Assembly: GCA_964495335.1 (NCBI GenBank)
Contig: CAZBVF010000029.1
Coordinates: forward strand, 1-43,596
Source: an uncultured Candidatus Saccharibacteria bacterium
Lineage (GTDB): Bacteria > Patescibacteriota > Minisyncoccia > Minisyncoccales > CAZBVF01
Direction of reading: 5' to 3'
DNA: 43,596 nucleotides
The translations under genes and the position numbers were made by a program. Every line of letters starts with the position of its first letter. Positions within the stretch are counted from its first letter, which is position 1. The notes beneath the pieces are model-generated. The model worked only from the letters and a program-made list of their open reading frames with translations, had not been told where the DNA came from and made no database searches. This document shows, piece by piece, positions 1 to 43,596 of this stretch.

Positions 1-1914
1 AGTTATGGTTATATAAGGAAGGCTGAATTTTTCGCAAACTTTTTTTACCAATGATTTGGTCGTTTCAATATCGGTTATTTTTTCTCCGAGGAAAAGGTGT
101 AAAACCGTACCTCCTGTATATTTTGACTGAATATTATCTTGAAGCTTTAAAGCTTCAAAGACATCTTCCGTGTAATTTACGGGTAGCTGGCTTGAGTTAG
201 TGTAATAAGGACTTTCCTTGCTACCTGCTGTAATAATGTCAGGATGTATTTTTTTGTCTTTAAGAGCCAATCTATAAGCTGTTGATTCAGCAGGAGTTGC
301 TTCAAGATTGTAAAGGTTTCCCGTTTCTTCTTGGTATTCTACAAGCCTTTCTCTCATAAATTCCAAAACTTCTTCAGCAAATTTTATTCCTCTTTTAGAT
401 CCGATATTTTCCCCGATAAAGTTTAATAATGCTTCATTCATCCCGACAAGGCCTATTGTTGAGAAATGATTGCCCCAATAACTTCCCCTCATTTTCTTTA
501 TTCCTTCAAGGTAAAACTTGGAATAAGGATAAAGGCCTTTTTCCATAAAATTATCAAGTGCCTTTCTTTTTATCTCCAAACTCTCTTTGGCCAAGTCCAT
601 GGACTTTACCAATTTTTCAAAGAATTCCTTTTTGGTTTTTGATTCATAACCGATTCTGGGAAGATTAACGGTTACAACTCCTATCGAGCCTGTTAAAGGG
701 TCGGAACCGAAAAGACCTCCTCCTCTCTTGAGAAGCTCTTTGTTTGAAAGTCTCAACCGGCAACACATACTTCTCACATCCTTGGGATCCATATCCGAAT
801 GAATGAAATTAGAAAAATAATTTACCCCGTACTTTGCAGTTGCTTCCCAAAGAGGATCTAAGTTTTTATCATTCCAGTCAAAGTCCTCGGTAATATTGAC
901 TGTCGGAATAGGAAAAGTAAAAGGTCTTCCCTTTGCATCTCCTTCCATTAAACACTCGTAAAAAGCGTGATTTATAATATCCATCTCATCCTGAAAATCC
1001 TTATAGTTTTCATTTTGAGGCTCTCCTCCGATAATAACCGGCTGGTCAGCTAAAGAAGGAGAAGGATTAATATCTAAGGTAATGTTTGAAAAAGGAGTCT
1101 GAAATCCTACTCTCGTTGGAATAGCCATATTAAAAAGGAACTCCTGAATGGATTGCTTTACCTGGTAATAGCTTAATTTGTCATATCTGACAAAAGGAGC
1201 AAGAAGAGTGTCAAAAGAAGAAACTGCCTGAGCTCCTGCTGATTCACCTTGTAATGTATAGAAAAAATTAACCAGTTGACCTAAGGCAGTTCTAAGATGT
1301 TTTGGAGGTTTGGATTCAATCTTACCGGGAACTCCTTTAAATCCGTTAACAAGAAGTCCGTATAAATCCCACCCGCAGCAATAAGTGGAAAGACTATCCA
1401 AGTTATGAATATGCATATCTCCGCTCTCAACAGCTTTCCTTATCTCTGTCGGGTATACTCTGTTAAGCCAATATTTTTTTGTAATGCTTGAAACAGCATA
1501 ATGGTTCAGGCCTTGAAGAGAATAAGCCATGTTTGCATTTTCGTAAACCTGCCAATCAAGTTCTTTTATGTACTTGTCAATCATTTCAAGAGATTCGTCT
1601 ATGCTTCCCGCAGCTTCTCTTATCCTTCTTCTTTGTTCTCTGTAAAGAATATATGCTTTTGCTGTTTCGGGTAAGTTTTCCAATATAAGAACCTCCTCTA
1701 CAATATCTTGGATCTGTTCAACAGTTGGAGTTTCGTCTTCTTTAAATCTCTTATTTAATAGATTAATGACTCTTTCGGAAACCTTTCTTGAAACTTCCCC
1801 GTCACCCTGATTTGTAGCGGTAACAGCTTTATAAATAGCTTCTCTTATTTTCGATTCGTTAAAATCAACTATTCTCCCGTCTCTTTTCTTAACTTTTAGA
1901 ATTTTGTTTTTCAT
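1..1914 (-). CDS. nrdD: Anaerobic ribonucleoside-triphosphate reductase (class III RNR, NrdD), N-terminal 638 codons; 3' end runs off the window
   Basis: Absent from the supplied ORF track because it has no in-window stop. Hand translation of the minus strand from ATG 1914-1912 stays open to base 1. It reads MKNKILKVKKRDGRIVDFNESKIREAIYKA (ATP-cone), HIHNLDSLSTYCCGWDL, DVRSMCCRLRLSNKEL and YNLEATPAESTAYRLA, all typical of NrdD. Confidence 0.9.
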   Translation of the reverse strand, partial: MKNKILKVKKRDGRIVDFNESKIREAIYKAVTATNQGDGEVSRKVSERVINLLNKRFKEDETPTVEQIQDIVEEVLILENLPETAKAYILYREQRRRIREAAGSIDESLEMIDKYIKELDWQVYENANMAYSLQGLNHYAVSSITKKYWLNRVYPTEIRKAVESGDMHIHNLDSLSTYCCGWDLYGLLVNGFKGVPGKIESKPPKHLRTALGQLVNFFYTLQGESAGAQAVSSFDTLLAPFVRYDKLSYYQVKQSIQEFLFNMAIPTRVGFQTPFSNITLDINPSPSLADQPVIIGGEPQNENYKDFQDEMDIINHAFYECLMEGDAKGRPFTFPIPTVNITEDFDWNDKNLDPLWEATAKYGVNYFSNFIHSDMDPKDVRSMCCRLRLSNKELLKRGGGLFGSDPLTGSIGVVTVNLPRIGYESKTKKEFFEKLVKSMDLAKESLEIKRKALDNFMEKGLYPYSKFYLEGIKKMRGSYWGNHFSTIGLVGMNEALLNFIGENIGSKRGIKFAEEVLEFMRERLVEYQEETGNLYNLEATPAESTAYRLALKDKKIHPDIITAGSKESPYYTNSSQLPVNYTEDVFEALKLQDNIQSKYTGGTVLHLFLGEKITDIETTKSLVKKVCEKFSLPYITIT

Positions 1915-1948
1915 ATAAAAAGAAATAAAAAAACGATGCAATTATTAC

Positions 1949-1977
1949 ATTCTATCCCGATTAAAAAAAGGGGTCAA
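1949..1977 (-). promoter_or_regulatory. Candidate sigma70-type promoter for nrdD (TTGACC-17 nt-TAGAAT)
   Basis: On the minus strand, -35 TTGACC (1977-1972), 17-nt spacer, -10 TAGAAT (1954-1949), about 34 nt upstream of the nrdD ATG. By-eye match only. Confidence 0.45.
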
Positions 1978-1991
1978 ACAGTGTTGAACCC
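1963..1991 (-). terminator. Candidate intrinsic terminator after ftsZ
   Basis: Minus strand reads GGGT(T)CAA-CACTGT-TTGACCC followed by CTTTTTTT. This is a 7-bp stem with one bulge plus a T7 run, 40 nt downstream of the ftsZ stop. It overlaps the nrdD -35. Confidence 0.4.
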
Positions 1992-2017
1992 TTATATCTC
2001 CTTAGTTTTTAAAAAAG

Positions 2018-2026
2018 TTATCCACA
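2018..2026 (+). promoter_or_regulatory. Perfect DnaA-box consensus TTATCCACA
   Basis: Exact 9/9 match to the DnaA box consensus, about 40 nt upstream of the nrdD -35 on the opposite strand and 4 nt from the ftsZ stop. Confidence 0.35.
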
Positions 2027-2030
2027 ATAA

Positions 2031-2960
2031 TTATTTCTTTTCGAATCCGGTTGCTATTACCATAACTTTTACCTCTCCCTTTTTAATGTTTTTTCCGTAA
2101 ACGGCTCCGAATATTATTTTCGCATCATCTTTAACATTTCTAGTGATAGTTTGAGCCGCTCTGTTTATCTCAGCCAAGCTCAGATCATTCCCTCCTGATA
2201 TATTAAATAAAATTCCCCTTGCCCCGTGAGATAAAAACCCAACCAAGGGAGAGTTAACAGCTTTACTCACGGCCTTTTCTATTCTTTTTTCTCCCTTTGC
2301 CTTCCCCTGGCCGAAAAAGGCTCTTCCGGAATTATTTAAAATAGATTTAAGGTCTGCGAAGTCAATATTAATTATCCCAGGGACGGTTATTAAGTCAGAC
2401 ATTGTTTCAACAGCCTCTCTTAAGATATCATCACAAGCCCAAAAAGCAGAAAGCAAAGTCGTATCCTTACCTGAAAGAGAAAGCACCTTTTCGTTAGGAA
2501 TAACGATAAGAGTGTCAACTTTATCCTTTATTCTCTGTAGTCCTTTTTTAGCTATTCTCATTCTTGGCAGGCCTTCAAACTTAAAAGGAGTGGTAATAAC
2601 GGCTATTGTTAAAATTCCCAATGATTTTGCTATGTCAGCTATAGCGGGAGCAGCTCCGGTACAAGTCCCTCCACCAAATCCTCCGGTTATAAAAAGCATA
2701 TCCGTTCCCTGGATAGCCTTTTTTATTTCTTCTCTCTGCTCTTCTACAGATTTTTTTCCCAATTCAGGATTCATTCCTGCTCCCAGCCCTTTAGTAGTTT
2801 CTTTGCCAATTTGAATCTTTAAATCTGCTTTGGTTTTTTCAAGATCCTGAAGATCCGTGTTTACAGCTATCAACTCAACTCCTCTTATTTTACAAGAGCT
2901 CATCCTTGAAATTGCGTTAGATCCGGATCCCCCAGCACCAATTACTTTTATTTTAGTCAT
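2031..2960 (-). CDS. ftsZ: Cell division GTPase FtsZ (short, 309 aa, no C-terminal linker or tail)
   Basis: IKVIGAGGSGSNAISRM, GGFGGGTCTGAAPAIA (tubulin signature) and NIDFADLKS (T7 loop). It ends 3 aa after the core motif VIATGF. Located downstream of ftsA. Confidence 0.95.
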   Translation of the reverse strand: MTKIKVIGAGGSGSNAISRMSSCKIRGVELIAVNTDLQDLEKTKADLKIQIGKETTKGLGAGMNPELGKKSVEEQREEIKKAIQGTDMLFITGGFGGGTCTGAAPAIADIAKSLGILTIAVITTPFKFEGLPRMRIAKKGLQRIKDKVDTLIVIPNEKVLSLSGKDTTLLSAFWACDDILREAVETMSDLITVPGIINIDFADLKSILNNSGRAFFGQGKAKGEKRIEKAVSKAVNSPLVGFLSHGARGILFNISGGNDLSLAEINRAAQTITRNVKDDAKIIFGAVYGKNIKKGEVKVMVIATGFEKK

Positions 2961-2963
2961 AGT

Positions 2964-4199
2964 TTAAGGCACGAAAACCTTTAAAAGCTTTTTTATTTTC
3001 TCAATTAATCCTTCCTTGTTCTCTTCTGAAAAATCTTCAAAGTTTGAAAGAGCAAGCCCCCAGACCGTGCTAAAGCAAGGGTCTTCTTCTAATTCTCCAG
3101 CAAATTCTTCGCCAACTTCCTTGTTTTTAAAAACAGGAACTCCTATTTTACAAGGAAGCTTTAGCTCCTTTTTTGCAAGTTCAACAATTCCGGGCATCTT
3201 TGATCCTCCCCCGGTAATAACAACTCCTCCAGGCAAACTCCCAGCAGAAGATTTTTTAATTTCATCTTTGACAACATCAAAAATATCAGAAAGCCTGGCC
3301 TTGATAGTTTTAGTCAAAACTCGGGAAGAAAAATTTAGACAATTAAGAGGTATCTCTTTTTCTTCTTTTTCTTTCTTTTTCAAAGATTTCCCCCCTTTTG
3401 ATTTAAGACAATGACCAAATTCCTTTTTTATTTTTTCTGCTACATTCACATCCGTCCTTAAGGCAACCGCAATATCATCGGTAATATGGTCAGAACCAAT
3501 AGGAATAACTTTCAAATGACACAAATCCCCTTCCTTGTATATAGCAAGATCTGTAGTACCTGCTCCAATGTCAAGCAAAACAACTCCCAATTCTTTTTGT
3601 TGGGAAGTCAAGCATGATTCCGCAGAAGCTACAGGATTGCAAATAATTTCCATAATGTTTCCTATGTCAGCACCTGCGCAAGCTTCGTTAAGATTTCTGT
3701 AATAAGGAGAGAAAACTCCAATAGAAGTGACCTCTGATTCCAGTTTTATGCCTTTCATCCCAACGGGATCTTTAACTCCCTGACCTTCGTCAACAAAATG
3801 TCTTTTTTCAAAAAAATTTATGATTTCTGTGTTTTCAGGTAAAGAAAAAGCTCTGGCTGCTTGAACGGATCTTTCCACGTCTTCAGGAGAAATACTGCGG
3901 TCAACCCTTGAAATGGCAACAGAGCCTTTGGAAGAAGCTAAAAAAATATGACTTCCTCCAATATTAACAATAACTTTATTAATTCTTTTCTCTATTTTCT
4001 CTTGAATTTTATCTAAAACATCAGCGATGTTTCGAGAAACTTTTTCAGAGTCTTCAACAACACCTCTTCTCATTCCAAAATTAGGTATCTGGACTTTAGC
4101 TAAAATTTCAAACTCCCCGGATCTCTTTTTTTCAGAAACCACAAGAGCTTTAATTGATTTTGTTCCTATATCAAGTGCGGTTATAATATTATTTCCCAT
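2964..4199 (-). CDS. ftsA: Cell division protein FtsA (actin-like ATPase)
   Basis: ALDIGTKSIKALV, VLLDIGAGTTDLAIY and VVITGGGSKMPG, with a C-terminal amphipathic segment LIEKIKKLLKVF. Conserved ftsA-ftsZ order. Confidence 0.93.
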   Translation of the reverse strand: MGNNIITALDIGTKSIKALVVSEKKRSGEFEILAKVQIPNFGMRRGVVEDSEKVSRNIADVLDKIQEKIEKRINKVIVNIGGSHIFLASSKGSVAISRVDRSISPEDVERSVQAARAFSLPENTEIINFFEKRHFVDEGQGVKDPVGMKGIKLESEVTSIGVFSPYYRNLNEACAGADIGNIMEIICNPVASAESCLTSQQKELGVVLLDIGAGTTDLAIYKEGDLCHLKVIPIGSDHITDDIAVALRTDVNVAEKIKKEFGHCLKSKGGKSLKKKEKEEKEIPLNCLNFSSRVLTKTIKARLSDIFDVVKDEIKKSSAGSLPGGVVITGGGSKMPGIVELAKKELKLPCKIGVPVFKNKEVGEEFAGELEEDPCFSTVWGLALSNFEDFSEENKEGLIEKIKKLLKVFVP

Positions 4200-4611
4200 A
4201 AAAAGTTGAAATTTTATTCAAATATTTTCTCTCTTTTCTTCTCATTTTTTCAGCCTCGGGGGCTGATCCCTCATGATCAAAGCCCATTAAGTGAAGAGCT
4301 CCGTGAACAAGAACTCTGATTATTTCTTCTTGAAAAGAAACATTGATCTTTTTTGCGTTCTCTTCCACCCTCAAGGGACAAATAATTATTTCACCCAAAA
4401 AGTTTTTTTCCGAAAAACCGAAAGAGAGAACATCCGTTACTTCTTTCTTTTTTCTGTATTCAAAATTAATTCTCTTAATTTCTTCCGGGTCAACCAAGGC
4501 AACAGAGACTTCTCTCTTTCTGATCAATTCTCCTTTCAGTACAATCTCTAAGGCTTTCTTCAAAATTTTTTCATCCACCTTAAAATTGCTTAAATTGTTT
4601 ATCTCAATCAT
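4189..4611 (-). CDS. ybeY: rRNA maturation endoribonuclease YbeY
   Basis: Zinc motif HGALHLMGFDHE, 140 aa, in the conserved rpsU-yqeY-ybeY neighbourhood. Confidence 0.9.
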   Translation of the reverse strand: MIEINNLSNFKVDEKILKKALEIVLKGELIRKREVSVALVDPEEIKRINFEYRKKKEVTDVLSFGFSEKNFLGEIIICPLRVEENAKKINVSFQEEIIRVLVHGALHLMGFDHEGSAPEAEKMRRKERKYLNKISTFYGK

Positions 4612-5108
4612 TAAGACAATAGTTCTTTTGCTATTCTGTTTACTTCAGAACCATCTGCCTTTCCTTTAACCTTGGGCATAACAGAAGACATAACTTTACC
4701 AATATCTTTCATGCTTTCAGCCCCCGATTCTTGAATTGCGTTTTCTATTATTTTTTTCAATTCCTGTTCTCCCATTTGTTCTGGCAAATATTTTTTTAAT
4801 ACTTCAAGCTCTTCTTTTTCTTTCCGAGCCAATTCTTCCCGGCCACCTTTTTCAAATTCACTAATGGATTCTTTTCTTTTTTTTGCCTCAGAAAAAACAA
4901 CTTCAGTAATTTCTTCATCATTAAGAGAAGATTTTTCTGAAAGTTCTTGTTCTTCCAATCCTGTTTCTTCTTTGGTGAGATTATATCTTTTTTCTTTTTC
5001 TTTGTTCTCAATTCCAGACAGAAGCAACCGGAGAACAGAAATCTCTTTTTCTTTTTTCCCCTTAATGGCTGAATTCAAATCTTCTCTAATTTTTTCTTTT
5101 AAAGTCAT
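4611..5108 (-). CDS. yqeY: GatB/YqeY domain protein
   Basis: K/E-rich protein of about 165 aa with the typical YqeY layout (LKxxLxxAMK..., ...EIxxVLKKYLPEQ, ...GKVMxxVMPKVKGKADG). ATG at 5108; the track's TTG at 5114 is probably an over-extension. Confidence 0.8.
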   Translation of the reverse strand: MTLKEKIREDLNSAIKGKKEKEISVLRLLLSGIENKEKEKRYNLTKEETGLEEQELSEKSSLNDEEITEVVFSEAKKRKESISEFEKGGREELARKEKEELEVLKKYLPEQMGEQELKKIIENAIQESGAESMKDIGKVMSSVMPKVKGKADGSEVNRIAKELLS

Positions 5109-5316
5109 TTCCAAATTTTTTCTTTTTTTCGTATTCGGCTTTCAATTTTTCTTTTCTCAAAGCAGCTCTTTTTTTAAGCTGTTCTGATTTTTCTCTTTTT
5201 CTGAATCTGCTCTTCCTTGCCCTAATCAAAACTCCGCTTCTCTGAACACTTTGAGTGAAGCGCCTAATTAAGCTTTGAGGGTTTTCTTTTGGTTTTCTTT
5301 TTATTTCTATAGCCAT
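5086..5316 (-). CDS. rpsU: 30S ribosomal protein S21
   Basis: MAIEIKRKPKENPQSLIRRFTQSVQRSGVLIRARKSRFRKREKSEQLKKR matches the S21 pattern. The internal ATG at 5316 is preferred over the track start at 5364. Confidence 0.85.
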   Translation of the reverse strand: MAIEIKRKPKENPQSLIRRFTQSVQRSGVLIRARKSRFRKREKSEQLKKRAALRKEKLKAEYEKKKKFGNDFKRKN

Positions 5317-5372
5317 TTTTTTTAAAGCATTAAACCTGAGTGAAATTAATAAAAATCCTTCCACTTCGAAAT

Positions 5373-5720
5373 TTACAATACTTCTTTTTCTTTTTTATTA
5401 TCCCATCCCGCCAATAAGTGCAAGTGGATGTGATCTATAATCTGCCCGCCTCCCTTACCAACGTTAAAAAGTAACTTATAACCTTTTTCTTTGACTCCTT
5501 CTTTTTCGGCTATTCTTTTAGCAACAAGAAAGAGTTCTCCTATCATCTCTTTGTCTTTTTCTTCTAAGTGATTTATGGAAGAAATATGTTTCTTGGGAAC
5601 AATTAAGAGATGAATTGGGGCTTTCGGATTTATATCCTTGAAAGAAATAAAACTTTCGTCTTCATAAACAATATCGGAAGGAATTTCTTTTTTTATAATT
5701 TTACAAAAAAGACAATCCAT
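5373..5720 (-). CDS. HIT-family (histidine triad) nucleotide hydrolase
   Basis: Histidine triad HIHLHLL near the C-terminus and N-terminal CLFCKI, 115 aa. Confidence 0.88.
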   Translation of the reverse strand: MDCLFCKIIKKEIPSDIVYEDESFISFKDINPKAPIHLLIVPKKHISSINHLEEKDKEMIGELFLVAKRIAEKEGVKEKGYKLLFNVGKGGGQIIDHIHLHLLAGWDNKKEKEVL

Positions 5721-5721
5721 C

Positions 5722-6999
5722 TTATTTCTTTAAAAGCTTTTTGGTTTCTTTTATTATCTTATCAATTTTTACCTCTCTTTGTCTCCCGCTAGACATATCC
5801 CTTATTATCACATTTCCCTCAACTGCTTCTTTCTGTCCTATTATCAAACAATGTTCAGCTCCTATTTTATCAGCTTTATTAAGCTGAGCTTTAAGACTGT
5901 CTTTGTTAAAGCTCTCGCCAATTGAAACTTTTGCCTTTCTAAACTCTTCTGCTAAAGCCAAACTTTTTCTTTTCGCCAAACTGCCGATTTGAGCAATAAA
6001 AATTTTAGGCTGGTTAGCCTTAACTCTTTTAAGGGGAGTTTCTTTCATTAAACTAATCACCCTTTCCACTCCGCAAGCACCCCCGCAAGCAGGAGTTTCT
6101 CTCCCTCCTAAGAGCTTAATAAGATTATCATATCTTCCTCCTCCAAGAAAAGTACCCTGTCCCGATTCTTCTTTTCCCTTTATCTCAAAAACCGTTTTAG
6201 TATAATAGTCAAGACCTCTGACAAGATAAGGATTTAGGTCATAAGGAATATTTAATTCATCAAGAAATTCAAGAACCTGCTTGAAATGAGACTTGCAATC
6301 ATCGCAAAGATGATCAACTATTTGAGGAGCTTGGCTACACACTCTCTGACATTTTTCTTCCTTACAGTCAAGAACCCTCAAGGGATTAGATTTTATTCTT
6401 TTCCTACAATTAGCACAAAGGGAATTTTTTCTTGATCTTAAATAGCTCACCAAAAGCTTTTTGTAGTAAGACCTGCAATGACTACAGCCCATTGAATTAA
6501 CTTCAACAACCAAATCTTTTAATTTTAATTCTCCTAAAATATTAAAAGAAATTTGGATTATCTGAGCATCAAGGGCAGGAGAAACATCTCCTAAAACTTC
6601 AAACCCGAATTGCCAAAATTGCCTATATCTTCCAGACTGAGGTTTTTCATGGCGGAAAAAAGGCCCAAAATGCCACAGCTTAACGGGCTGAGGCAAACTT
6701 CCCATTCCATGCTCTATGTAAGATCTGGCTATAGAAGCAGTCCCTTCGGGCCTTAAAACAAGATAGTCTCCTCCTTTTGTTTTAAAGTCAAACATTTCTT
6801 TTTCAACAATATCAGTATTTTTACCGACTCCCTTTAAAAAAAGATCCGCTTTTTCAACAATAGGAGTCTCAATTCTTTCAAATCCGTAAAAATCGGCCAT
6901 TTCTTTGCAGACCTTGAAAACCTTGTCAAAATAAGGCCAGTCTTCGGGCAAAATATCGTGCATGCCAACCGGAGTTTGAAACTTTATTTTCTTTGACAT
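5722..6999 (-). CDS. hisS: Histidyl-tRNA synthetase
   Basis: Class II motifs (GMHDILPED, YLVLRPEGTASIARSY, FGPFFRHEKPQSGRYRQFWQ, GGGRYD) plus a C-terminal anticodon-binding domain. ATG at 6999; the track start at 7005 is TTG. Confidence 0.93.
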   Translation of the reverse strand: MSKKIKFQTPVGMHDILPEDWPYFDKVFKVCKEMADFYGFERIETPIVEKADLFLKGVGKNTDIVEKEMFDFKTKGGDYLVLRPEGTASIARSYIEHGMGSLPQPVKLWHFGPFFRHEKPQSGRYRQFWQFGFEVLGDVSPALDAQIIQISFNILGELKLKDLVVEVNSMGCSHCRSYYKKLLVSYLRSRKNSLCANCRKRIKSNPLRVLDCKEEKCQRVCSQAPQIVDHLCDDCKSHFKQVLEFLDELNIPYDLNPYLVRGLDYYTKTVFEIKGKEESGQGTFLGGGRYDNLIKLLGGRETPACGGACGVERVISLMKETPLKRVKANQPKIFIAQIGSLAKRKSLALAEEFRKAKVSIGESFNKDSLKAQLNKADKIGAEHCLIIGQKEAVEGNVIIRDMSSGRQREVKIDKIIKETKKLLKK

Positions 7000-7001
7000 A
7001 T

Positions 7002-7541
7002 TCAATAACTTGGTACTTCAATTTTAGTAAAGGAAGAAAACGGCCAAGCTCTTAAAAAAACTTTTCCGATAATATTTTCTTCGGGCAACGGCCCCCATCT
7101 TCTGGAATCATAAGAAGAATCTCTATTGTCTCCCAAAACAAAATATTGCTGATTATTCAAAACAACATGAGTGTCTCCGTTTGTGTTGTCATAAAGATAT
7201 TCAGACTCATCAAGAATTACTTCTTCTCCTTCTTTGATAATCTTAATAACGCCTTTTTCTATTATCACTTCTTCTCCCGGAAGCCCGATAACTCTTTTAA
7301 TAAAGTTTTGAGAAGGATAAGCCGGAGATCTGAAAACTATTACATCTCCTCTTTGAGGATCATCGAATCGATAAGAAATCTCATCAACTATAAGATAGTC
7401 ACTATTTGAAAAATTCGGTTCCATTGACTGACCTCTTACTAAAAAAGGCTGAAACACAAAATAGCGGATAGGGATTACTATCAGCAAAGCAACTATTATA
7501 ATCTTTATAACTTCCCAAATAAAAAGAATTAACGACTTCAT
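7002..7541 (-). CDS. lepB: Signal peptidase I
   Basis: TM segment followed by VRGQSMEPNF (catalytic Ser), RGDVIVF, IKRVIGLPGE and GDNRDSSYDSRRWGP. ATG at 7541 is preferred. The track start at 7583 is TTG, and that extension contains a strong promoter. Confidence 0.88.
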   Translation of the reverse strand: MKSLILFIWEVIKIIIVALLIVIPIRYFVFQPFLVRGQSMEPNFSNSDYLIVDEISYRFDDPQRGDVIVFRSPAYPSQNFIKRVIGLPGEEVIIEKGVIKIIKEGEEVILDESEYLYDNTNGDTHVVLNNQQYFVLGDNRDSSYDSRRWGPLPEENIIGKVFLRAWPFSSFTKIEVPSY

Positions 7542-7550
7542 GTCACCTGA

Positions 7551-7578
7551 ATTATACCAAATTTCTATCTTTTTGCAA
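7551..7578 (-). promoter_or_regulatory. Promoter for the lepB operon: TTGCAA-16 nt-TGgTATAAT, 9 nt before the ATG (near-leaderless)
   Basis: Minus strand: TTGCAA (7578-7573), 16-nt spacer ending in TGG, TATAAT (7556-7551), then tcaggtgac, then ATG at 7541. Confidence 0.6.
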
Positions 7579-7624
7579 CTCAAGTCATAATCTCGTTTTT
7601 CATTATTAATTATTTGCGTTTATA

Positions 7625-7633
7625 TGTTAAAAT
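7625..7633 (+). promoter_or_regulatory. Extended -10 (TGtTAAAAT) 6 nt upstream of the pth ATG (leaderless-type)
   Basis: TG 7625-7626, TAAAAT 7628-7633, spacer accaat, ATG 7640. No SD. Confidence 0.5.
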
Positions 7634-7639
7634 ACCAAT

Positions 7640-8191
7640 ATGATTTTAATCGTAGGACTGGGAAATCCAGGAGAAAAATTTAAAGGGACCAGACATAATA
7701 TAGGGTTCAAAATAATTGAGAAATTCGCCCAAGAGAATGAATTCCCCGAATTTAAGCCTTTAAAAAAAGCCGACTCTTTGATTTCAGAAAAAGTTTTAAA
7801 CGGGGAAAAAATAACTCTCTTAAAACCTCAAACCTTTATGAATAATTCGGGGATATCCGTTAAAAAATTTTTGAAGAATCGAGAAGCAAAAACATGGATT
7901 GTCCATGACGAAGCCGATCTTAATTTAGGAGAAATTAAAATATCAGAAAACAGAGGGTCTGCCGGACACAAAGGAATTCAATCAATAATTGATAACCTGG
8001 GAACCAAAGAATTAACAAGATTCAGGATAGGCATAGGGCCAAAAGAAAATTTAGAAAGTTTTGTGATTAAAAAATTTAAAGAAGAAGAAAAAGAAAAATT
8101 AAAAGAAACAATAAAAAAAGCTGTTCGGATAATAGAAAGATCATTGAAAGAAGGAATTGAAAAAACAAAAAGCAGCATGAATGAAGAATAA
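7640..8191 (+). CDS. pth: Peptidyl-tRNA hydrolase
   Basis: LIVGLGNPGEKFKGTRHNIGF, KPQTFMNNSGISV, VHDEADLNLGEIK, GSAGHKGIQSI. Confidence 0.92.
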   Translation: MILIVGLGNPGEKFKGTRHNIGFKIIEKFAQENEFPEFKPLKKADSLISEKVLNGEKITLLKPQTFMNNSGISVKKFLKNREAKTWIVHDEADLNLGEIKISENRGSAGHKGIQSIIDNLGTKELTRFRIGIGPKENLESFVIKKFKEEEKEKLKETIKKAVRIIERSLKEGIEKTKSSMNEE

Positions 8192-10145
8192 AAAAATTAA
8201 AGATGTTTTAATATCTTCCCAGCACCCATACTTTTTAGAAAAGTATGCTTTTTGGTTTGAAAAGAATTTTAAAAAAATAATTAATTCTCTTAAAACTCAA
8301 TCTTTTTTTCAAAATAATCTTTTACATCTTCAGTCCGGACAAGAATATAATTTTTCCCAGATTTTAAGAAAGCTTGACGAAATGGGATATGAAAAAGTCA
8401 TAAAAACAACAGAGCCGGGAGAATTTTCAAGAAAAGGAGGAATTATTGAGGTTTTTCCCATAAATTCAACTTATGCTGTAAGGCTTGATTTTTACGGCAA
8501 CCTATTGGAAGAAATTGAAAGGCTAGAAATTCAAGTAGAAGATGAGAAAAAAACAAAAGAAAGGCTAAAGAAAAAGCTAAAATCCCAGAAAGTATTTTCT
8601 GATCTTAAAGGAATAAAACCGGGGGATTATTTGGTTCATCTTGACCACGGAGTTGCAATGTTTAGAGGGTTTTCTTCTTTCCCCTCCATTTCTAAAGACA
8701 AAGGAAAAAAATACTATCTTTTGGAGTATGATAAAGGAGATAAACTTTACATCCCCGAGGGTTTGGAAAGAAAGCTTTCAAGATATGTAGGATTCACTTC
8801 TCCTAAAATATCCAGACTGAGTAGCCCCGTCTGGCAAAAAACAAAAAAGAAAGTAAAAGAAGAAACGGAAAAATTGGCAAAAGAGCTTTTGGAAATATAT
8901 GCCAAAAGAGAAATTACTCAAAGGCCTCCCTATTCTTTTGACCAAACAATAAATGAAAAAATTTGTTCTAGTTTCCCTTTTGAGGAAACCCCGGACCAAT
9001 TGCAGGCAATCAAGGACATAGAAAAAGATTTAAAAAAACAAACCCCCATGGATCGATTGGTTTGCGGAGATGTCGGATTCGGAAAAACAGAAATAGCCTT
9101 AAGGACTGCTGTCAAAGCGGCGTCTTCCGGATATCAAACGGCAATAATGTGTCCAACTACAATCTTGTCCGAACAACATTACCAAACCTTTAAAGAAAGA
9201 TTAAAAGAACTTCCTTTAAAAATAGATGTTTTAAGTAGAATTCAGTCCGAGAAAAAACAAAAAGAAGTAATTGAAAATTTAAAAGAAGGGAAAACAGACA
9301 TTGTCATCGGAACTCACAAGATTATCTCTAATGACGTAAAGTTCAAAAATTTAGGACTTTTAATAATAGATGACGAACAAAAATTCGGCGTGAAACAAAA
9401 AGAAAAATTGAAGAAAATTAGATCTTCCCTTGACATTCTTTCTCTTTCTGCAACTCCTATCCCAAGAACTCTTTATTTTTCTTTATCTTCTTTAAAAGAG
9501 ATAAGCTTAATTCAAACACCTCCCTTAACCCGCCTGCCCATAAAAACATTTGTTCTCCCGTTTTCAAAGAAAACAATAAAGAGAGCAATTGAAAAAGAAA
9601 TAAAAAGAGGAGGTCAAGTCTATTATCTTCATAACAGAGTAGAAACCATTGAAACTGCCAAAAAATTCTTAGAAAGCTTGAGTATTCCCGGAAAAATCGG
9701 AATTATCCACGGGAGATTAAGCAAGAAAAAATCTTCCAGAACAATGGAAGAGTTTCAAAAAAATAAGATTCAAACTCTCATAGCCACAACTATTATTGAG
9801 AACGGTCTGGACCTTCCAACGGTAAACACTTTAATAGTAGACAATGCTTCTCTTCTCGGACTTTCCCAGGCCTATCAAATAAGAGGAAGGGTTGGAAGAT
9901 CCCACAAGCAAGCTTTTGCTTACTTTCTCTATGGTAAAAATCTTTCAGAAAAAGCCAAGTTAAGATTAAAAGCTCTGAAAGAAGAAAAAGAACTGGGTTC
10001 CGGGTACAAAATTGCCTTGAGGGATCTTGAAATCAGAGGAGCAGGAAACATTTTAGGAAAAGAACAGTCAGGAAGTATTAACCAGGTTGGATTAAATCTT
10101 TACTGTCAAATATTATCTCAAGCAATCGAAAGGCTAAGGAAATAA
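8181..10145 (+). CDS. mfd: Transcription-repair coupling factor Mfd, minimal 654-aa form
   Basis: CarD/RID-like segment KPGDYLVHLDHGVAMFRG...YLLEYDKGDKLYIP. Helicase motifs DRLVCGDVGFGKTEIALR, LIIDDEQKFG, SATPIPRT and QIRGRVGRS, plus the TRG-type LEIRGAGNILGKEQSG. Confidence 0.88.
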   Translation: MKNKKIKDVLISSQHPYFLEKYAFWFEKNFKKIINSLKTQSFFQNNLLHLQSGQEYNFSQILRKLDEMGYEKVIKTTEPGEFSRKGGIIEVFPINSTYAVRLDFYGNLLEEIERLEIQVEDEKKTKERLKKKLKSQKVFSDLKGIKPGDYLVHLDHGVAMFRGFSSFPSISKDKGKKYYLLEYDKGDKLYIPEGLERKLSRYVGFTSPKISRLSSPVWQKTKKKVKEETEKLAKELLEIYAKREITQRPPYSFDQTINEKICSSFPFEETPDQLQAIKDIEKDLKKQTPMDRLVCGDVGFGKTEIALRTAVKAASSGYQTAIMCPTTILSEQHYQTFKERLKELPLKIDVLSRIQSEKKQKEVIENLKEGKTDIVIGTHKIISNDVKFKNLGLLIIDDEQKFGVKQKEKLKKIRSSLDILSLSATPIPRTLYFSLSSLKEISLIQTPPLTRLPIKTFVLPFSKKTIKRAIEKEIKRGGQVYYLHNRVETIETAKKFLESLSIPGKIGIIHGRLSKKKSSRTMEEFQKNKIQTLIATTIIENGLDLPTVNTLIVDNASLLGLSQAYQIRGRVGRSHKQAFAYFLYGKNLSEKAKLRLKALKEEKELGSGYKIALRDLEIRGAGNILGKEQSGSINQVGLNLYCQILSQAIERLRK

Positions 10146-10177
10146 AACCACTGCAAGCCAACCTAGACTAATTTAAG

Positions 10178-10202
10178 TCGGTTGACTCTAAGAGTCAACC
10201 GA
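10178..10202. terminator. Perfect 11-bp hairpin (TCGGTTGACTC-taa-GAGTCAACCGA) downstream of mfd
   Basis: Exact inverted repeat 10178-10188 / 10192-10202 with a 3-nt loop. Only a weak T-run follows (aaatctttt). Confidence 0.4.
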
Positions 10203-10223
10203 AATCTTTTAAGATGACCTTGG

Positions 10224-10255
10224 AAAACATTTGTTTCAAAGGAAACAAATGTTTT
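10224..10255. terminator. Perfect 14-bp hairpin with A-tract and T-tract flanks (bidirectional terminator candidate)
   Basis: AAAACATTTGTTTC (10224-10237), loop aaag, GAAACAAATGTTTT (10242-10255), then an extra T. Lies between the convergent mfd and DUF1566 genes. Confidence 0.5.
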
Positions 10256-10313
10256 TAATCTTTCCCAGAGTCCAAAGGCCAGAGTTCTTAAGGGAAAGGA
10301 AGAAGATCTATTT

Positions 10314-11030
10314 CTATTGCCCGAGCACACACCGCACCCGTTTAGCACGAGTCTTATAGTTGCGGTACACGTAACCGACATTGAAGTGCACGCCCCAGGC
10401 ACCCGTATCTGAGTGCTCGGTAGAAGACCAATAGTAGGCCGCGACAGCGTCAGTATCATAAGAAGGTTGACAGGAGGATTGTGCTGAATCGCATTGATTT
10501 GGATTCCAGCTGCAAGTCTCATATCCCAGGTTCCAAAGTTCTCTGCCTGGAGCGCAATAGGTACCGTCTCTTCCATCTTGGCTTGGCAATTGCCACCCTT
10601 CCTCAAACCCGGCATATTCCAGGTCATAACAGGCCTTGCAAGCCGGATAGTCTTCCATGTCAGAAGCGGTGAGGTTGTTGCAATCCCCATCAGCATAAGA
10701 GGGTAGAGCAGTGTCACTTGTTTTCCATTGGTAAGTTCCACCTCCATCCAGAGTAATAGACCACATGTTGTAATAATCATCACAATACACTACGTCTCCG
10801 TGAAGTATTGACTCTCCGGGATTAGCAATGCAGTATTCTCTGACGTTTTGCCTGTTGGCCAAGGATTTATTATCAACATCTTTCTGTTGAGGATCTATCT
10901 CTTTCTGTTGAGAGTCTAATAAGAAAAAAACAATAGTACATATAATCGCTATTACTACGATGACAATGAAAAGTTTAATGAAAGCAAGTTTCCTTTTCTT
11001 TTTGGAGAATGTTTCTGATTGAAAATTCAT
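10314..11030 (-). CDS. Membrane-anchored, Cys-rich DUF1566 (Lcl C-terminal / CLec-like) domain protein
   Basis: N-terminal TM segment LFIVIVVIAIICTIVFFLL. C-terminal WQLPS...ELWNL...YYWSSTEHSDTGAWGVHFNVGYVYRNYKTRAKRVRCVLGQ is the DUF1566 signature as I recall it. Confidence 0.8.
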   Translation of the reverse strand: MNFQSETFSKKKRKLAFIKLFIVIVVIAIICTIVFFLLDSQQKEIDPQQKDVDNKSLANRQNVREYCIANPGESILHGDVVYCDDYYNMWSITLDGGGTYQWKTSDTALPSYADGDCNNLTASDMEDYPACKACYDLEYAGFEEGWQLPSQDGRDGTYCAPGRELWNLGYETCSWNPNQCDSAQSSCQPSYDTDAVAAYYWSSTEHSDTGAWGVHFNVGYVYRNYKTRAKRVRCVLGQ

Positions 11031-11081
11031 ATTTCTTTTTATTTTCGAATTATTTCTTTAATATGTCTCACTTTTTTGTCT

Positions 11082-11495
11082 TTATCCTTCTTCTTTTTCA
11101 TTCACACTAATATATTTATGACTTAGCTTGTAAAATAAAAAGGCAAAAAATGCAAAAAAGATTAAAGAAAAAAGTCCTCCTATAAGAGCAGAAAAACCTC
11201 CGCTCAAAACAACAAAATAGATAGTAGATAAATTCACGATTTTATCTTTGCTTTTTTCAGTAATAATATAGGCATTTCTTAAATATCGAGATGAATGCAT
11301 AATCCCCAACCAAATAGATAGAATGAATATTATAGCATATACTATATTATCCAGTATTATAGAATTAAAATTGCTAGCCAACGGTATGATAGTAAAAGAT
11401 GAAACCAAAAATACCAAGAAAGGAGCTACAAAACCCGATGTGAGATAATGAGTTGTTGCAATATACCAATTAGCAGATTTTTTTCTTTTTCCCAT
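11082..11495 (-). CDS. Hypothetical small integral membrane protein (about 4 TM)
   Basis: 137-aa ORF with four hydrophobic stretches and an ATG start. No family recognised. Confidence 0.65.
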   Translation of the reverse strand: MGKRKKSANWYIATTHYLTSGFVAPFLVFLVSSFTIIPLASNFNSIILDNIVYAIIFILSIWLGIMHSSRYLRNAYIITEKSKDKIVNLSTIYFVVLSGGFSALIGGLFSLIFFAFFAFLFYKLSHKYISVNEKEEG

Positions 11496-11607
11496 GTTTT
11501 GATATTTATTCTATTTATTCCGACTTCTTGTTTAAATCTACAATTTATAATTGTCTTATATTTATTATCCTAATATACCACTTTTCCTTGTCTTTTTTAA
11601 TATTAGG

Positions 11608-11616
11608 TGTGGATAA
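11608..11616 (-). promoter_or_regulatory. Perfect DnaA-box consensus (TTATCCACA on the minus strand)
   Basis: Plus strand reads tgtggataa. Near-matches are TTTTCCACA at 11682-11690 (8/9) and TTATCCTAA at 11565-11573 (7/9), all in the same 400-bp non-coding gap. Confidence 0.3.
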
Positions 11617-11652
11617 CTTGGCATATTTGTATCCTGATCGCAGTAGAACTGT

Positions 11653-11682
11653 GATCAATGATTTCCCTATGATCAATGATTT
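11653..11682. repeat. Direct repeat GATCAATGATTT x2 (18-nt period)
   Basis: Identical 12-mers at 11653-11664 and 11671-11682. Confidence 0.8.
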
Positions 11683-11798
11683 TTTCCACAGGGGAATTAT
11701 GATATTACGCTTTTTAAAATCTATTGACACTCGGAAGCAAGTTACAAGAATGGTTGAGGTAAAAGAGTATGGAGATTAAGTCTCAACCGGTCTCTGGG

Positions 11799-11876
11799 AA
11801 AATTTTCATATCAAGGCTTCGGCACTGATTGCCAGTTTTCGTATCCGAAGCCAAAATTTTCGTATCAAGGCTTCGG
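11799..11876. repeat. 24-nt direct repeat (23/24 identical) flanking an inverted copy of its 3' end
   Basis: AAAATTTTCATATCAAGGCTTCGG at 11799-11822 and AAAATTTTCGTATCAAGGCTTCGG at 11853-11876. Between them lies TTTTCGTATC + CCGAAGCC (11845-11852), which is complementary to both GGCTTCGG copies. Confidence 0.8.
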
Positions 11877-11893
11877 ATTGGACCTAAATAGAA

Positions 11894-12736
11894 TTATAAG
11901 TTTTTTAAAGATATATTCCTTTTTCTTTTTGAAGGATTTAATTTTCCCAACAAAAGCTCTTCGTAAGAGGGCTTTTTCTCTTTATAAAATATTCCTAAAG
12001 GAATTTTAGTATTTTCACTTTTATAATCCCATTCCCTAATTCCTTTTAAAGCCTTATCTCGAGAAGCCAAATCTTTCTCTTCTCTTTTATATATCCTTTT
12101 ATTGTAAAAATCCATTGTGTTGAAAAAAGTAATACAGGGTTGTAAAATTTCAATAAAAGAAAACCCTTTGTGATTTATCCCTTCTTTGATCATCCTTTCA
12201 AGATGCTTTAATTCAAAAGAATATCCTCTTGATATAAAACTAGCATTTGAAGAAAGCATAAGCTCTAAGGGATTGAAAGGACTTTCCACGCTTCCTTCCG
12301 GGGTTGATTTTCCCTTAAATCCTTTAGGGGAAGTAGCCGTAAACTGGCTTGTTGTCAAAGCAAAAGTCCTGTTATTGTGAACCAGCAAAGTAATGTCAAT
12401 GTTTCTTTTAGCTGCATGAATCAGGTGCGATATTCCCTCATTATATGTCCCTCCGTCTCCAGCAAAAACTATTACTTTCAGTTTAGGATTGCTCATTTTT
12501 ATCCCTTCTGCTGAAACAAGAGGTCTTCCGTGAAGAGAAGAAAAACTATTTAGATTAATGTAGTCAATAATTTTTGAACTGCAACCTATACCGCCCACCA
12601 AAACTATTTCTTCTTCTTTAGTTCCTTCTTTTATTAAAGAAGAAATTGCGTTTTTAAAAGCAGTTAAAATAGGAAAATTCCCACAGCCAGGACACCAAGT
12701 ATTTTTAGTATTCAAATTTAATTCTTTTTTTGGCAT
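11894..12736 (-). CDS. 2-oxoacid:ferredoxin oxidoreductase, beta (TPP-binding) subunit
   Basis: WCPGCGNF near the N-terminus, GIGCSS and FAGDGGTYNEG (TPP-binding GDG motif). Immediately downstream of the alpha subunit gene. Confidence 0.9.
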   Translation of the reverse strand: MPKKELNLNTKNTWCPGCGNFPILTAFKNAISSLIKEGTKEEEIVLVGGIGCSSKIIDYINLNSFSSLHGRPLVSAEGIKMSNPKLKVIVFAGDGGTYNEGISHLIHAAKRNIDITLLVHNNRTFALTTSQFTATSPKGFKGKSTPEGSVESPFNPLELMLSSNASFISRGYSFELKHLERMIKEGINHKGFSFIEILQPCITFFNTMDFYNKRIYKREEKDLASRDKALKGIREWDYKSENTKIPLGIFYKEKKPSYEELLLGKLNPSKRKRNISLKNL

Positions 12737-12742
12737 AAATAT

Positions 12743-14401
12743 TTAAAAATTAGAAAGTTTTTCCTCAATTTCTTCCGGTAAAAATGGTCTGGAATCATAT
12801 TTTAATATTTTTTTATCAATCTTTATCCCAAATCTCATTAGAACCTCCCCCAACTGAGATAATCCGTTTGTTTCAGCCAAGGCAATTTTTTTAACCCCTT
12901 CCAAGGCCTTCTTCATCTGTTTTTCAGGAAAAGGCTGTAAAACAACAGGAAAAATCATCTTAATTCCCAGTTTTTCAGCCACCTCCTTAACGGGACCTTT
13001 CGTGGAACCCCAGCAGATTATCGCTTTTTTAGAGTTTTTCTTCCCAAAAATTTTAACCGATTCCAGTTTTTCAACTTCTTTTTTCATTTCTTCAAACTTT
13101 CTTAATCTTTTCTCTTGCATTTCTTTAACTAATTTTTCGTCTTCAACCGTAATACCGAATTCATCGTGCTCATAACTGTTTGATTTTACAACAGCTTTCT
13201 TTTCCCCAGGAAACTCAAGAGGAGATATTCCTTTCTTTGTTTTTTTATACCTTAAGTATTCTCCTTTTTTACCCCACATTAAAGGTTTTTCATATTTAAC
13301 TTGATTTAAAACTTTTTCATCAAAACTAAAAGTACTCTCGGAAACTTCTTTGTCTATTAGCAAGATTGAAGGAGTTTGGTATTTCCAGGAAAGGTTTAAT
13401 GTTTTCCCGGCCCAATAGAAAGATTCCTGAGCGTCTCCCGGTGCAACGACAAATTTTACAATATCACCGTGACCGGCCGTTAAATTGAAAAGCAAGTCTC
13501 CCTGTCCCGTGTAAGTTGGAACACCGGTTCCCGGAGACATTCTTTGACTCTCTACTATTAATAAAGGGGTTTCGTTTTGAACAGCAAGACTTAATCCTTC
13601 TGTCATTAAAGCAAATCCCCCTCCTGAAGTTCCTACCATTGTCCTGCTTCCCGCATAAGCAGCTCCGATGGCTGCATTCACAATTCCGACTTCGTTTTCC
13701 AGTTGAGAAACAGCAATATTAAATTTTCCTTTGTTTTTAGCTAAATAATGGAGGATTCCCGAAGCGGGAGTCATGGGATAAGCGATATAAAGATCAAGCC
13801 CCGCTTTAACAGCTCCCAGAGAAAGAGCCTCATTCCCTGTTAAAAGAGGAAAAGGCTTTCTTTTTAATTTTTTAACATCTGTTATTTTTTCAGCTCTCTT
13901 GAAAGATTGATCTGCTATTTTAAGATTCTTTTTCTGCTGTTTTTTGAATTCTTTTTTGAAAAGAGTTTCCAATGTTTTCCAGTCAAGACCTAAAACTTTT
14001 GCAAATCCGGCCACAAGAGCAGTGTTTTTCATTATCGGAATTCCTTTGAACTGTTCAACAATTTTATCCATATGAACTCCCACAGCATACTTTTCCTTTA
14101 AAAGAAATTCGTCTTCGTTGTATAAAACAATCCCTTTCTCTGATAAATCTTTTTTATGTTTTTTAAAGGTATTTTCGTCCAGAGCTAAAAGAAAATCTAT
14201 TTTTTCCCTGTGGGATAAAATTTCTTTTTCTGAAGCTCTGATATGAGAGAAGCTATGACCGCCTCTAACTAAAGACTGGTAATCATCATATATGAATATA
14301 TTGTATCCGATCTCAGAAAAAAGCTTAGCTATAATCAAGCCGGCCGTTCTGGATCCTTGGCCTGCTCTGCCTCCTATTAAAATTGAATAATCGTTTTTCA
14401 T
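12743..14401 (-). CDS. 2-oxoacid:ferredoxin oxidoreductase, alpha subunit with N-terminal gamma-type domain
   Basis: N-terminus GGRAGQGSRTAGLIIAKLF (gamma-domain pattern), then GNEALSLGAVKAGLDLYIAYPMTPAS and the alpha-type central domains. 552 aa. Confidence 0.9.
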   Translation of the reverse strand: MKNDYSILIGGRAGQGSRTAGLIIAKLFSEIGYNIFIYDDYQSLVRGGHSFSHIRASEKEILSHREKIDFLLALDENTFKKHKKDLSEKGIVLYNEDEFLLKEKYAVGVHMDKIVEQFKGIPIMKNTALVAGFAKVLGLDWKTLETLFKKEFKKQQKKNLKIADQSFKRAEKITDVKKLKRKPFPLLTGNEALSLGAVKAGLDLYIAYPMTPASGILHYLAKNKGKFNIAVSQLENEVGIVNAAIGAAYAGSRTMVGTSGGGFALMTEGLSLAVQNETPLLIVESQRMSPGTGVPTYTGQGDLLFNLTAGHGDIVKFVVAPGDAQESFYWAGKTLNLSWKYQTPSILLIDKEVSESTFSFDEKVLNQVKYEKPLMWGKKGEYLRYKKTKKGISPLEFPGEKKAVVKSNSYEHDEFGITVEDEKLVKEMQEKRLRKFEEMKKEVEKLESVKIFGKKNSKKAIICWGSTKGPVKEVAEKLGIKMIFPVVLQPFPEKQMKKALEGVKKIALAETNGLSQLGEVLMRFGIKIDKKILKYDSRPFLPEEIEEKLSNF

Positions 14402-14408
14402 TGTTTTT

Positions 14409-14417
14409 AATTATATC
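14409..14417 (-). promoter_or_regulatory. Extended -10 (TGaTATAAT) 7 nt upstream of the OFOR-alpha ATG (leaderless-type)
   Basis: Minus strand: TGA TATAAT taaaaac ATG(14401). No SD. Confidence 0.55.
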
Positions 14418-14479
14418 ACCTAAATAATTTTATTTAAAAGATTTCTCTATTATGAGTTTATACCCATAACATTATTAAG

Positions 14480-16519
14480 TCAACTTATTATTTTCAAAAA
14501 TTCTTTCTCCTGCAAGATCTTAACTCCCAGTTTTTCAGCCTTTTCTTTTTTAGAGCCCGGAGAGTCCCCGCAAACTAAAAAATCGGTTTCCTTGGAAACA
14601 GAAGAAGAAACCTCCCCTCCCATTACTCTAACTTTATTTTTTGCTTCTTCACGAACCATATTTTTAAGAGAACCGGTAAAAACGAATTTTTTGCCTTTTA
14701 GTTTTTTTTCTATTTTTTGGGGAAAAATAATTTTTACTCCCGACTTTAAAAGTTTATCTACAAAAGAAAGATTGGATTTATTTCTAAACCAGTTATAAAC
14801 ACTTTTTGCTACAACATTTCCTATATCAGGAATAGCTTCTAACTCCTCCAGGGTTGCCCTTTTTAATCCTTCAAGATTTCCAAAGTGAAGAGCAAGATCA
14901 ATTGAGGTTTCTTCCCCGACATAACGGATTCCCAAAGCCCTTATAAAAGAAGAAAAAGGTACTTCTTTTGACTCTTCAATTGAATTAATTAAATTAGAGG
15001 CTGATTTTTCAGCAAATCTTTCCAAGGGAATCAAGTCTCCTTCCTTCAGCTTAAAAATATCAGAAGGATCTGAAACAAGGTTTTCGTCCATTAATTTATC
15101 TATTAATTTGGGTCCTAATCCTTCAATGTCAAAAGCTTTTTTGGAAACGAAAAAATGAATAAATTTTCTCTTAACAGCTCCGCAATAAGGATTGTTACAT
15201 CTCCAGACAGCTTCTCCTTCTTTTTTAACTAAATCTTTCCCGCAAATAGGGCACTTCTTTTTAAAGTGAAATGTTTTTTCTTTCCCTGTTCTCAAATCCT
15301 TTAAAACTTTAACAATATCGGGAATGACATCCCCGGCTCTTGCCACAATAACCGTGTCTCCCATTTTCACTCCCAGCCTTTTTATCTCATCTTCATTATG
15401 CAAGGTGGCTCTTGTTATGGTAGTTCCTCCCACTTTCACAGGCTTTAAAACAGCAACAGGTGTGACAGCTCCGGTTCTGCCAACTTGTAAAATTATATTT
15501 TGAACGGTTGTTACTGCTTCTTCAGGAGAAAATTTTAAAGCTCTGGATCCTCTTGACCCCCTTCCTGCTCTACCCAATTTTTTAAAAGTTTTATTATCGT
15601 TTACCAAAACAACAACACCGTCAATTTGAAAAGGATAATTATTTCTTTCTTTGGCCACCTTCCTCCAAAAATCAAAAACTTCCTCCAGATTATAACAAAC
15701 TCTGCCTTCATTTGTTTTAAATCCCAACTTAGGAAGTATTTGATGTTCTTCTGAATGCTTTTCCTGCCCGACGTCAGAGACAATGTTATAGGCTAAAAAC
15801 TTAAGAGGTCTTGAATCTGCAAGTTTCGGATCCAATTGCCTTATAGATCCTGCAGCAAGATTTCTGGGATTTGCATATTTTTTTTCTCCTTCTTTTTCCA
15901 GTTTTTCATTAATTTTTTCAAAATCACTCCTTTCCATATACACTTCCCCTCTAATTTCAATTGTTCCCTTTTCAATTAATTTTTTAACTTTTGGTTCTAT
16001 TTTTTTTGGCAACTTTCCTTTTATATTAATTGACAAAGGAATGCTTTCAATGGTTTTCAGATTCTCGGTAACGTCTTCCCCTATATATCCGTTCCCCCTC
16101 GTGGATCCTTGAAAAAAAATCCCGTCTTTGTAAATCAAGCTTATAGCAAAACCGTCAATTTTTAATTCCGAAAAATATTCAATTTTTTCAACTCTTAACA
16201 ATCTTTTCAAGTAATCCTGCCAACTTTGAATTTCTTTCTCTGAAAAAGTATCGTCCATTGAGAGCATCGGGGTTTTGTGTTCCACTTTTTTAAAGTTATC
16301 CAAAGCCTCCCCGCCAACTCTTTGGGTCGGAGAGTCTTCGGTCAAAAATTCAGGATACTTTTTTTCCAGAGAAGAAAGCTCTTTTTTGAGAGAGTCCAGA
16401 GCAGCATCAGAAATTTCCTGTCTGTCAAGCACATGATAAAGATATCTATGATAAGAAATAGTTTCTTTCAATTTTTTAATCCTCTCTTTCGCTTCTTTTT
16501 TTAATAATTTCAAATCCAT
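14480..16519 (-). CDS. ligA: NAD-dependent DNA ligase
   Basis: Adenylation motif ELKIDG, four-Cys Zn finger CPICG...CNNPYC, HhH region and a C-terminal BRCT (GKKFVFTGSL). 679 aa. Confidence 0.95.
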   Translation of the reverse strand: MDLKLLKKEAKERIKKLKETISYHRYLYHVLDRQEISDAALDSLKKELSSLEKKYPEFLTEDSPTQRVGGEALDNFKKVEHKTPMLSMDDTFSEKEIQSWQDYLKRLLRVEKIEYFSELKIDGFAISLIYKDGIFFQGSTRGNGYIGEDVTENLKTIESIPLSINIKGKLPKKIEPKVKKLIEKGTIEIRGEVYMERSDFEKINEKLEKEGEKKYANPRNLAAGSIRQLDPKLADSRPLKFLAYNIVSDVGQEKHSEEHQILPKLGFKTNEGRVCYNLEEVFDFWRKVAKERNNYPFQIDGVVVLVNDNKTFKKLGRAGRGSRGSRALKFSPEEAVTTVQNIILQVGRTGAVTPVAVLKPVKVGGTTITRATLHNEDEIKRLGVKMGDTVIVARAGDVIPDIVKVLKDLRTGKEKTFHFKKKCPICGKDLVKKEGEAVWRCNNPYCGAVKRKFIHFFVSKKAFDIEGLGPKLIDKLMDENLVSDPSDIFKLKEGDLIPLERFAEKSASNLINSIEESKEVPFSSFIRALGIRYVGEETSIDLALHFGNLEGLKRATLEELEAIPDIGNVVAKSVYNWFRNKSNLSFVDKLLKSGVKIIFPQKIEKKLKGKKFVFTGSLKNMVREEAKNKVRVMGGEVSSSVSKETDFLVCGDSPGSKKEKAEKLGVKILQEKEFLKIIS

Positions 16520-16525
16520 TATTTT

Positions 16526-16534
16526 ATTATATCA
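16526..16534 (-). promoter_or_regulatory. Extended -10 (TGaTATAAT) 6 nt upstream of the ligA ATG (leaderless-type)
   Basis: Minus strand: TGA TATAAT aaaata ATG(16519). No SD. Confidence 0.55.
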
Positions 16535-16644
16535 TTCATCGCTTAAAGATTTAATGCTTGTTAAAAGGTTAAAACTATTTTATGGTATAGAAAACAACAT
16601 TTTCTTTAAAGGATCTGGAAAGATTTAGAGAAAATAATAAAAAG

Positions 16645-18711
16645 ATGAACTTAATTATAGTAGAAAGCCCGACAAAGGCAAAAACAATTGAAAAATTCTT
16701 GGGATCCGAATACAAGGTTCTTTCCTCCTACGGACACATCAGAGATCTTCCCAAAAGCAAGCTTGGCATAGAAACGGAAAAAGACTTTGAACCAAAATAC
16801 ATAACTCCCCAAAAAGCAAGAAAAGTCTTGAAGGCATTGAAGGAAAAAGCTTCTGATGCAGAAAAAATTATTCTTGCCACAGACGAAGACAGAGAAGGAG
16901 AAGCTATATCCTGGCACCTTCTCGAGTCTTTAAAGTCTTTGAAAGATAAATCTTCTTTTCAAAGGATCGCCTTTCACGAAATAACAGAAGAAGCGATAAA
17001 AAAAGCTCTGAAAAATCCGAGAGAGATAAACTTAAATCTGGTCAACTCTCAGCAAGCGCGAAGAGTTTTAGACAGACTTGTAGGATACAAACTTTCCCCC
17101 TTCCTATGGAAAAAGGTAGTTAAGGGTCTTTCTGCAGGAAGGGTTCAATCAGCAGCTTTGAAAATAGTGGTAGACAGAGAAGAAGAAAGAAGGAGCTTTA
17201 AAAAACAAGAATATTGGACAATAGAAGCTTTATTAAAAAAGGAAGAACAAAAGGACATGTTTTCTTCTTTGCTCATTGAATACAAAGACAAGAAAATAAG
17301 CAAGTTCAGTATTAAGAGTAAAAACAAAGCAGAAAAAATCGTGAAAGATTTAAAAGGTTCGGAATTTAAGGTTCAGAAAATAGAGAAAAAAGAAGTTAAA
17401 AAAAACCCTCCTCCTCCTTTTACCACTTCCTCTTTACAGCAAGAATCATGGAAAAAACTGAAACTTCCGTCTAAGATAACAATGATGACAGCCCAAAGGC
17501 TTTATGAAACAGGACTAATAACCTATCACAGAACCGATTCTCTGAGCCTTTCTTCTTTTTCTCAGCTTGCTGCTAAAAATTTAATAGAAAAAGACTACGG
17601 AAAAGAATACTGGCCCGGCTTTAGCAGAAAATACAAAACAAAGAGCAAGACAGCTCAAGAAGCTCACGAGGCTATAAGACCCAGTATGCCTGAAAAAAAA
17701 CCGGAAAACTTAAAAAACAAACTGGAGAAAAACCAATACCTTCTTTATAATCTTATTTGGAAAAGATTCATGGCTTGCCAAATGAGCCAAGCTATTTTTG
17801 AGGCAGTTTCGGTAGACATTTCAGCAAAAGATTCCCTCTTCAGATCTTCAGGTCAAACCCTCAGATTTGACGGATTTTTAAAAGTTTACAAGACAAAATT
17901 CAAAGAAGAAAACATCCCTTTATTAGAAAAAGATGAGACTCTCAAACTTTTAAAATTAAATCCTGCTCAGCATTTTACCCAGCCTCCCTCAAGATACACG
18001 GAAGCAACCCTTATTAAAGCTCTTGAAAAAGAAGGAATAGGGCGCCCTTCAACATATGCTCCTATCATTTCAACTATTCAGGCAAGGAACTATATAGAGA
18101 AAGACGAAAATAGAAAATTCAAACCGACAGAGATAGGAGAACTGGTAAGCAATGTATTAAAAAAGCATTTTCCGAAAATAGTAAACCTGAAATTTACCGC
18201 CCAAATGGAAAAAAATCTGGATAAGATCGCCTCGGGCGAAAAAAAATGGGTCCCCGTTATAAGAGAATTCTATACTCCTTTTGAAAAAAATCTTGAAAAA
18301 AAATATCAGGAGGTTTCAAAGAAAGACTTAGCAGAACAAAAAACCGATAAAGTCTGCCCCAAGTGCGGATCTCCAATAGTTCTCAAAATGGGAAGATTCG
18401 GCAAGTTTTATGCCTGTTCTAATTTCCCCGAATGCAAATACACAGAACCGGCAAAAGATAATAAGATAGGAGTAAAATGTCCTAAGTGCGGATCAGAAAT
18501 AATAGAGAAAAAGACAAGAAAAGGAAAAACTTTTTGGAGCTGTTCCAACTGGCCAAAGTGCGACTATGCTTCTTGGGACAAACCCACAAAAGAAAAATGT
18601 CCGAAGTGCGGATCTATGTTATTGGAAGGAAAAAGAGGAAAAATAATCTGTTCAAATAAAGAATGCGATTATAAAAAATATGGCAGCAGGGATAATAAAA
18701 AAGATATTTAA
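16645..18711 (+). CDS. topA: DNA topoisomerase I
   Basis: TOPRIM (LIIVESPTKAKTI, ATDEDREGEAISWH), active-site region GLITYHRTDS and several C-terminal CxxC...CxxC zinc ribbons. Confidence 0.95.
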   Translation: MNLIIVESPTKAKTIEKFLGSEYKVLSSYGHIRDLPKSKLGIETEKDFEPKYITPQKARKVLKALKEKASDAEKIILATDEDREGEAISWHLLESLKSLKDKSSFQRIAFHEITEEAIKKALKNPREINLNLVNSQQARRVLDRLVGYKLSPFLWKKVVKGLSAGRVQSAALKIVVDREEERRSFKKQEYWTIEALLKKEEQKDMFSSLLIEYKDKKISKFSIKSKNKAEKIVKDLKGSEFKVQKIEKKEVKKNPPPPFTTSSLQQESWKKLKLPSKITMMTAQRLYETGLITYHRTDSLSLSSFSQLAAKNLIEKDYGKEYWPGFSRKYKTKSKTAQEAHEAIRPSMPEKKPENLKNKLEKNQYLLYNLIWKRFMACQMSQAIFEAVSVDISAKDSLFRSSGQTLRFDGFLKVYKTKFKEENIPLLEKDETLKLLKLNPAQHFTQPPSRYTEATLIKALEKEGIGRPSTYAPIISTIQARNYIEKDENRKFKPTEIGELVSNVLKKHFPKIVNLKFTAQMEKNLDKIASGEKKWVPVIREFYTPFEKNLEKKYQEVSKKDLAEQKTDKVCPKCGSPIVLKMGRFGKFYACSNFPECKYTEPAKDNKIGVKCPKCGSEIIEKKTRKGKTFWSCSNWPKCDYASWDKPTKEKCPKCGSMLLEGKRGKIICSNKECDYKKYGSRDNKKDI

Positions 18712-20845
18712 AAGTTCTCCCGGAAAAGACCTAATAGAAAGAGCACACCATTTTGCAGAAGAAGCTCACAGAGGACAAAAAAGAGCCTCGGGAGAAAACT
18801 ACATCTCCCACCCGGAAAAGGTGGCTGAAATTTTGAGCAGAACAAACCTTGACGCTCAAACAATAGCAGCTGCTTATCTTCATGATGTCCCCGAAGACAC
18901 CAACAAAACCTTGAAAGATATTGAAAAAGAATTCGGGAAAGAAATAGCTTTCTTGGTTGACGGAGTAAGCAAGCTGGGGAAATTAAGATATCCCAAAAAA
19001 GGACTACAAGTAAAAAACATAGAAAGCAGAGAAGATTCTCCCATTGATTTGAGGGCAGAAAGCTTGAGAAAAATGTTTTTTGCTATGGCAGAAGACTTAA
19101 GGGTAATTTTAATAAAACTTGCAGACAGGCTTCATAATATGCAAACTCTCGAATTCCTGCCGAAAGAAAAAAGGGAAAGAATCGCACTTGAGACTCTGGA
19201 AATATTCGCACCGCTGGCAAACAGGTTGGGAATGGGAGAAATGAAAGGACAGCTTGAAGACCTTGCTTTTCCTTATCTTTATCCAAAAGAATACAAATGG
19301 TTAACCGAAAATATAGGAGAAGAATATGAAGAAAGAAAAAAATACTTAAAAAGAGTAGAAATTGAACTCAAGAGAATACTTAAAAAAGAGGGCATAAGGC
19401 CGATCAATATCCATGCCAGAGCAAAGCATTATTGGAGCTTATATCAAAAACTTTTAAAGCACGACATGGATTTGAATAAAATATATGACATAGTTGCTTT
19501 AAGAATTATTTTAAAAGACGTTGAGTCTTGCTACAAAACATTAGGGTCCATACATAAATATTGGAAACCTCTTCCCGGAAGGATAAAAGACTATATCGCT
19601 CTTCCAAAACCAAACGAATACAGAGCTCTTCACACAACCGTTTTTTGCATAGAAGGAAAAATAACCGAATTTCAAATAAAAACGGAAAAAATGCATCAGG
19701 AGGCAGAAAACGGAATCTGTGCCCACTGGGCAAAAAAAGAAAAAATCGGATTTAAAAAAGAAATAAAAAAATTTGCCTGGGTCTCCCAATTAAGGGACTG
19801 GCAGGAAGAAGTTACAAAAAATAAAGATTTTTGGGAGGGTTTGAAAATTGATTTTTTTAAAAATAGAATATTTGTCTTCACTCCCAAAGGAGAGGTTGTA
19901 GATCTGCCCGAAGACGCTTCTCCGATTGACTTTGCTTATCAGATTCACAGCGAAATCGGAGATCATTGTGCCGGAGCAAAAATAAACAAAAAAATGAAAT
20001 CTCTTTCAACTCCTCTCAAAAACGGAGACGAAGTTGAAATAATAACCGATCCTTCCCAAAAACCATCCAGAAGCTGGATTGACTTTACTAAAACCAGCAT
20101 GGCCAAATCAAGAATCAAGTCTTTTTTAAAAAAAGAATCAAGGCCAAAAAATCTTAGAAGAGGAAAAGAAATAATAGACGAAACTTTAAAAGAATTTAAA
20201 AAACCGGCCTTTCAAAAAATATCCAAAGAAGAAAAAGAAAAAGTTTTAAAACAATTCGGGGAAGACAATATCGACGAAATCATGATTTCAATCGGGGAAG
20301 GAGAAATTTCTCCAAGAGAAATATTAAAGATTCTCTTCGACGAAAAAGACCTTTTTGGAAAGGAAGAAAAGAGAAAAGAAACGAAAAAGATTCCTCAGGA
20401 AAAAGGGATTATCTTAGCAGGAGAGAGCGGAATCAAATTAAAAATTGCCAAATGCTGCCTTCCATCCCCAAGCCATGAAATAGAAGGATATGTCACGAAA
20501 GGAGAAGGAGCAACAATACATAGAAAGAACTGTGAGAATCTGGAAAGATTAAGAAAGAAACACCCGGAGAGAATTATAGAGGCCCATTGGAAAAAGGAAA
20601 ATCTTTTTCCCGTTTCCTTGAAGCTAGAAGCTGAAGAAAGGAAAGATATAATAAAAGATATAACAATCTCTTTCAGCGAAGCTAAAGCAGATATTGAAAA
20701 AATCAAATCACAATTAAAAAAAGATGGGAAAACCATCATTGTTAGAATTGAAACCAAAGTTTCGGGATTAAGCCAGCTGAATGAAATTAGTTATAAATTA
20801 AAAGAATTAAACGGCGTTAAAAGCGTGAGGAAAATTAACTCTTAA
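18680..20845 (+). CDS. relA: Bifunctional (p)ppGpp synthetase/hydrolase (RelA/SpoT homologue)
   Basis: HD hydrolase domain (HRGQKRASGENYISHPEKVA, LHDVPEDT), synthetase domain (YRALHTTV), then TGS, a CC/zinc region and a C-terminal ACT-like domain. Overlaps the topA 3' end by 32 nt. Confidence 0.92.
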   Translation: MAAGIIKKIFKSSPGKDLIERAHHFAEEAHRGQKRASGENYISHPEKVAEILSRTNLDAQTIAAAYLHDVPEDTNKTLKDIEKEFGKEIAFLVDGVSKLGKLRYPKKGLQVKNIESREDSPIDLRAESLRKMFFAMAEDLRVILIKLADRLHNMQTLEFLPKEKRERIALETLEIFAPLANRLGMGEMKGQLEDLAFPYLYPKEYKWLTENIGEEYEERKKYLKRVEIELKRILKKEGIRPINIHARAKHYWSLYQKLLKHDMDLNKIYDIVALRIILKDVESCYKTLGSIHKYWKPLPGRIKDYIALPKPNEYRALHTTVFCIEGKITEFQIKTEKMHQEAENGICAHWAKKEKIGFKKEIKKFAWVSQLRDWQEEVTKNKDFWEGLKIDFFKNRIFVFTPKGEVVDLPEDASPIDFAYQIHSEIGDHCAGAKINKKMKSLSTPLKNGDEVEIITDPSQKPSRSWIDFTKTSMAKSRIKSFLKKESRPKNLRRGKEIIDETLKEFKKPAFQKISKEEKEKVLKQFGEDNIDEIMISIGEGEISPREILKILFDEKDLFGKEEKRKETKKIPQEKGIILAGESGIKLKIAKCCLPSPSHEIEGYVTKGEGATIHRKNCENLERLRKKHPERIIEAHWKKENLFPVSLKLEAEERKDIIKDITISFSEAKADIEKIKSQLKKDGKTIIVRIETKVSGLSQLNEISYKLKELNGVKSVRKINS

Positions 20846-21710
20846 ATTTTTTAAGAAAACTTTCGGCTTCTTTTTTATCCTTAAAAGGAATAATTAATTT
20901 CGGACGGCCTGAAGAAACACCTATTTTTAAGGTTTTAAAAGGAATTATTTCTTTGAACCTTTTTTCTAAATCTTCAAATTCTTTATTTTTTATTCCAGTT
21001 TTTCCTTTAATTCTTCCGCTGGCATCATTTATTCTTTGAGCAAAAGCTTCAGAGTCTCTGACACTTAACCCTTCTTTAATAATTTTTTCAAAAAGACTCT
21101 CTTTCTTGTCATTTTCCTTTAATCCCATTATCACTTTTGCATGTCCTTCGCTTATCTTCTTTTCTTTAATCCCCTGTTTTACTTTTTCCGGCAATTTAAG
21201 GATTCTAAGGCTGTTGGCAACCGCTTCTCTGCTCATACTACACACTTTTGCAATATCTTTTTGTATTAATCCAAATTCTTCCTGAAGTCTCAAAAAAGCT
21301 TCTGCTTTTTCAATCGGATTCAAATCTGATCTCTGAACATTTTCAATTATAGAAATTTCAAGTTCTTCTCTTTCTGTAGGTTCTTTTACAATAACGGGAA
21401 CTTCGGTTAATCCGGCCATTCTGGCTGAAAGATATCTCCTTTCCCCAGCAATAAGCCTATATTCCGCTTTTCCTTCTTTTTGAACTCTGCTGGCTATAAG
21501 GGGCTGGATTATCCCATAACTCCTTATTGACTCTGCAAGTTCTTTTAAATCTTCCTTCTTAAAATCTTTTCTGGGCTGGGAAGGATTTGGTTTCACTTTG
21601 TCAATTTCAATATAAAAAATAGCCTCTTTTTTGCCTTTTGAGTCAGTTTTAACTTTAATATTTTTTTTAGGAATTAAAGATTCAATTCCTTTTCCAAAAT
21701 TTGAACTCAT
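20835..21710 (-). CDS. parB: Chromosome partitioning protein ParB
   Basis: NPSQPRKDF, GIIQPLI and AGERRYLSARMAGL (ParB box) plus an HTH (IAKVCSMSREAVANSLRIL). Downstream of parA. Confidence 0.92.
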   Translation of the reverse strand: MSSNFGKGIESLIPKKNIKVKTDSKGKKEAIFYIEIDKVKPNPSQPRKDFKKEDLKELAESIRSYGIIQPLIASRVQKEGKAEYRLIAGERRYLSARMAGLTEVPVIVKEPTEREELEISIIENVQRSDLNPIEKAEAFLRLQEEFGLIQKDIAKVCSMSREAVANSLRILKLPEKVKQGIKEKKISEGHAKVIMGLKENDKKESLFEKIIKEGLSVRDSEAFAQRINDASGRIKGKTGIKNKEFEDLEKRFKEIIPFKTLKIGVSSGRPKLIIPFKDKKEAESFLKKFKS

Positions 21711-21715
21711 AAAAA

Positions 21716-22501
21716 TTATCTAAATAAGTTTTCTTTTTTATCTTCTCCTTTTATTAATTCGTCGGCCAATTCTCTATAAGCGGTAACCGCTTTGCAGTGA
21801 GGTGCGTATTTTAAAATAGGGATTCCTTTTCTCGGAGCTTCAGCCAACTTTACGCTTCTCGGAATAACGCTGTCAAAAACATAGCCCGGGAAATTTCTCC
21901 TTATCTCTTTTGCAACTTCTCGGGAAAGACGATTTCCCCTATTATACATTGTCATTAAAGCCCCTGCAATTTTTAAATCTTTTCCAATATTGTCTCTAAC
22001 CAACTCAACTGTTGAAAGAAGCTGACCCAGTCCTTCAAGAGCCAAATATTCGCACTGAACAGGTATTAAAACTTCATCTGATGCTACGAGACCGTTTAGA
22101 GTAAGCAAGTCAAGGCTCGGCGGTAAATCTATTAGAACATAATCATAATTATTTTTCACCTTGTTAACAATCTCCTGAAGCTTAAACTCCCTATTTTTCA
22201 TTCCGACTAATTCTATTACTGCTCCCGCCAAATCGGCAGAAGAAGGAATTATCTCGTAACCAAAAAAATTGGTTTTCTGTATAATGGATTCCGGTTCAAT
22301 CTGCCCCACAAGACTATGGTAAACAGACAAAGGAACATTTTTAGGATTAATGCCGAGAGAAAAAGTAGCATTGGCCTGATGATCAAAATCAATTAAGAGA
22401 ACTTTCTTTCCCTTAGCAACAAGAAAAACGGGGAGGTTGACAGAAACATTAGTTTTTCCCACCCCTCCCTTGTTATTAGCAAGGCAAATTACTCTTGTCA
22501 T
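21716..22501 (-). CDS. parA: Chromosome partitioning ATPase ParA/Soj
   Basis: Deviant Walker A NNKGGVGKT, plus LLIDFDHQANAT and DYVLIDLPPSL. Confidence 0.92.
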   Translation of the reverse strand: MTRVICLANNKGGVGKTNVSVNLPVFLVAKGKKVLLIDFDHQANATFSLGINPKNVPLSVYHSLVGQIEPESIIQKTNFFGYEIIPSSADLAGAVIELVGMKNREFKLQEIVNKVKNNYDYVLIDLPPSLDLLTLNGLVASDEVLIPVQCEYLALEGLGQLLSTVELVRDNIGKDLKIAGALMTMYNRGNRLSREVAKEIRRNFPGYVFDSVIPRSVKLAEAPRKGIPILKYAPHCKAVTAYRELADELIKGEDKKENLFR

Positions 22502-22507
22502 AGCTTA

Positions 22508-22516
22508 ATTTTAGCA
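22508..22516 (-). promoter_or_regulatory. Extended -10 (TGcTAAAAT) 6 nt upstream of the parA ATG (leaderless-type)
   Basis: Minus strand: TGC TAAAAT taagct ATG(22501). No SD. Confidence 0.5.
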
Positions 22517-22580
22517 CCGTAAAAGCAAATTTACAAATCACGATAAATCTGGTAAGTTTAAGAATAAGACCAACAATTAC

Positions 22581-22665
22581 GGGGATGTGTTGGAACCAGG
22601 TAGACAAAGAGGTCTCAAAAACCTCTGGACGCAAGTCCGTGAGGGTTCGATTCCCTCCATCCCCA
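22581..22665 (+). tRNA. tRNA-Leu (anticodon CAA), class II with long variable arm; CCA not encoded
   Basis: Hand-folded cloverleaf. Acceptor GGGGATG/CATCCCC, 3-bp D stem, anticodon stem GAGGT/ACCTC with loop CT-CAA-AA, variable arm GGAC-gcaa-GTCC, and T arm GAGGG-TTCGATT-CCCTC with discriminator A. Confidence 0.93.
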
Positions 22666-22674
22666 CAGATTTAT

Positions 22675-23352
22675 ATGTCCAGAAAGAAACTGCCCGATAA
22701 AAATTTTAAATGGACACCGGATCTTGCTTATGCAATAGGATTAATCACTACTGACGGATGCCTTTCTGGTGATGGTCGGCATATAATAATGAGATCATCT
22801 GATTTAGAATTATTAAAAACCTTTAAAAATTGTTTGCTCTTATCAAATAAAATAAAGAAAACTGCTCGTAGTGGCTGGGCAAAGAAACCTTCTTATAAAG
22901 TTCAGTTTGGCAATGTCCAATTATATCGATGGTTTCTTAAGATCGGGCTAACTCCTAAAAAAAGTTACACAATTAGCGAAATAAAAATCCCTGATAAGTA
23001 CTTTCCTGATTTTCTTAGGGGACACTTAGATGGAGATGGCTCAGTTTGGACATATAAAGATTATTATAATACATTTAAAAACCAAAAATATATTTATGAT
23101 CGCCTATGGGTTCGATTTATTTCCGCAAGTAAAAACCACATTGAATGGTTAAGAAAAAGTATTTTTAGATTAATAGGTTTAAAGGGGCGTCTTTACGAAA
23201 GAAAACCCAAAAGACCTGACCAAAAAACAAGCATATGGGAAATAAGATTTGCAAAAAAGGACTCAATTAAAATATTGTCTTGGTTGTACTACTTACCAAA
23301 TATTCCATGCTTGAGACGAAAAAGAGAAATTGCAGAAAAATTTATTAAATAA
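22675..23352 (+). CDS. Double-motif LAGLIDADG homing endonuclease (free-standing)
   Basis: Two LAGLIDADG motifs: LAYAIGLITTDGCL and FLRGHLDGDGSV. ATG at 22675; the track's N-terminal extension (22585) merely reads through the tRNA. Confidence 0.88.
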   Translation: MSRKKLPDKNFKWTPDLAYAIGLITTDGCLSGDGRHIIMRSSDLELLKTFKNCLLLSNKIKKTARSGWAKKPSYKVQFGNVQLYRWFLKIGLTPKKSYTISEIKIPDKYFPDFLRGHLDGDGSVWTYKDYYNTFKNQKYIYDRLWVRFISASKNHIEWLRKSIFRLIGLKGRLYERKPKRPDQKTSIWEIRFAKKDSIKILSWLYYLPNIPCLRRKREIAEKFIK

Positions 23353-23395
23353 AATATAATTCTCAGATTAAAGAATAAAACCTATTTTTTATCCC

Positions 23396-24241
23396 ATGAT
23401 TATAGACACGCACACCCATTTAAATCTTAACGCTTTTAAGGAAGATTCCTTAAAAATTATTGAGAAATGCTTAGAAAATAATATCTGGATGGTAAACATA
23501 GGAACCCAATACGAAACAAGCAAAAAAGCAATACAAATAGCTGAAAACTACAAAGAGGGAGTTTATGCTTCCGTAGGACTGCACCCTATAAACTTGGAGA
23601 CGGGACTGGTTAAAATTAAAACGGACCCGGAAGAAGGAGGCTCAAGGGAAGAATTTTTTGATTATGAAAAATATAAAGAATTAGCATCAAAAAACAAGGT
23701 TGTAGCAATTGGAGAAATAGGTCTTGACTATTATTGGAAACCAAAAACAACTAAGAAAAAAAATCTTTTTAAAGAAAAACAAAAAGAACTTTTATCCCAG
23801 CAGTTAAAATTGGCAAAAGAATTGAAATTACCTGTAATATTTCATTGCCGAATGGCCCACGAAGACATGATAAATCTCTTAAAAGAAAAAGAAGACTTAA
23901 AGCCTCAAAAAGCAGTCGCTCACGGATTTGTAGGAACAGAAAAAGAACTCAAGGAATATTTAGATCTTGGCTTCTATGTAGGAATTAACGGAATAATATT
24001 TAAAGAAATAGAAGGAATTGATTTTGAGAAAAACATCAAAGAAATTCCTTTGGAAAAAATAGTTTTTGAAACCGACGCCCCTTATTTAACTCCCCCTCCT
24101 TTTCAAGGAAAAAGAAATGAGCCTTCTTTCTTAAAATATATAATTCAAAAAACAGCAGAAATAAAAAATATTCCTTTTGAGGAAATGTCAAAAATTTCTT
24201 TTGAAAACGCAACAAAATTATTTAATATTCCAAAACAATGA
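23396..24241 (+). CDS. tatD: TatD-family metal-dependent DNase/hydrolase
   Basis: IIDTHTHLN, AIGEIGLDYYW, PVIFHCR and ETDAPYLTP. Confidence 0.9.
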   Translation: MIIDTHTHLNLNAFKEDSLKIIEKCLENNIWMVNIGTQYETSKKAIQIAENYKEGVYASVGLHPINLETGLVKIKTDPEEGGSREEFFDYEKYKELASKNKVVAIGEIGLDYYWKPKTTKKKNLFKEKQKELLSQQLKLAKELKLPVIFHCRMAHEDMINLLKEKEDLKPQKAVAHGFVGTEKELKEYLDLGFYVGINGIIFKEIEGIDFEKNIKEIPLEKIVFETDAPYLTPPPFQGKRNEPSFLKYIIQKTAEIKNIPFEEMSKISFENATKLFNIPKQ

Positions 24242-26634
24242 CTTACGATCACAAAAAAATAGAAAAAAAATGGCAAAAACACTGGAAGGAAAAAGAATTT
24301 TTCCAAGCAGAGGATTTCTCCGAAAAACCAAAAAAATATATTCTCTTTGAATTTCCCTATCCTTCCGGAGACGGGCTTCATGTGGGACACACAAGAAGCT
24401 ATTCTGCTTTAGACGCAATAGCAAGAAAAAAAAGAATGGAAGGATTTAATGTTCTTTTCCCCATAGGATGGGATGCTTTCGGACTGCCCGCTGAAAATTA
24501 CGCCATTAAAACAGGAACCCACCCCAAAGAAGCAACCGAAAAAAACATCTCTAACTTTAAAAGACAGCTTGAAAGCATCGGCATGTCTCTTGACTGGGAA
24601 AGAGAAATTAATACAACCGATCCCAAATATTACAAGTGGACTCAATGGATATTCTTGAAACTTTTAGAAAACGACATGGCCTATCAATCAGAAATTCCCA
24701 TTAACTGGTGTCCCTCTTGCAAAACTGGATTAGCAAACGAAGAAGTAGTTTCGGGAAAATGCGAGAGATGCGGGACTCAAGTAGAAAGAAAAACAATTAA
24801 ACAATGGATGCTAAAAATCACAAAGTATGCTGACAGACTCATAGAAGATCTAAATGACGTTGAATATCCGGAAAGGGTTAAACTCCAGCAAATAAACTGG
24901 ATTGGGAAAAGCAAAGGAGTGGAAATAACTTTTAATTTAAAAGACTCCGAAGAAAAGATTAATGTTTTTACAACAAGAGCAGATACTCTTTTCGGAGTAA
25001 CAGCTCTTGTTTTAGCTCCGGAACATAAAATTGTATCTTCTCTGAAAGAAAAAGTTTCCAACAAAAAAGAAGTTGAAGAATATATAAAAGAATCAAAGAG
25101 AAAAAGTGAGTTTGAAAGAACCGAGCTGAGCAAGGAAAAAACAGGAATTGAGTTGAAAGGAATAAAAGCACTCAATCCCCTAAGTGAGGAAGAAGTTCCG
25201 GTTTGGGTTGGAGATTACGTTGTTTCAACTTATGGAGGCGGAGCTGTTATGGTAGTTCCCGCTCATGACTTCAGAGACTACGAATTTGCTCAAAAAAAAG
25301 GAATAGAAATAAGAGAAGTTGTATCAGGAGGAGATGTTTCAAAAGAAGCTTTTGTTAATTACGGAAAATTGATAAATTCTAATCAATTTAACGACTTGGA
25401 AAGCAAAGAGGCAATAAAAAAAATATCAGAAAAATTAAAAGAAAAAGGCTTGGGAAAAGAAAAAGTGAATTACAAGTTGAGAGACTGGATCTTCTCGAGA
25501 CAGCATTACTGGGGAGAGCCTATTCCTGTTATTCATTGTCCTAAATGCGGAACGGTTCCTGTTCCCGAAAAAGACCTTCCCGTTGAACTCCCCTATATTA
25601 AAAAATACCAGCCTACCGACACCGGAGAATCTCCATTGGCTTCTGTTGAAGAATGGGTTAATACGACTTGTCCCAAATGCGGGAGTCCGGCCAAGAGAGA
25701 AACAGATACTATGCCAAATTGGGCAGGATCTAACTGGTATTATATGAGATATATTGACCCTGATAATAACAAACAGATAGTTGACCCCGAAAAACTTAAA
25801 TATTGGATGCCCGTTGACTGGTATAACGGAGGAATGGAACACACAACACTGCATCTTCTTTACTCCAGATTTATCTATAAATTCCTCTATGATATCGGGA
25901 TATCCCCCCAGAAAGAACCTTATAAAAAAAGAACCTGTCACGGAATAGTTTTGGCTGAAGACGGAAGAAAAATGTCGAAGTCATTTGGCAACGTAATCAA
26001 TCCAGACAATATTATAAAACAGTTCGGAGCAGACACTTTAAGAATTTATGAAATGTTTATGGGACCTTTTGACCAGGCAATATCATGGAGCAACGAAGGA
26101 GTTAAAGGCTGCTACAAGTTTTTAAAAAAAGTTTGGAGCTTAATCAAAGAAAGGGAACCTGACGAAGAAAGCAGTAAAGAGGTATTAAAAGGCCTCAATA
26201 AACTCATCAAGAAAATAGGAGAAGATATGGAAGAAATGAAATTTAATACAGCAATAGCCTCTTTTATGGAATTTATTAATCTCTGCTCCAAAGAAAAGAT
26301 AAGTAAAGAAGAAAGAGACAAAATTATTATTCTTCTTTCCCCTTTCGCTCCCCACATGTCAGAAGAATTATGGCAAGAAACAGGACATGAAAAAAGTATT
26401 ACCCTTGAAAAATGGCCCGAATACGAAGAAAAATTCTTAAAAGAAGACCTCACAAACCTTATCATTCAAATAAACGGAAAGTTAAGAGACAAGGTTGACG
26501 TTGATTCTAATATCTCAAAAGAAAAAGCTCAAAAATTAGCATTAGAAAGGGAAAAAGTCAAAAAGTGGACACAGGAAAAAGAAATAAAAAAAATAATATT
26601 CGTTCCCGGAAAATTAATCAATATCGTTCTCTAA
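24238..26634 (+). CDS. leuS: Leucyl-tRNA synthetase
   Basis: PYPSGDGLHVGH (HIGH), CP1 editing domain TTRADTLFGVTALVLAPEH, and KMSKSFGN. ATGA overlap with tatD. Confidence 0.96.
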   Translation: MTYDHKKIEKKWQKHWKEKEFFQAEDFSEKPKKYILFEFPYPSGDGLHVGHTRSYSALDAIARKKRMEGFNVLFPIGWDAFGLPAENYAIKTGTHPKEATEKNISNFKRQLESIGMSLDWEREINTTDPKYYKWTQWIFLKLLENDMAYQSEIPINWCPSCKTGLANEEVVSGKCERCGTQVERKTIKQWMLKITKYADRLIEDLNDVEYPERVKLQQINWIGKSKGVEITFNLKDSEEKINVFTTRADTLFGVTALVLAPEHKIVSSLKEKVSNKKEVEEYIKESKRKSEFERTELSKEKTGIELKGIKALNPLSEEEVPVWVGDYVVSTYGGGAVMVVPAHDFRDYEFAQKKGIEIREVVSGGDVSKEAFVNYGKLINSNQFNDLESKEAIKKISEKLKEKGLGKEKVNYKLRDWIFSRQHYWGEPIPVIHCPKCGTVPVPEKDLPVELPYIKKYQPTDTGESPLASVEEWVNTTCPKCGSPAKRETDTMPNWAGSNWYYMRYIDPDNNKQIVDPEKLKYWMPVDWYNGGMEHTTLHLLYSRFIYKFLYDIGISPQKEPYKKRTCHGIVLAEDGRKMSKSFGNVINPDNIIKQFGADTLRIYEMFMGPFDQAISWSNEGVKGCYKFLKKVWSLIKEREPDEESSKEVLKGLNKLIKKIGEDMEEMKFNTAIASFMEFINLCSKEKISKEERDKIIILLSPFAPHMSEELWQETGHEKSITLEKWPEYEEKFLKEDLTNLIIQINGKLRDKVDVDSNISKEKAQKLALEREKVKKWTQEKEIKKIIFVPGKLINIVL

Positions 26635-26638
26635 TTTT

Positions 26639-28465
26639 ATGTGCGGTATAGTCGGATATATTTCTTCAAACAAATCTTCCGAATCCCTAGGGATGGGAAT
26701 TCAAGCCTTAAAAAGGCTGGAATATAGAGGATATGACTCTGCGGGATTTGTTTTTTTAAACAACGGAAAAATATTCTCTGAAAAAACGGTAGGAAGAATT
26801 TCCGAGCTGGAAGAAAAAACAAAAGGGATTGAGCAAAAGGCCAATCCCCTTTTATTACATACCAGATGGGCTACAACAGGAAAGGTAAGCTTGAAAAATG
26901 CCCACCCCCATTCAGGTTGCAAAAAAAACATATGGCTGGTTCATAACGGAATAATTGAAAATTATCAATATTTAAAAGAAAAACTAATTAAAAAGGGGCA
27001 TAAGTTTACATCCGAAACAGATACAGAAGTAATAGCCCATCTCATAGAAGAATTTTTTGAAGGAAATCTTGAAAAAGCAGTTAAAAAAACTATTCCCTAT
27101 CTCAAAGGAACATATGGCTTGGCAGTAATATCAAAAGAAGATCCTAATAAAATAGTAGCTGCAAGGATGTCCAGTCCTCTTTTAATAGGCGTGGGGGAGA
27201 ACGAATATATGATAGCGTCCGACCCAACAGCCGTGATATCAAAAACAAAAAAAGTTATTTACTTGGAAGACGGGGAAGTGGCCGTAATCACTCCCAAAAG
27301 CTTTCTGATAACAAAAGGAAAAGAAGTGAAAGAAAAAAAACCGCAAGAAATTGAATGGGTCCTTGAAGATACTCAAAAAGGAAAGTACAAACACTTCATG
27401 CTCAAAGAAATAATGGAACAGCCCGAAAGCCTAAAAAGCGCCCTCAAGGGAAGGATTACGAACGGAGAAGTCTGTTTGGGAGGATTAATTAATGCAGAGA
27501 AAAGGTTAAAAGATATTGAGAGAATAATTATTACAGCTTGCGGAACCGCTTTTTATGCAGGAATAATAGGGCAATATCTCATAGAAAACATATCAAATAT
27601 TCCTTGTTCCGTGTATCCGGCCTCCGAACTAAAATACAAAAATGCTATTTTTGATAAAAAAACGGCTTTAATAGCAATATCTCAATCAGGGGAAACAGCA
27701 GACACTCTGGGAGCAATAAAAGAAGCAAAAAGAAAAGGGTCTTTGACAATTGGGATTGTTAACGCAGTCGGATCCTCAGTGGCAAGAGAAACTGATGCGG
27801 GAATTTACAATCATGCAGGTCCGGAAATAGGAGTAGCCTCAACAAAGGCATTTACCTCTCAGCTAATAATCTTATGCCTGCTCTCATCCTTTCTCGGAAG
27901 ACAGAGAAACTTGTCTCAAGAAGAATCAAAAGAAATAACAAAAGAAATCACAAAGATTCCTGGGTTTGTTTCACAAATTTTAAATAGGCATCCAGAAATA
28001 AGAGAATTAGCTAAAAAATACAAAGGATATAAAAACTTTCTTTACCTGGGAAGAAAATATAATTATCCCATAGCCCTGGAAGGAGCTTTAAAACTAAAAG
28101 AAATATCATATGTTCACGCAGAAGGCTATCCGGCAGGAGAGATGAAGCACGGTCCAATAGCTCTTATTGATAAAAACTTTCCTACTTTTGCAATATCCGT
28201 ATCCGATAGCGTTTATGATAAAATGATATCCAGCATAGAAGAAATTAAAGTAAGGAAAGGGCCTGTCATAGCAATCGCAACAGAAGGAAATAAAGAAATA
28301 AAAAAAATAGTTGATGATGTTTTTTATATCCCAAAAACATTGGAAATATTAACACCTATTCTTTCAGTTATTCCTTTACAGCTCTTTGCTTATTATGTTG
28401 CTCACCTTAAAGGAAAAGACATTGACAAACCTCGCAATTTGGCAAAGTCCGTAACCGTTGAATAA
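26639..28465 (+). CDS. glmS: Glutamine--fructose-6-phosphate aminotransferase
   Basis: N-terminal MCGIVGY (Ntn Cys), two SIS domains, C-terminus KPRNLAKSVTVE. Confidence 0.96.
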   Translation: MCGIVGYISSNKSSESLGMGIQALKRLEYRGYDSAGFVFLNNGKIFSEKTVGRISELEEKTKGIEQKANPLLLHTRWATTGKVSLKNAHPHSGCKKNIWLVHNGIIENYQYLKEKLIKKGHKFTSETDTEVIAHLIEEFFEGNLEKAVKKTIPYLKGTYGLAVISKEDPNKIVAARMSSPLLIGVGENEYMIASDPTAVISKTKKVIYLEDGEVAVITPKSFLITKGKEVKEKKPQEIEWVLEDTQKGKYKHFMLKEIMEQPESLKSALKGRITNGEVCLGGLINAEKRLKDIERIIITACGTAFYAGIIGQYLIENISNIPCSVYPASELKYKNAIFDKKTALIAISQSGETADTLGAIKEAKRKGSLTIGIVNAVGSSVARETDAGIYNHAGPEIGVASTKAFTSQLIILCLLSSFLGRQRNLSQEESKEITKEITKIPGFVSQILNRHPEIRELAKKYKGYKNFLYLGRKYNYPIALEGALKLKEISYVHAEGYPAGEMKHGPIALIDKNFPTFAISVSDSVYDKMISSIEEIKVRKGPVIAIATEGNKEIKKIVDDVFYIPKTLEILTPILSVIPLQLFAYYVAHLKGKDIDKPRNLAKSVTVE

Positions 28466-28469
28466 AATT

Positions 28470-29429
28470 ATGGATCTTAAAAAAATATCAGGGAAAAAAA
28501 TATCTTGTCTCGGAGGCGGAAATGCCATGCCAAAAGCAATCCTTGAAAAACTTAAAGAATATCCCGTGGAGATTACCGCTATTTGCGCAATGCTTGATAC
28601 AGGAGGCTCTTCAGGGAGATTAAAAAAAGACTACAAAATAACTTCCCCGGGAGATATCAGAAGATCTTTAATAGCTCTTGCAAACACTTCCCCGGTAATA
28701 GAACATCTTTTCAATTACCGATTTCAAGGAGGAGACTTAAAAGGACATAACTTCGCAAACCTTTTAATCACAGCATTGGAATTAAACGCTAACAATTACG
28801 ACAGCGTTATAAAAGAACTCAGAAAAATCTTAAAAATAAAACATCAAGTTTTACCCGTAACTTTAAGCAAGTCAAACATTTATGCTGTTTTGGAAAATGG
28901 AAAGATTGTCTCCGGTGAAAAAAATATAGATATTCCAAGGCACAACGGAAAATTAAAAATAAAAAAAGTTTACTTAAAGCCCAAAGCCAAAGCATATCCT
29001 CAAAGCATAAAATCAATAGAAAAATCCGACCTGATAGTAATAGGGCCGGGAGATCTTTATTCTTCTCTAGCTCAAATATTAATAACAGAAGGAATTCCAG
29101 AATCAATTAAAAAAAGTAAAGCAAAAAAAGTCTATGTCTGCAATCTAATGCGAAAATACGGGGAAACAAACGACTTCAGCGTCCTGGATTTTACAAGAGA
29201 AGTTGAGAAATACCTGAAATCAAACCTGGATTATGTTATTTATAACACCAAAGAACCTCCCAAGGAATTGATCAAAGAACAAAAAAAGAAACATCCCGAA
29301 CTTTTAGGAATGGTAAAAATAAGCAAAAACTTAGACAAGAAAAAATTCATAGGGAAACCTCTTTTGAAAAGAAATTCTATTGAACATAATTCAAAAAGAC
29401 TTTCGGAAATAATAATTTCCCTTCTTTAG
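28470..29429 (+). CDS. yvcK: YvcK/CofD-family (UPF0052) protein
   Basis: GGGNAMPKAI, DTGGSSGRL, GDIRRSL and GPGDLYSSL. ATG at 28470 is preferred over TTG at 28458. Confidence 0.85.
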   Translation: MDLKKISGKKISCLGGGNAMPKAILEKLKEYPVEITAICAMLDTGGSSGRLKKDYKITSPGDIRRSLIALANTSPVIEHLFNYRFQGGDLKGHNFANLLITALELNANNYDSVIKELRKILKIKHQVLPVTLSKSNIYAVLENGKIVSGEKNIDIPRHNGKLKIKKVYLKPKAKAYPQSIKSIEKSDLIVIGPGDLYSSLAQILITEGIPESIKKSKAKKVYVCNLMRKYGETNDFSVLDFTREVEKYLKSNLDYVIYNTKEPPKELIKEQKKKHPELLGMVKISKNLDKKKFIGKPLLKRNSIEHNSKRLSEIIISLL

Positions 29430-29444
29430 GTTATTACAAAACTA

Positions 29445-29472
29445 TTGATTTTTTTATAAGCTATGATATAAT
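29445..29472 (+). promoter_or_regulatory. Promoter TTGATT-16 nt-TGaTATAAT
   Basis: -35 TTGATT 29445-29450, spacer ending in TGA, -10 TATAAT 29467-29472. Lies about 110 nt upstream of the 62-aa ORF. Confidence 0.55.
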
Positions 29473-29488
29473 GTAAAACATAAAAGCA

Positions 29489-29553
29489 GTTCTTTAAAAA
29501 TTTCACCGAGGAAGGATGTGAAAAGAAAAAGGTGTTAAAGAACCATTTTTTTT
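29489..29553 (+). promoter_or_regulatory. Structured leader or small RNA ending in an intrinsic-terminator-like hairpin plus T8
   Basis: Outer stem GTTCTTTAA (29489-29497) / TTAAAGAAC (29535-29543). Inner stem TTTCAC (29501-29506) / GTGAAA (29518-29523) with a purine-rich loop cgaggaaggat. Followed by ca + TTTTTTTT (29546-29553). Confidence 0.4.
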
Positions 29554-29582
29554 ATTTATTTTAAAAAAGGGAGAGGTATATT

Positions 29583-29771
29583 ATGTTATCGGAAAAGAAG
29601 TTAAAGGAAAAAGAAAATGATTTTTTAGATGAAATCCTGCCAAAAGGATATAGGTTTGAAGAAGTGCAAGAAGGAGTGAAAACTTTTATAGACCTTTACA
29701 AAGAAGGTTCTTTTGTAAAAAGATTTCGCTTTTCAAACGATATGTGGTTCTACTTAGAAAACAATATGTAA
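29583..29771 (+). CDS. Hypothetical 62-aa protein (orphan)
   Basis: Strong SD GGGAGAGG (29569-29576) 6 nt before the ATG, and a clean terminator follows. No family recognised. Confidence 0.6.
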   Translation: MLSEKKLKEKENDFLDEILPKGYRFEEVQEGVKTFIDLYKEGSFVKRFRFSNDMWFYLENNM

Positions 29772-29786
29772 TGTTTTAATAATTAT

Positions 29787-29817
29787 AGCCAGAGAAAAAT
29801 TCTCTGGCTTTCTTCTG
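29787..29817 (+). terminator. Intrinsic terminator
   Basis: AGCCAGAGA-aaaat-TCTCTGGCT (9-bp perfect stem) followed by ttcttct. Confidence 0.7.
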
Positions 29818-29902
29818 GATATTTGCAAAAAATGAAATTATATGTCATTATTTTTTATATAAAAGCTATTTAAAAATTTAAAAAGAAAAGAGGTGACTTA
29901 AA

Positions 29903-30496
29903 TTGAAAGATATTAAGTTCATTATCTGTGACATTGATGGCACCATATTAGACAGCAAGAAATTCTTCCGAAACTTTCAAAGGAAAATAATCGTCTCTAA
30001 CCCTTTCTTTTCTCAAATATACCTTAAAGTCTTGGAGGGGAAAATTCTTCCTAAAATAATTAAGAAGTGGCTCTACGAATTAACAGAGCTTACGGAAAGA
30101 AATGAAGTAAAAAAATTTAGAGGAGTAACTACTTTTTTAAGGTCTCTGAACAAAAAAAGAATAAAAGTTTTTGGAAGTACGAGGTCTAACTTGGAAAAAA
30201 CAAAGAGAAGATTGGAAGAACAAAAAATATTGAAATTTTTTGAAATTTTAGCCGGAAATGAAGTTGAAAAAATAAAACACATACCTTATTTCGCAGAATA
30301 CTTAAATATGGAGGTTAAAGAATTTTCCAAACAAGCTCTTTACATAGGAGACGAACCCGGAGATATATATATTGCAAAAAAATCAGAAATTCCATCTATT
30401 ATAATAACAAGTACTTTCACAGAAAAAGAACTAGAAAGATTAAAAATTGAAAGAGTGGCAATCGTGAAAAAAATAAAAGAAGCAGTCAAAAAATAA
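29903..30496 (+). CDS. HAD-superfamily hydrolase
   Basis: Motif I ICDIDGTILD, motif II GST and motif IV GDEPGD. TTG start preceded by SD AAGAGGTGA (29888-29896). Confidence 0.82.
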   Translation: MKDIKFIICDIDGTILDSKKFFRNFQRKIIVSNPFFSQIYLKVLEGKILPKIIKKWLYELTELTERNEVKKFRGVTTFLRSLNKKRIKVFGSTRSNLEKTKRRLEEQKILKFFEILAGNEVEKIKHIPYFAEYLNMEVKEFSKQALYIGDEPGDIYIAKKSEIPSIIITSTFTEKELERLKIERVAIVKKIKEAVKK

Positions 30497-30533
30497 AGCC
30501 CATTTTACATTAAATAAAATGGGCTTTTTGTTT
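30497..30533. terminator. Bidirectional intrinsic terminator between the HAD and GerMN genes
   Basis: AGCCCATTTTA (30497-30507) / TAAAATGGGCT (30515-30525), an 11-bp perfect stem. T-runs follow on both strands (ttttgttt on plus, ttatttttt on minus). Confidence 0.75.
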
Positions 30534-30960
30534 AGGGCTGTAAAACTCCTTCTCTTTCCCCTTTTCCTTCAACGGTAAATATAATTTCTTTTATAAATGG
30601 AAGCTGATAAAGAGAATCAAATTGCTTCCTTATTTTCATTACGTTGAAAGAGCCTCCTCCATAACTTTGAAGTTCTTCTGAAAAATCCAGGATAACATTT
30701 CCCCCTAATAAAACCACATAATTTAGTTTTGTTCCTTCGGGAATAAAAGTTAATAGAGAGTCTTGAGGTCCCTGGAGAAGTTTTTCAGTTACTTTTTTCA
30801 CAATCTCTCTTTTTGAAAGATTTTCCATGTCAATCGAAAAGGGAACTTCTACGATTTCGTATTTTTGGTTAAAGAAAAACAATTTTACCTCGCAAGCCAT
30901 CGCTTGGGAACTAAACAAAAACAAAAAAATCGTTACTAATAATACCAATCCTTTTCTCAT
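30532..30960 (-). CDS. Secreted or lipoprotein-like GerMN-domain protein
   Basis: Signal peptide MRKGLVLLVTIFLFLFSSQAMAC. GerMN-like pattern LLQGP...IPEGTKL...ILDFSEEL...GGGS...TVEGKG. ATG at 30960 is preceded by SD AAGGAGGAG, and the longer track ORF (31053) is rejected. Confidence 0.72.
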   Translation of the reverse strand: MRKGLVLLVTIFLFLFSSQAMACEVKLFFFNQKYEIVEVPFSIDMENLSKREIVKKVTEKLLQGPQDSLLTFIPEGTKLNYVVLLGGNVILDFSEELQSYGGGSFNVMKIRKQFDSLYQLPFIKEIIFTVEGKGEREGVLQP

Positions 30961-31032
30961 TTTTTTCTCCTCCTTATTAAATTGAAAAGTACTTTTTAAT
31001 ACCATAACATAAAAATATAAGAAATGCAAGTA

Positions 31033-31061
31033 TTGACAAAAATCTATTATCAAGGTAAAAA
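31033..31061 (+). promoter_or_regulatory. Candidate promoter TTGACA-17 nt-TAAAAA for the 221-aa ORF
   Basis: Perfect -35 TTGACA at 31033-31038 and a weak -10 TAAAAA at 31056-31061. Confidence 0.4.
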
Positions 31062-31101
31062 CAATCAGATCTTTAATTTTTGAAAAAGGAGGTACAATAA
31101 A

Positions 31102-31767
31102 ATGTACTTAGAAAATATGAATTATGACAAGATAGCAATGATGAAAGGAAATGTTTGGGATTTTCAGAAAATCTTTCAACTTCAAAAAGAAATAGCTTTT
31201 AAATTTCTTTTAGGCTTTAGCTTCTCTAATAAAGAGGAGCCATTGAAGATAGTAAAAATAGAAGATTCTTTACAACTTTTCTCAGAAACCATGATCTCCG
31301 ACAACGGTTCTACGTTTGACATCTTTTACAAGTTTCACTTGAGAGGAAAAGATGCTGCAGCCATTAAAAGCGTTTATGATAACAGACATGTCAACATAAC
31401 AAACAGGACCCTTGATGGAGAAATAAAGAAAGAGGGCAATGAGTTTGTCATAGATAACGAGCCAATACTATATCTTGGTGTGTCTGCAAGATCAATGAAT
31501 TGTCTATACAAAGAGAAAAGGTTTACCTCTTTTATTATGGATTTGAGAAAATTTGCAAAAGAAACATCAGAAGAATTTGAAAAAGATATATTTTTTCACA
31601 ACCCTCTCCAGAATGGATGTTTAAGCTTAGATGAAGAAGGTAACTTTGAAAAAATAGATATCGGGCTTTTTTATCCCAACACAATTAGATTTAAAAGAAA
31701 ATTCATAAAAGAAAGGAATGCGGATATTCCGGTAAAAATCAAAGAAATACATAAAGTAAATATTTAA
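31102..31767 (+). CDS. Hypothetical 221-aa protein (orphan, no TM or signal peptide seen)
   Basis: SD AAGGAGGT (31086-31093) 8 nt before the ATG, with a terminator immediately after the stop. No motif recognised. Confidence 0.75.
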   Translation: MYLENMNYDKIAMMKGNVWDFQKIFQLQKEIAFKFLLGFSFSNKEEPLKIVKIEDSLQLFSETMISDNGSTFDIFYKFHLRGKDAAAIKSVYDNRHVNITNRTLDGEIKKEGNEFVIDNEPILYLGVSARSMNCLYKEKRFTSFIMDLRKFAKETSEEFEKDIFFHNPLQNGCLSLDEEGNFEKIDIGLFYPNTIRFKRKFIKERNADIPVKIKEIHKVNI

Positions 31768-31772
31768 AAAAA

Positions 31773-31802
31773 GCGGAGGATTTCCTCCGCTTTAACTTTT
31801 TT
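31773..31802 (+). terminator. Intrinsic terminator
   Basis: GCGGAGG-attt-CCTCCGC followed by tttaactttttt; an A-run precedes the stem. Confidence 0.7.
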
Positions 31803-31812
31803 AAATGAAAGA

Positions 31813-31818
31813 TATAAT
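31813..31818 (+). promoter_or_regulatory. -10 box TATAAT 6 nt upstream of the PP-loop gene ATG (leaderless-type)
   Basis: gaTATAAT aaaaaa ATG(31825). No SD. Confidence 0.45.
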
Positions 31819-31824
31819 AAAAAA

Positions 31825-32769
31825 ATGAATAAAAAGGTAAAGGCTCTGGTATTGTTCTCTGGAGGATTGGACTCAATATTAGCCATAAAAATATTAAAGA
31901 AGCAAAAAATAGAAGTTACAGCTCTTTTTTTAAAAAGCTATTTTTTTGATGAGAAAAAAGCAAAAAAAACAGCAAAAAGAATAAAGATCCCTTTTATCTC
32001 AACTGATTTCTCAAAAGAACAATTAAAAACCGTGATGAACCCCAAGCACGGATACGGTTCGGCTTTAAACCCTTGCATTGACTGCCACAAGCTAATGATT
32101 AAAAAAGCTGAAAGAATAAGGAAAAGAGGTAATTTTGATTTTATTGCAACGGGAGAGGTCTTAGGGCAAAGACCCATGAGCCAAAATAAAAGAGCCATAA
32201 ATTTAATAGAAAGGCAGCTGGGAATGAAAGGAAAAATATTAAGACCTCTTTCAGCAAAATTGCTTGAAGAAACTCTTGCAGAAAAAAAAGGTTTAGTCCA
32301 AAGAGAAAGCCTCCTTGGTATTAAAGGAAAATCAAGAAAAAAACAATTAGAATTAGCAAAAGAATTCAATTTAAAAGAACACCCTACCCCTGCGGGAGGA
32401 TGCATTTTAACAGATAAGGATTTTTCGGAAAGATTGAAAGAATTGTTTAAAATATGGAAAGGAGCTGAAAGAAAAGAAAAATATTTTGAGAACGATATAG
32501 GGCTTTTAAAAGTAGGGCGACACTTTAAAAAAAATTCAGCTAAAATTATAGTCGGCAGGAACGAGAAAGAAAATAAAACTATAGAAAAGCTGTCTTTAAA
32601 AAAAGATATATTAATTGAAATGGAAAATTATCCGGGCCCTCTTGTCTTGTTAAGATTCTACAAAGGAAAAAAAGAAAAATTAGTAAAAGAAGCAAAAAAA
32701 ATCACCCAACATTATTCAACTAAATCAAGATTCAAAAAAGATGTCTCTTTTTCAATTCGGGAGATTTAA
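31825..32769 (+). CDS. PP-loop ATP pyrophosphatase, ThiI/MnmA-like tRNA thiolation-type enzyme (no THUMP or rhodanese domain)
   Basis: PP-loop LFSGGLDS, NPCIDCHKLM, ATGEVLGQRPMSQ, ILRPLSAKL and PAGGCILTD. Family assignment is from memory of ThiI-type motifs. Confidence 0.8.
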   Translation: MNKKVKALVLFSGGLDSILAIKILKKQKIEVTALFLKSYFFDEKKAKKTAKRIKIPFISTDFSKEQLKTVMNPKHGYGSALNPCIDCHKLMIKKAERIRKRGNFDFIATGEVLGQRPMSQNKRAINLIERQLGMKGKILRPLSAKLLEETLAEKKGLVQRESLLGIKGKSRKKQLELAKEFNLKEHPTPAGGCILTDKDFSERLKELFKIWKGAERKEKYFENDIGLLKVGRHFKKNSAKIIVGRNEKENKTIEKLSLKKDILIEMENYPGPLVLLRFYKGKKEKLVKEAKKITQHYSTKSRFKKDVSFSIREI

Positions 32770-32773
32770 TATT

Positions 32774-34225
32774 CTAAATTCTGGGGAAAAGAGATTTTCC
32801 TTTTTTAACTTTAAAAGAATTACTTTTTTCATCTTTCCCGGTTCCAATAATTTCTAAAATCTTTTCCGATGTATCGGGTAAGAAAGGACTGATCATTAAA
32901 GCAATGTTCTTGATTGAAAAAACTAAATCAAAAATAACTTGTTTTTTATCTTCAGAATTTTCCCAAGGCCTTTCTTTCTCAATCAAAGAATCACAAAAAC
33001 TGATTAATTCCCAAACAACCATTAACCCTTCATTAAACTTGAAGTTATCAAGCGCTTTTTTATATCCTTCCCATGCACTTTCTATCTTTTCTTTTACTTC
33101 CAAATTGGAATCTTGAGAGCCAAAATCCAAATTTTCTGCCATAGCGCTTACTCTTGAGACCAAGTTTCCCAGTCCTTTAGCCAAATCGCTATTGTATCTG
33201 GATTCAAGCTTATCATAAGTGAAATCCCCGTCTTCCGTTGAAGGAATCTCTCTTAAAAGAAAATATCTTACAGCGTCAACCCCGTATTTTTCAACAGTTT
33301 CAAAAGGATCAATAACATTCCCTGAACTTTTTGACATTTTTTGATTGCCCGAAGTAATAAAGCCATGAATAAAAATTTGTTTTGAAGGCTTTAATCCTGC
33401 GGACATGAGCATAGCTTGCCACATAGAAGATTGCTGACGCAAATTATCCTTTCCCGCTGTTTGCATCCCAGGCCAAAAATCATTAAATTTTTTCACGTTG
33501 TCAGGCCATCCCAAACAAGAAATGTAATTGACCAATGCATCAAACCAAACATACATTACTTGATCTTCGTCACCAGGAACAGGAATCCCCCAGGGCATTT
33601 TTTCTTTCAATCTGGATATGCTGAAATCTTTTAATCCCTTTTTGGTAAATTCCTTTATTTCCTGAAGCCTAGAGTTGGGAACAACAAAATTCGGATTTTT
33701 TCCATACAATTTCATCAGTCTTTCTTGAAAATTAGAATAACGGAAAAAATAGTTTTCCTCTTCAATAATTTCCATTTCCTGATTTGGGTGCAAAGGACAC
33801 TTTCCGTTAACAAGTTCTGACTCTGTTTTTTCCAATTCACAGCCCGGACAATACTTTATTTTATATTTTTTCTTGTATATATCGCCATTTTCATTGCATC
33901 TCTTCCAGAACTCCTGGGCTGCTTTAATATGATCATCATCTGTGGTTCTTATAAAATTATCGTAACTTAAATTTAAAATACCTTTTAGTTTTTTAAATTC
34001 TGATGCATTCTCATCACAAAATTCTTGAGGGCTCATTCCTTTTTCTTTTGCTTTTCTATATATTTTAGATCCGTGTTCATCAGTTCCGGTATTAAAAAAA
34101 ACTTCATCTCCCATGTTTCTGCGATATCTTGCAATCACGTCTGTTTGAATTATTTCCAAGGCAAAACCAATATGCGGCCTGCTATTAACATAAGGCAGTG
34201 TTGTTGTGATATAAAATTTACTCAT
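32774..34225 (-). CDS. metG: Methionyl-tRNA synthetase (short form, no C-terminal tRNA-binding domain)
   Basis: LPYVNSRPHIGF (HIGH-type), Zn knuckle CPGCELEK...CPLH, and KMSKSSGN. Confidence 0.95.
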   Translation of the reverse strand: MSKFYITTTLPYVNSRPHIGFALEIIQTDVIARYRRNMGDEVFFNTGTDEHGSKIYRKAKEKGMSPQEFCDENASEFKKLKGILNLSYDNFIRTTDDDHIKAAQEFWKRCNENGDIYKKKYKIKYCPGCELEKTESELVNGKCPLHPNQEMEIIEEENYFFRYSNFQERLMKLYGKNPNFVVPNSRLQEIKEFTKKGLKDFSISRLKEKMPWGIPVPGDEDQVMYVWFDALVNYISCLGWPDNVKKFNDFWPGMQTAGKDNLRQQSSMWQAMLMSAGLKPSKQIFIHGFITSGNQKMSKSSGNVIDPFETVEKYGVDAVRYFLLREIPSTEDGDFTYDKLESRYNSDLAKGLGNLVSRVSAMAENLDFGSQDSNLEVKEKIESAWEGYKKALDNFKFNEGLMVVWELISFCDSLIEKERPWENSEDKKQVIFDLVFSIKNIALMISPFLPDTSEKILEIIGTGKDEKSNSFKVKKGKSLFPRI

Positions 34226-35250
34226 TGAATTTCAGATTGAGCCTCTTTTTTTTCTTTTAAAAAATTTCTTACAAATTCATAAAAAAGCCCTAACAAAGGA
34301 ACAGCTAGCATTGCTCCCAAGATACCCCAAAGCCTTCCCCCTATCAACAAAGCTACCAGCACTAAAGCAGGGGGGAGTCCTATTACTTTTTTTGTTAAAA
34401 CCGGAACCAAGATACTTCCTTCTATTTGTTGGATTAAAATAAGAATAATCAGGATAAAAAGAGCTTTTACCCAGCTTTCCAAAGCAGAAAACAATACAAT
34501 AATAGCCCCGGAGAATATTGGACCGATAATAGGGATAATATCTGAAACCCCCACAAGTAATCCAAAAGAAACAGCATATCTAATATTTAAAATGTGGCAA
34601 GCAATAAAGGTAAGCAATCCGACAAAGGCAGACAAAACAATTCTCATCCCAAACCATTTAGAAACTTTGAGTTTGCTCTGTCTCCAGATTTCCAGGACTG
34701 CCTTTTCATATTTCCTGGGAGAGAGAAGCCCTATCATTTCATCCACTCCCTTTTCTTCAATAGAAAGAAAAATAGCAAGCATAAATATAGTCATTGTCGA
34801 AAGAACTCCTCCAAAAATAATAGTAATAGCATTAAAAATACTGGAGGAAGCATCCATTAACCAACCCTCTACCGTTCCTTTAAAAGTTTCTATGCTTTCA
34901 AAAGCTTCAAGGCCCAATCCGCTTAAAGGTGGTGCCAATTTTTCAAAATAATGAGGAAAAAGCTGAGTAAATTGCTGAATTTCAAAAGCAAAGAAAGGAA
35001 CAATAAAATAAATCATCCCTCCGAATATGCTAAAGATTAAAACATAAACAAGAACGGTAGATAAAATCCTGGGAAATCTTAATTTCTTTAAAAAATCAAT
35101 AGCTGGATCGGTTAAAACTGAAATAATCAAAGCAAAAACAACCCAAATCAAGATATCTTTAACAAGGTAAGCAAAATAAAAACAAGTAAAAGCAAAGGCA
35201 ATTTTTAATATTGTCCCCCAAGATATATCTAATATCTTTTCCTCGTTCAT
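34222..35250 (-). CDS. AI-2E family transporter (PerM/UPF0118) membrane protein
   Basis: Polytopic membrane protein of about 340 aa with a typical C-terminal half (IIPIIGPIFSGAIIVLF, LILIQQIEGSILVP). Confidence 0.85.
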   Translation of the reverse strand: MNEEKILDISWGTILKIAFAFTCFYFAYLVKDILIWVVFALIISVLTDPAIDFLKKLRFPRILSTVLVYVLIFSIFGGMIYFIVPFFAFEIQQFTQLFPHYFEKLAPPLSGLGLEAFESIETFKGTVEGWLMDASSSIFNAITIIFGGVLSTMTIFMLAIFLSIEEKGVDEMIGLLSPRKYEKAVLEIWRQSKLKVSKWFGMRIVLSAFVGLLTFIACHILNIRYAVSFGLLVGVSDIIPIIGPIFSGAIIVLFSALESWVKALFILIILILIQQIEGSILVPVLTKKVIGLPPALVLVALLIGGRLWGILGAMLAVPLLGLFYEFVRNFLKEKKEAQSEIQ

Positions 35251-36512
35251 AATTTTAAAATCTCATTAATTTTTTCCTTTTCTTTAAAAGGCCCCATCAA
35301 GGCAAGATTTAAGTTTTCTGATTTAAATAAATTATTAGAAACTTCCAAGATATCGCTTGAAGAAACTTTTTCAATCTTTTTAAAAAGTTCTTTTAATGTT
35401 AATATTTCTCCTTCCAAAAGCTCTTGAGAGCTATAAAAGGAAGCTAATGAATCGGAAGATTCCATTTTCAGGGCCAATTTGCCTTTAATGTTTTCTTTTG
35501 CTTTTTTTAATTCCAAAGACCCTACTCTCTTCTCACGTATTTTTTTATATTCTTTTAAAATAGCAGAAATCGCTTTTTCAGTGTTTCTTTTGTCCACACC
35601 AGCTTGAGTGGCCAAAAAACCGGTATCGGGATCAGAAAAAGATTCTGTTTTTATATAATAACACAATCCGAGTTTTTCTCTTAATGTAACAAACATTCTT
35701 GAACTCATCATTCCTCCCAAGACAACACTTAAAACTTCAGCATTATATCTCATAGGATCTGAAAGGCTATACCCCCTTGTCCCTAAAACTAAGTGAGCTT
35801 GATCGGTTTTTCTAAATTCCACAAGCGACCGGGGCTTTAATTGATTTTCTATAACTTTTTCTTTTCGGGGAGACTCAAGAAAAGGTATTCCGGAAAAATA
35901 TTTTTCTACTTTCTTTATCGTCTCTTTTGTTTTAAAGTTACCAGCAATACAAACTATCGTATTTGAGGAAACATAATGACTTTTTCTATAATTTACCAAA
36001 TCCTTTCTGTTTATACCGAGAACATTTTCTTTGGTTCCCGCAATATTTCTTCCCGCGGGTTGGTCTCCATAAAGAAGTTTTGGCCAGAGAAATTGGATAT
36101 AATGCATGGGGTGATCATATATCATATTAATTTCTTCTATAATAACTTTTCTTTCTTTCTCAATTTCTTTCTTGGGCAAGGTAGAGTTTAAAAAAATATC
36201 AGAAACCCATTCCAATGCTAAATCAAGTTTTGATTTCTCAACTTTAGCATAATATCCCGTATAATCTTCCCCGGTAAAAGCATTAAAAACTCCTCCCACT
36301 TTATCTAGTTCTTCAGCAATACTTAAAGGAGAGGGACGTTTTTTTGTTCCTTTAAAAAACATATGTTCTAAAAAGTGAGAGATTCCGTTCAGTTCTTTTT
36401 TCTCATATTTGGAACCAGTACCAACAAGAATTAAAACGGTAGCAGCAAGAGTTTTTTCTTGAGGAACAGTAATAATTCTTAATCCGTTTTTTAGAGTATT
36501 TTTCTTATACAT
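35247..36512 (-). CDS. M16-family (pitrilysin-like) zinc peptidase
   Basis: Inverted zinc motif HFLEHMFFKGT (HxxEH) and a two-domain M16 length (421 aa). Confidence 0.9.
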   Translation of the reverse strand: MYKKNTLKNGLRIITVPQEKTLAATVLILVGTGSKYEKKELNGISHFLEHMFFKGTKKRPSPLSIAEELDKVGGVFNAFTGEDYTGYYAKVEKSKLDLALEWVSDIFLNSTLPKKEIEKERKVIIEEINMIYDHPMHYIQFLWPKLLYGDQPAGRNIAGTKENVLGINRKDLVNYRKSHYVSSNTIVCIAGNFKTKETIKKVEKYFSGIPFLESPRKEKVIENQLKPRSLVEFRKTDQAHLVLGTRGYSLSDPMRYNAEVLSVVLGGMMSSRMFVTLREKLGLCYYIKTESFSDPDTGFLATQAGVDKRNTEKAISAILKEYKKIREKRVGSLELKKAKENIKGKLALKMESSDSLASFYSSQELLEGEILTLKELFKKIEKVSSSDILEVSNNLFKSENLNLALMGPFKEKEKINEILKL

Positions 36513-36523
36513 ATTATTTATTA

Positions 36524-36529
36524 ATTATA
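36524..36529 (-). promoter_or_regulatory. -10 box TATAAT 11 nt upstream of the M16 peptidase ATG
   Basis: Minus strand: agTATAAT taataaataat ATG(36512). No SD. Confidence 0.4.
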
Positions 36530-36540
36530 CTTAAAATAAA

Positions 36541-36570
36541 CAGAAAAACAAAACCCGAAAAATCGGGCTC
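36541..36570 (-). terminator. Intrinsic terminator after glyQS
   Basis: Minus strand: AGCCCGA-tttt-TCGGGTT followed by ttgtttttctg, about 30 nt downstream of the glyQS stop. Confidence 0.55.
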
Positions 36571-36598
36571 TTAAGGAAAAGGAAGTTAGAACCTTTGT

Positions 36599-37927
36599 TT
36601 ACTTCATTTTCTCTTCTATGGTTCTTTTTAAATCATCAATCTTCACCCTTTCTTGTTCCATAGTATCCCTATTTCTCAAAGTAACGTCATTATTCTCCAA
36701 AGTATCAAAATCGCAAGTCACACACCAGAGAGTTCCTACCTCATCCTGTCTTCTGTATCTTCTGCCAATAGAACCGGCCTCGTCATACTGACAAGAAAAA
36801 TCAAGTTTCAGTTCGTCAAAAACCTTTTTTGATTTTTCAATTAATTCCTGATTATTCTTAACTAAGGGGAGAACGGCAATTTTCACAGGAGCTAAGTCTT
36901 TGTGAAGATTTAAAAAGATTTCTTTTTCCTTTTTTGAATCGGTAGTTTTTGTTCTTCCTCCTTCAATTTCAGTATAAGAATCAACCAAGAAAGCAAACAA
37001 GCTTCTGTCTGCTCCTACTGAAGTTTCAATGATATAAGGAAAGAATTTTTCTCCCGTTTTCTGGTCAAAATACTTAAGCTCTTTTCCCGAATGTCTTGAG
37101 TGATTAGAAAGATCATAATCGCCTCTGTTGTGAATTCCTTCGATTTCTTTCCATCCGAAAGGAAAACGATACTCAATGTCAACTTGCCTTCTGGCATAAT
37201 GAGCTCTTTCTTCTTCCGGAATTTCAACTGCTCTTAAGTTTTCTTTTTTTAATCCTAAATTCAAATACCAATTAATTCTTTGCTCTTTCCAGTATTCAAA
37301 AAACTTTGGAGCTTCATCTGGATGGCAAAACCACTGCATTTCCATCTGCTCAAATTCTCTGGTTCTGTATATAAAATCCTTTGGAGTTATTTCGTTACGG
37401 AAAGATTTTCCTATTTGGGCAATACCGAAAGGAATCTTAAGTCTCATTGAACTCATAACGTTTTCAAAATTAACATATATTCCCTGACATGTTTCAGCCC
37501 TTAAATATGTTTGGGAAGATTCATCTTCCAAAGAACCTGTAAAGGTTTTCATCATTAAATTGAACTTCTTTGGCTTTGTGAGTTCTCCTCCGCAACTAGG
37601 GCACTTCTCTTCTTTTTTAATTTCGTCTAGCTTAAATCTCTTATGGCATTCTTTGCATTCAACAAGTTCATCTGCAAATCCAGCAGTCAAATGACCGGAA
37701 GCCTGCCAAACAAGAGGACTCATTAAAATGGAAGCGTCCAGTCCGACAATATTTTCATGTTTCCTGATTATATCTTTCCTCCAGGCTTCTTTAATATTAT
37801 TTTTCATTTCAACGCCCAAAGGCCCGAAATCATAACAGGAAGCAAATCCTCCGTATATTTCTGAAGATTGAAATACGAATCCTCTTCTTTTGCAAAGAGA
37901 TATAATTTTGTTCATTAAATTATCCAT
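36599..37927 (-). CDS. glyQS: Glycyl-tRNA synthetase (alpha2 homodimeric GlyQS type)
   Basis: RRGFVFQSSEIYGG, FNLMMKT, YLRAETCQGIYVNF, GKSFRNEITP and ETSVGADR, with a C-terminal anticodon-binding domain. Confidence 0.95.
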   Translation of the reverse strand: MDNLMNKIISLCKRRGFVFQSSEIYGGFASCYDFGPLGVEMKNNIKEAWRKDIIRKHENIVGLDASILMSPLVWQASGHLTAGFADELVECKECHKRFKLDEIKKEEKCPSCGGELTKPKKFNLMMKTFTGSLEDESSQTYLRAETCQGIYVNFENVMSSMRLKIPFGIAQIGKSFRNEITPKDFIYRTREFEQMEMQWFCHPDEAPKFFEYWKEQRINWYLNLGLKKENLRAVEIPEEERAHYARRQVDIEYRFPFGWKEIEGIHNRGDYDLSNHSRHSGKELKYFDQKTGEKFFPYIIETSVGADRSLFAFLVDSYTEIEGGRTKTTDSKKEKEIFLNLHKDLAPVKIAVLPLVKNNQELIEKSKKVFDELKLDFSCQYDEAGSIGRRYRRQDEVGTLWCVTCDFDTLENNDVTLRNRDTMEQERVKIDDLKRTIEEKMK

Positions 37928-37934
37928 AAGTTTA

Positions 37935-37943
37935 ATTATCTCA
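37935..37943 (-). promoter_or_regulatory. Extended -10-like element (TGaGATAAT) 7 nt upstream of the glyQS ATG
   Basis: Minus strand: TGA GATAAT taaactt ATG(37927). Overlaps the stop codon of the upstream gene. Confidence 0.35.
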
Positions 37944-39618
37944 CTACTCCCTCTTCTTCCGAAACACTTTCATCATCCGGAAGAGTTGTATCAACAGGAT
38001 CCACCTTAAATTCCAAGTCTTTATTGGTCCATTCATCTTCTCCCGTAATAACAGCTTCTCCCATTATATTCGGTGTCTTTCCTTTTTGAGAGGAGTCGGG
38101 CTTGAAAGATACTTGAAAAGAAATACTTAGAGGTTCATTTTTAACTCCCTTCCCGGCTTCTATCTCTCCTATAGACCAGACCAACTCTTCAGAGTCTGAG
38201 TCAAAGGCGAAGTGTTCGCTTTCAGATTCCGGAGAAATTTCTCCCGTCAGGGAAACATTCTCTGGCAAGGAAGACTTCACTTTGGCATTTTTAATGTCAT
38301 TGTAATAATTCTTTACTTGCCAGGTCACCGTATAAGTCGTTTCTTCTCCTGTTCTCGGGGGAACGGGTCCTGAATTTTCAAAGATTTCATTATCAGAATA
38401 AACTTTTTGAGACAAATCCATCTTTGAGTTAATCTTAACCTCAAAGTCGTGCCGGACTTGGCTCAAATGCACCCTATTTTTAAGAATAGGGTTGGAAGGG
38501 GGGCGATTATCCGATCCCCAGTCATCTTTTATTCTTATCCAAAACTCAACTTCATCTTCTTCTTGGGACGGTAAAAGCTTAAGGTCTGAGTTGGTTCTCC
38601 AATCAAAAACAATAGAATTGTTCCCCGAACTGAACTCTCCTTCCTCAGATTCAATACTTGAAAAATCAAAAGCTTCTCCTTCAAGATCTATGTTTAAAAA
38701 TAAATTAAGCAAATCATCCTCTCCAAGATTTCTAAAGAAAACTTCGTAATGAAGTAGTTCTCCGGGAGAAGCAACATGTTCGGGATTGCCATTTACCTGC
38801 TGGGTAATATGCAAAGAAGGTTTAGATATTTCAACACCCCAACTTATCTCTCTTAAAACAACCATTTCCCCTTCTTTCCAAACACCAAGCTTCGCTCTAA
38901 ATGTTTTTTTATCTCCTATTTCCCCTTCAAGTTTACCATTAACCTTAATTTTCCCTCCTTGGTTATTATTTAAAAGAGGAATCTCCCATTCATTTTTTTC
39001 TGTCCCCTCCGGGCTAGAACTGATAAATTCAAAGCCTGAGGGATATTCAATTACGATTTTGAGGTCTGAAAGAGAATAGTCAGCATTAGAATAATATATA
39101 AGATCTGCATTAATATCTTTTCCTGCTTCCATTTTTGAAGGAAGATCAAAATCAAAAGATAAGGGAACTTTTCTAATAATCGTAGTAAAGCTTGTTGAGC
39201 TTTCATAATATGTTTTAAGATTTTTGGGACTATAACTTAAAGAGGCATTGGCTGTTTTGTTTTCATTTTCTTTTCCCAATAGTCTGGCTTTGAAAGAAAA
39301 GGTTTTTTCTTCTCCGGGATAAATTGCGCCTCCGAACTCTTCGCTCCCTTTTATGACTCTTTCCGGTCCTTCAAAATAAGAATTTTCCGGATATTCAAAA
39401 ACAAGTTCCGGGTCATCAACTCTGATATCCCCATTATTTTTATATTTAACAAGATATTCAATTTCCTCTCCCATTTCCGCTTCAGAAGGTCCTATTATTT
39501 CCAGCTTTATAATGTCTTTGGAGTAAAGATTGCCTTTAAAAGAAAAATATCCAACTACCCCCAGGATAGCGGTTACGATTATTAAAAATATTATAAATTT
39601 TCTGCTTATTAATGCCAT
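37936..39618 (-). CDS. Membrane-anchored surface protein with repeated CARDB/DUF11-like beta-sandwich segments
   Basis: N-terminal TM FIIFLIIVTAILGVVGYF. About four divergent repeats of the type G-x-E-x-x-Y-x-V-x-(Y/F)-x-N-x-G (for example GEEIEYLVKYKNNGD, GELLHYEVFFRNLGE, GEETTYTVTWQVKNY) and an acidic C-terminus. Confidence 0.8.
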   Translation of the reverse strand: MALISRKFIIFLIIVTAILGVVGYFSFKGNLYSKDIIKLEIIGPSEAEMGEEIEYLVKYKNNGDIRVDDPELVFEYPENSYFEGPERVIKGSEEFGGAIYPGEEKTFSFKARLLGKENENKTANASLSYSPKNLKTYYESSTSFTTIIRKVPLSFDFDLPSKMEAGKDINADLIYYSNADYSLSDLKIVIEYPSGFEFISSSPEGTEKNEWEIPLLNNNQGGKIKVNGKLEGEIGDKKTFRAKLGVWKEGEMVVLREISWGVEISKPSLHITQQVNGNPEHVASPGELLHYEVFFRNLGEDDLLNLFLNIDLEGEAFDFSSIESEEGEFSSGNNSIVFDWRTNSDLKLLPSQEEDEVEFWIRIKDDWGSDNRPPSNPILKNRVHLSQVRHDFEVKINSKMDLSQKVYSDNEIFENSGPVPPRTGEETTYTVTWQVKNYYNDIKNAKVKSSLPENVSLTGEISPESESEHFAFDSDSEELVWSIGEIEAGKGVKNEPLSISFQVSFKPDSSQKGKTPNIMGEAVITGEDEWTNKDLEFKVDPVDTTLPDDESVSEEEGVVR

Positions 39619-39625
39619 TTTTTTC

Positions 39626-39634
39626 AGTATACCA
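39626..39634 (-). promoter_or_regulatory. Extended -10 (TGgTATACT) 7 nt upstream of the surface-protein ATG (leaderless-type)
   Basis: Minus strand: TGG TATACT gaaaaaa ATG(39618). Sits in the 16-nt gap after the recO stop. Confidence 0.5.
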
Positions 39635-40354
39635 TTAATTCATTGATTCTAAAAGAAATGAATAATAAAAATTGGTAATTTTTTTTATAGACTCAAAATG
39701 AGTTTTTTTTATTTTTAATTTGTCAAAATATTCCCAATTATTTTCAAGAATAATCCTGATAATTTTAACCGATTCAGGGCTTATCTCCAAAAAATTGCTC
39801 TCTTTAACACATTTCTCACAAATTAATCCTCCTTTTTCCGAAGAAAAATAGAAAGGCGGTGATGCTTTATCCGAGCAAACAGAACAATTTACCAAAGAAG
39901 GCTTAAAACCGATAAAATTAATAAAGTTCCAAAAAAAATAGTAGTAATTTTTAAAATCCGAATTTAGAGAATGATTACTGTTAAGGCGTTTAAAACTATC
40001 TTTTAAAATTTTCCACACTTTCTCGTCCTTTTCTTCTTCGCTCGTTAACTTTAGTAAAATTTCGGAAATCTTATGTCCTATTTTTAGTTTAACCAAGGAT
40101 AAAGAAATGTTTTCAAATCTTTCTTTGGAAAGAGAATCAACAAGTGTTTTTTGATTTCTTCCTTGAATAAATTCAATTTGACTTAAATTAAAAAGTTTTA
40201 ACCCTCCTCTTAATTTAGATTTAACTTTTCTTGAAGCTCTGGCTAAAACAAGTATCTTTCCAAAGTCTTGCGTGTAAACCGTAAAAAGCTGGTCGGCATC
40301 TCTAATGTCTCTTTTTTTTAAAATAATTCCGTCAGTTAAATAACGAACAAACAT
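39635..40354 (-). CDS. recO: DNA repair protein RecO
   Basis: N-terminal OB-fold pattern (GIILKKRDIRDADQLFTVYTQDFGKI, ARASRK) and a C-terminal Zn finger CSVCS...CEKC. 239 aa. Confidence 0.85.
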   Translation of the reverse strand: MFVRYLTDGIILKKRDIRDADQLFTVYTQDFGKILVLARASRKVKSKLRGGLKLFNLSQIEFIQGRNQKTLVDSLSKERFENISLSLVKLKIGHKISEILLKLTSEEEKDEKVWKILKDSFKRLNSNHSLNSDFKNYYYFFWNFINFIGFKPSLVNCSVCSDKASPPFYFSSEKGGLICEKCVKESNFLEISPESVKIIRIILENNWEYFDKLKIKKTHFESIKKITNFYYSFLLESMN

Positions 40355-40357
40355 ATC

Positions 40358-43300
40358 CTATACCTTTCTGATTCCTAACCATAACTTTTCATTCCCAATA
40401 ACAAATTCATTTTCCAAGTCAAAAGAATCTTTCTTTTTTTCAAAACTCTGAGCTTTTGATTCTTTTAAAATAAACTCTTTGGACTCTTCCAAAATTTTAT
40501 TCATTTCACCACCCTCATAACCCACAGAAATCTTATCTTCGGGCTTAAGCTTGGCTTTTTTTCTCATCACTTGTATTGACCTTACAACTTCTCTCAATAA
40601 TCCTTCTTTTTTAAGTTCATCGCTAATTAAGGTGTCAAGCTTAACTTTCTCTTCGATTGAATCGTCAAAAGATACATTTTTAACGTTAACCTCTTCTTTT
40701 ATTAATTCAACAATATCTTCTTTCAAGGCAGAACTTTTGATAGTAAGGGAACTTAAGGGCTGCCTTACTTTGATCCCGGCAGAAGATCTCTCAGACAAAG
40801 CCAGCCTGACTATTTCTCTTGCTTCTTCCATCTCTTCATCAAGTTTTTGATCAATTAAAGATGGATCTGCTTTTGGCCAATCTTCTAAATGAATACTTTC
40901 TTTGTTCCCCCCTACTCCCTTGTAGATCTCTTCGGGTAAAAAAGGAATAAAAGGAGCGGATAATTTGCTCAGAGATAATAAAACATAAGCTATGGTTTCT
41001 GATGCCTCTTTAAATTCTTTCTCGTTTTGAGGCTTTTGGAGCCTTTTTCTTGATCTTCTAATATACCACTGGGAAAAATTTTCAACAACAAAAGATTCAA
41101 TCATTCTTGCCGCAGGAACAATTTCGTACTTTTCCAAAAGGCCGGAAGATTCTTCTATTAGCCTGTTCAATTTAGAGATAATCCATTTGTCCAAAAGATT
41201 AGAAGAGTTAAAAGTTTTAAAATTAATGTCTTTTTCTTTCTTATATGTTTGTAAAAAAACAAAACAATTCCACAAAGTCATTATGAATCTTTTTAAACAG
41301 TCTTCAACGTCTTTTTCTTTAAAAAGCTTTTGATCTCCTGCCTTGTTTACCGTAAAGAAATACCATCTGAGTGCATCACATCCGTATTTTTTGATCAATT
41401 CTAAAGGATCTACAATATTTCCTTTGCTTTTGGACATTTTATTCCCTTTTTCATCAAGAATATGTCCTAAGGATATAACATTTTTATAGGAAGTTCCGAA
41501 TTCCAGAAGAGTAGAAATTGCAAGAAGAGTATAAAACCATCCTCTTGTTTGGTCTACTCCTTCGCAAATATAATCAGCAGGGAAAAGTCTGGGCTGAAGA
41601 TTCCCTTTCTCATTTTTTTTGGTTTCTTTTTCCTCAAAAGGAAAATGAAATTGGGCAAAAGGCATAGATCCCGCATCAAACCAGCAATCGATAACCTCAG
41701 GTACTCTTTTCATTAAACTGTTGCATTTGGGGCAATAAAACTCGACCTCATCAATAAAGGGTCTGTGGGGATCAATTTTCATTTCCTTGTCATAAGGAAG
41801 ATTTTTAAATTCAATCTTCTTAATTTGAGCGGTTTCAAAAGAATTATTTTCTTTGAATTCACCTAATTTCTCATCAGGCTCCCCTGTCACAGAGAAAGCC
41901 ATTAAAAGAAGAGGAGCTCCGTGGCTTATAATAAGAATGTTCTGATTTTTGTATTTTTTGTTTATATCTTTCAAAAAAGAATAAACTCTTTTTTTAACAT
42001 CTCTATAGCTTTCCCCGCCGGGCACTTCTATGTCAAAAAGATTTTTACCCTCAAGATATTCTTTTATTTTTTTAACCGCTTGGCCGTTAAAATCCCCTGC
42101 GTCAAGTTCTCTTATTCTTTCATCAAACTTTATCTCAGCTCCAATTTCTCTGGAAATAATTTCAGCCGTTTCTTTTGTTCTTTGAAGGTCTGAGGAAATT
42201 ATTAAGCTTATGTTTTTTTCTTTCAATTTTTTTGCACTTTCCAGAGATTCTTTTTTCCCTTCCTCTGTCAAAGGATAAGATTCTTTCTCGGGAAAAGAGG
42301 AGGCAATTTCTTTTTCATTTCTAAGACTGTATCCGTGCCTCATTAAATAATAGTTATTGGAACTGAATTTTTGAGAAGACAATTCACTAAAGCTTCCTAT
42401 TGTTTTTCTTTCCCCGCATTTTTCACACTCCCAAACAGGAAGAGGCGTTCCCCAATATCTTTCCCTTGAAAAAGCCCAATCTTTAACTTCATTAAGCCAT
42501 TGTCCAAACCTTCCTTCTTTAATGTGAGAAGGATGCCAATTAATTTTCTGATTGTTTTCAATGAGCCGATTTTTTACTTCCTGCATGTTAATAAACCAAC
42601 TCCTCTTAGCATAATAAAGCAAGGGAGAAGAACATCTCCAACAAAAAGGATAATCATGCTCATAAATTTTTTCTGCAAAAAGAAAATCTTTTTCTTTCAA
42701 ATAATTAATAATTAAAGATTCTGTTTCTTCATCTTTTACATATCTGCCACTTAAGTTATATCCAACCTCTTTTACAAAATTACCTTCTTGACTAACAGTA
42801 TGAACCTTGGGCAATCCAACTTTTTCTCCCAAAAGATAATCGTCTTCCCCATACATAACAGCCGTATGGACAATTCCCGTTCCTTCTTCTGAAGTAACAA
42901 AATCAGCAGGATAAATTTTATAAGAAGCCTCTGTTTTTAATTCTTTAATTTCAAATAAAGGAAAATAAGAAAGTTCAACAAGCTCAGATCCTTTAAAAGT
43001 TTTAAAATTAGTCCAGTTTTCTCCTTTAATTTTCTCTTTGTAAGATTCAGGAAAAATATCTTCCTTAAGCATGTCTTTGAAGTTATCCAGTCCCAAAACC
43101 ATTTTCCATTCTTCTTTCCCGGGATCGGGAACAATAATATAATCATTTTCAGGATTGACAGCCAAAGCCACGTTTCCCGGCAAAGTCCAGGGAGTGGTTG
43201 TCCAGGAAATAGCCGAAACTTTTTCCCACCCCGGAGACAGTATTTTAAATCTTAAATAAACAGAATTGTCCTTAACTTTTTTATACCCCAAAGCAACTTC

Positions 43301-43596
43301 ATGGCTGGAAAGGCTCGTTCCGCACCTCGGACAGAAAGGAACTATCTTGTGTCCTTTATAAACAAGCCCTTTTTCGCTTATCTTCTTTATAATCCACCAG
43401 ACAGTTTCAACATAATCGTTGCTGTAAGTAACATAAGCTCTTTCCATATCAACCCAAAAAGCAATTCTTTCCGTTACTCTTTCAAAATAATCCTTATATT
43501 TCCAAACAGAAGACTTGCATTTTTCATTGAACTCGGCAATCCCGTATTTTTCTATATCTTTTTTGCTTTTAAGATTAAGCTCTTTTTCCACTTCCA
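40358..43596 (-). CDS. ileS: Isoleucyl-tRNA synthetase (5' end, including HIGH, lies beyond the window) carrying an internal histidine-phosphatase domain
   Basis: CP1 editing motif WTTTPWTLPGN, WGTPLPVWECEKCG, PEVIDCWFDAGS, GVDQTRGWFY and KMSKSKGN. The frame is open to the window edge; the track's M at 43591 is an internal GTG. Confidence 0.95.
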   Translation of the reverse strand, partial: EVEKELNLKSKKDIEKYGIAEFNEKCKSSVWKYKDYFERVTERIAFWVDMERAYVTYSNDYVETVWWIIKKISEKGLVYKGHKIVPFCPRCGTSLSSHEVALGYKKVKDNSVYLRFKILSPGWEKVSAISWTTTPWTLPGNVALAVNPENDYIIVPDPGKEEWKMVLGLDNFKDMLKEDIFPESYKEKIKGENWTNFKTFKGSELVELSYFPLFEIKELKTEASYKIYPADFVTSEEGTGIVHTAVMYGEDDYLLGEKVGLPKVHTVSQEGNFVKEVGYNLSGRYVKDEETESLIINYLKEKDFLFAEKIYEHDYPFCWRCSSPLLYYAKRSWFINMQEVKNRLIENNQKINWHPSHIKEGRFGQWLNEVKDWAFSRERYWGTPLPVWECEKCGERKTIGSFSELSSQKFSSNNYYLMRHGYSLRNEKEIASSFPEKESYPLTEEGKKESLESAKKLKEKNISLIISSDLQRTKETAEIISREIGAEIKFDERIRELDAGDFNGQAVKKIKEYLEGKNLFDIEVPGGESYRDVKKRVYSFLKDINKKYKNQNILIISHGAPLLLMAFSVTGEPDEKLGEFKENNSFETAQIKKIEFKNLPYDKEMKIDPHRPFIDEVEFYCPKCNSLMKRVPEVIDCWFDAGSMPFAQFHFPFEEKETKKNEKGNLQPRLFPADYICEGVDQTRGWFYTLLAISTLLEFGTSYKNVISLGHILDEKGNKMSKSKGNIVDPLELIKKYGCDALRWYFFTVNKAGDQKLFKEKDVEDCLKRFIMTLWNCFVFLQTYKKEKDINFKTFNSSNLLDKWIISKLNRLIEESSGLLEKYEIVPAARMIESFVVENFSQWYIRRSRKRLQKPQNEKEFKEASETIAYVLLSLSKLSAPFIPFLPEEIYKGVGGNKESIHLEDWPKADPSLIDQKLDEEMEEAREIVRLALSERSSAGIKVRQPLSSLTIKSSALKEDIVELIKEEVNVKNVSFDDSIEEKVKLDTLISDELKKEGLLREVVRSIQVMRKKAKLKPEDKISVGYEGGEMNKILEESKEFILKESKAQSFEKKKDSFDLENEFVIGNEKLWLGIRKV
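41790..42352 (-). other. In-frame histidine-phosphatase (phosphoglycerate-mutase-like, His_Phos_1-type) domain inserted in ileS
   Basis: LMRHGYSLRN (RHGxxxxN), PLTEEG, SSDLQRTKETAEII, IRELDAGDFNG, PGGES and LIISHGAPLL appear in canonical order, between the IleRS segments ...CEKCGERKTIGSFSEL and DPHRPFIDEVEFYCPKC... Confidence 0.8.

Follow-up and report, generated by a model that had tools for sequence, protein, structure and literature searches.

Aminoacyl-tRNA synthetases have been studied in more depth than most enzymes, and the domains that they are known to have acquired are mostly tRNA-binding, editing or scaffolding modules. The insertion modules of the class Ia catalytic domain, such as CP2/CP3 and the leucine-specific domain of LeuRS, are small and non-enzymatic, with structural or tRNA-contact roles. 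For the CP2/CP3 elements we follow the class Ia synthetase domain nomenclature (PMC11685878). A bacterial isoleucyl-tRNA synthetase (IleRS) with an acquired enzyme domain does have a precedent in the NCBIfam family NF040702 (isoleucine--tRNA ligase, N-acetyltransferase domain-containing), and a branch-1 histidine phosphatase is fused to a nucleic-acid enzyme in the Rv2228c-type RNase H/CobC-type acid phosphatase (NF005567).

Here we analyze an IleRS with a histidine-phosphatase domain between the two halves of its zinc knuckle, encoded at the end of a 43,596-nt stretch of DNA (the window) from an uncultured Candidatus Saccharibacteria bacterium. Like CP2/CP3 and the leucine-specific domain, the insert sits in a surface element of the Rossmann-fold domain without disturbing the catalytic core, but unlike them it is an independent enzyme with its own predicted active site. 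The extra domain of NF040702 is a GNAT rather than a phosphatase, and the window protein does not belong to that family, since it reaches only 228 bits where 1999 are required. The insert matches NF005567 only in part, with 80-84 bits (cut-off 326), and the Rv2228c type is a terminal fusion with another partner whereas the window protein carries an internal insertion. With PspA (H. thermophilus, 4IJ5), PhoE (B. stearothermophilus, 1H2E), CobC and GpgP (M. tuberculosis) the insert shares the fold (TM 0.7-0.79), the catalytic residues and a length of ~190-210 aa, but it is only 20-26% identical to them and falls under every curated family cut-off. It also has a longer [CS]-W-P-E-K loop where the small branch-1 phosphatases have R-x-Q-G after RHG, and its subfamily is embedded in or encoded beside a synthetase, whereas those four enzymes are free-standing.

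The synthetase and its inserted domain

The ileS reading frame runs off the window end (40358..>43596), which leaves 1078 codons visible; the stop codon is at 40358-40360, and the N-terminal ~90 aa, the first signature motif among them, lie beyond. Despite the absent N-terminus and the insert, the protein scores 733.4 bits against a cut-off of 621.4 with TIGR00392 (NCBIfam ileS). Pfam finds Anticodon_1, DUF5915 and tRNA-synt_1, the last broken into two stretches by His_Phos_1. The AF2 model of the synthetase (pLDDT 87.9, pTM 0.79) has IleRS2 8c8v/8c8u and 1ile as its top Foldseek matches. The presence of DUF5915, and best PDB matches to PmIleRS2 and TtIleRS ahead of IleRS1, place the enzyme in type 2, and it has the domain order, editing motif, KMSKS, zinc-knuckle cysteines and type-2 C-terminal domains of the solved type-2 enzymes (P. 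megaterium 8C8U/8C8V, T. thermophilus 1ILE). The class I motif KMSKS and the editing-domain motif WTTTPW are seen in the window; the first signature motif of close homologues is GIHH or GLHH, the G-x-H-H variant already described for IleRS2. Identity with the MupA/MupB mupirocin-resistance IleRS was rejected (680 and 671 bits against an exception-model cut-off of 1900).

The insert, located between the two CxxC halves of the zinc knuckle, is 196 aa long and in frame, with no break of the reading frame. In the alignment to P. megaterium IleRS2 (8c8u), query aa 406 corresponds to residue 475 and aa 601 to residue 480; about 195 residues thus stand where the solved structure has ~5. The PF00300 (His_Phos_1) match spans aa 416-582 (nt 41849-42349) and profile positions 2-171 of 194, at E=1.7e-34 and 119.7 bits against a gathering score of 21.7. 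The catalytic core of the branch-1 histidine phosphatases is complete, i.e., the RHG histidine, two arginines, the acid glutamate and the second histidine. Modeled alone (AF2, pLDDT 93.9, pTM 0.91), the insert takes the alpha/beta fold of the superfamily, and its top Foldseek matches are PspA 4ij6 (TM 0.74-0.79), GpgP, PhoE and CobC, with E about 1e-14. Judged from these data, the insert is apparently a complete, folded and catalytically active phosphomonoesterase.

Profile and structure-based searches had been proposed in an earlier note on this DNA, and they bear out its central claim of a complete branch-1 domain inside the IleRS zinc knuckle: the PF00300 match is significant, all five catalytic residues are in place, and the RHG and SHG histidines align. 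The codons it gave for the two histidines, 42335-42337 and 41921-41923, are exact by direct translation. Its range for the feature, 41790-42352, covers the domain itself, but the full insert reaches 24 nt further upstream; likewise its estimate of ~190 in-frame codons at aa ~414-606 was right in frame and similar in size, but the 8c8u alignment sets the boundaries at 407-602, i.e., 196 aa.

Table 1. Positions of ileS, its inserted domain and neighboring recO in the window
Feature	Position (nt)	Strand	Basis or conservation
recO, downstream in the block argS-[phosphatase]-ileS-recO-DUF11 protein	39635..40354	minus	Pfam RecO_N, RecO_C
ileS, type-2 (eukaryote-like) isoleucyl-tRNA synthetase	40358..43596	minus	TIGR00392, Pfam, AF2/Foldseek
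KMSKS signature loop of IleRS	41426..41440	minus	direct translation; invariant in 120/120 homologues
Second CxxC (CPKC) of zinc knuckle, downstream flank of insert	41723..41734	minus	direct translation; both Cys 120/120
Inserted histidine-phosphatase domain (His_Phos_1, branch 1), aa 407-602 of visible ORF	41789..42376	minus	PF00300; 8c8u alignment
H558, second catalytic histidine (ISHG)	41921..41923	minus	translation; 119/120
E528, general acid (PGGES)	42011..42013	minus	translation; 120/120
R472, second phosphate-binding arginine (SSDLQRTKETA)	42179..42181	minus	translation; 120/120
FPEK, subfamily-specific [WF]-P-E-K loop in place of canonical R-x-Q-G after RHG	42284..42295	minus	P435 120/120, E436 114/120
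R419-H420 of RHG motif; H420 is the phospho-acceptor histidine	42335..42340	minus	translation; R and H each 120/120
First CxxC (CEKC) of zinc knuckle, upstream flank of insert	42416..42427	minus	direct translation; both Cys 120/120
WTTTPW editing-domain motif	43187..43204	minus	direct translation; invariant in 120/120 homologues

The label ‘PGAM-like’ used previously has to be replaced by small phosphatase-like, since the mutase, CobC, PspA and SixA models all score below their cut-offs, as does every curated phosphatase or mutase model of NCBIfam. For the dPGM identity the scores are 87-91 against 225 bits (dPGM_arch), 73-77 against 261 (GpmB) and 33 against 81.7 (pgm_1). The best-scoring curated phosphatase model is that of CobC alpha-ribazole phosphatase (TIGR03162), an identity nevertheless rejected at 95-99 bits against a cut-off of 162.9, together with PspA (NF045917, 77-81 against 350, though 4IJ5 is the nearest solved structure) and SixA (TIGR00249, 33 against 74.5). 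The acid-residue motif of the insert is GGES, of the phosphatase type; that of the mutases is E-R-H-Y-G. By sequence comparison the insert is placed in the small-phosphatase branch of the superfamily and not among the mutases. The [WF]-P-E-K motif is common to the inserts and to stand-alone phosphatases encoded next to ileS and does not occur in phosphatases of other phyla, which places the insert in a Patescibacteria-specific subfamily marked by the W-P-E-K loop. Among the PADLOC anti-phage defence models the insert gave only a chance-level match (E=0.005) and the stand-alone homologue none.

Conservation, spread and gene neighborhood

All of the best 120 full-length homologues, 49-75% identical overall, carry the insert at the same site. 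They belong to Nealson-, Wildermuth-, Pacebacteria and others, and one comes from a complete genome (CP179889.1). A separate contig (P0127) moreover encodes a 100% identical 669-aa protein fragment that has PF00300 and the C-terminal IleRS domains together. Because the 120 best homologues, the complete genome and the independent identical contig all agree, the architecture is not an assembly artefact; an assembly chimera was rejected given more than 100 independent assemblies with the same architecture. The host-like base composition noted earlier is confirmed (GC is 0.328 for the insert and 0.344 for the remainder of ileS; GC3 is 0.276 for the insert, while its two flanks have 0.283 and 0.303); on this and on the deep vertical conservation, a recent mobile insertion was rejected.

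Each of the five catalytic residues is kept in 119-120 of the 120 homologues, so that their retention, already claimed from the single sequence, reflects selection; the claim that the flanking synthetase keeps its motifs also stands, WTTTPW and KMSKS both being confirmed by translation and invariant. Compared with relatives, the insert is ~43% identical and the IleRS body ~51-54%, so that the constraint on the insert nearly equals that on the essential enzyme. Among the nearest representatives clustered at 50% identity, about 80 of 148 have the insert. On these alignments a large part of the Patescibacteria has this architecture as its standard IleRS, and annotations routinely give no more than isoleucine--tRNA ligase for it. 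Some Patescibacteria loci have neither the insert nor a neighboring phosphatase gene (L162, L203).

A scan with a C-terminal IleRS query, meant for prevalence in Patescibacteria, was dominated by IleRS2 of other phyla, which served as negative controls; in 77 such loci the linker is 7-24 aa and no phosphatase homologue lies within 4.5 kb. Together with the ~5 residues in 8c8u, this agrees with the statement of the earlier note that only a short linker separates the knuckle halves in ordinary IleRS. Comparison with IleRS orthologues, which it recommended, set the insert boundaries and showed the spread over Patescibacteria. Its impression of an unfamiliar architecture is correct as regards the literature, where we found no description of an IleRS with a phosphatase, a 2026 IleRS-wide domain-evolution preprint included, but not as regards rarity, given the counts above. 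The architecture is already present in sequence databases, and we found no description of it in print.

The same subfamily also occurs as a separate gene. In 15 loci of Patescibacteria (Parcubacteria) the closest phosphatase homologue stands alone, as a gene of ~190 codons, and in all 15 that gene immediately precedes, on the same strand, an ileS that lacks the insert; ileS always adjoins while the other neighbors vary. The gene block argS-HP-ileS-recO of this split form corresponds to argS-ileS(HP)-recO of the insert form, and 20 of 40 related loci have a recO family gene after ileS. By this synteny the subfamily has two interchangeable genomic states in one block, upstream gene or surface-loop insert of the IleRS catalytic core.

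The zinc knuckle is one of several insertion sites. Three more were found in IleRS: one behind the second CxxC, one in the loop that follows WFDSG and one in the loop that precedes the anticodon-binding domain. No site lies outside the stretch from the zinc knuckle to where the anticodon-binding domain begins, and together the sites surround the half of the catalytic fold that bears KMSKS. In other lineages these three loops carry one to three catalytically intact copies per IleRS; taken over all sites and the stand-alone genes, almost every copy keeps the full catalytic set. The Peribacteria/Gracilibacteria have the phosphatase at other IleRS sites than the window protein, in enzymes whose closest relatives are spirochaete IleRS without any such domain. 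The sequences thus show that insertion took place in several different loops and in two IleRS lineages distant from each other. In one protein (L006), the one clear case, the second copy is closest to the copies that near relatives have at the first site, which points to duplication within the gene into a new loop. A distance tree of the phosphatase domains had pairwise distances of about 0.8-1.4, too divergent for counting independent insertions. Altogether this is a clear natural case of repeated domain insertion into the surface loops of an essential enzyme.

Fusions of the subfamily to other proteins comprise ValRS (L063, and P0241 with four copies), ArgRS (C-terminal, P0255), the threonylcarbamoyl-AMP synthase TsaC (P0304, P0380) and a PAB0415/Dph6-like ATP pyrophosphatase (P0446). 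In ValRS the insertion occupies the loop equivalent to that of IleRS, and one ValRS combines the phosphatase with an RNA-binding ASCH domain; the ValRS form is rare, because a search for its junctions gave few clear examples. The ArgRS fusion could stem from gene adjacency alone, argS being the upstream neighbor. Comparing the net charge of the phosphatase domains, as a proxy for RNA binding, was uninformative.

Proposed function of the phosphatase beside the synthetase

The phosphatase is linked to the synthetase in three ways: as the gene upstream of ileS, by insertions at several loops and by fusions to adenylate-forming enzymes. The separate gene in related bacteria implies that phosphatase and synthetase probably work together, in a way not yet described, and all three observations, i.e., the upstream position in 15 of 15 loci, the multi-loop copies and the fusions to ValRS, ArgRS, TsaC and the ATP-pyrophosphatase-like protein, point to functional coupling. 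With four IleRS loops, two unrelated lineages, the equivalent ValRS loop and up to three copies in IleRS and four in ValRS, it is likely that the phosphatase acts together with IleRS and that selection is for physical closeness to the synthetase. The best explanation overall, which we hold with somewhat less assurance, would be a phosphatase of the small branch that has become a built-in partner of IleRS. A conserved, predicted hydrolytic site in the catalytic core also implies that some phosphorylated molecule is handled during Ile-tRNA synthesis.

As to which molecule, we tentatively propose a small phosphorylated compound that adenylate-forming reactions share, because the other fusion partners all split ATP into an adenylate and PPi and because CobC, the nearest curated family, acts on a ribonucleoside-5'-phosphate analogue. 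The favored substrates would be pyrophosphate or a nucleoside 5'-monophosphate-type product of adenylate formation, local clearing of which would pull amino-acid activation forward. Diffusible products, however, profit little from a tethered hydrolase, and to our knowledge no branch-1 histidine phosphatase is a pyrophosphatase, which counts against PPi. The LeuRS, MetRS, HisRS and a second class-II synthetase encoded in the same window have no phosphatase domain. A general role in pulling adenylation must account for mainly IleRS being affected.

The phosphatase could instead remove a 3'-, 2'- or 5'-terminal phosphate from tRNA bound to the synthetase, whose body would provide the tRNA binding, and so make damaged or oddly processed tRNA chargeable. 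Most of the fusion partners are indeed tRNA enzymes (IleRS, ValRS, ArgRS and TsaC of the t6A pathway), one ValRS adds an ASCH domain, all IleRS insertion sites lie around the KMSKS-bearing half of the catalytic fold, and tethering makes best sense with a macromolecular substrate. However, such repair would be needed by all tRNAs and not mainly by tRNA-Ile, yet LeuRS and MetRS in the window are without the domain; TsaC and the ATP-pyrophosphatase-like partner hold no tRNA acceptor ends, and we know of no histidine phosphatase that acts on RNA ends. We therefore regard this reading as unlikely, and slightly prefer, as substrate, a by-product of adenylate formation (pyrophosphate or a nucleotide) to a phosphate at a tRNA end.

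Somewhat less probable still is a housekeeping phosphatase, for example for sugar phosphates or phosphoserine, with no mechanistic tie to aminoacylation: a chance member of the argS-ileS operon that merged in streamlined genomes, its fusion only securing co-expression. An ancestral place between argS and ileS would account for the C-terminal ArgRS fusion, and the nearest solved relatives, PspA, GpgP and PhoE, are metabolic phosphatases. Simple read-through, on the other hand, is unable to put a domain inside the downstream gene, the recurrence in four IleRS loops, two unrelated IleRS lineages and a ValRS loop at three or four copies indicates selected proximity, and ileS adjoins at all unfused loci while other neighbors vary.

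Protein phosphatases also exist in the superfamily (SixA, PGAM5, Sts-1), and the ATP-binding loop is where HipA/HipT kinases inactivate class I synthetases. The insert might on this basis act on the synthetase itself, e.g., on a serine of the KMSKS region hit by HipA-type toxin kinases, or tune IleRS as a sensor of a phosphometabolite, and the insertion sites do flank the KMSKS-bearing half of the fold. This is improbable, given the SixA score (33 against 74.5 bits), the lack of a match to known defence or conflict systems in PADLOC or of any sign of such kinases here, and the TsaC and ATP-pyrophosphatase-like fusions, which do not fit. A neutral relic or assembly chimera, for which nothing speaks but the odd architecture, is already refuted by catalytic residues invariant over more than 100 divergent sequences, by more than 100 independent assemblies, including a complete genome, that share it, and by an intact frame, host-like GC and GC3 and a confidently predicted fold.

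Returning to the built-in partner of IleRS, its widest form is a tentative one: the phosphatase may be an integral, hitherto unrecognized part of IleRS aminoacylation in a large part of the Patescibacteria, and sporadically of other adenylate-forming tRNA enzymes, that contributes an extra catalytic step. That step could consist in taking a phosphate off the tRNA acceptor end ahead of charging, or in clearing PPi or a nucleotide by-product on the enzyme, and other bacteria would either not need it or perform it elsewhere. If true, a new catalytic activity would here form part of an aminoacyl-tRNA synthetase. The Patescibacteria are ultra-small, mostly uncultured symbionts with a pared-down metabolism, and a function so tightly tied to an essential enzyme likely reflects a real constraint, for example in the economy of PPi or nucleotides, in the processing or repair of tRNA, or in protecting translation. 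Nature provides ready-made experimental and control constructs in the fused protein and in the split pair of phosphatase and insert-less IleRS (e.g., the Staskawiczbacteria proteins of L019). The roles put forward speculatively in the earlier note were repair of tRNA ends, hydrolysis of an alarmone or inhibitor, and phospho-dependent regulation. Since the window also encodes a Rel/SpoT with an HD hydrolase domain, an alarmone role for the insert is less necessary.

A histidine-phosphatase domain within isoleucyl-tRNA synthetase

The host protein is a normal type-2 isoleucyl-tRNA synthetase (733 bits against a cut-off of 621 for NCBIfam TIGR00392), with its class I catalytic domain split in two by a match to His_Phos_1 (PF00300, aa 416–582, E = 1.7e-34, profile positions 2–171 of 194). 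This profile search, proposed as a check in the earlier note, bears out the central claim made there of a histidine-phosphatase domain inside IleRS, and direct translation confirmed all the reported motif positions and both histidine codons. When the protein is aligned to the solved IleRS2 of P. megaterium (8c8u), query residues 406 and 601 fall on residues 475 and 480, i.e., approximately 195 residues stand where 8c8u has about 5. A short linker is indeed the normal state of this site, as stated in the earlier note: 77 control loci for type-2 IleRS, drawn from Dehalococcoidia, Clostridia and other phyla, carry 7–24 residues at the insertion point, and in none of the 77 does a phosphatase homologue lie within 4.5 kb of ileS. 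The host-like base composition was also as described, with a GC content of 0.328 in the insert versus 0.344 in the host gene, and a GC3 of 0.276 versus 0.283 and 0.303.

The architecture recurs far beyond this contig. PF00300 occupies the same place in all 120 of the best full-length database matches (49–75% identity; named sources Nealsonbacteria, Wildermuthbacteria, Pacebacteria/Paceibacterota and 'Patescibacteria group'). Many short database fragments span the junctions; a 669-aa fragment from a separate contig (P0127) is 100% identical and contains both PF00300 and the C-terminal domains of IleRS, and a complete 647-kb Nealsonbacteria chromosome (L025) also encodes IleRS with the insert. 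The suggested structure prediction gave a very confident AlphaFold model of the insert (pLDDT 93.9, pTM 0.91), with small branch-1 phosphatases as the closest solved structures: PspA (4ij6, TM 0.74–0.79), GpgP, PhoE, CobC and TIGAR, in agreement with the sequence search. The full-length model (pLDDT 87.9, pTM 0.79; phosphatase segment approximately 90–97) superposes on IleRS2 and yeast IleRS structures. The inserted domain is thus real and, as modelled, folded.

Both guest and host are conserved. Among the 120 aligned sequences R419, H420, R472 and E528 are invariant and H558 is present in 119; the zinc-knuckle cysteines flanking the insert and the KMSKS and WTTTPW motifs are likewise invariant, so that the catalytic residues and the editing and KMSKS motifs are retained as the earlier note had it. 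This pattern indicates a phosphatase site that is intact and constrained, with selection acting on the domain as an enzyme. Comparison with more distant relatives gives approximately 43% identity for the insert and 51–54% for the two IleRS parts. The insert reaches none of the curated NCBIfam phosphatase/mutase cut-offs: the best match is CobC (95–99 bits, cut-off 163), with lower scores for archaeal dPGM (87–91, cut-off 225), PspA (77–81, cut-off 350), GpmB (73–77, cut-off 261) and SixA (33, cut-off 74.5). Its mark is a [CS]-W-P-E-K loop, three residues longer, in place of the canonical R-x-Q-G after RHG; the window version reads FPEK, and P435 is invariant. By these sequence criteria the guest is a small histidine phosphatase of ordinary appearance, from a distinct, new subfamily.

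Attachment to ileS and to other enzymes

An alignment of the insert, used to scan a single genome from each species, found 80 loci; the domain lies within ileS in 23 of them. Fifteen Patescibacteria loci, from Staskawiczbacteria, Portnoybacteria and other Parcubacteria, have their closest homologue as a separate gene of approximately 190 aa, which in all 15 lies directly upstream of an insert-less ileS on the same strand; the two genes mostly abut, with one or two unrelated genes between them in four loci. Like the inserts, these separate proteins have the WPEK loop and the catalytic set. Clustering of neighbouring ORFs gives the block argS – phosphatase – ileS – recO – DUF11 protein in unfused genomes and argS – ileS (with insert) – recO – DUF11 protein in fused ones, the downstream half of which is found in the window. 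The remaining 40 loci hold ordinary phosphatases of other phyla (25–38% identical; L053 and L063 are the Patescibacteria exceptions), none with ileS nearby. Gene order therefore ties the putative phosphatase to ileS even when unfused, a classic split-versus-fused pattern and the strongest evidence for a functional link to IleRS. In one Staskawiczbacteria locus (L019) a CYTH (triphosphate tunnel) protein is encoded between phosphatase and ileS (4561–5151), and upstream of argS are a reverse-transcriptase ORF and a gene of the amino-acid-kinase family; the latter gene recurs there in six loci.

The insert was also searched exhaustively against 1.84 billion cluster representatives, with 2507 matches at E ≤ 1e-10. 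Among the best 148, approximately 80 sit within IleRS-like synthetases, 62 stand alone and 6 have other architectures. Mapping the flanks onto the window protein located three IleRS sites besides the main one: immediately downstream of the second CxxC (P0253), in the loop that follows the WFDSG strand (aa ∼662/668; P0293, P0363, P0352, P0283, L006) and in the loop before the anticodon-binding domain (aa ∼786/790; P0302, P0352, P0283, P0253). The main site holds tandem copies in P0267, P0338 and P0340, P0253 has three copies in three different loops, and nearly all copies keep the catalytic set. Every IleRS site falls in the stretch from the zinc knuckle to where the anticodon-binding domain begins, around the half of the catalytic fold that bears KMSKS, and none of those mapped is in the editing domain or the C-terminal domains. 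Proteins with the two downstream sites come from Peribacteria and Gracilibacteria, whose IleRS is closest to spirochaete IleRS2. The scan that returned them also gave 78 further loci, almost all from spirochaetes, that are without the domain; insertion in this lineage was therefore independent. Attachment to IleRS, physical or genetic, is on this evidence found in many lineages and has arisen repeatedly, where the count of events is a minimum estimate from site positions and host lineages and not from a resolved tree. One IleRS with the insert (P0230, 1659 aa) also contains an intein (PF14890). Tandem class I synthetase genes, a distant IleRS/ValRS-like one and then IleRS, occur with no phosphatase in L094 (Spirochaeta sp., 2500–8625) and L162 (512–6015).

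The same subfamily is found inside ValRS, after the WWGHRIPVW motif in the loop equivalent to the IleRS one. In Parcubacteria BM519 (L063, 2672–6055; 940 bits on valS) this phosphatase has RHT in place of RHG and an ASCH domain is inserted further downstream, and a 1161-aa ValRS fragment (P0241) carries four phosphatase domains. C-terminal fusions join it to ArgRS (P0255), to the threonylcarbamoyl-AMP synthase TsaC/Sua5 (P0304, P0380) and to a PAB0415/Dph6-like putative ATP pyrophosphatase (P0446).

Possible roles of the phosphatase

The phosphatase probably works with IleRS, proximity being what is selected. Two kinds of substrate fit the fusion partners. The first, a tentative choice, is a small phosphorylated molecule common to adenylate-forming reactions, such that a pyrophosphatase or nucleotidase on the spot would drive amino-acid activation forward. 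Every fusion partner turns ATP into adenylate and pyrophosphate, finally releasing AMP, and CobC hydrolyses a ribonucleoside-5'-phosphate analogue; however, no branch-1 histidine phosphatase is known to be a pyrophosphatase, and diffusible products would hardly need tethering. The second, a phosphate carried by tRNA that the synthetase itself would bind, is somewhat less likely. Against both, the LeuRS, MetRS, HisRS and class II synthetase of the window lack such a domain, and some Patescibacteria (L162, L203) have neither insert nor neighbour gene.

That a housekeeping phosphatase was merged simply by adjacency would explain the ArgRS fusion, but we consider it unlikely, as it leaves unexplained why the domain was inserted internally, at four loops of IleRS, in two lineages of that enzyme and also in ValRS. 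A protein-phosphatase or sensor role has no specific support and is improbable; PADLOC defence-system models found nothing for the phosphatase, and an alarmone role is less needed since the window encodes Rel/SpoT with an HD hydrolase domain.

IleRS with a GNAT domain (NF040702) and the RNase H-CobC bifunctional protein are precedents for the idea, but the window protein belongs to neither type. No description of the IleRS-phosphatase architecture or of the phosphatase-ileS gene pair turned up in searches of 8.3 million full texts, and a 2026 preprint on the evolution of IleRS domains likewise says nothing of the architecture, which is visible in public sequences and precomputed Pfam hits but apparently unstudied. 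It should surprise synthetase specialists and lends itself to direct testing, but it joins two known families.

The signature motif and the rest of the window

The N-terminal part of ileS with the first class I signature motif lies beyond 43596, and the motif was read from homologues (P0121–P0240): it is G-[IL]-H-H rather than HxGH (GIHH in 69 and GLHH in 10, n = 118). This non-canonical G/AXHH motif is the one that Brkic et al. (2023, PMC10485003) connect with hyper-resistance to mupirocin in IleRS2. For 11 insert-less IleRS of related loci the motif search returned HYGH in three, GIHH in three and nothing in five.

Features of the window (nt, forward-strand numbering)
Feature	Position	Strand	Remarks
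ileS	stop codon 40358–40360, extends beyond window end	minus	1078 codons visible
insert	41789–42376	minus	aa 407–602, boundaries as set here
recO	39635–40354		conserved block
DUF11 protein	37936–39618		conserved block
class II synthetase	36599–37927		no phosphatase domain
MetRS (metG)	32774–34225		no phosphatase domain
PP-loop ATPase-like protein	31825–32769	plus	weak ThiI / tRNA_Me_trans / QueC matches, C-terminal NFACT-R_2 RNA-binding domain
LeuRS (leuS)	24238–26634		no phosphatase domain
tRNA	22581–22665		Rfam, 52.6 bits; only Rfam match in window
Rel/SpoT	18680–20845		HD hydrolase domain
HisRS (hisS)	5722–7005		no phosphatase domain

Three ORFs of the window have no Pfam match (31102–31767, 11082–11495 and, weak, 10314–11030). 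The combination of PP-loop ATPase-like and NFACT-R_2 domains is unusual. A 255-aa mechanical ORF (22585–23352, plus strand) overlaps the tRNA at its 5' end, so its start is probably wrong, or it is not a gene. Positions 2031–40354 form a typical small-genome Patescibacteria stretch with many translation and cell-cycle genes: ftsZ, ftsA, hisS, lepB, pth, a short mfd-like helicase, 2-oxoacid:ferredoxin oxidoreductase subunits, ligA, topA, rel/spoT, parB, parA, tatD, leuS, glmS, a cofD-like gene, metG, the class II synthetase and recO.
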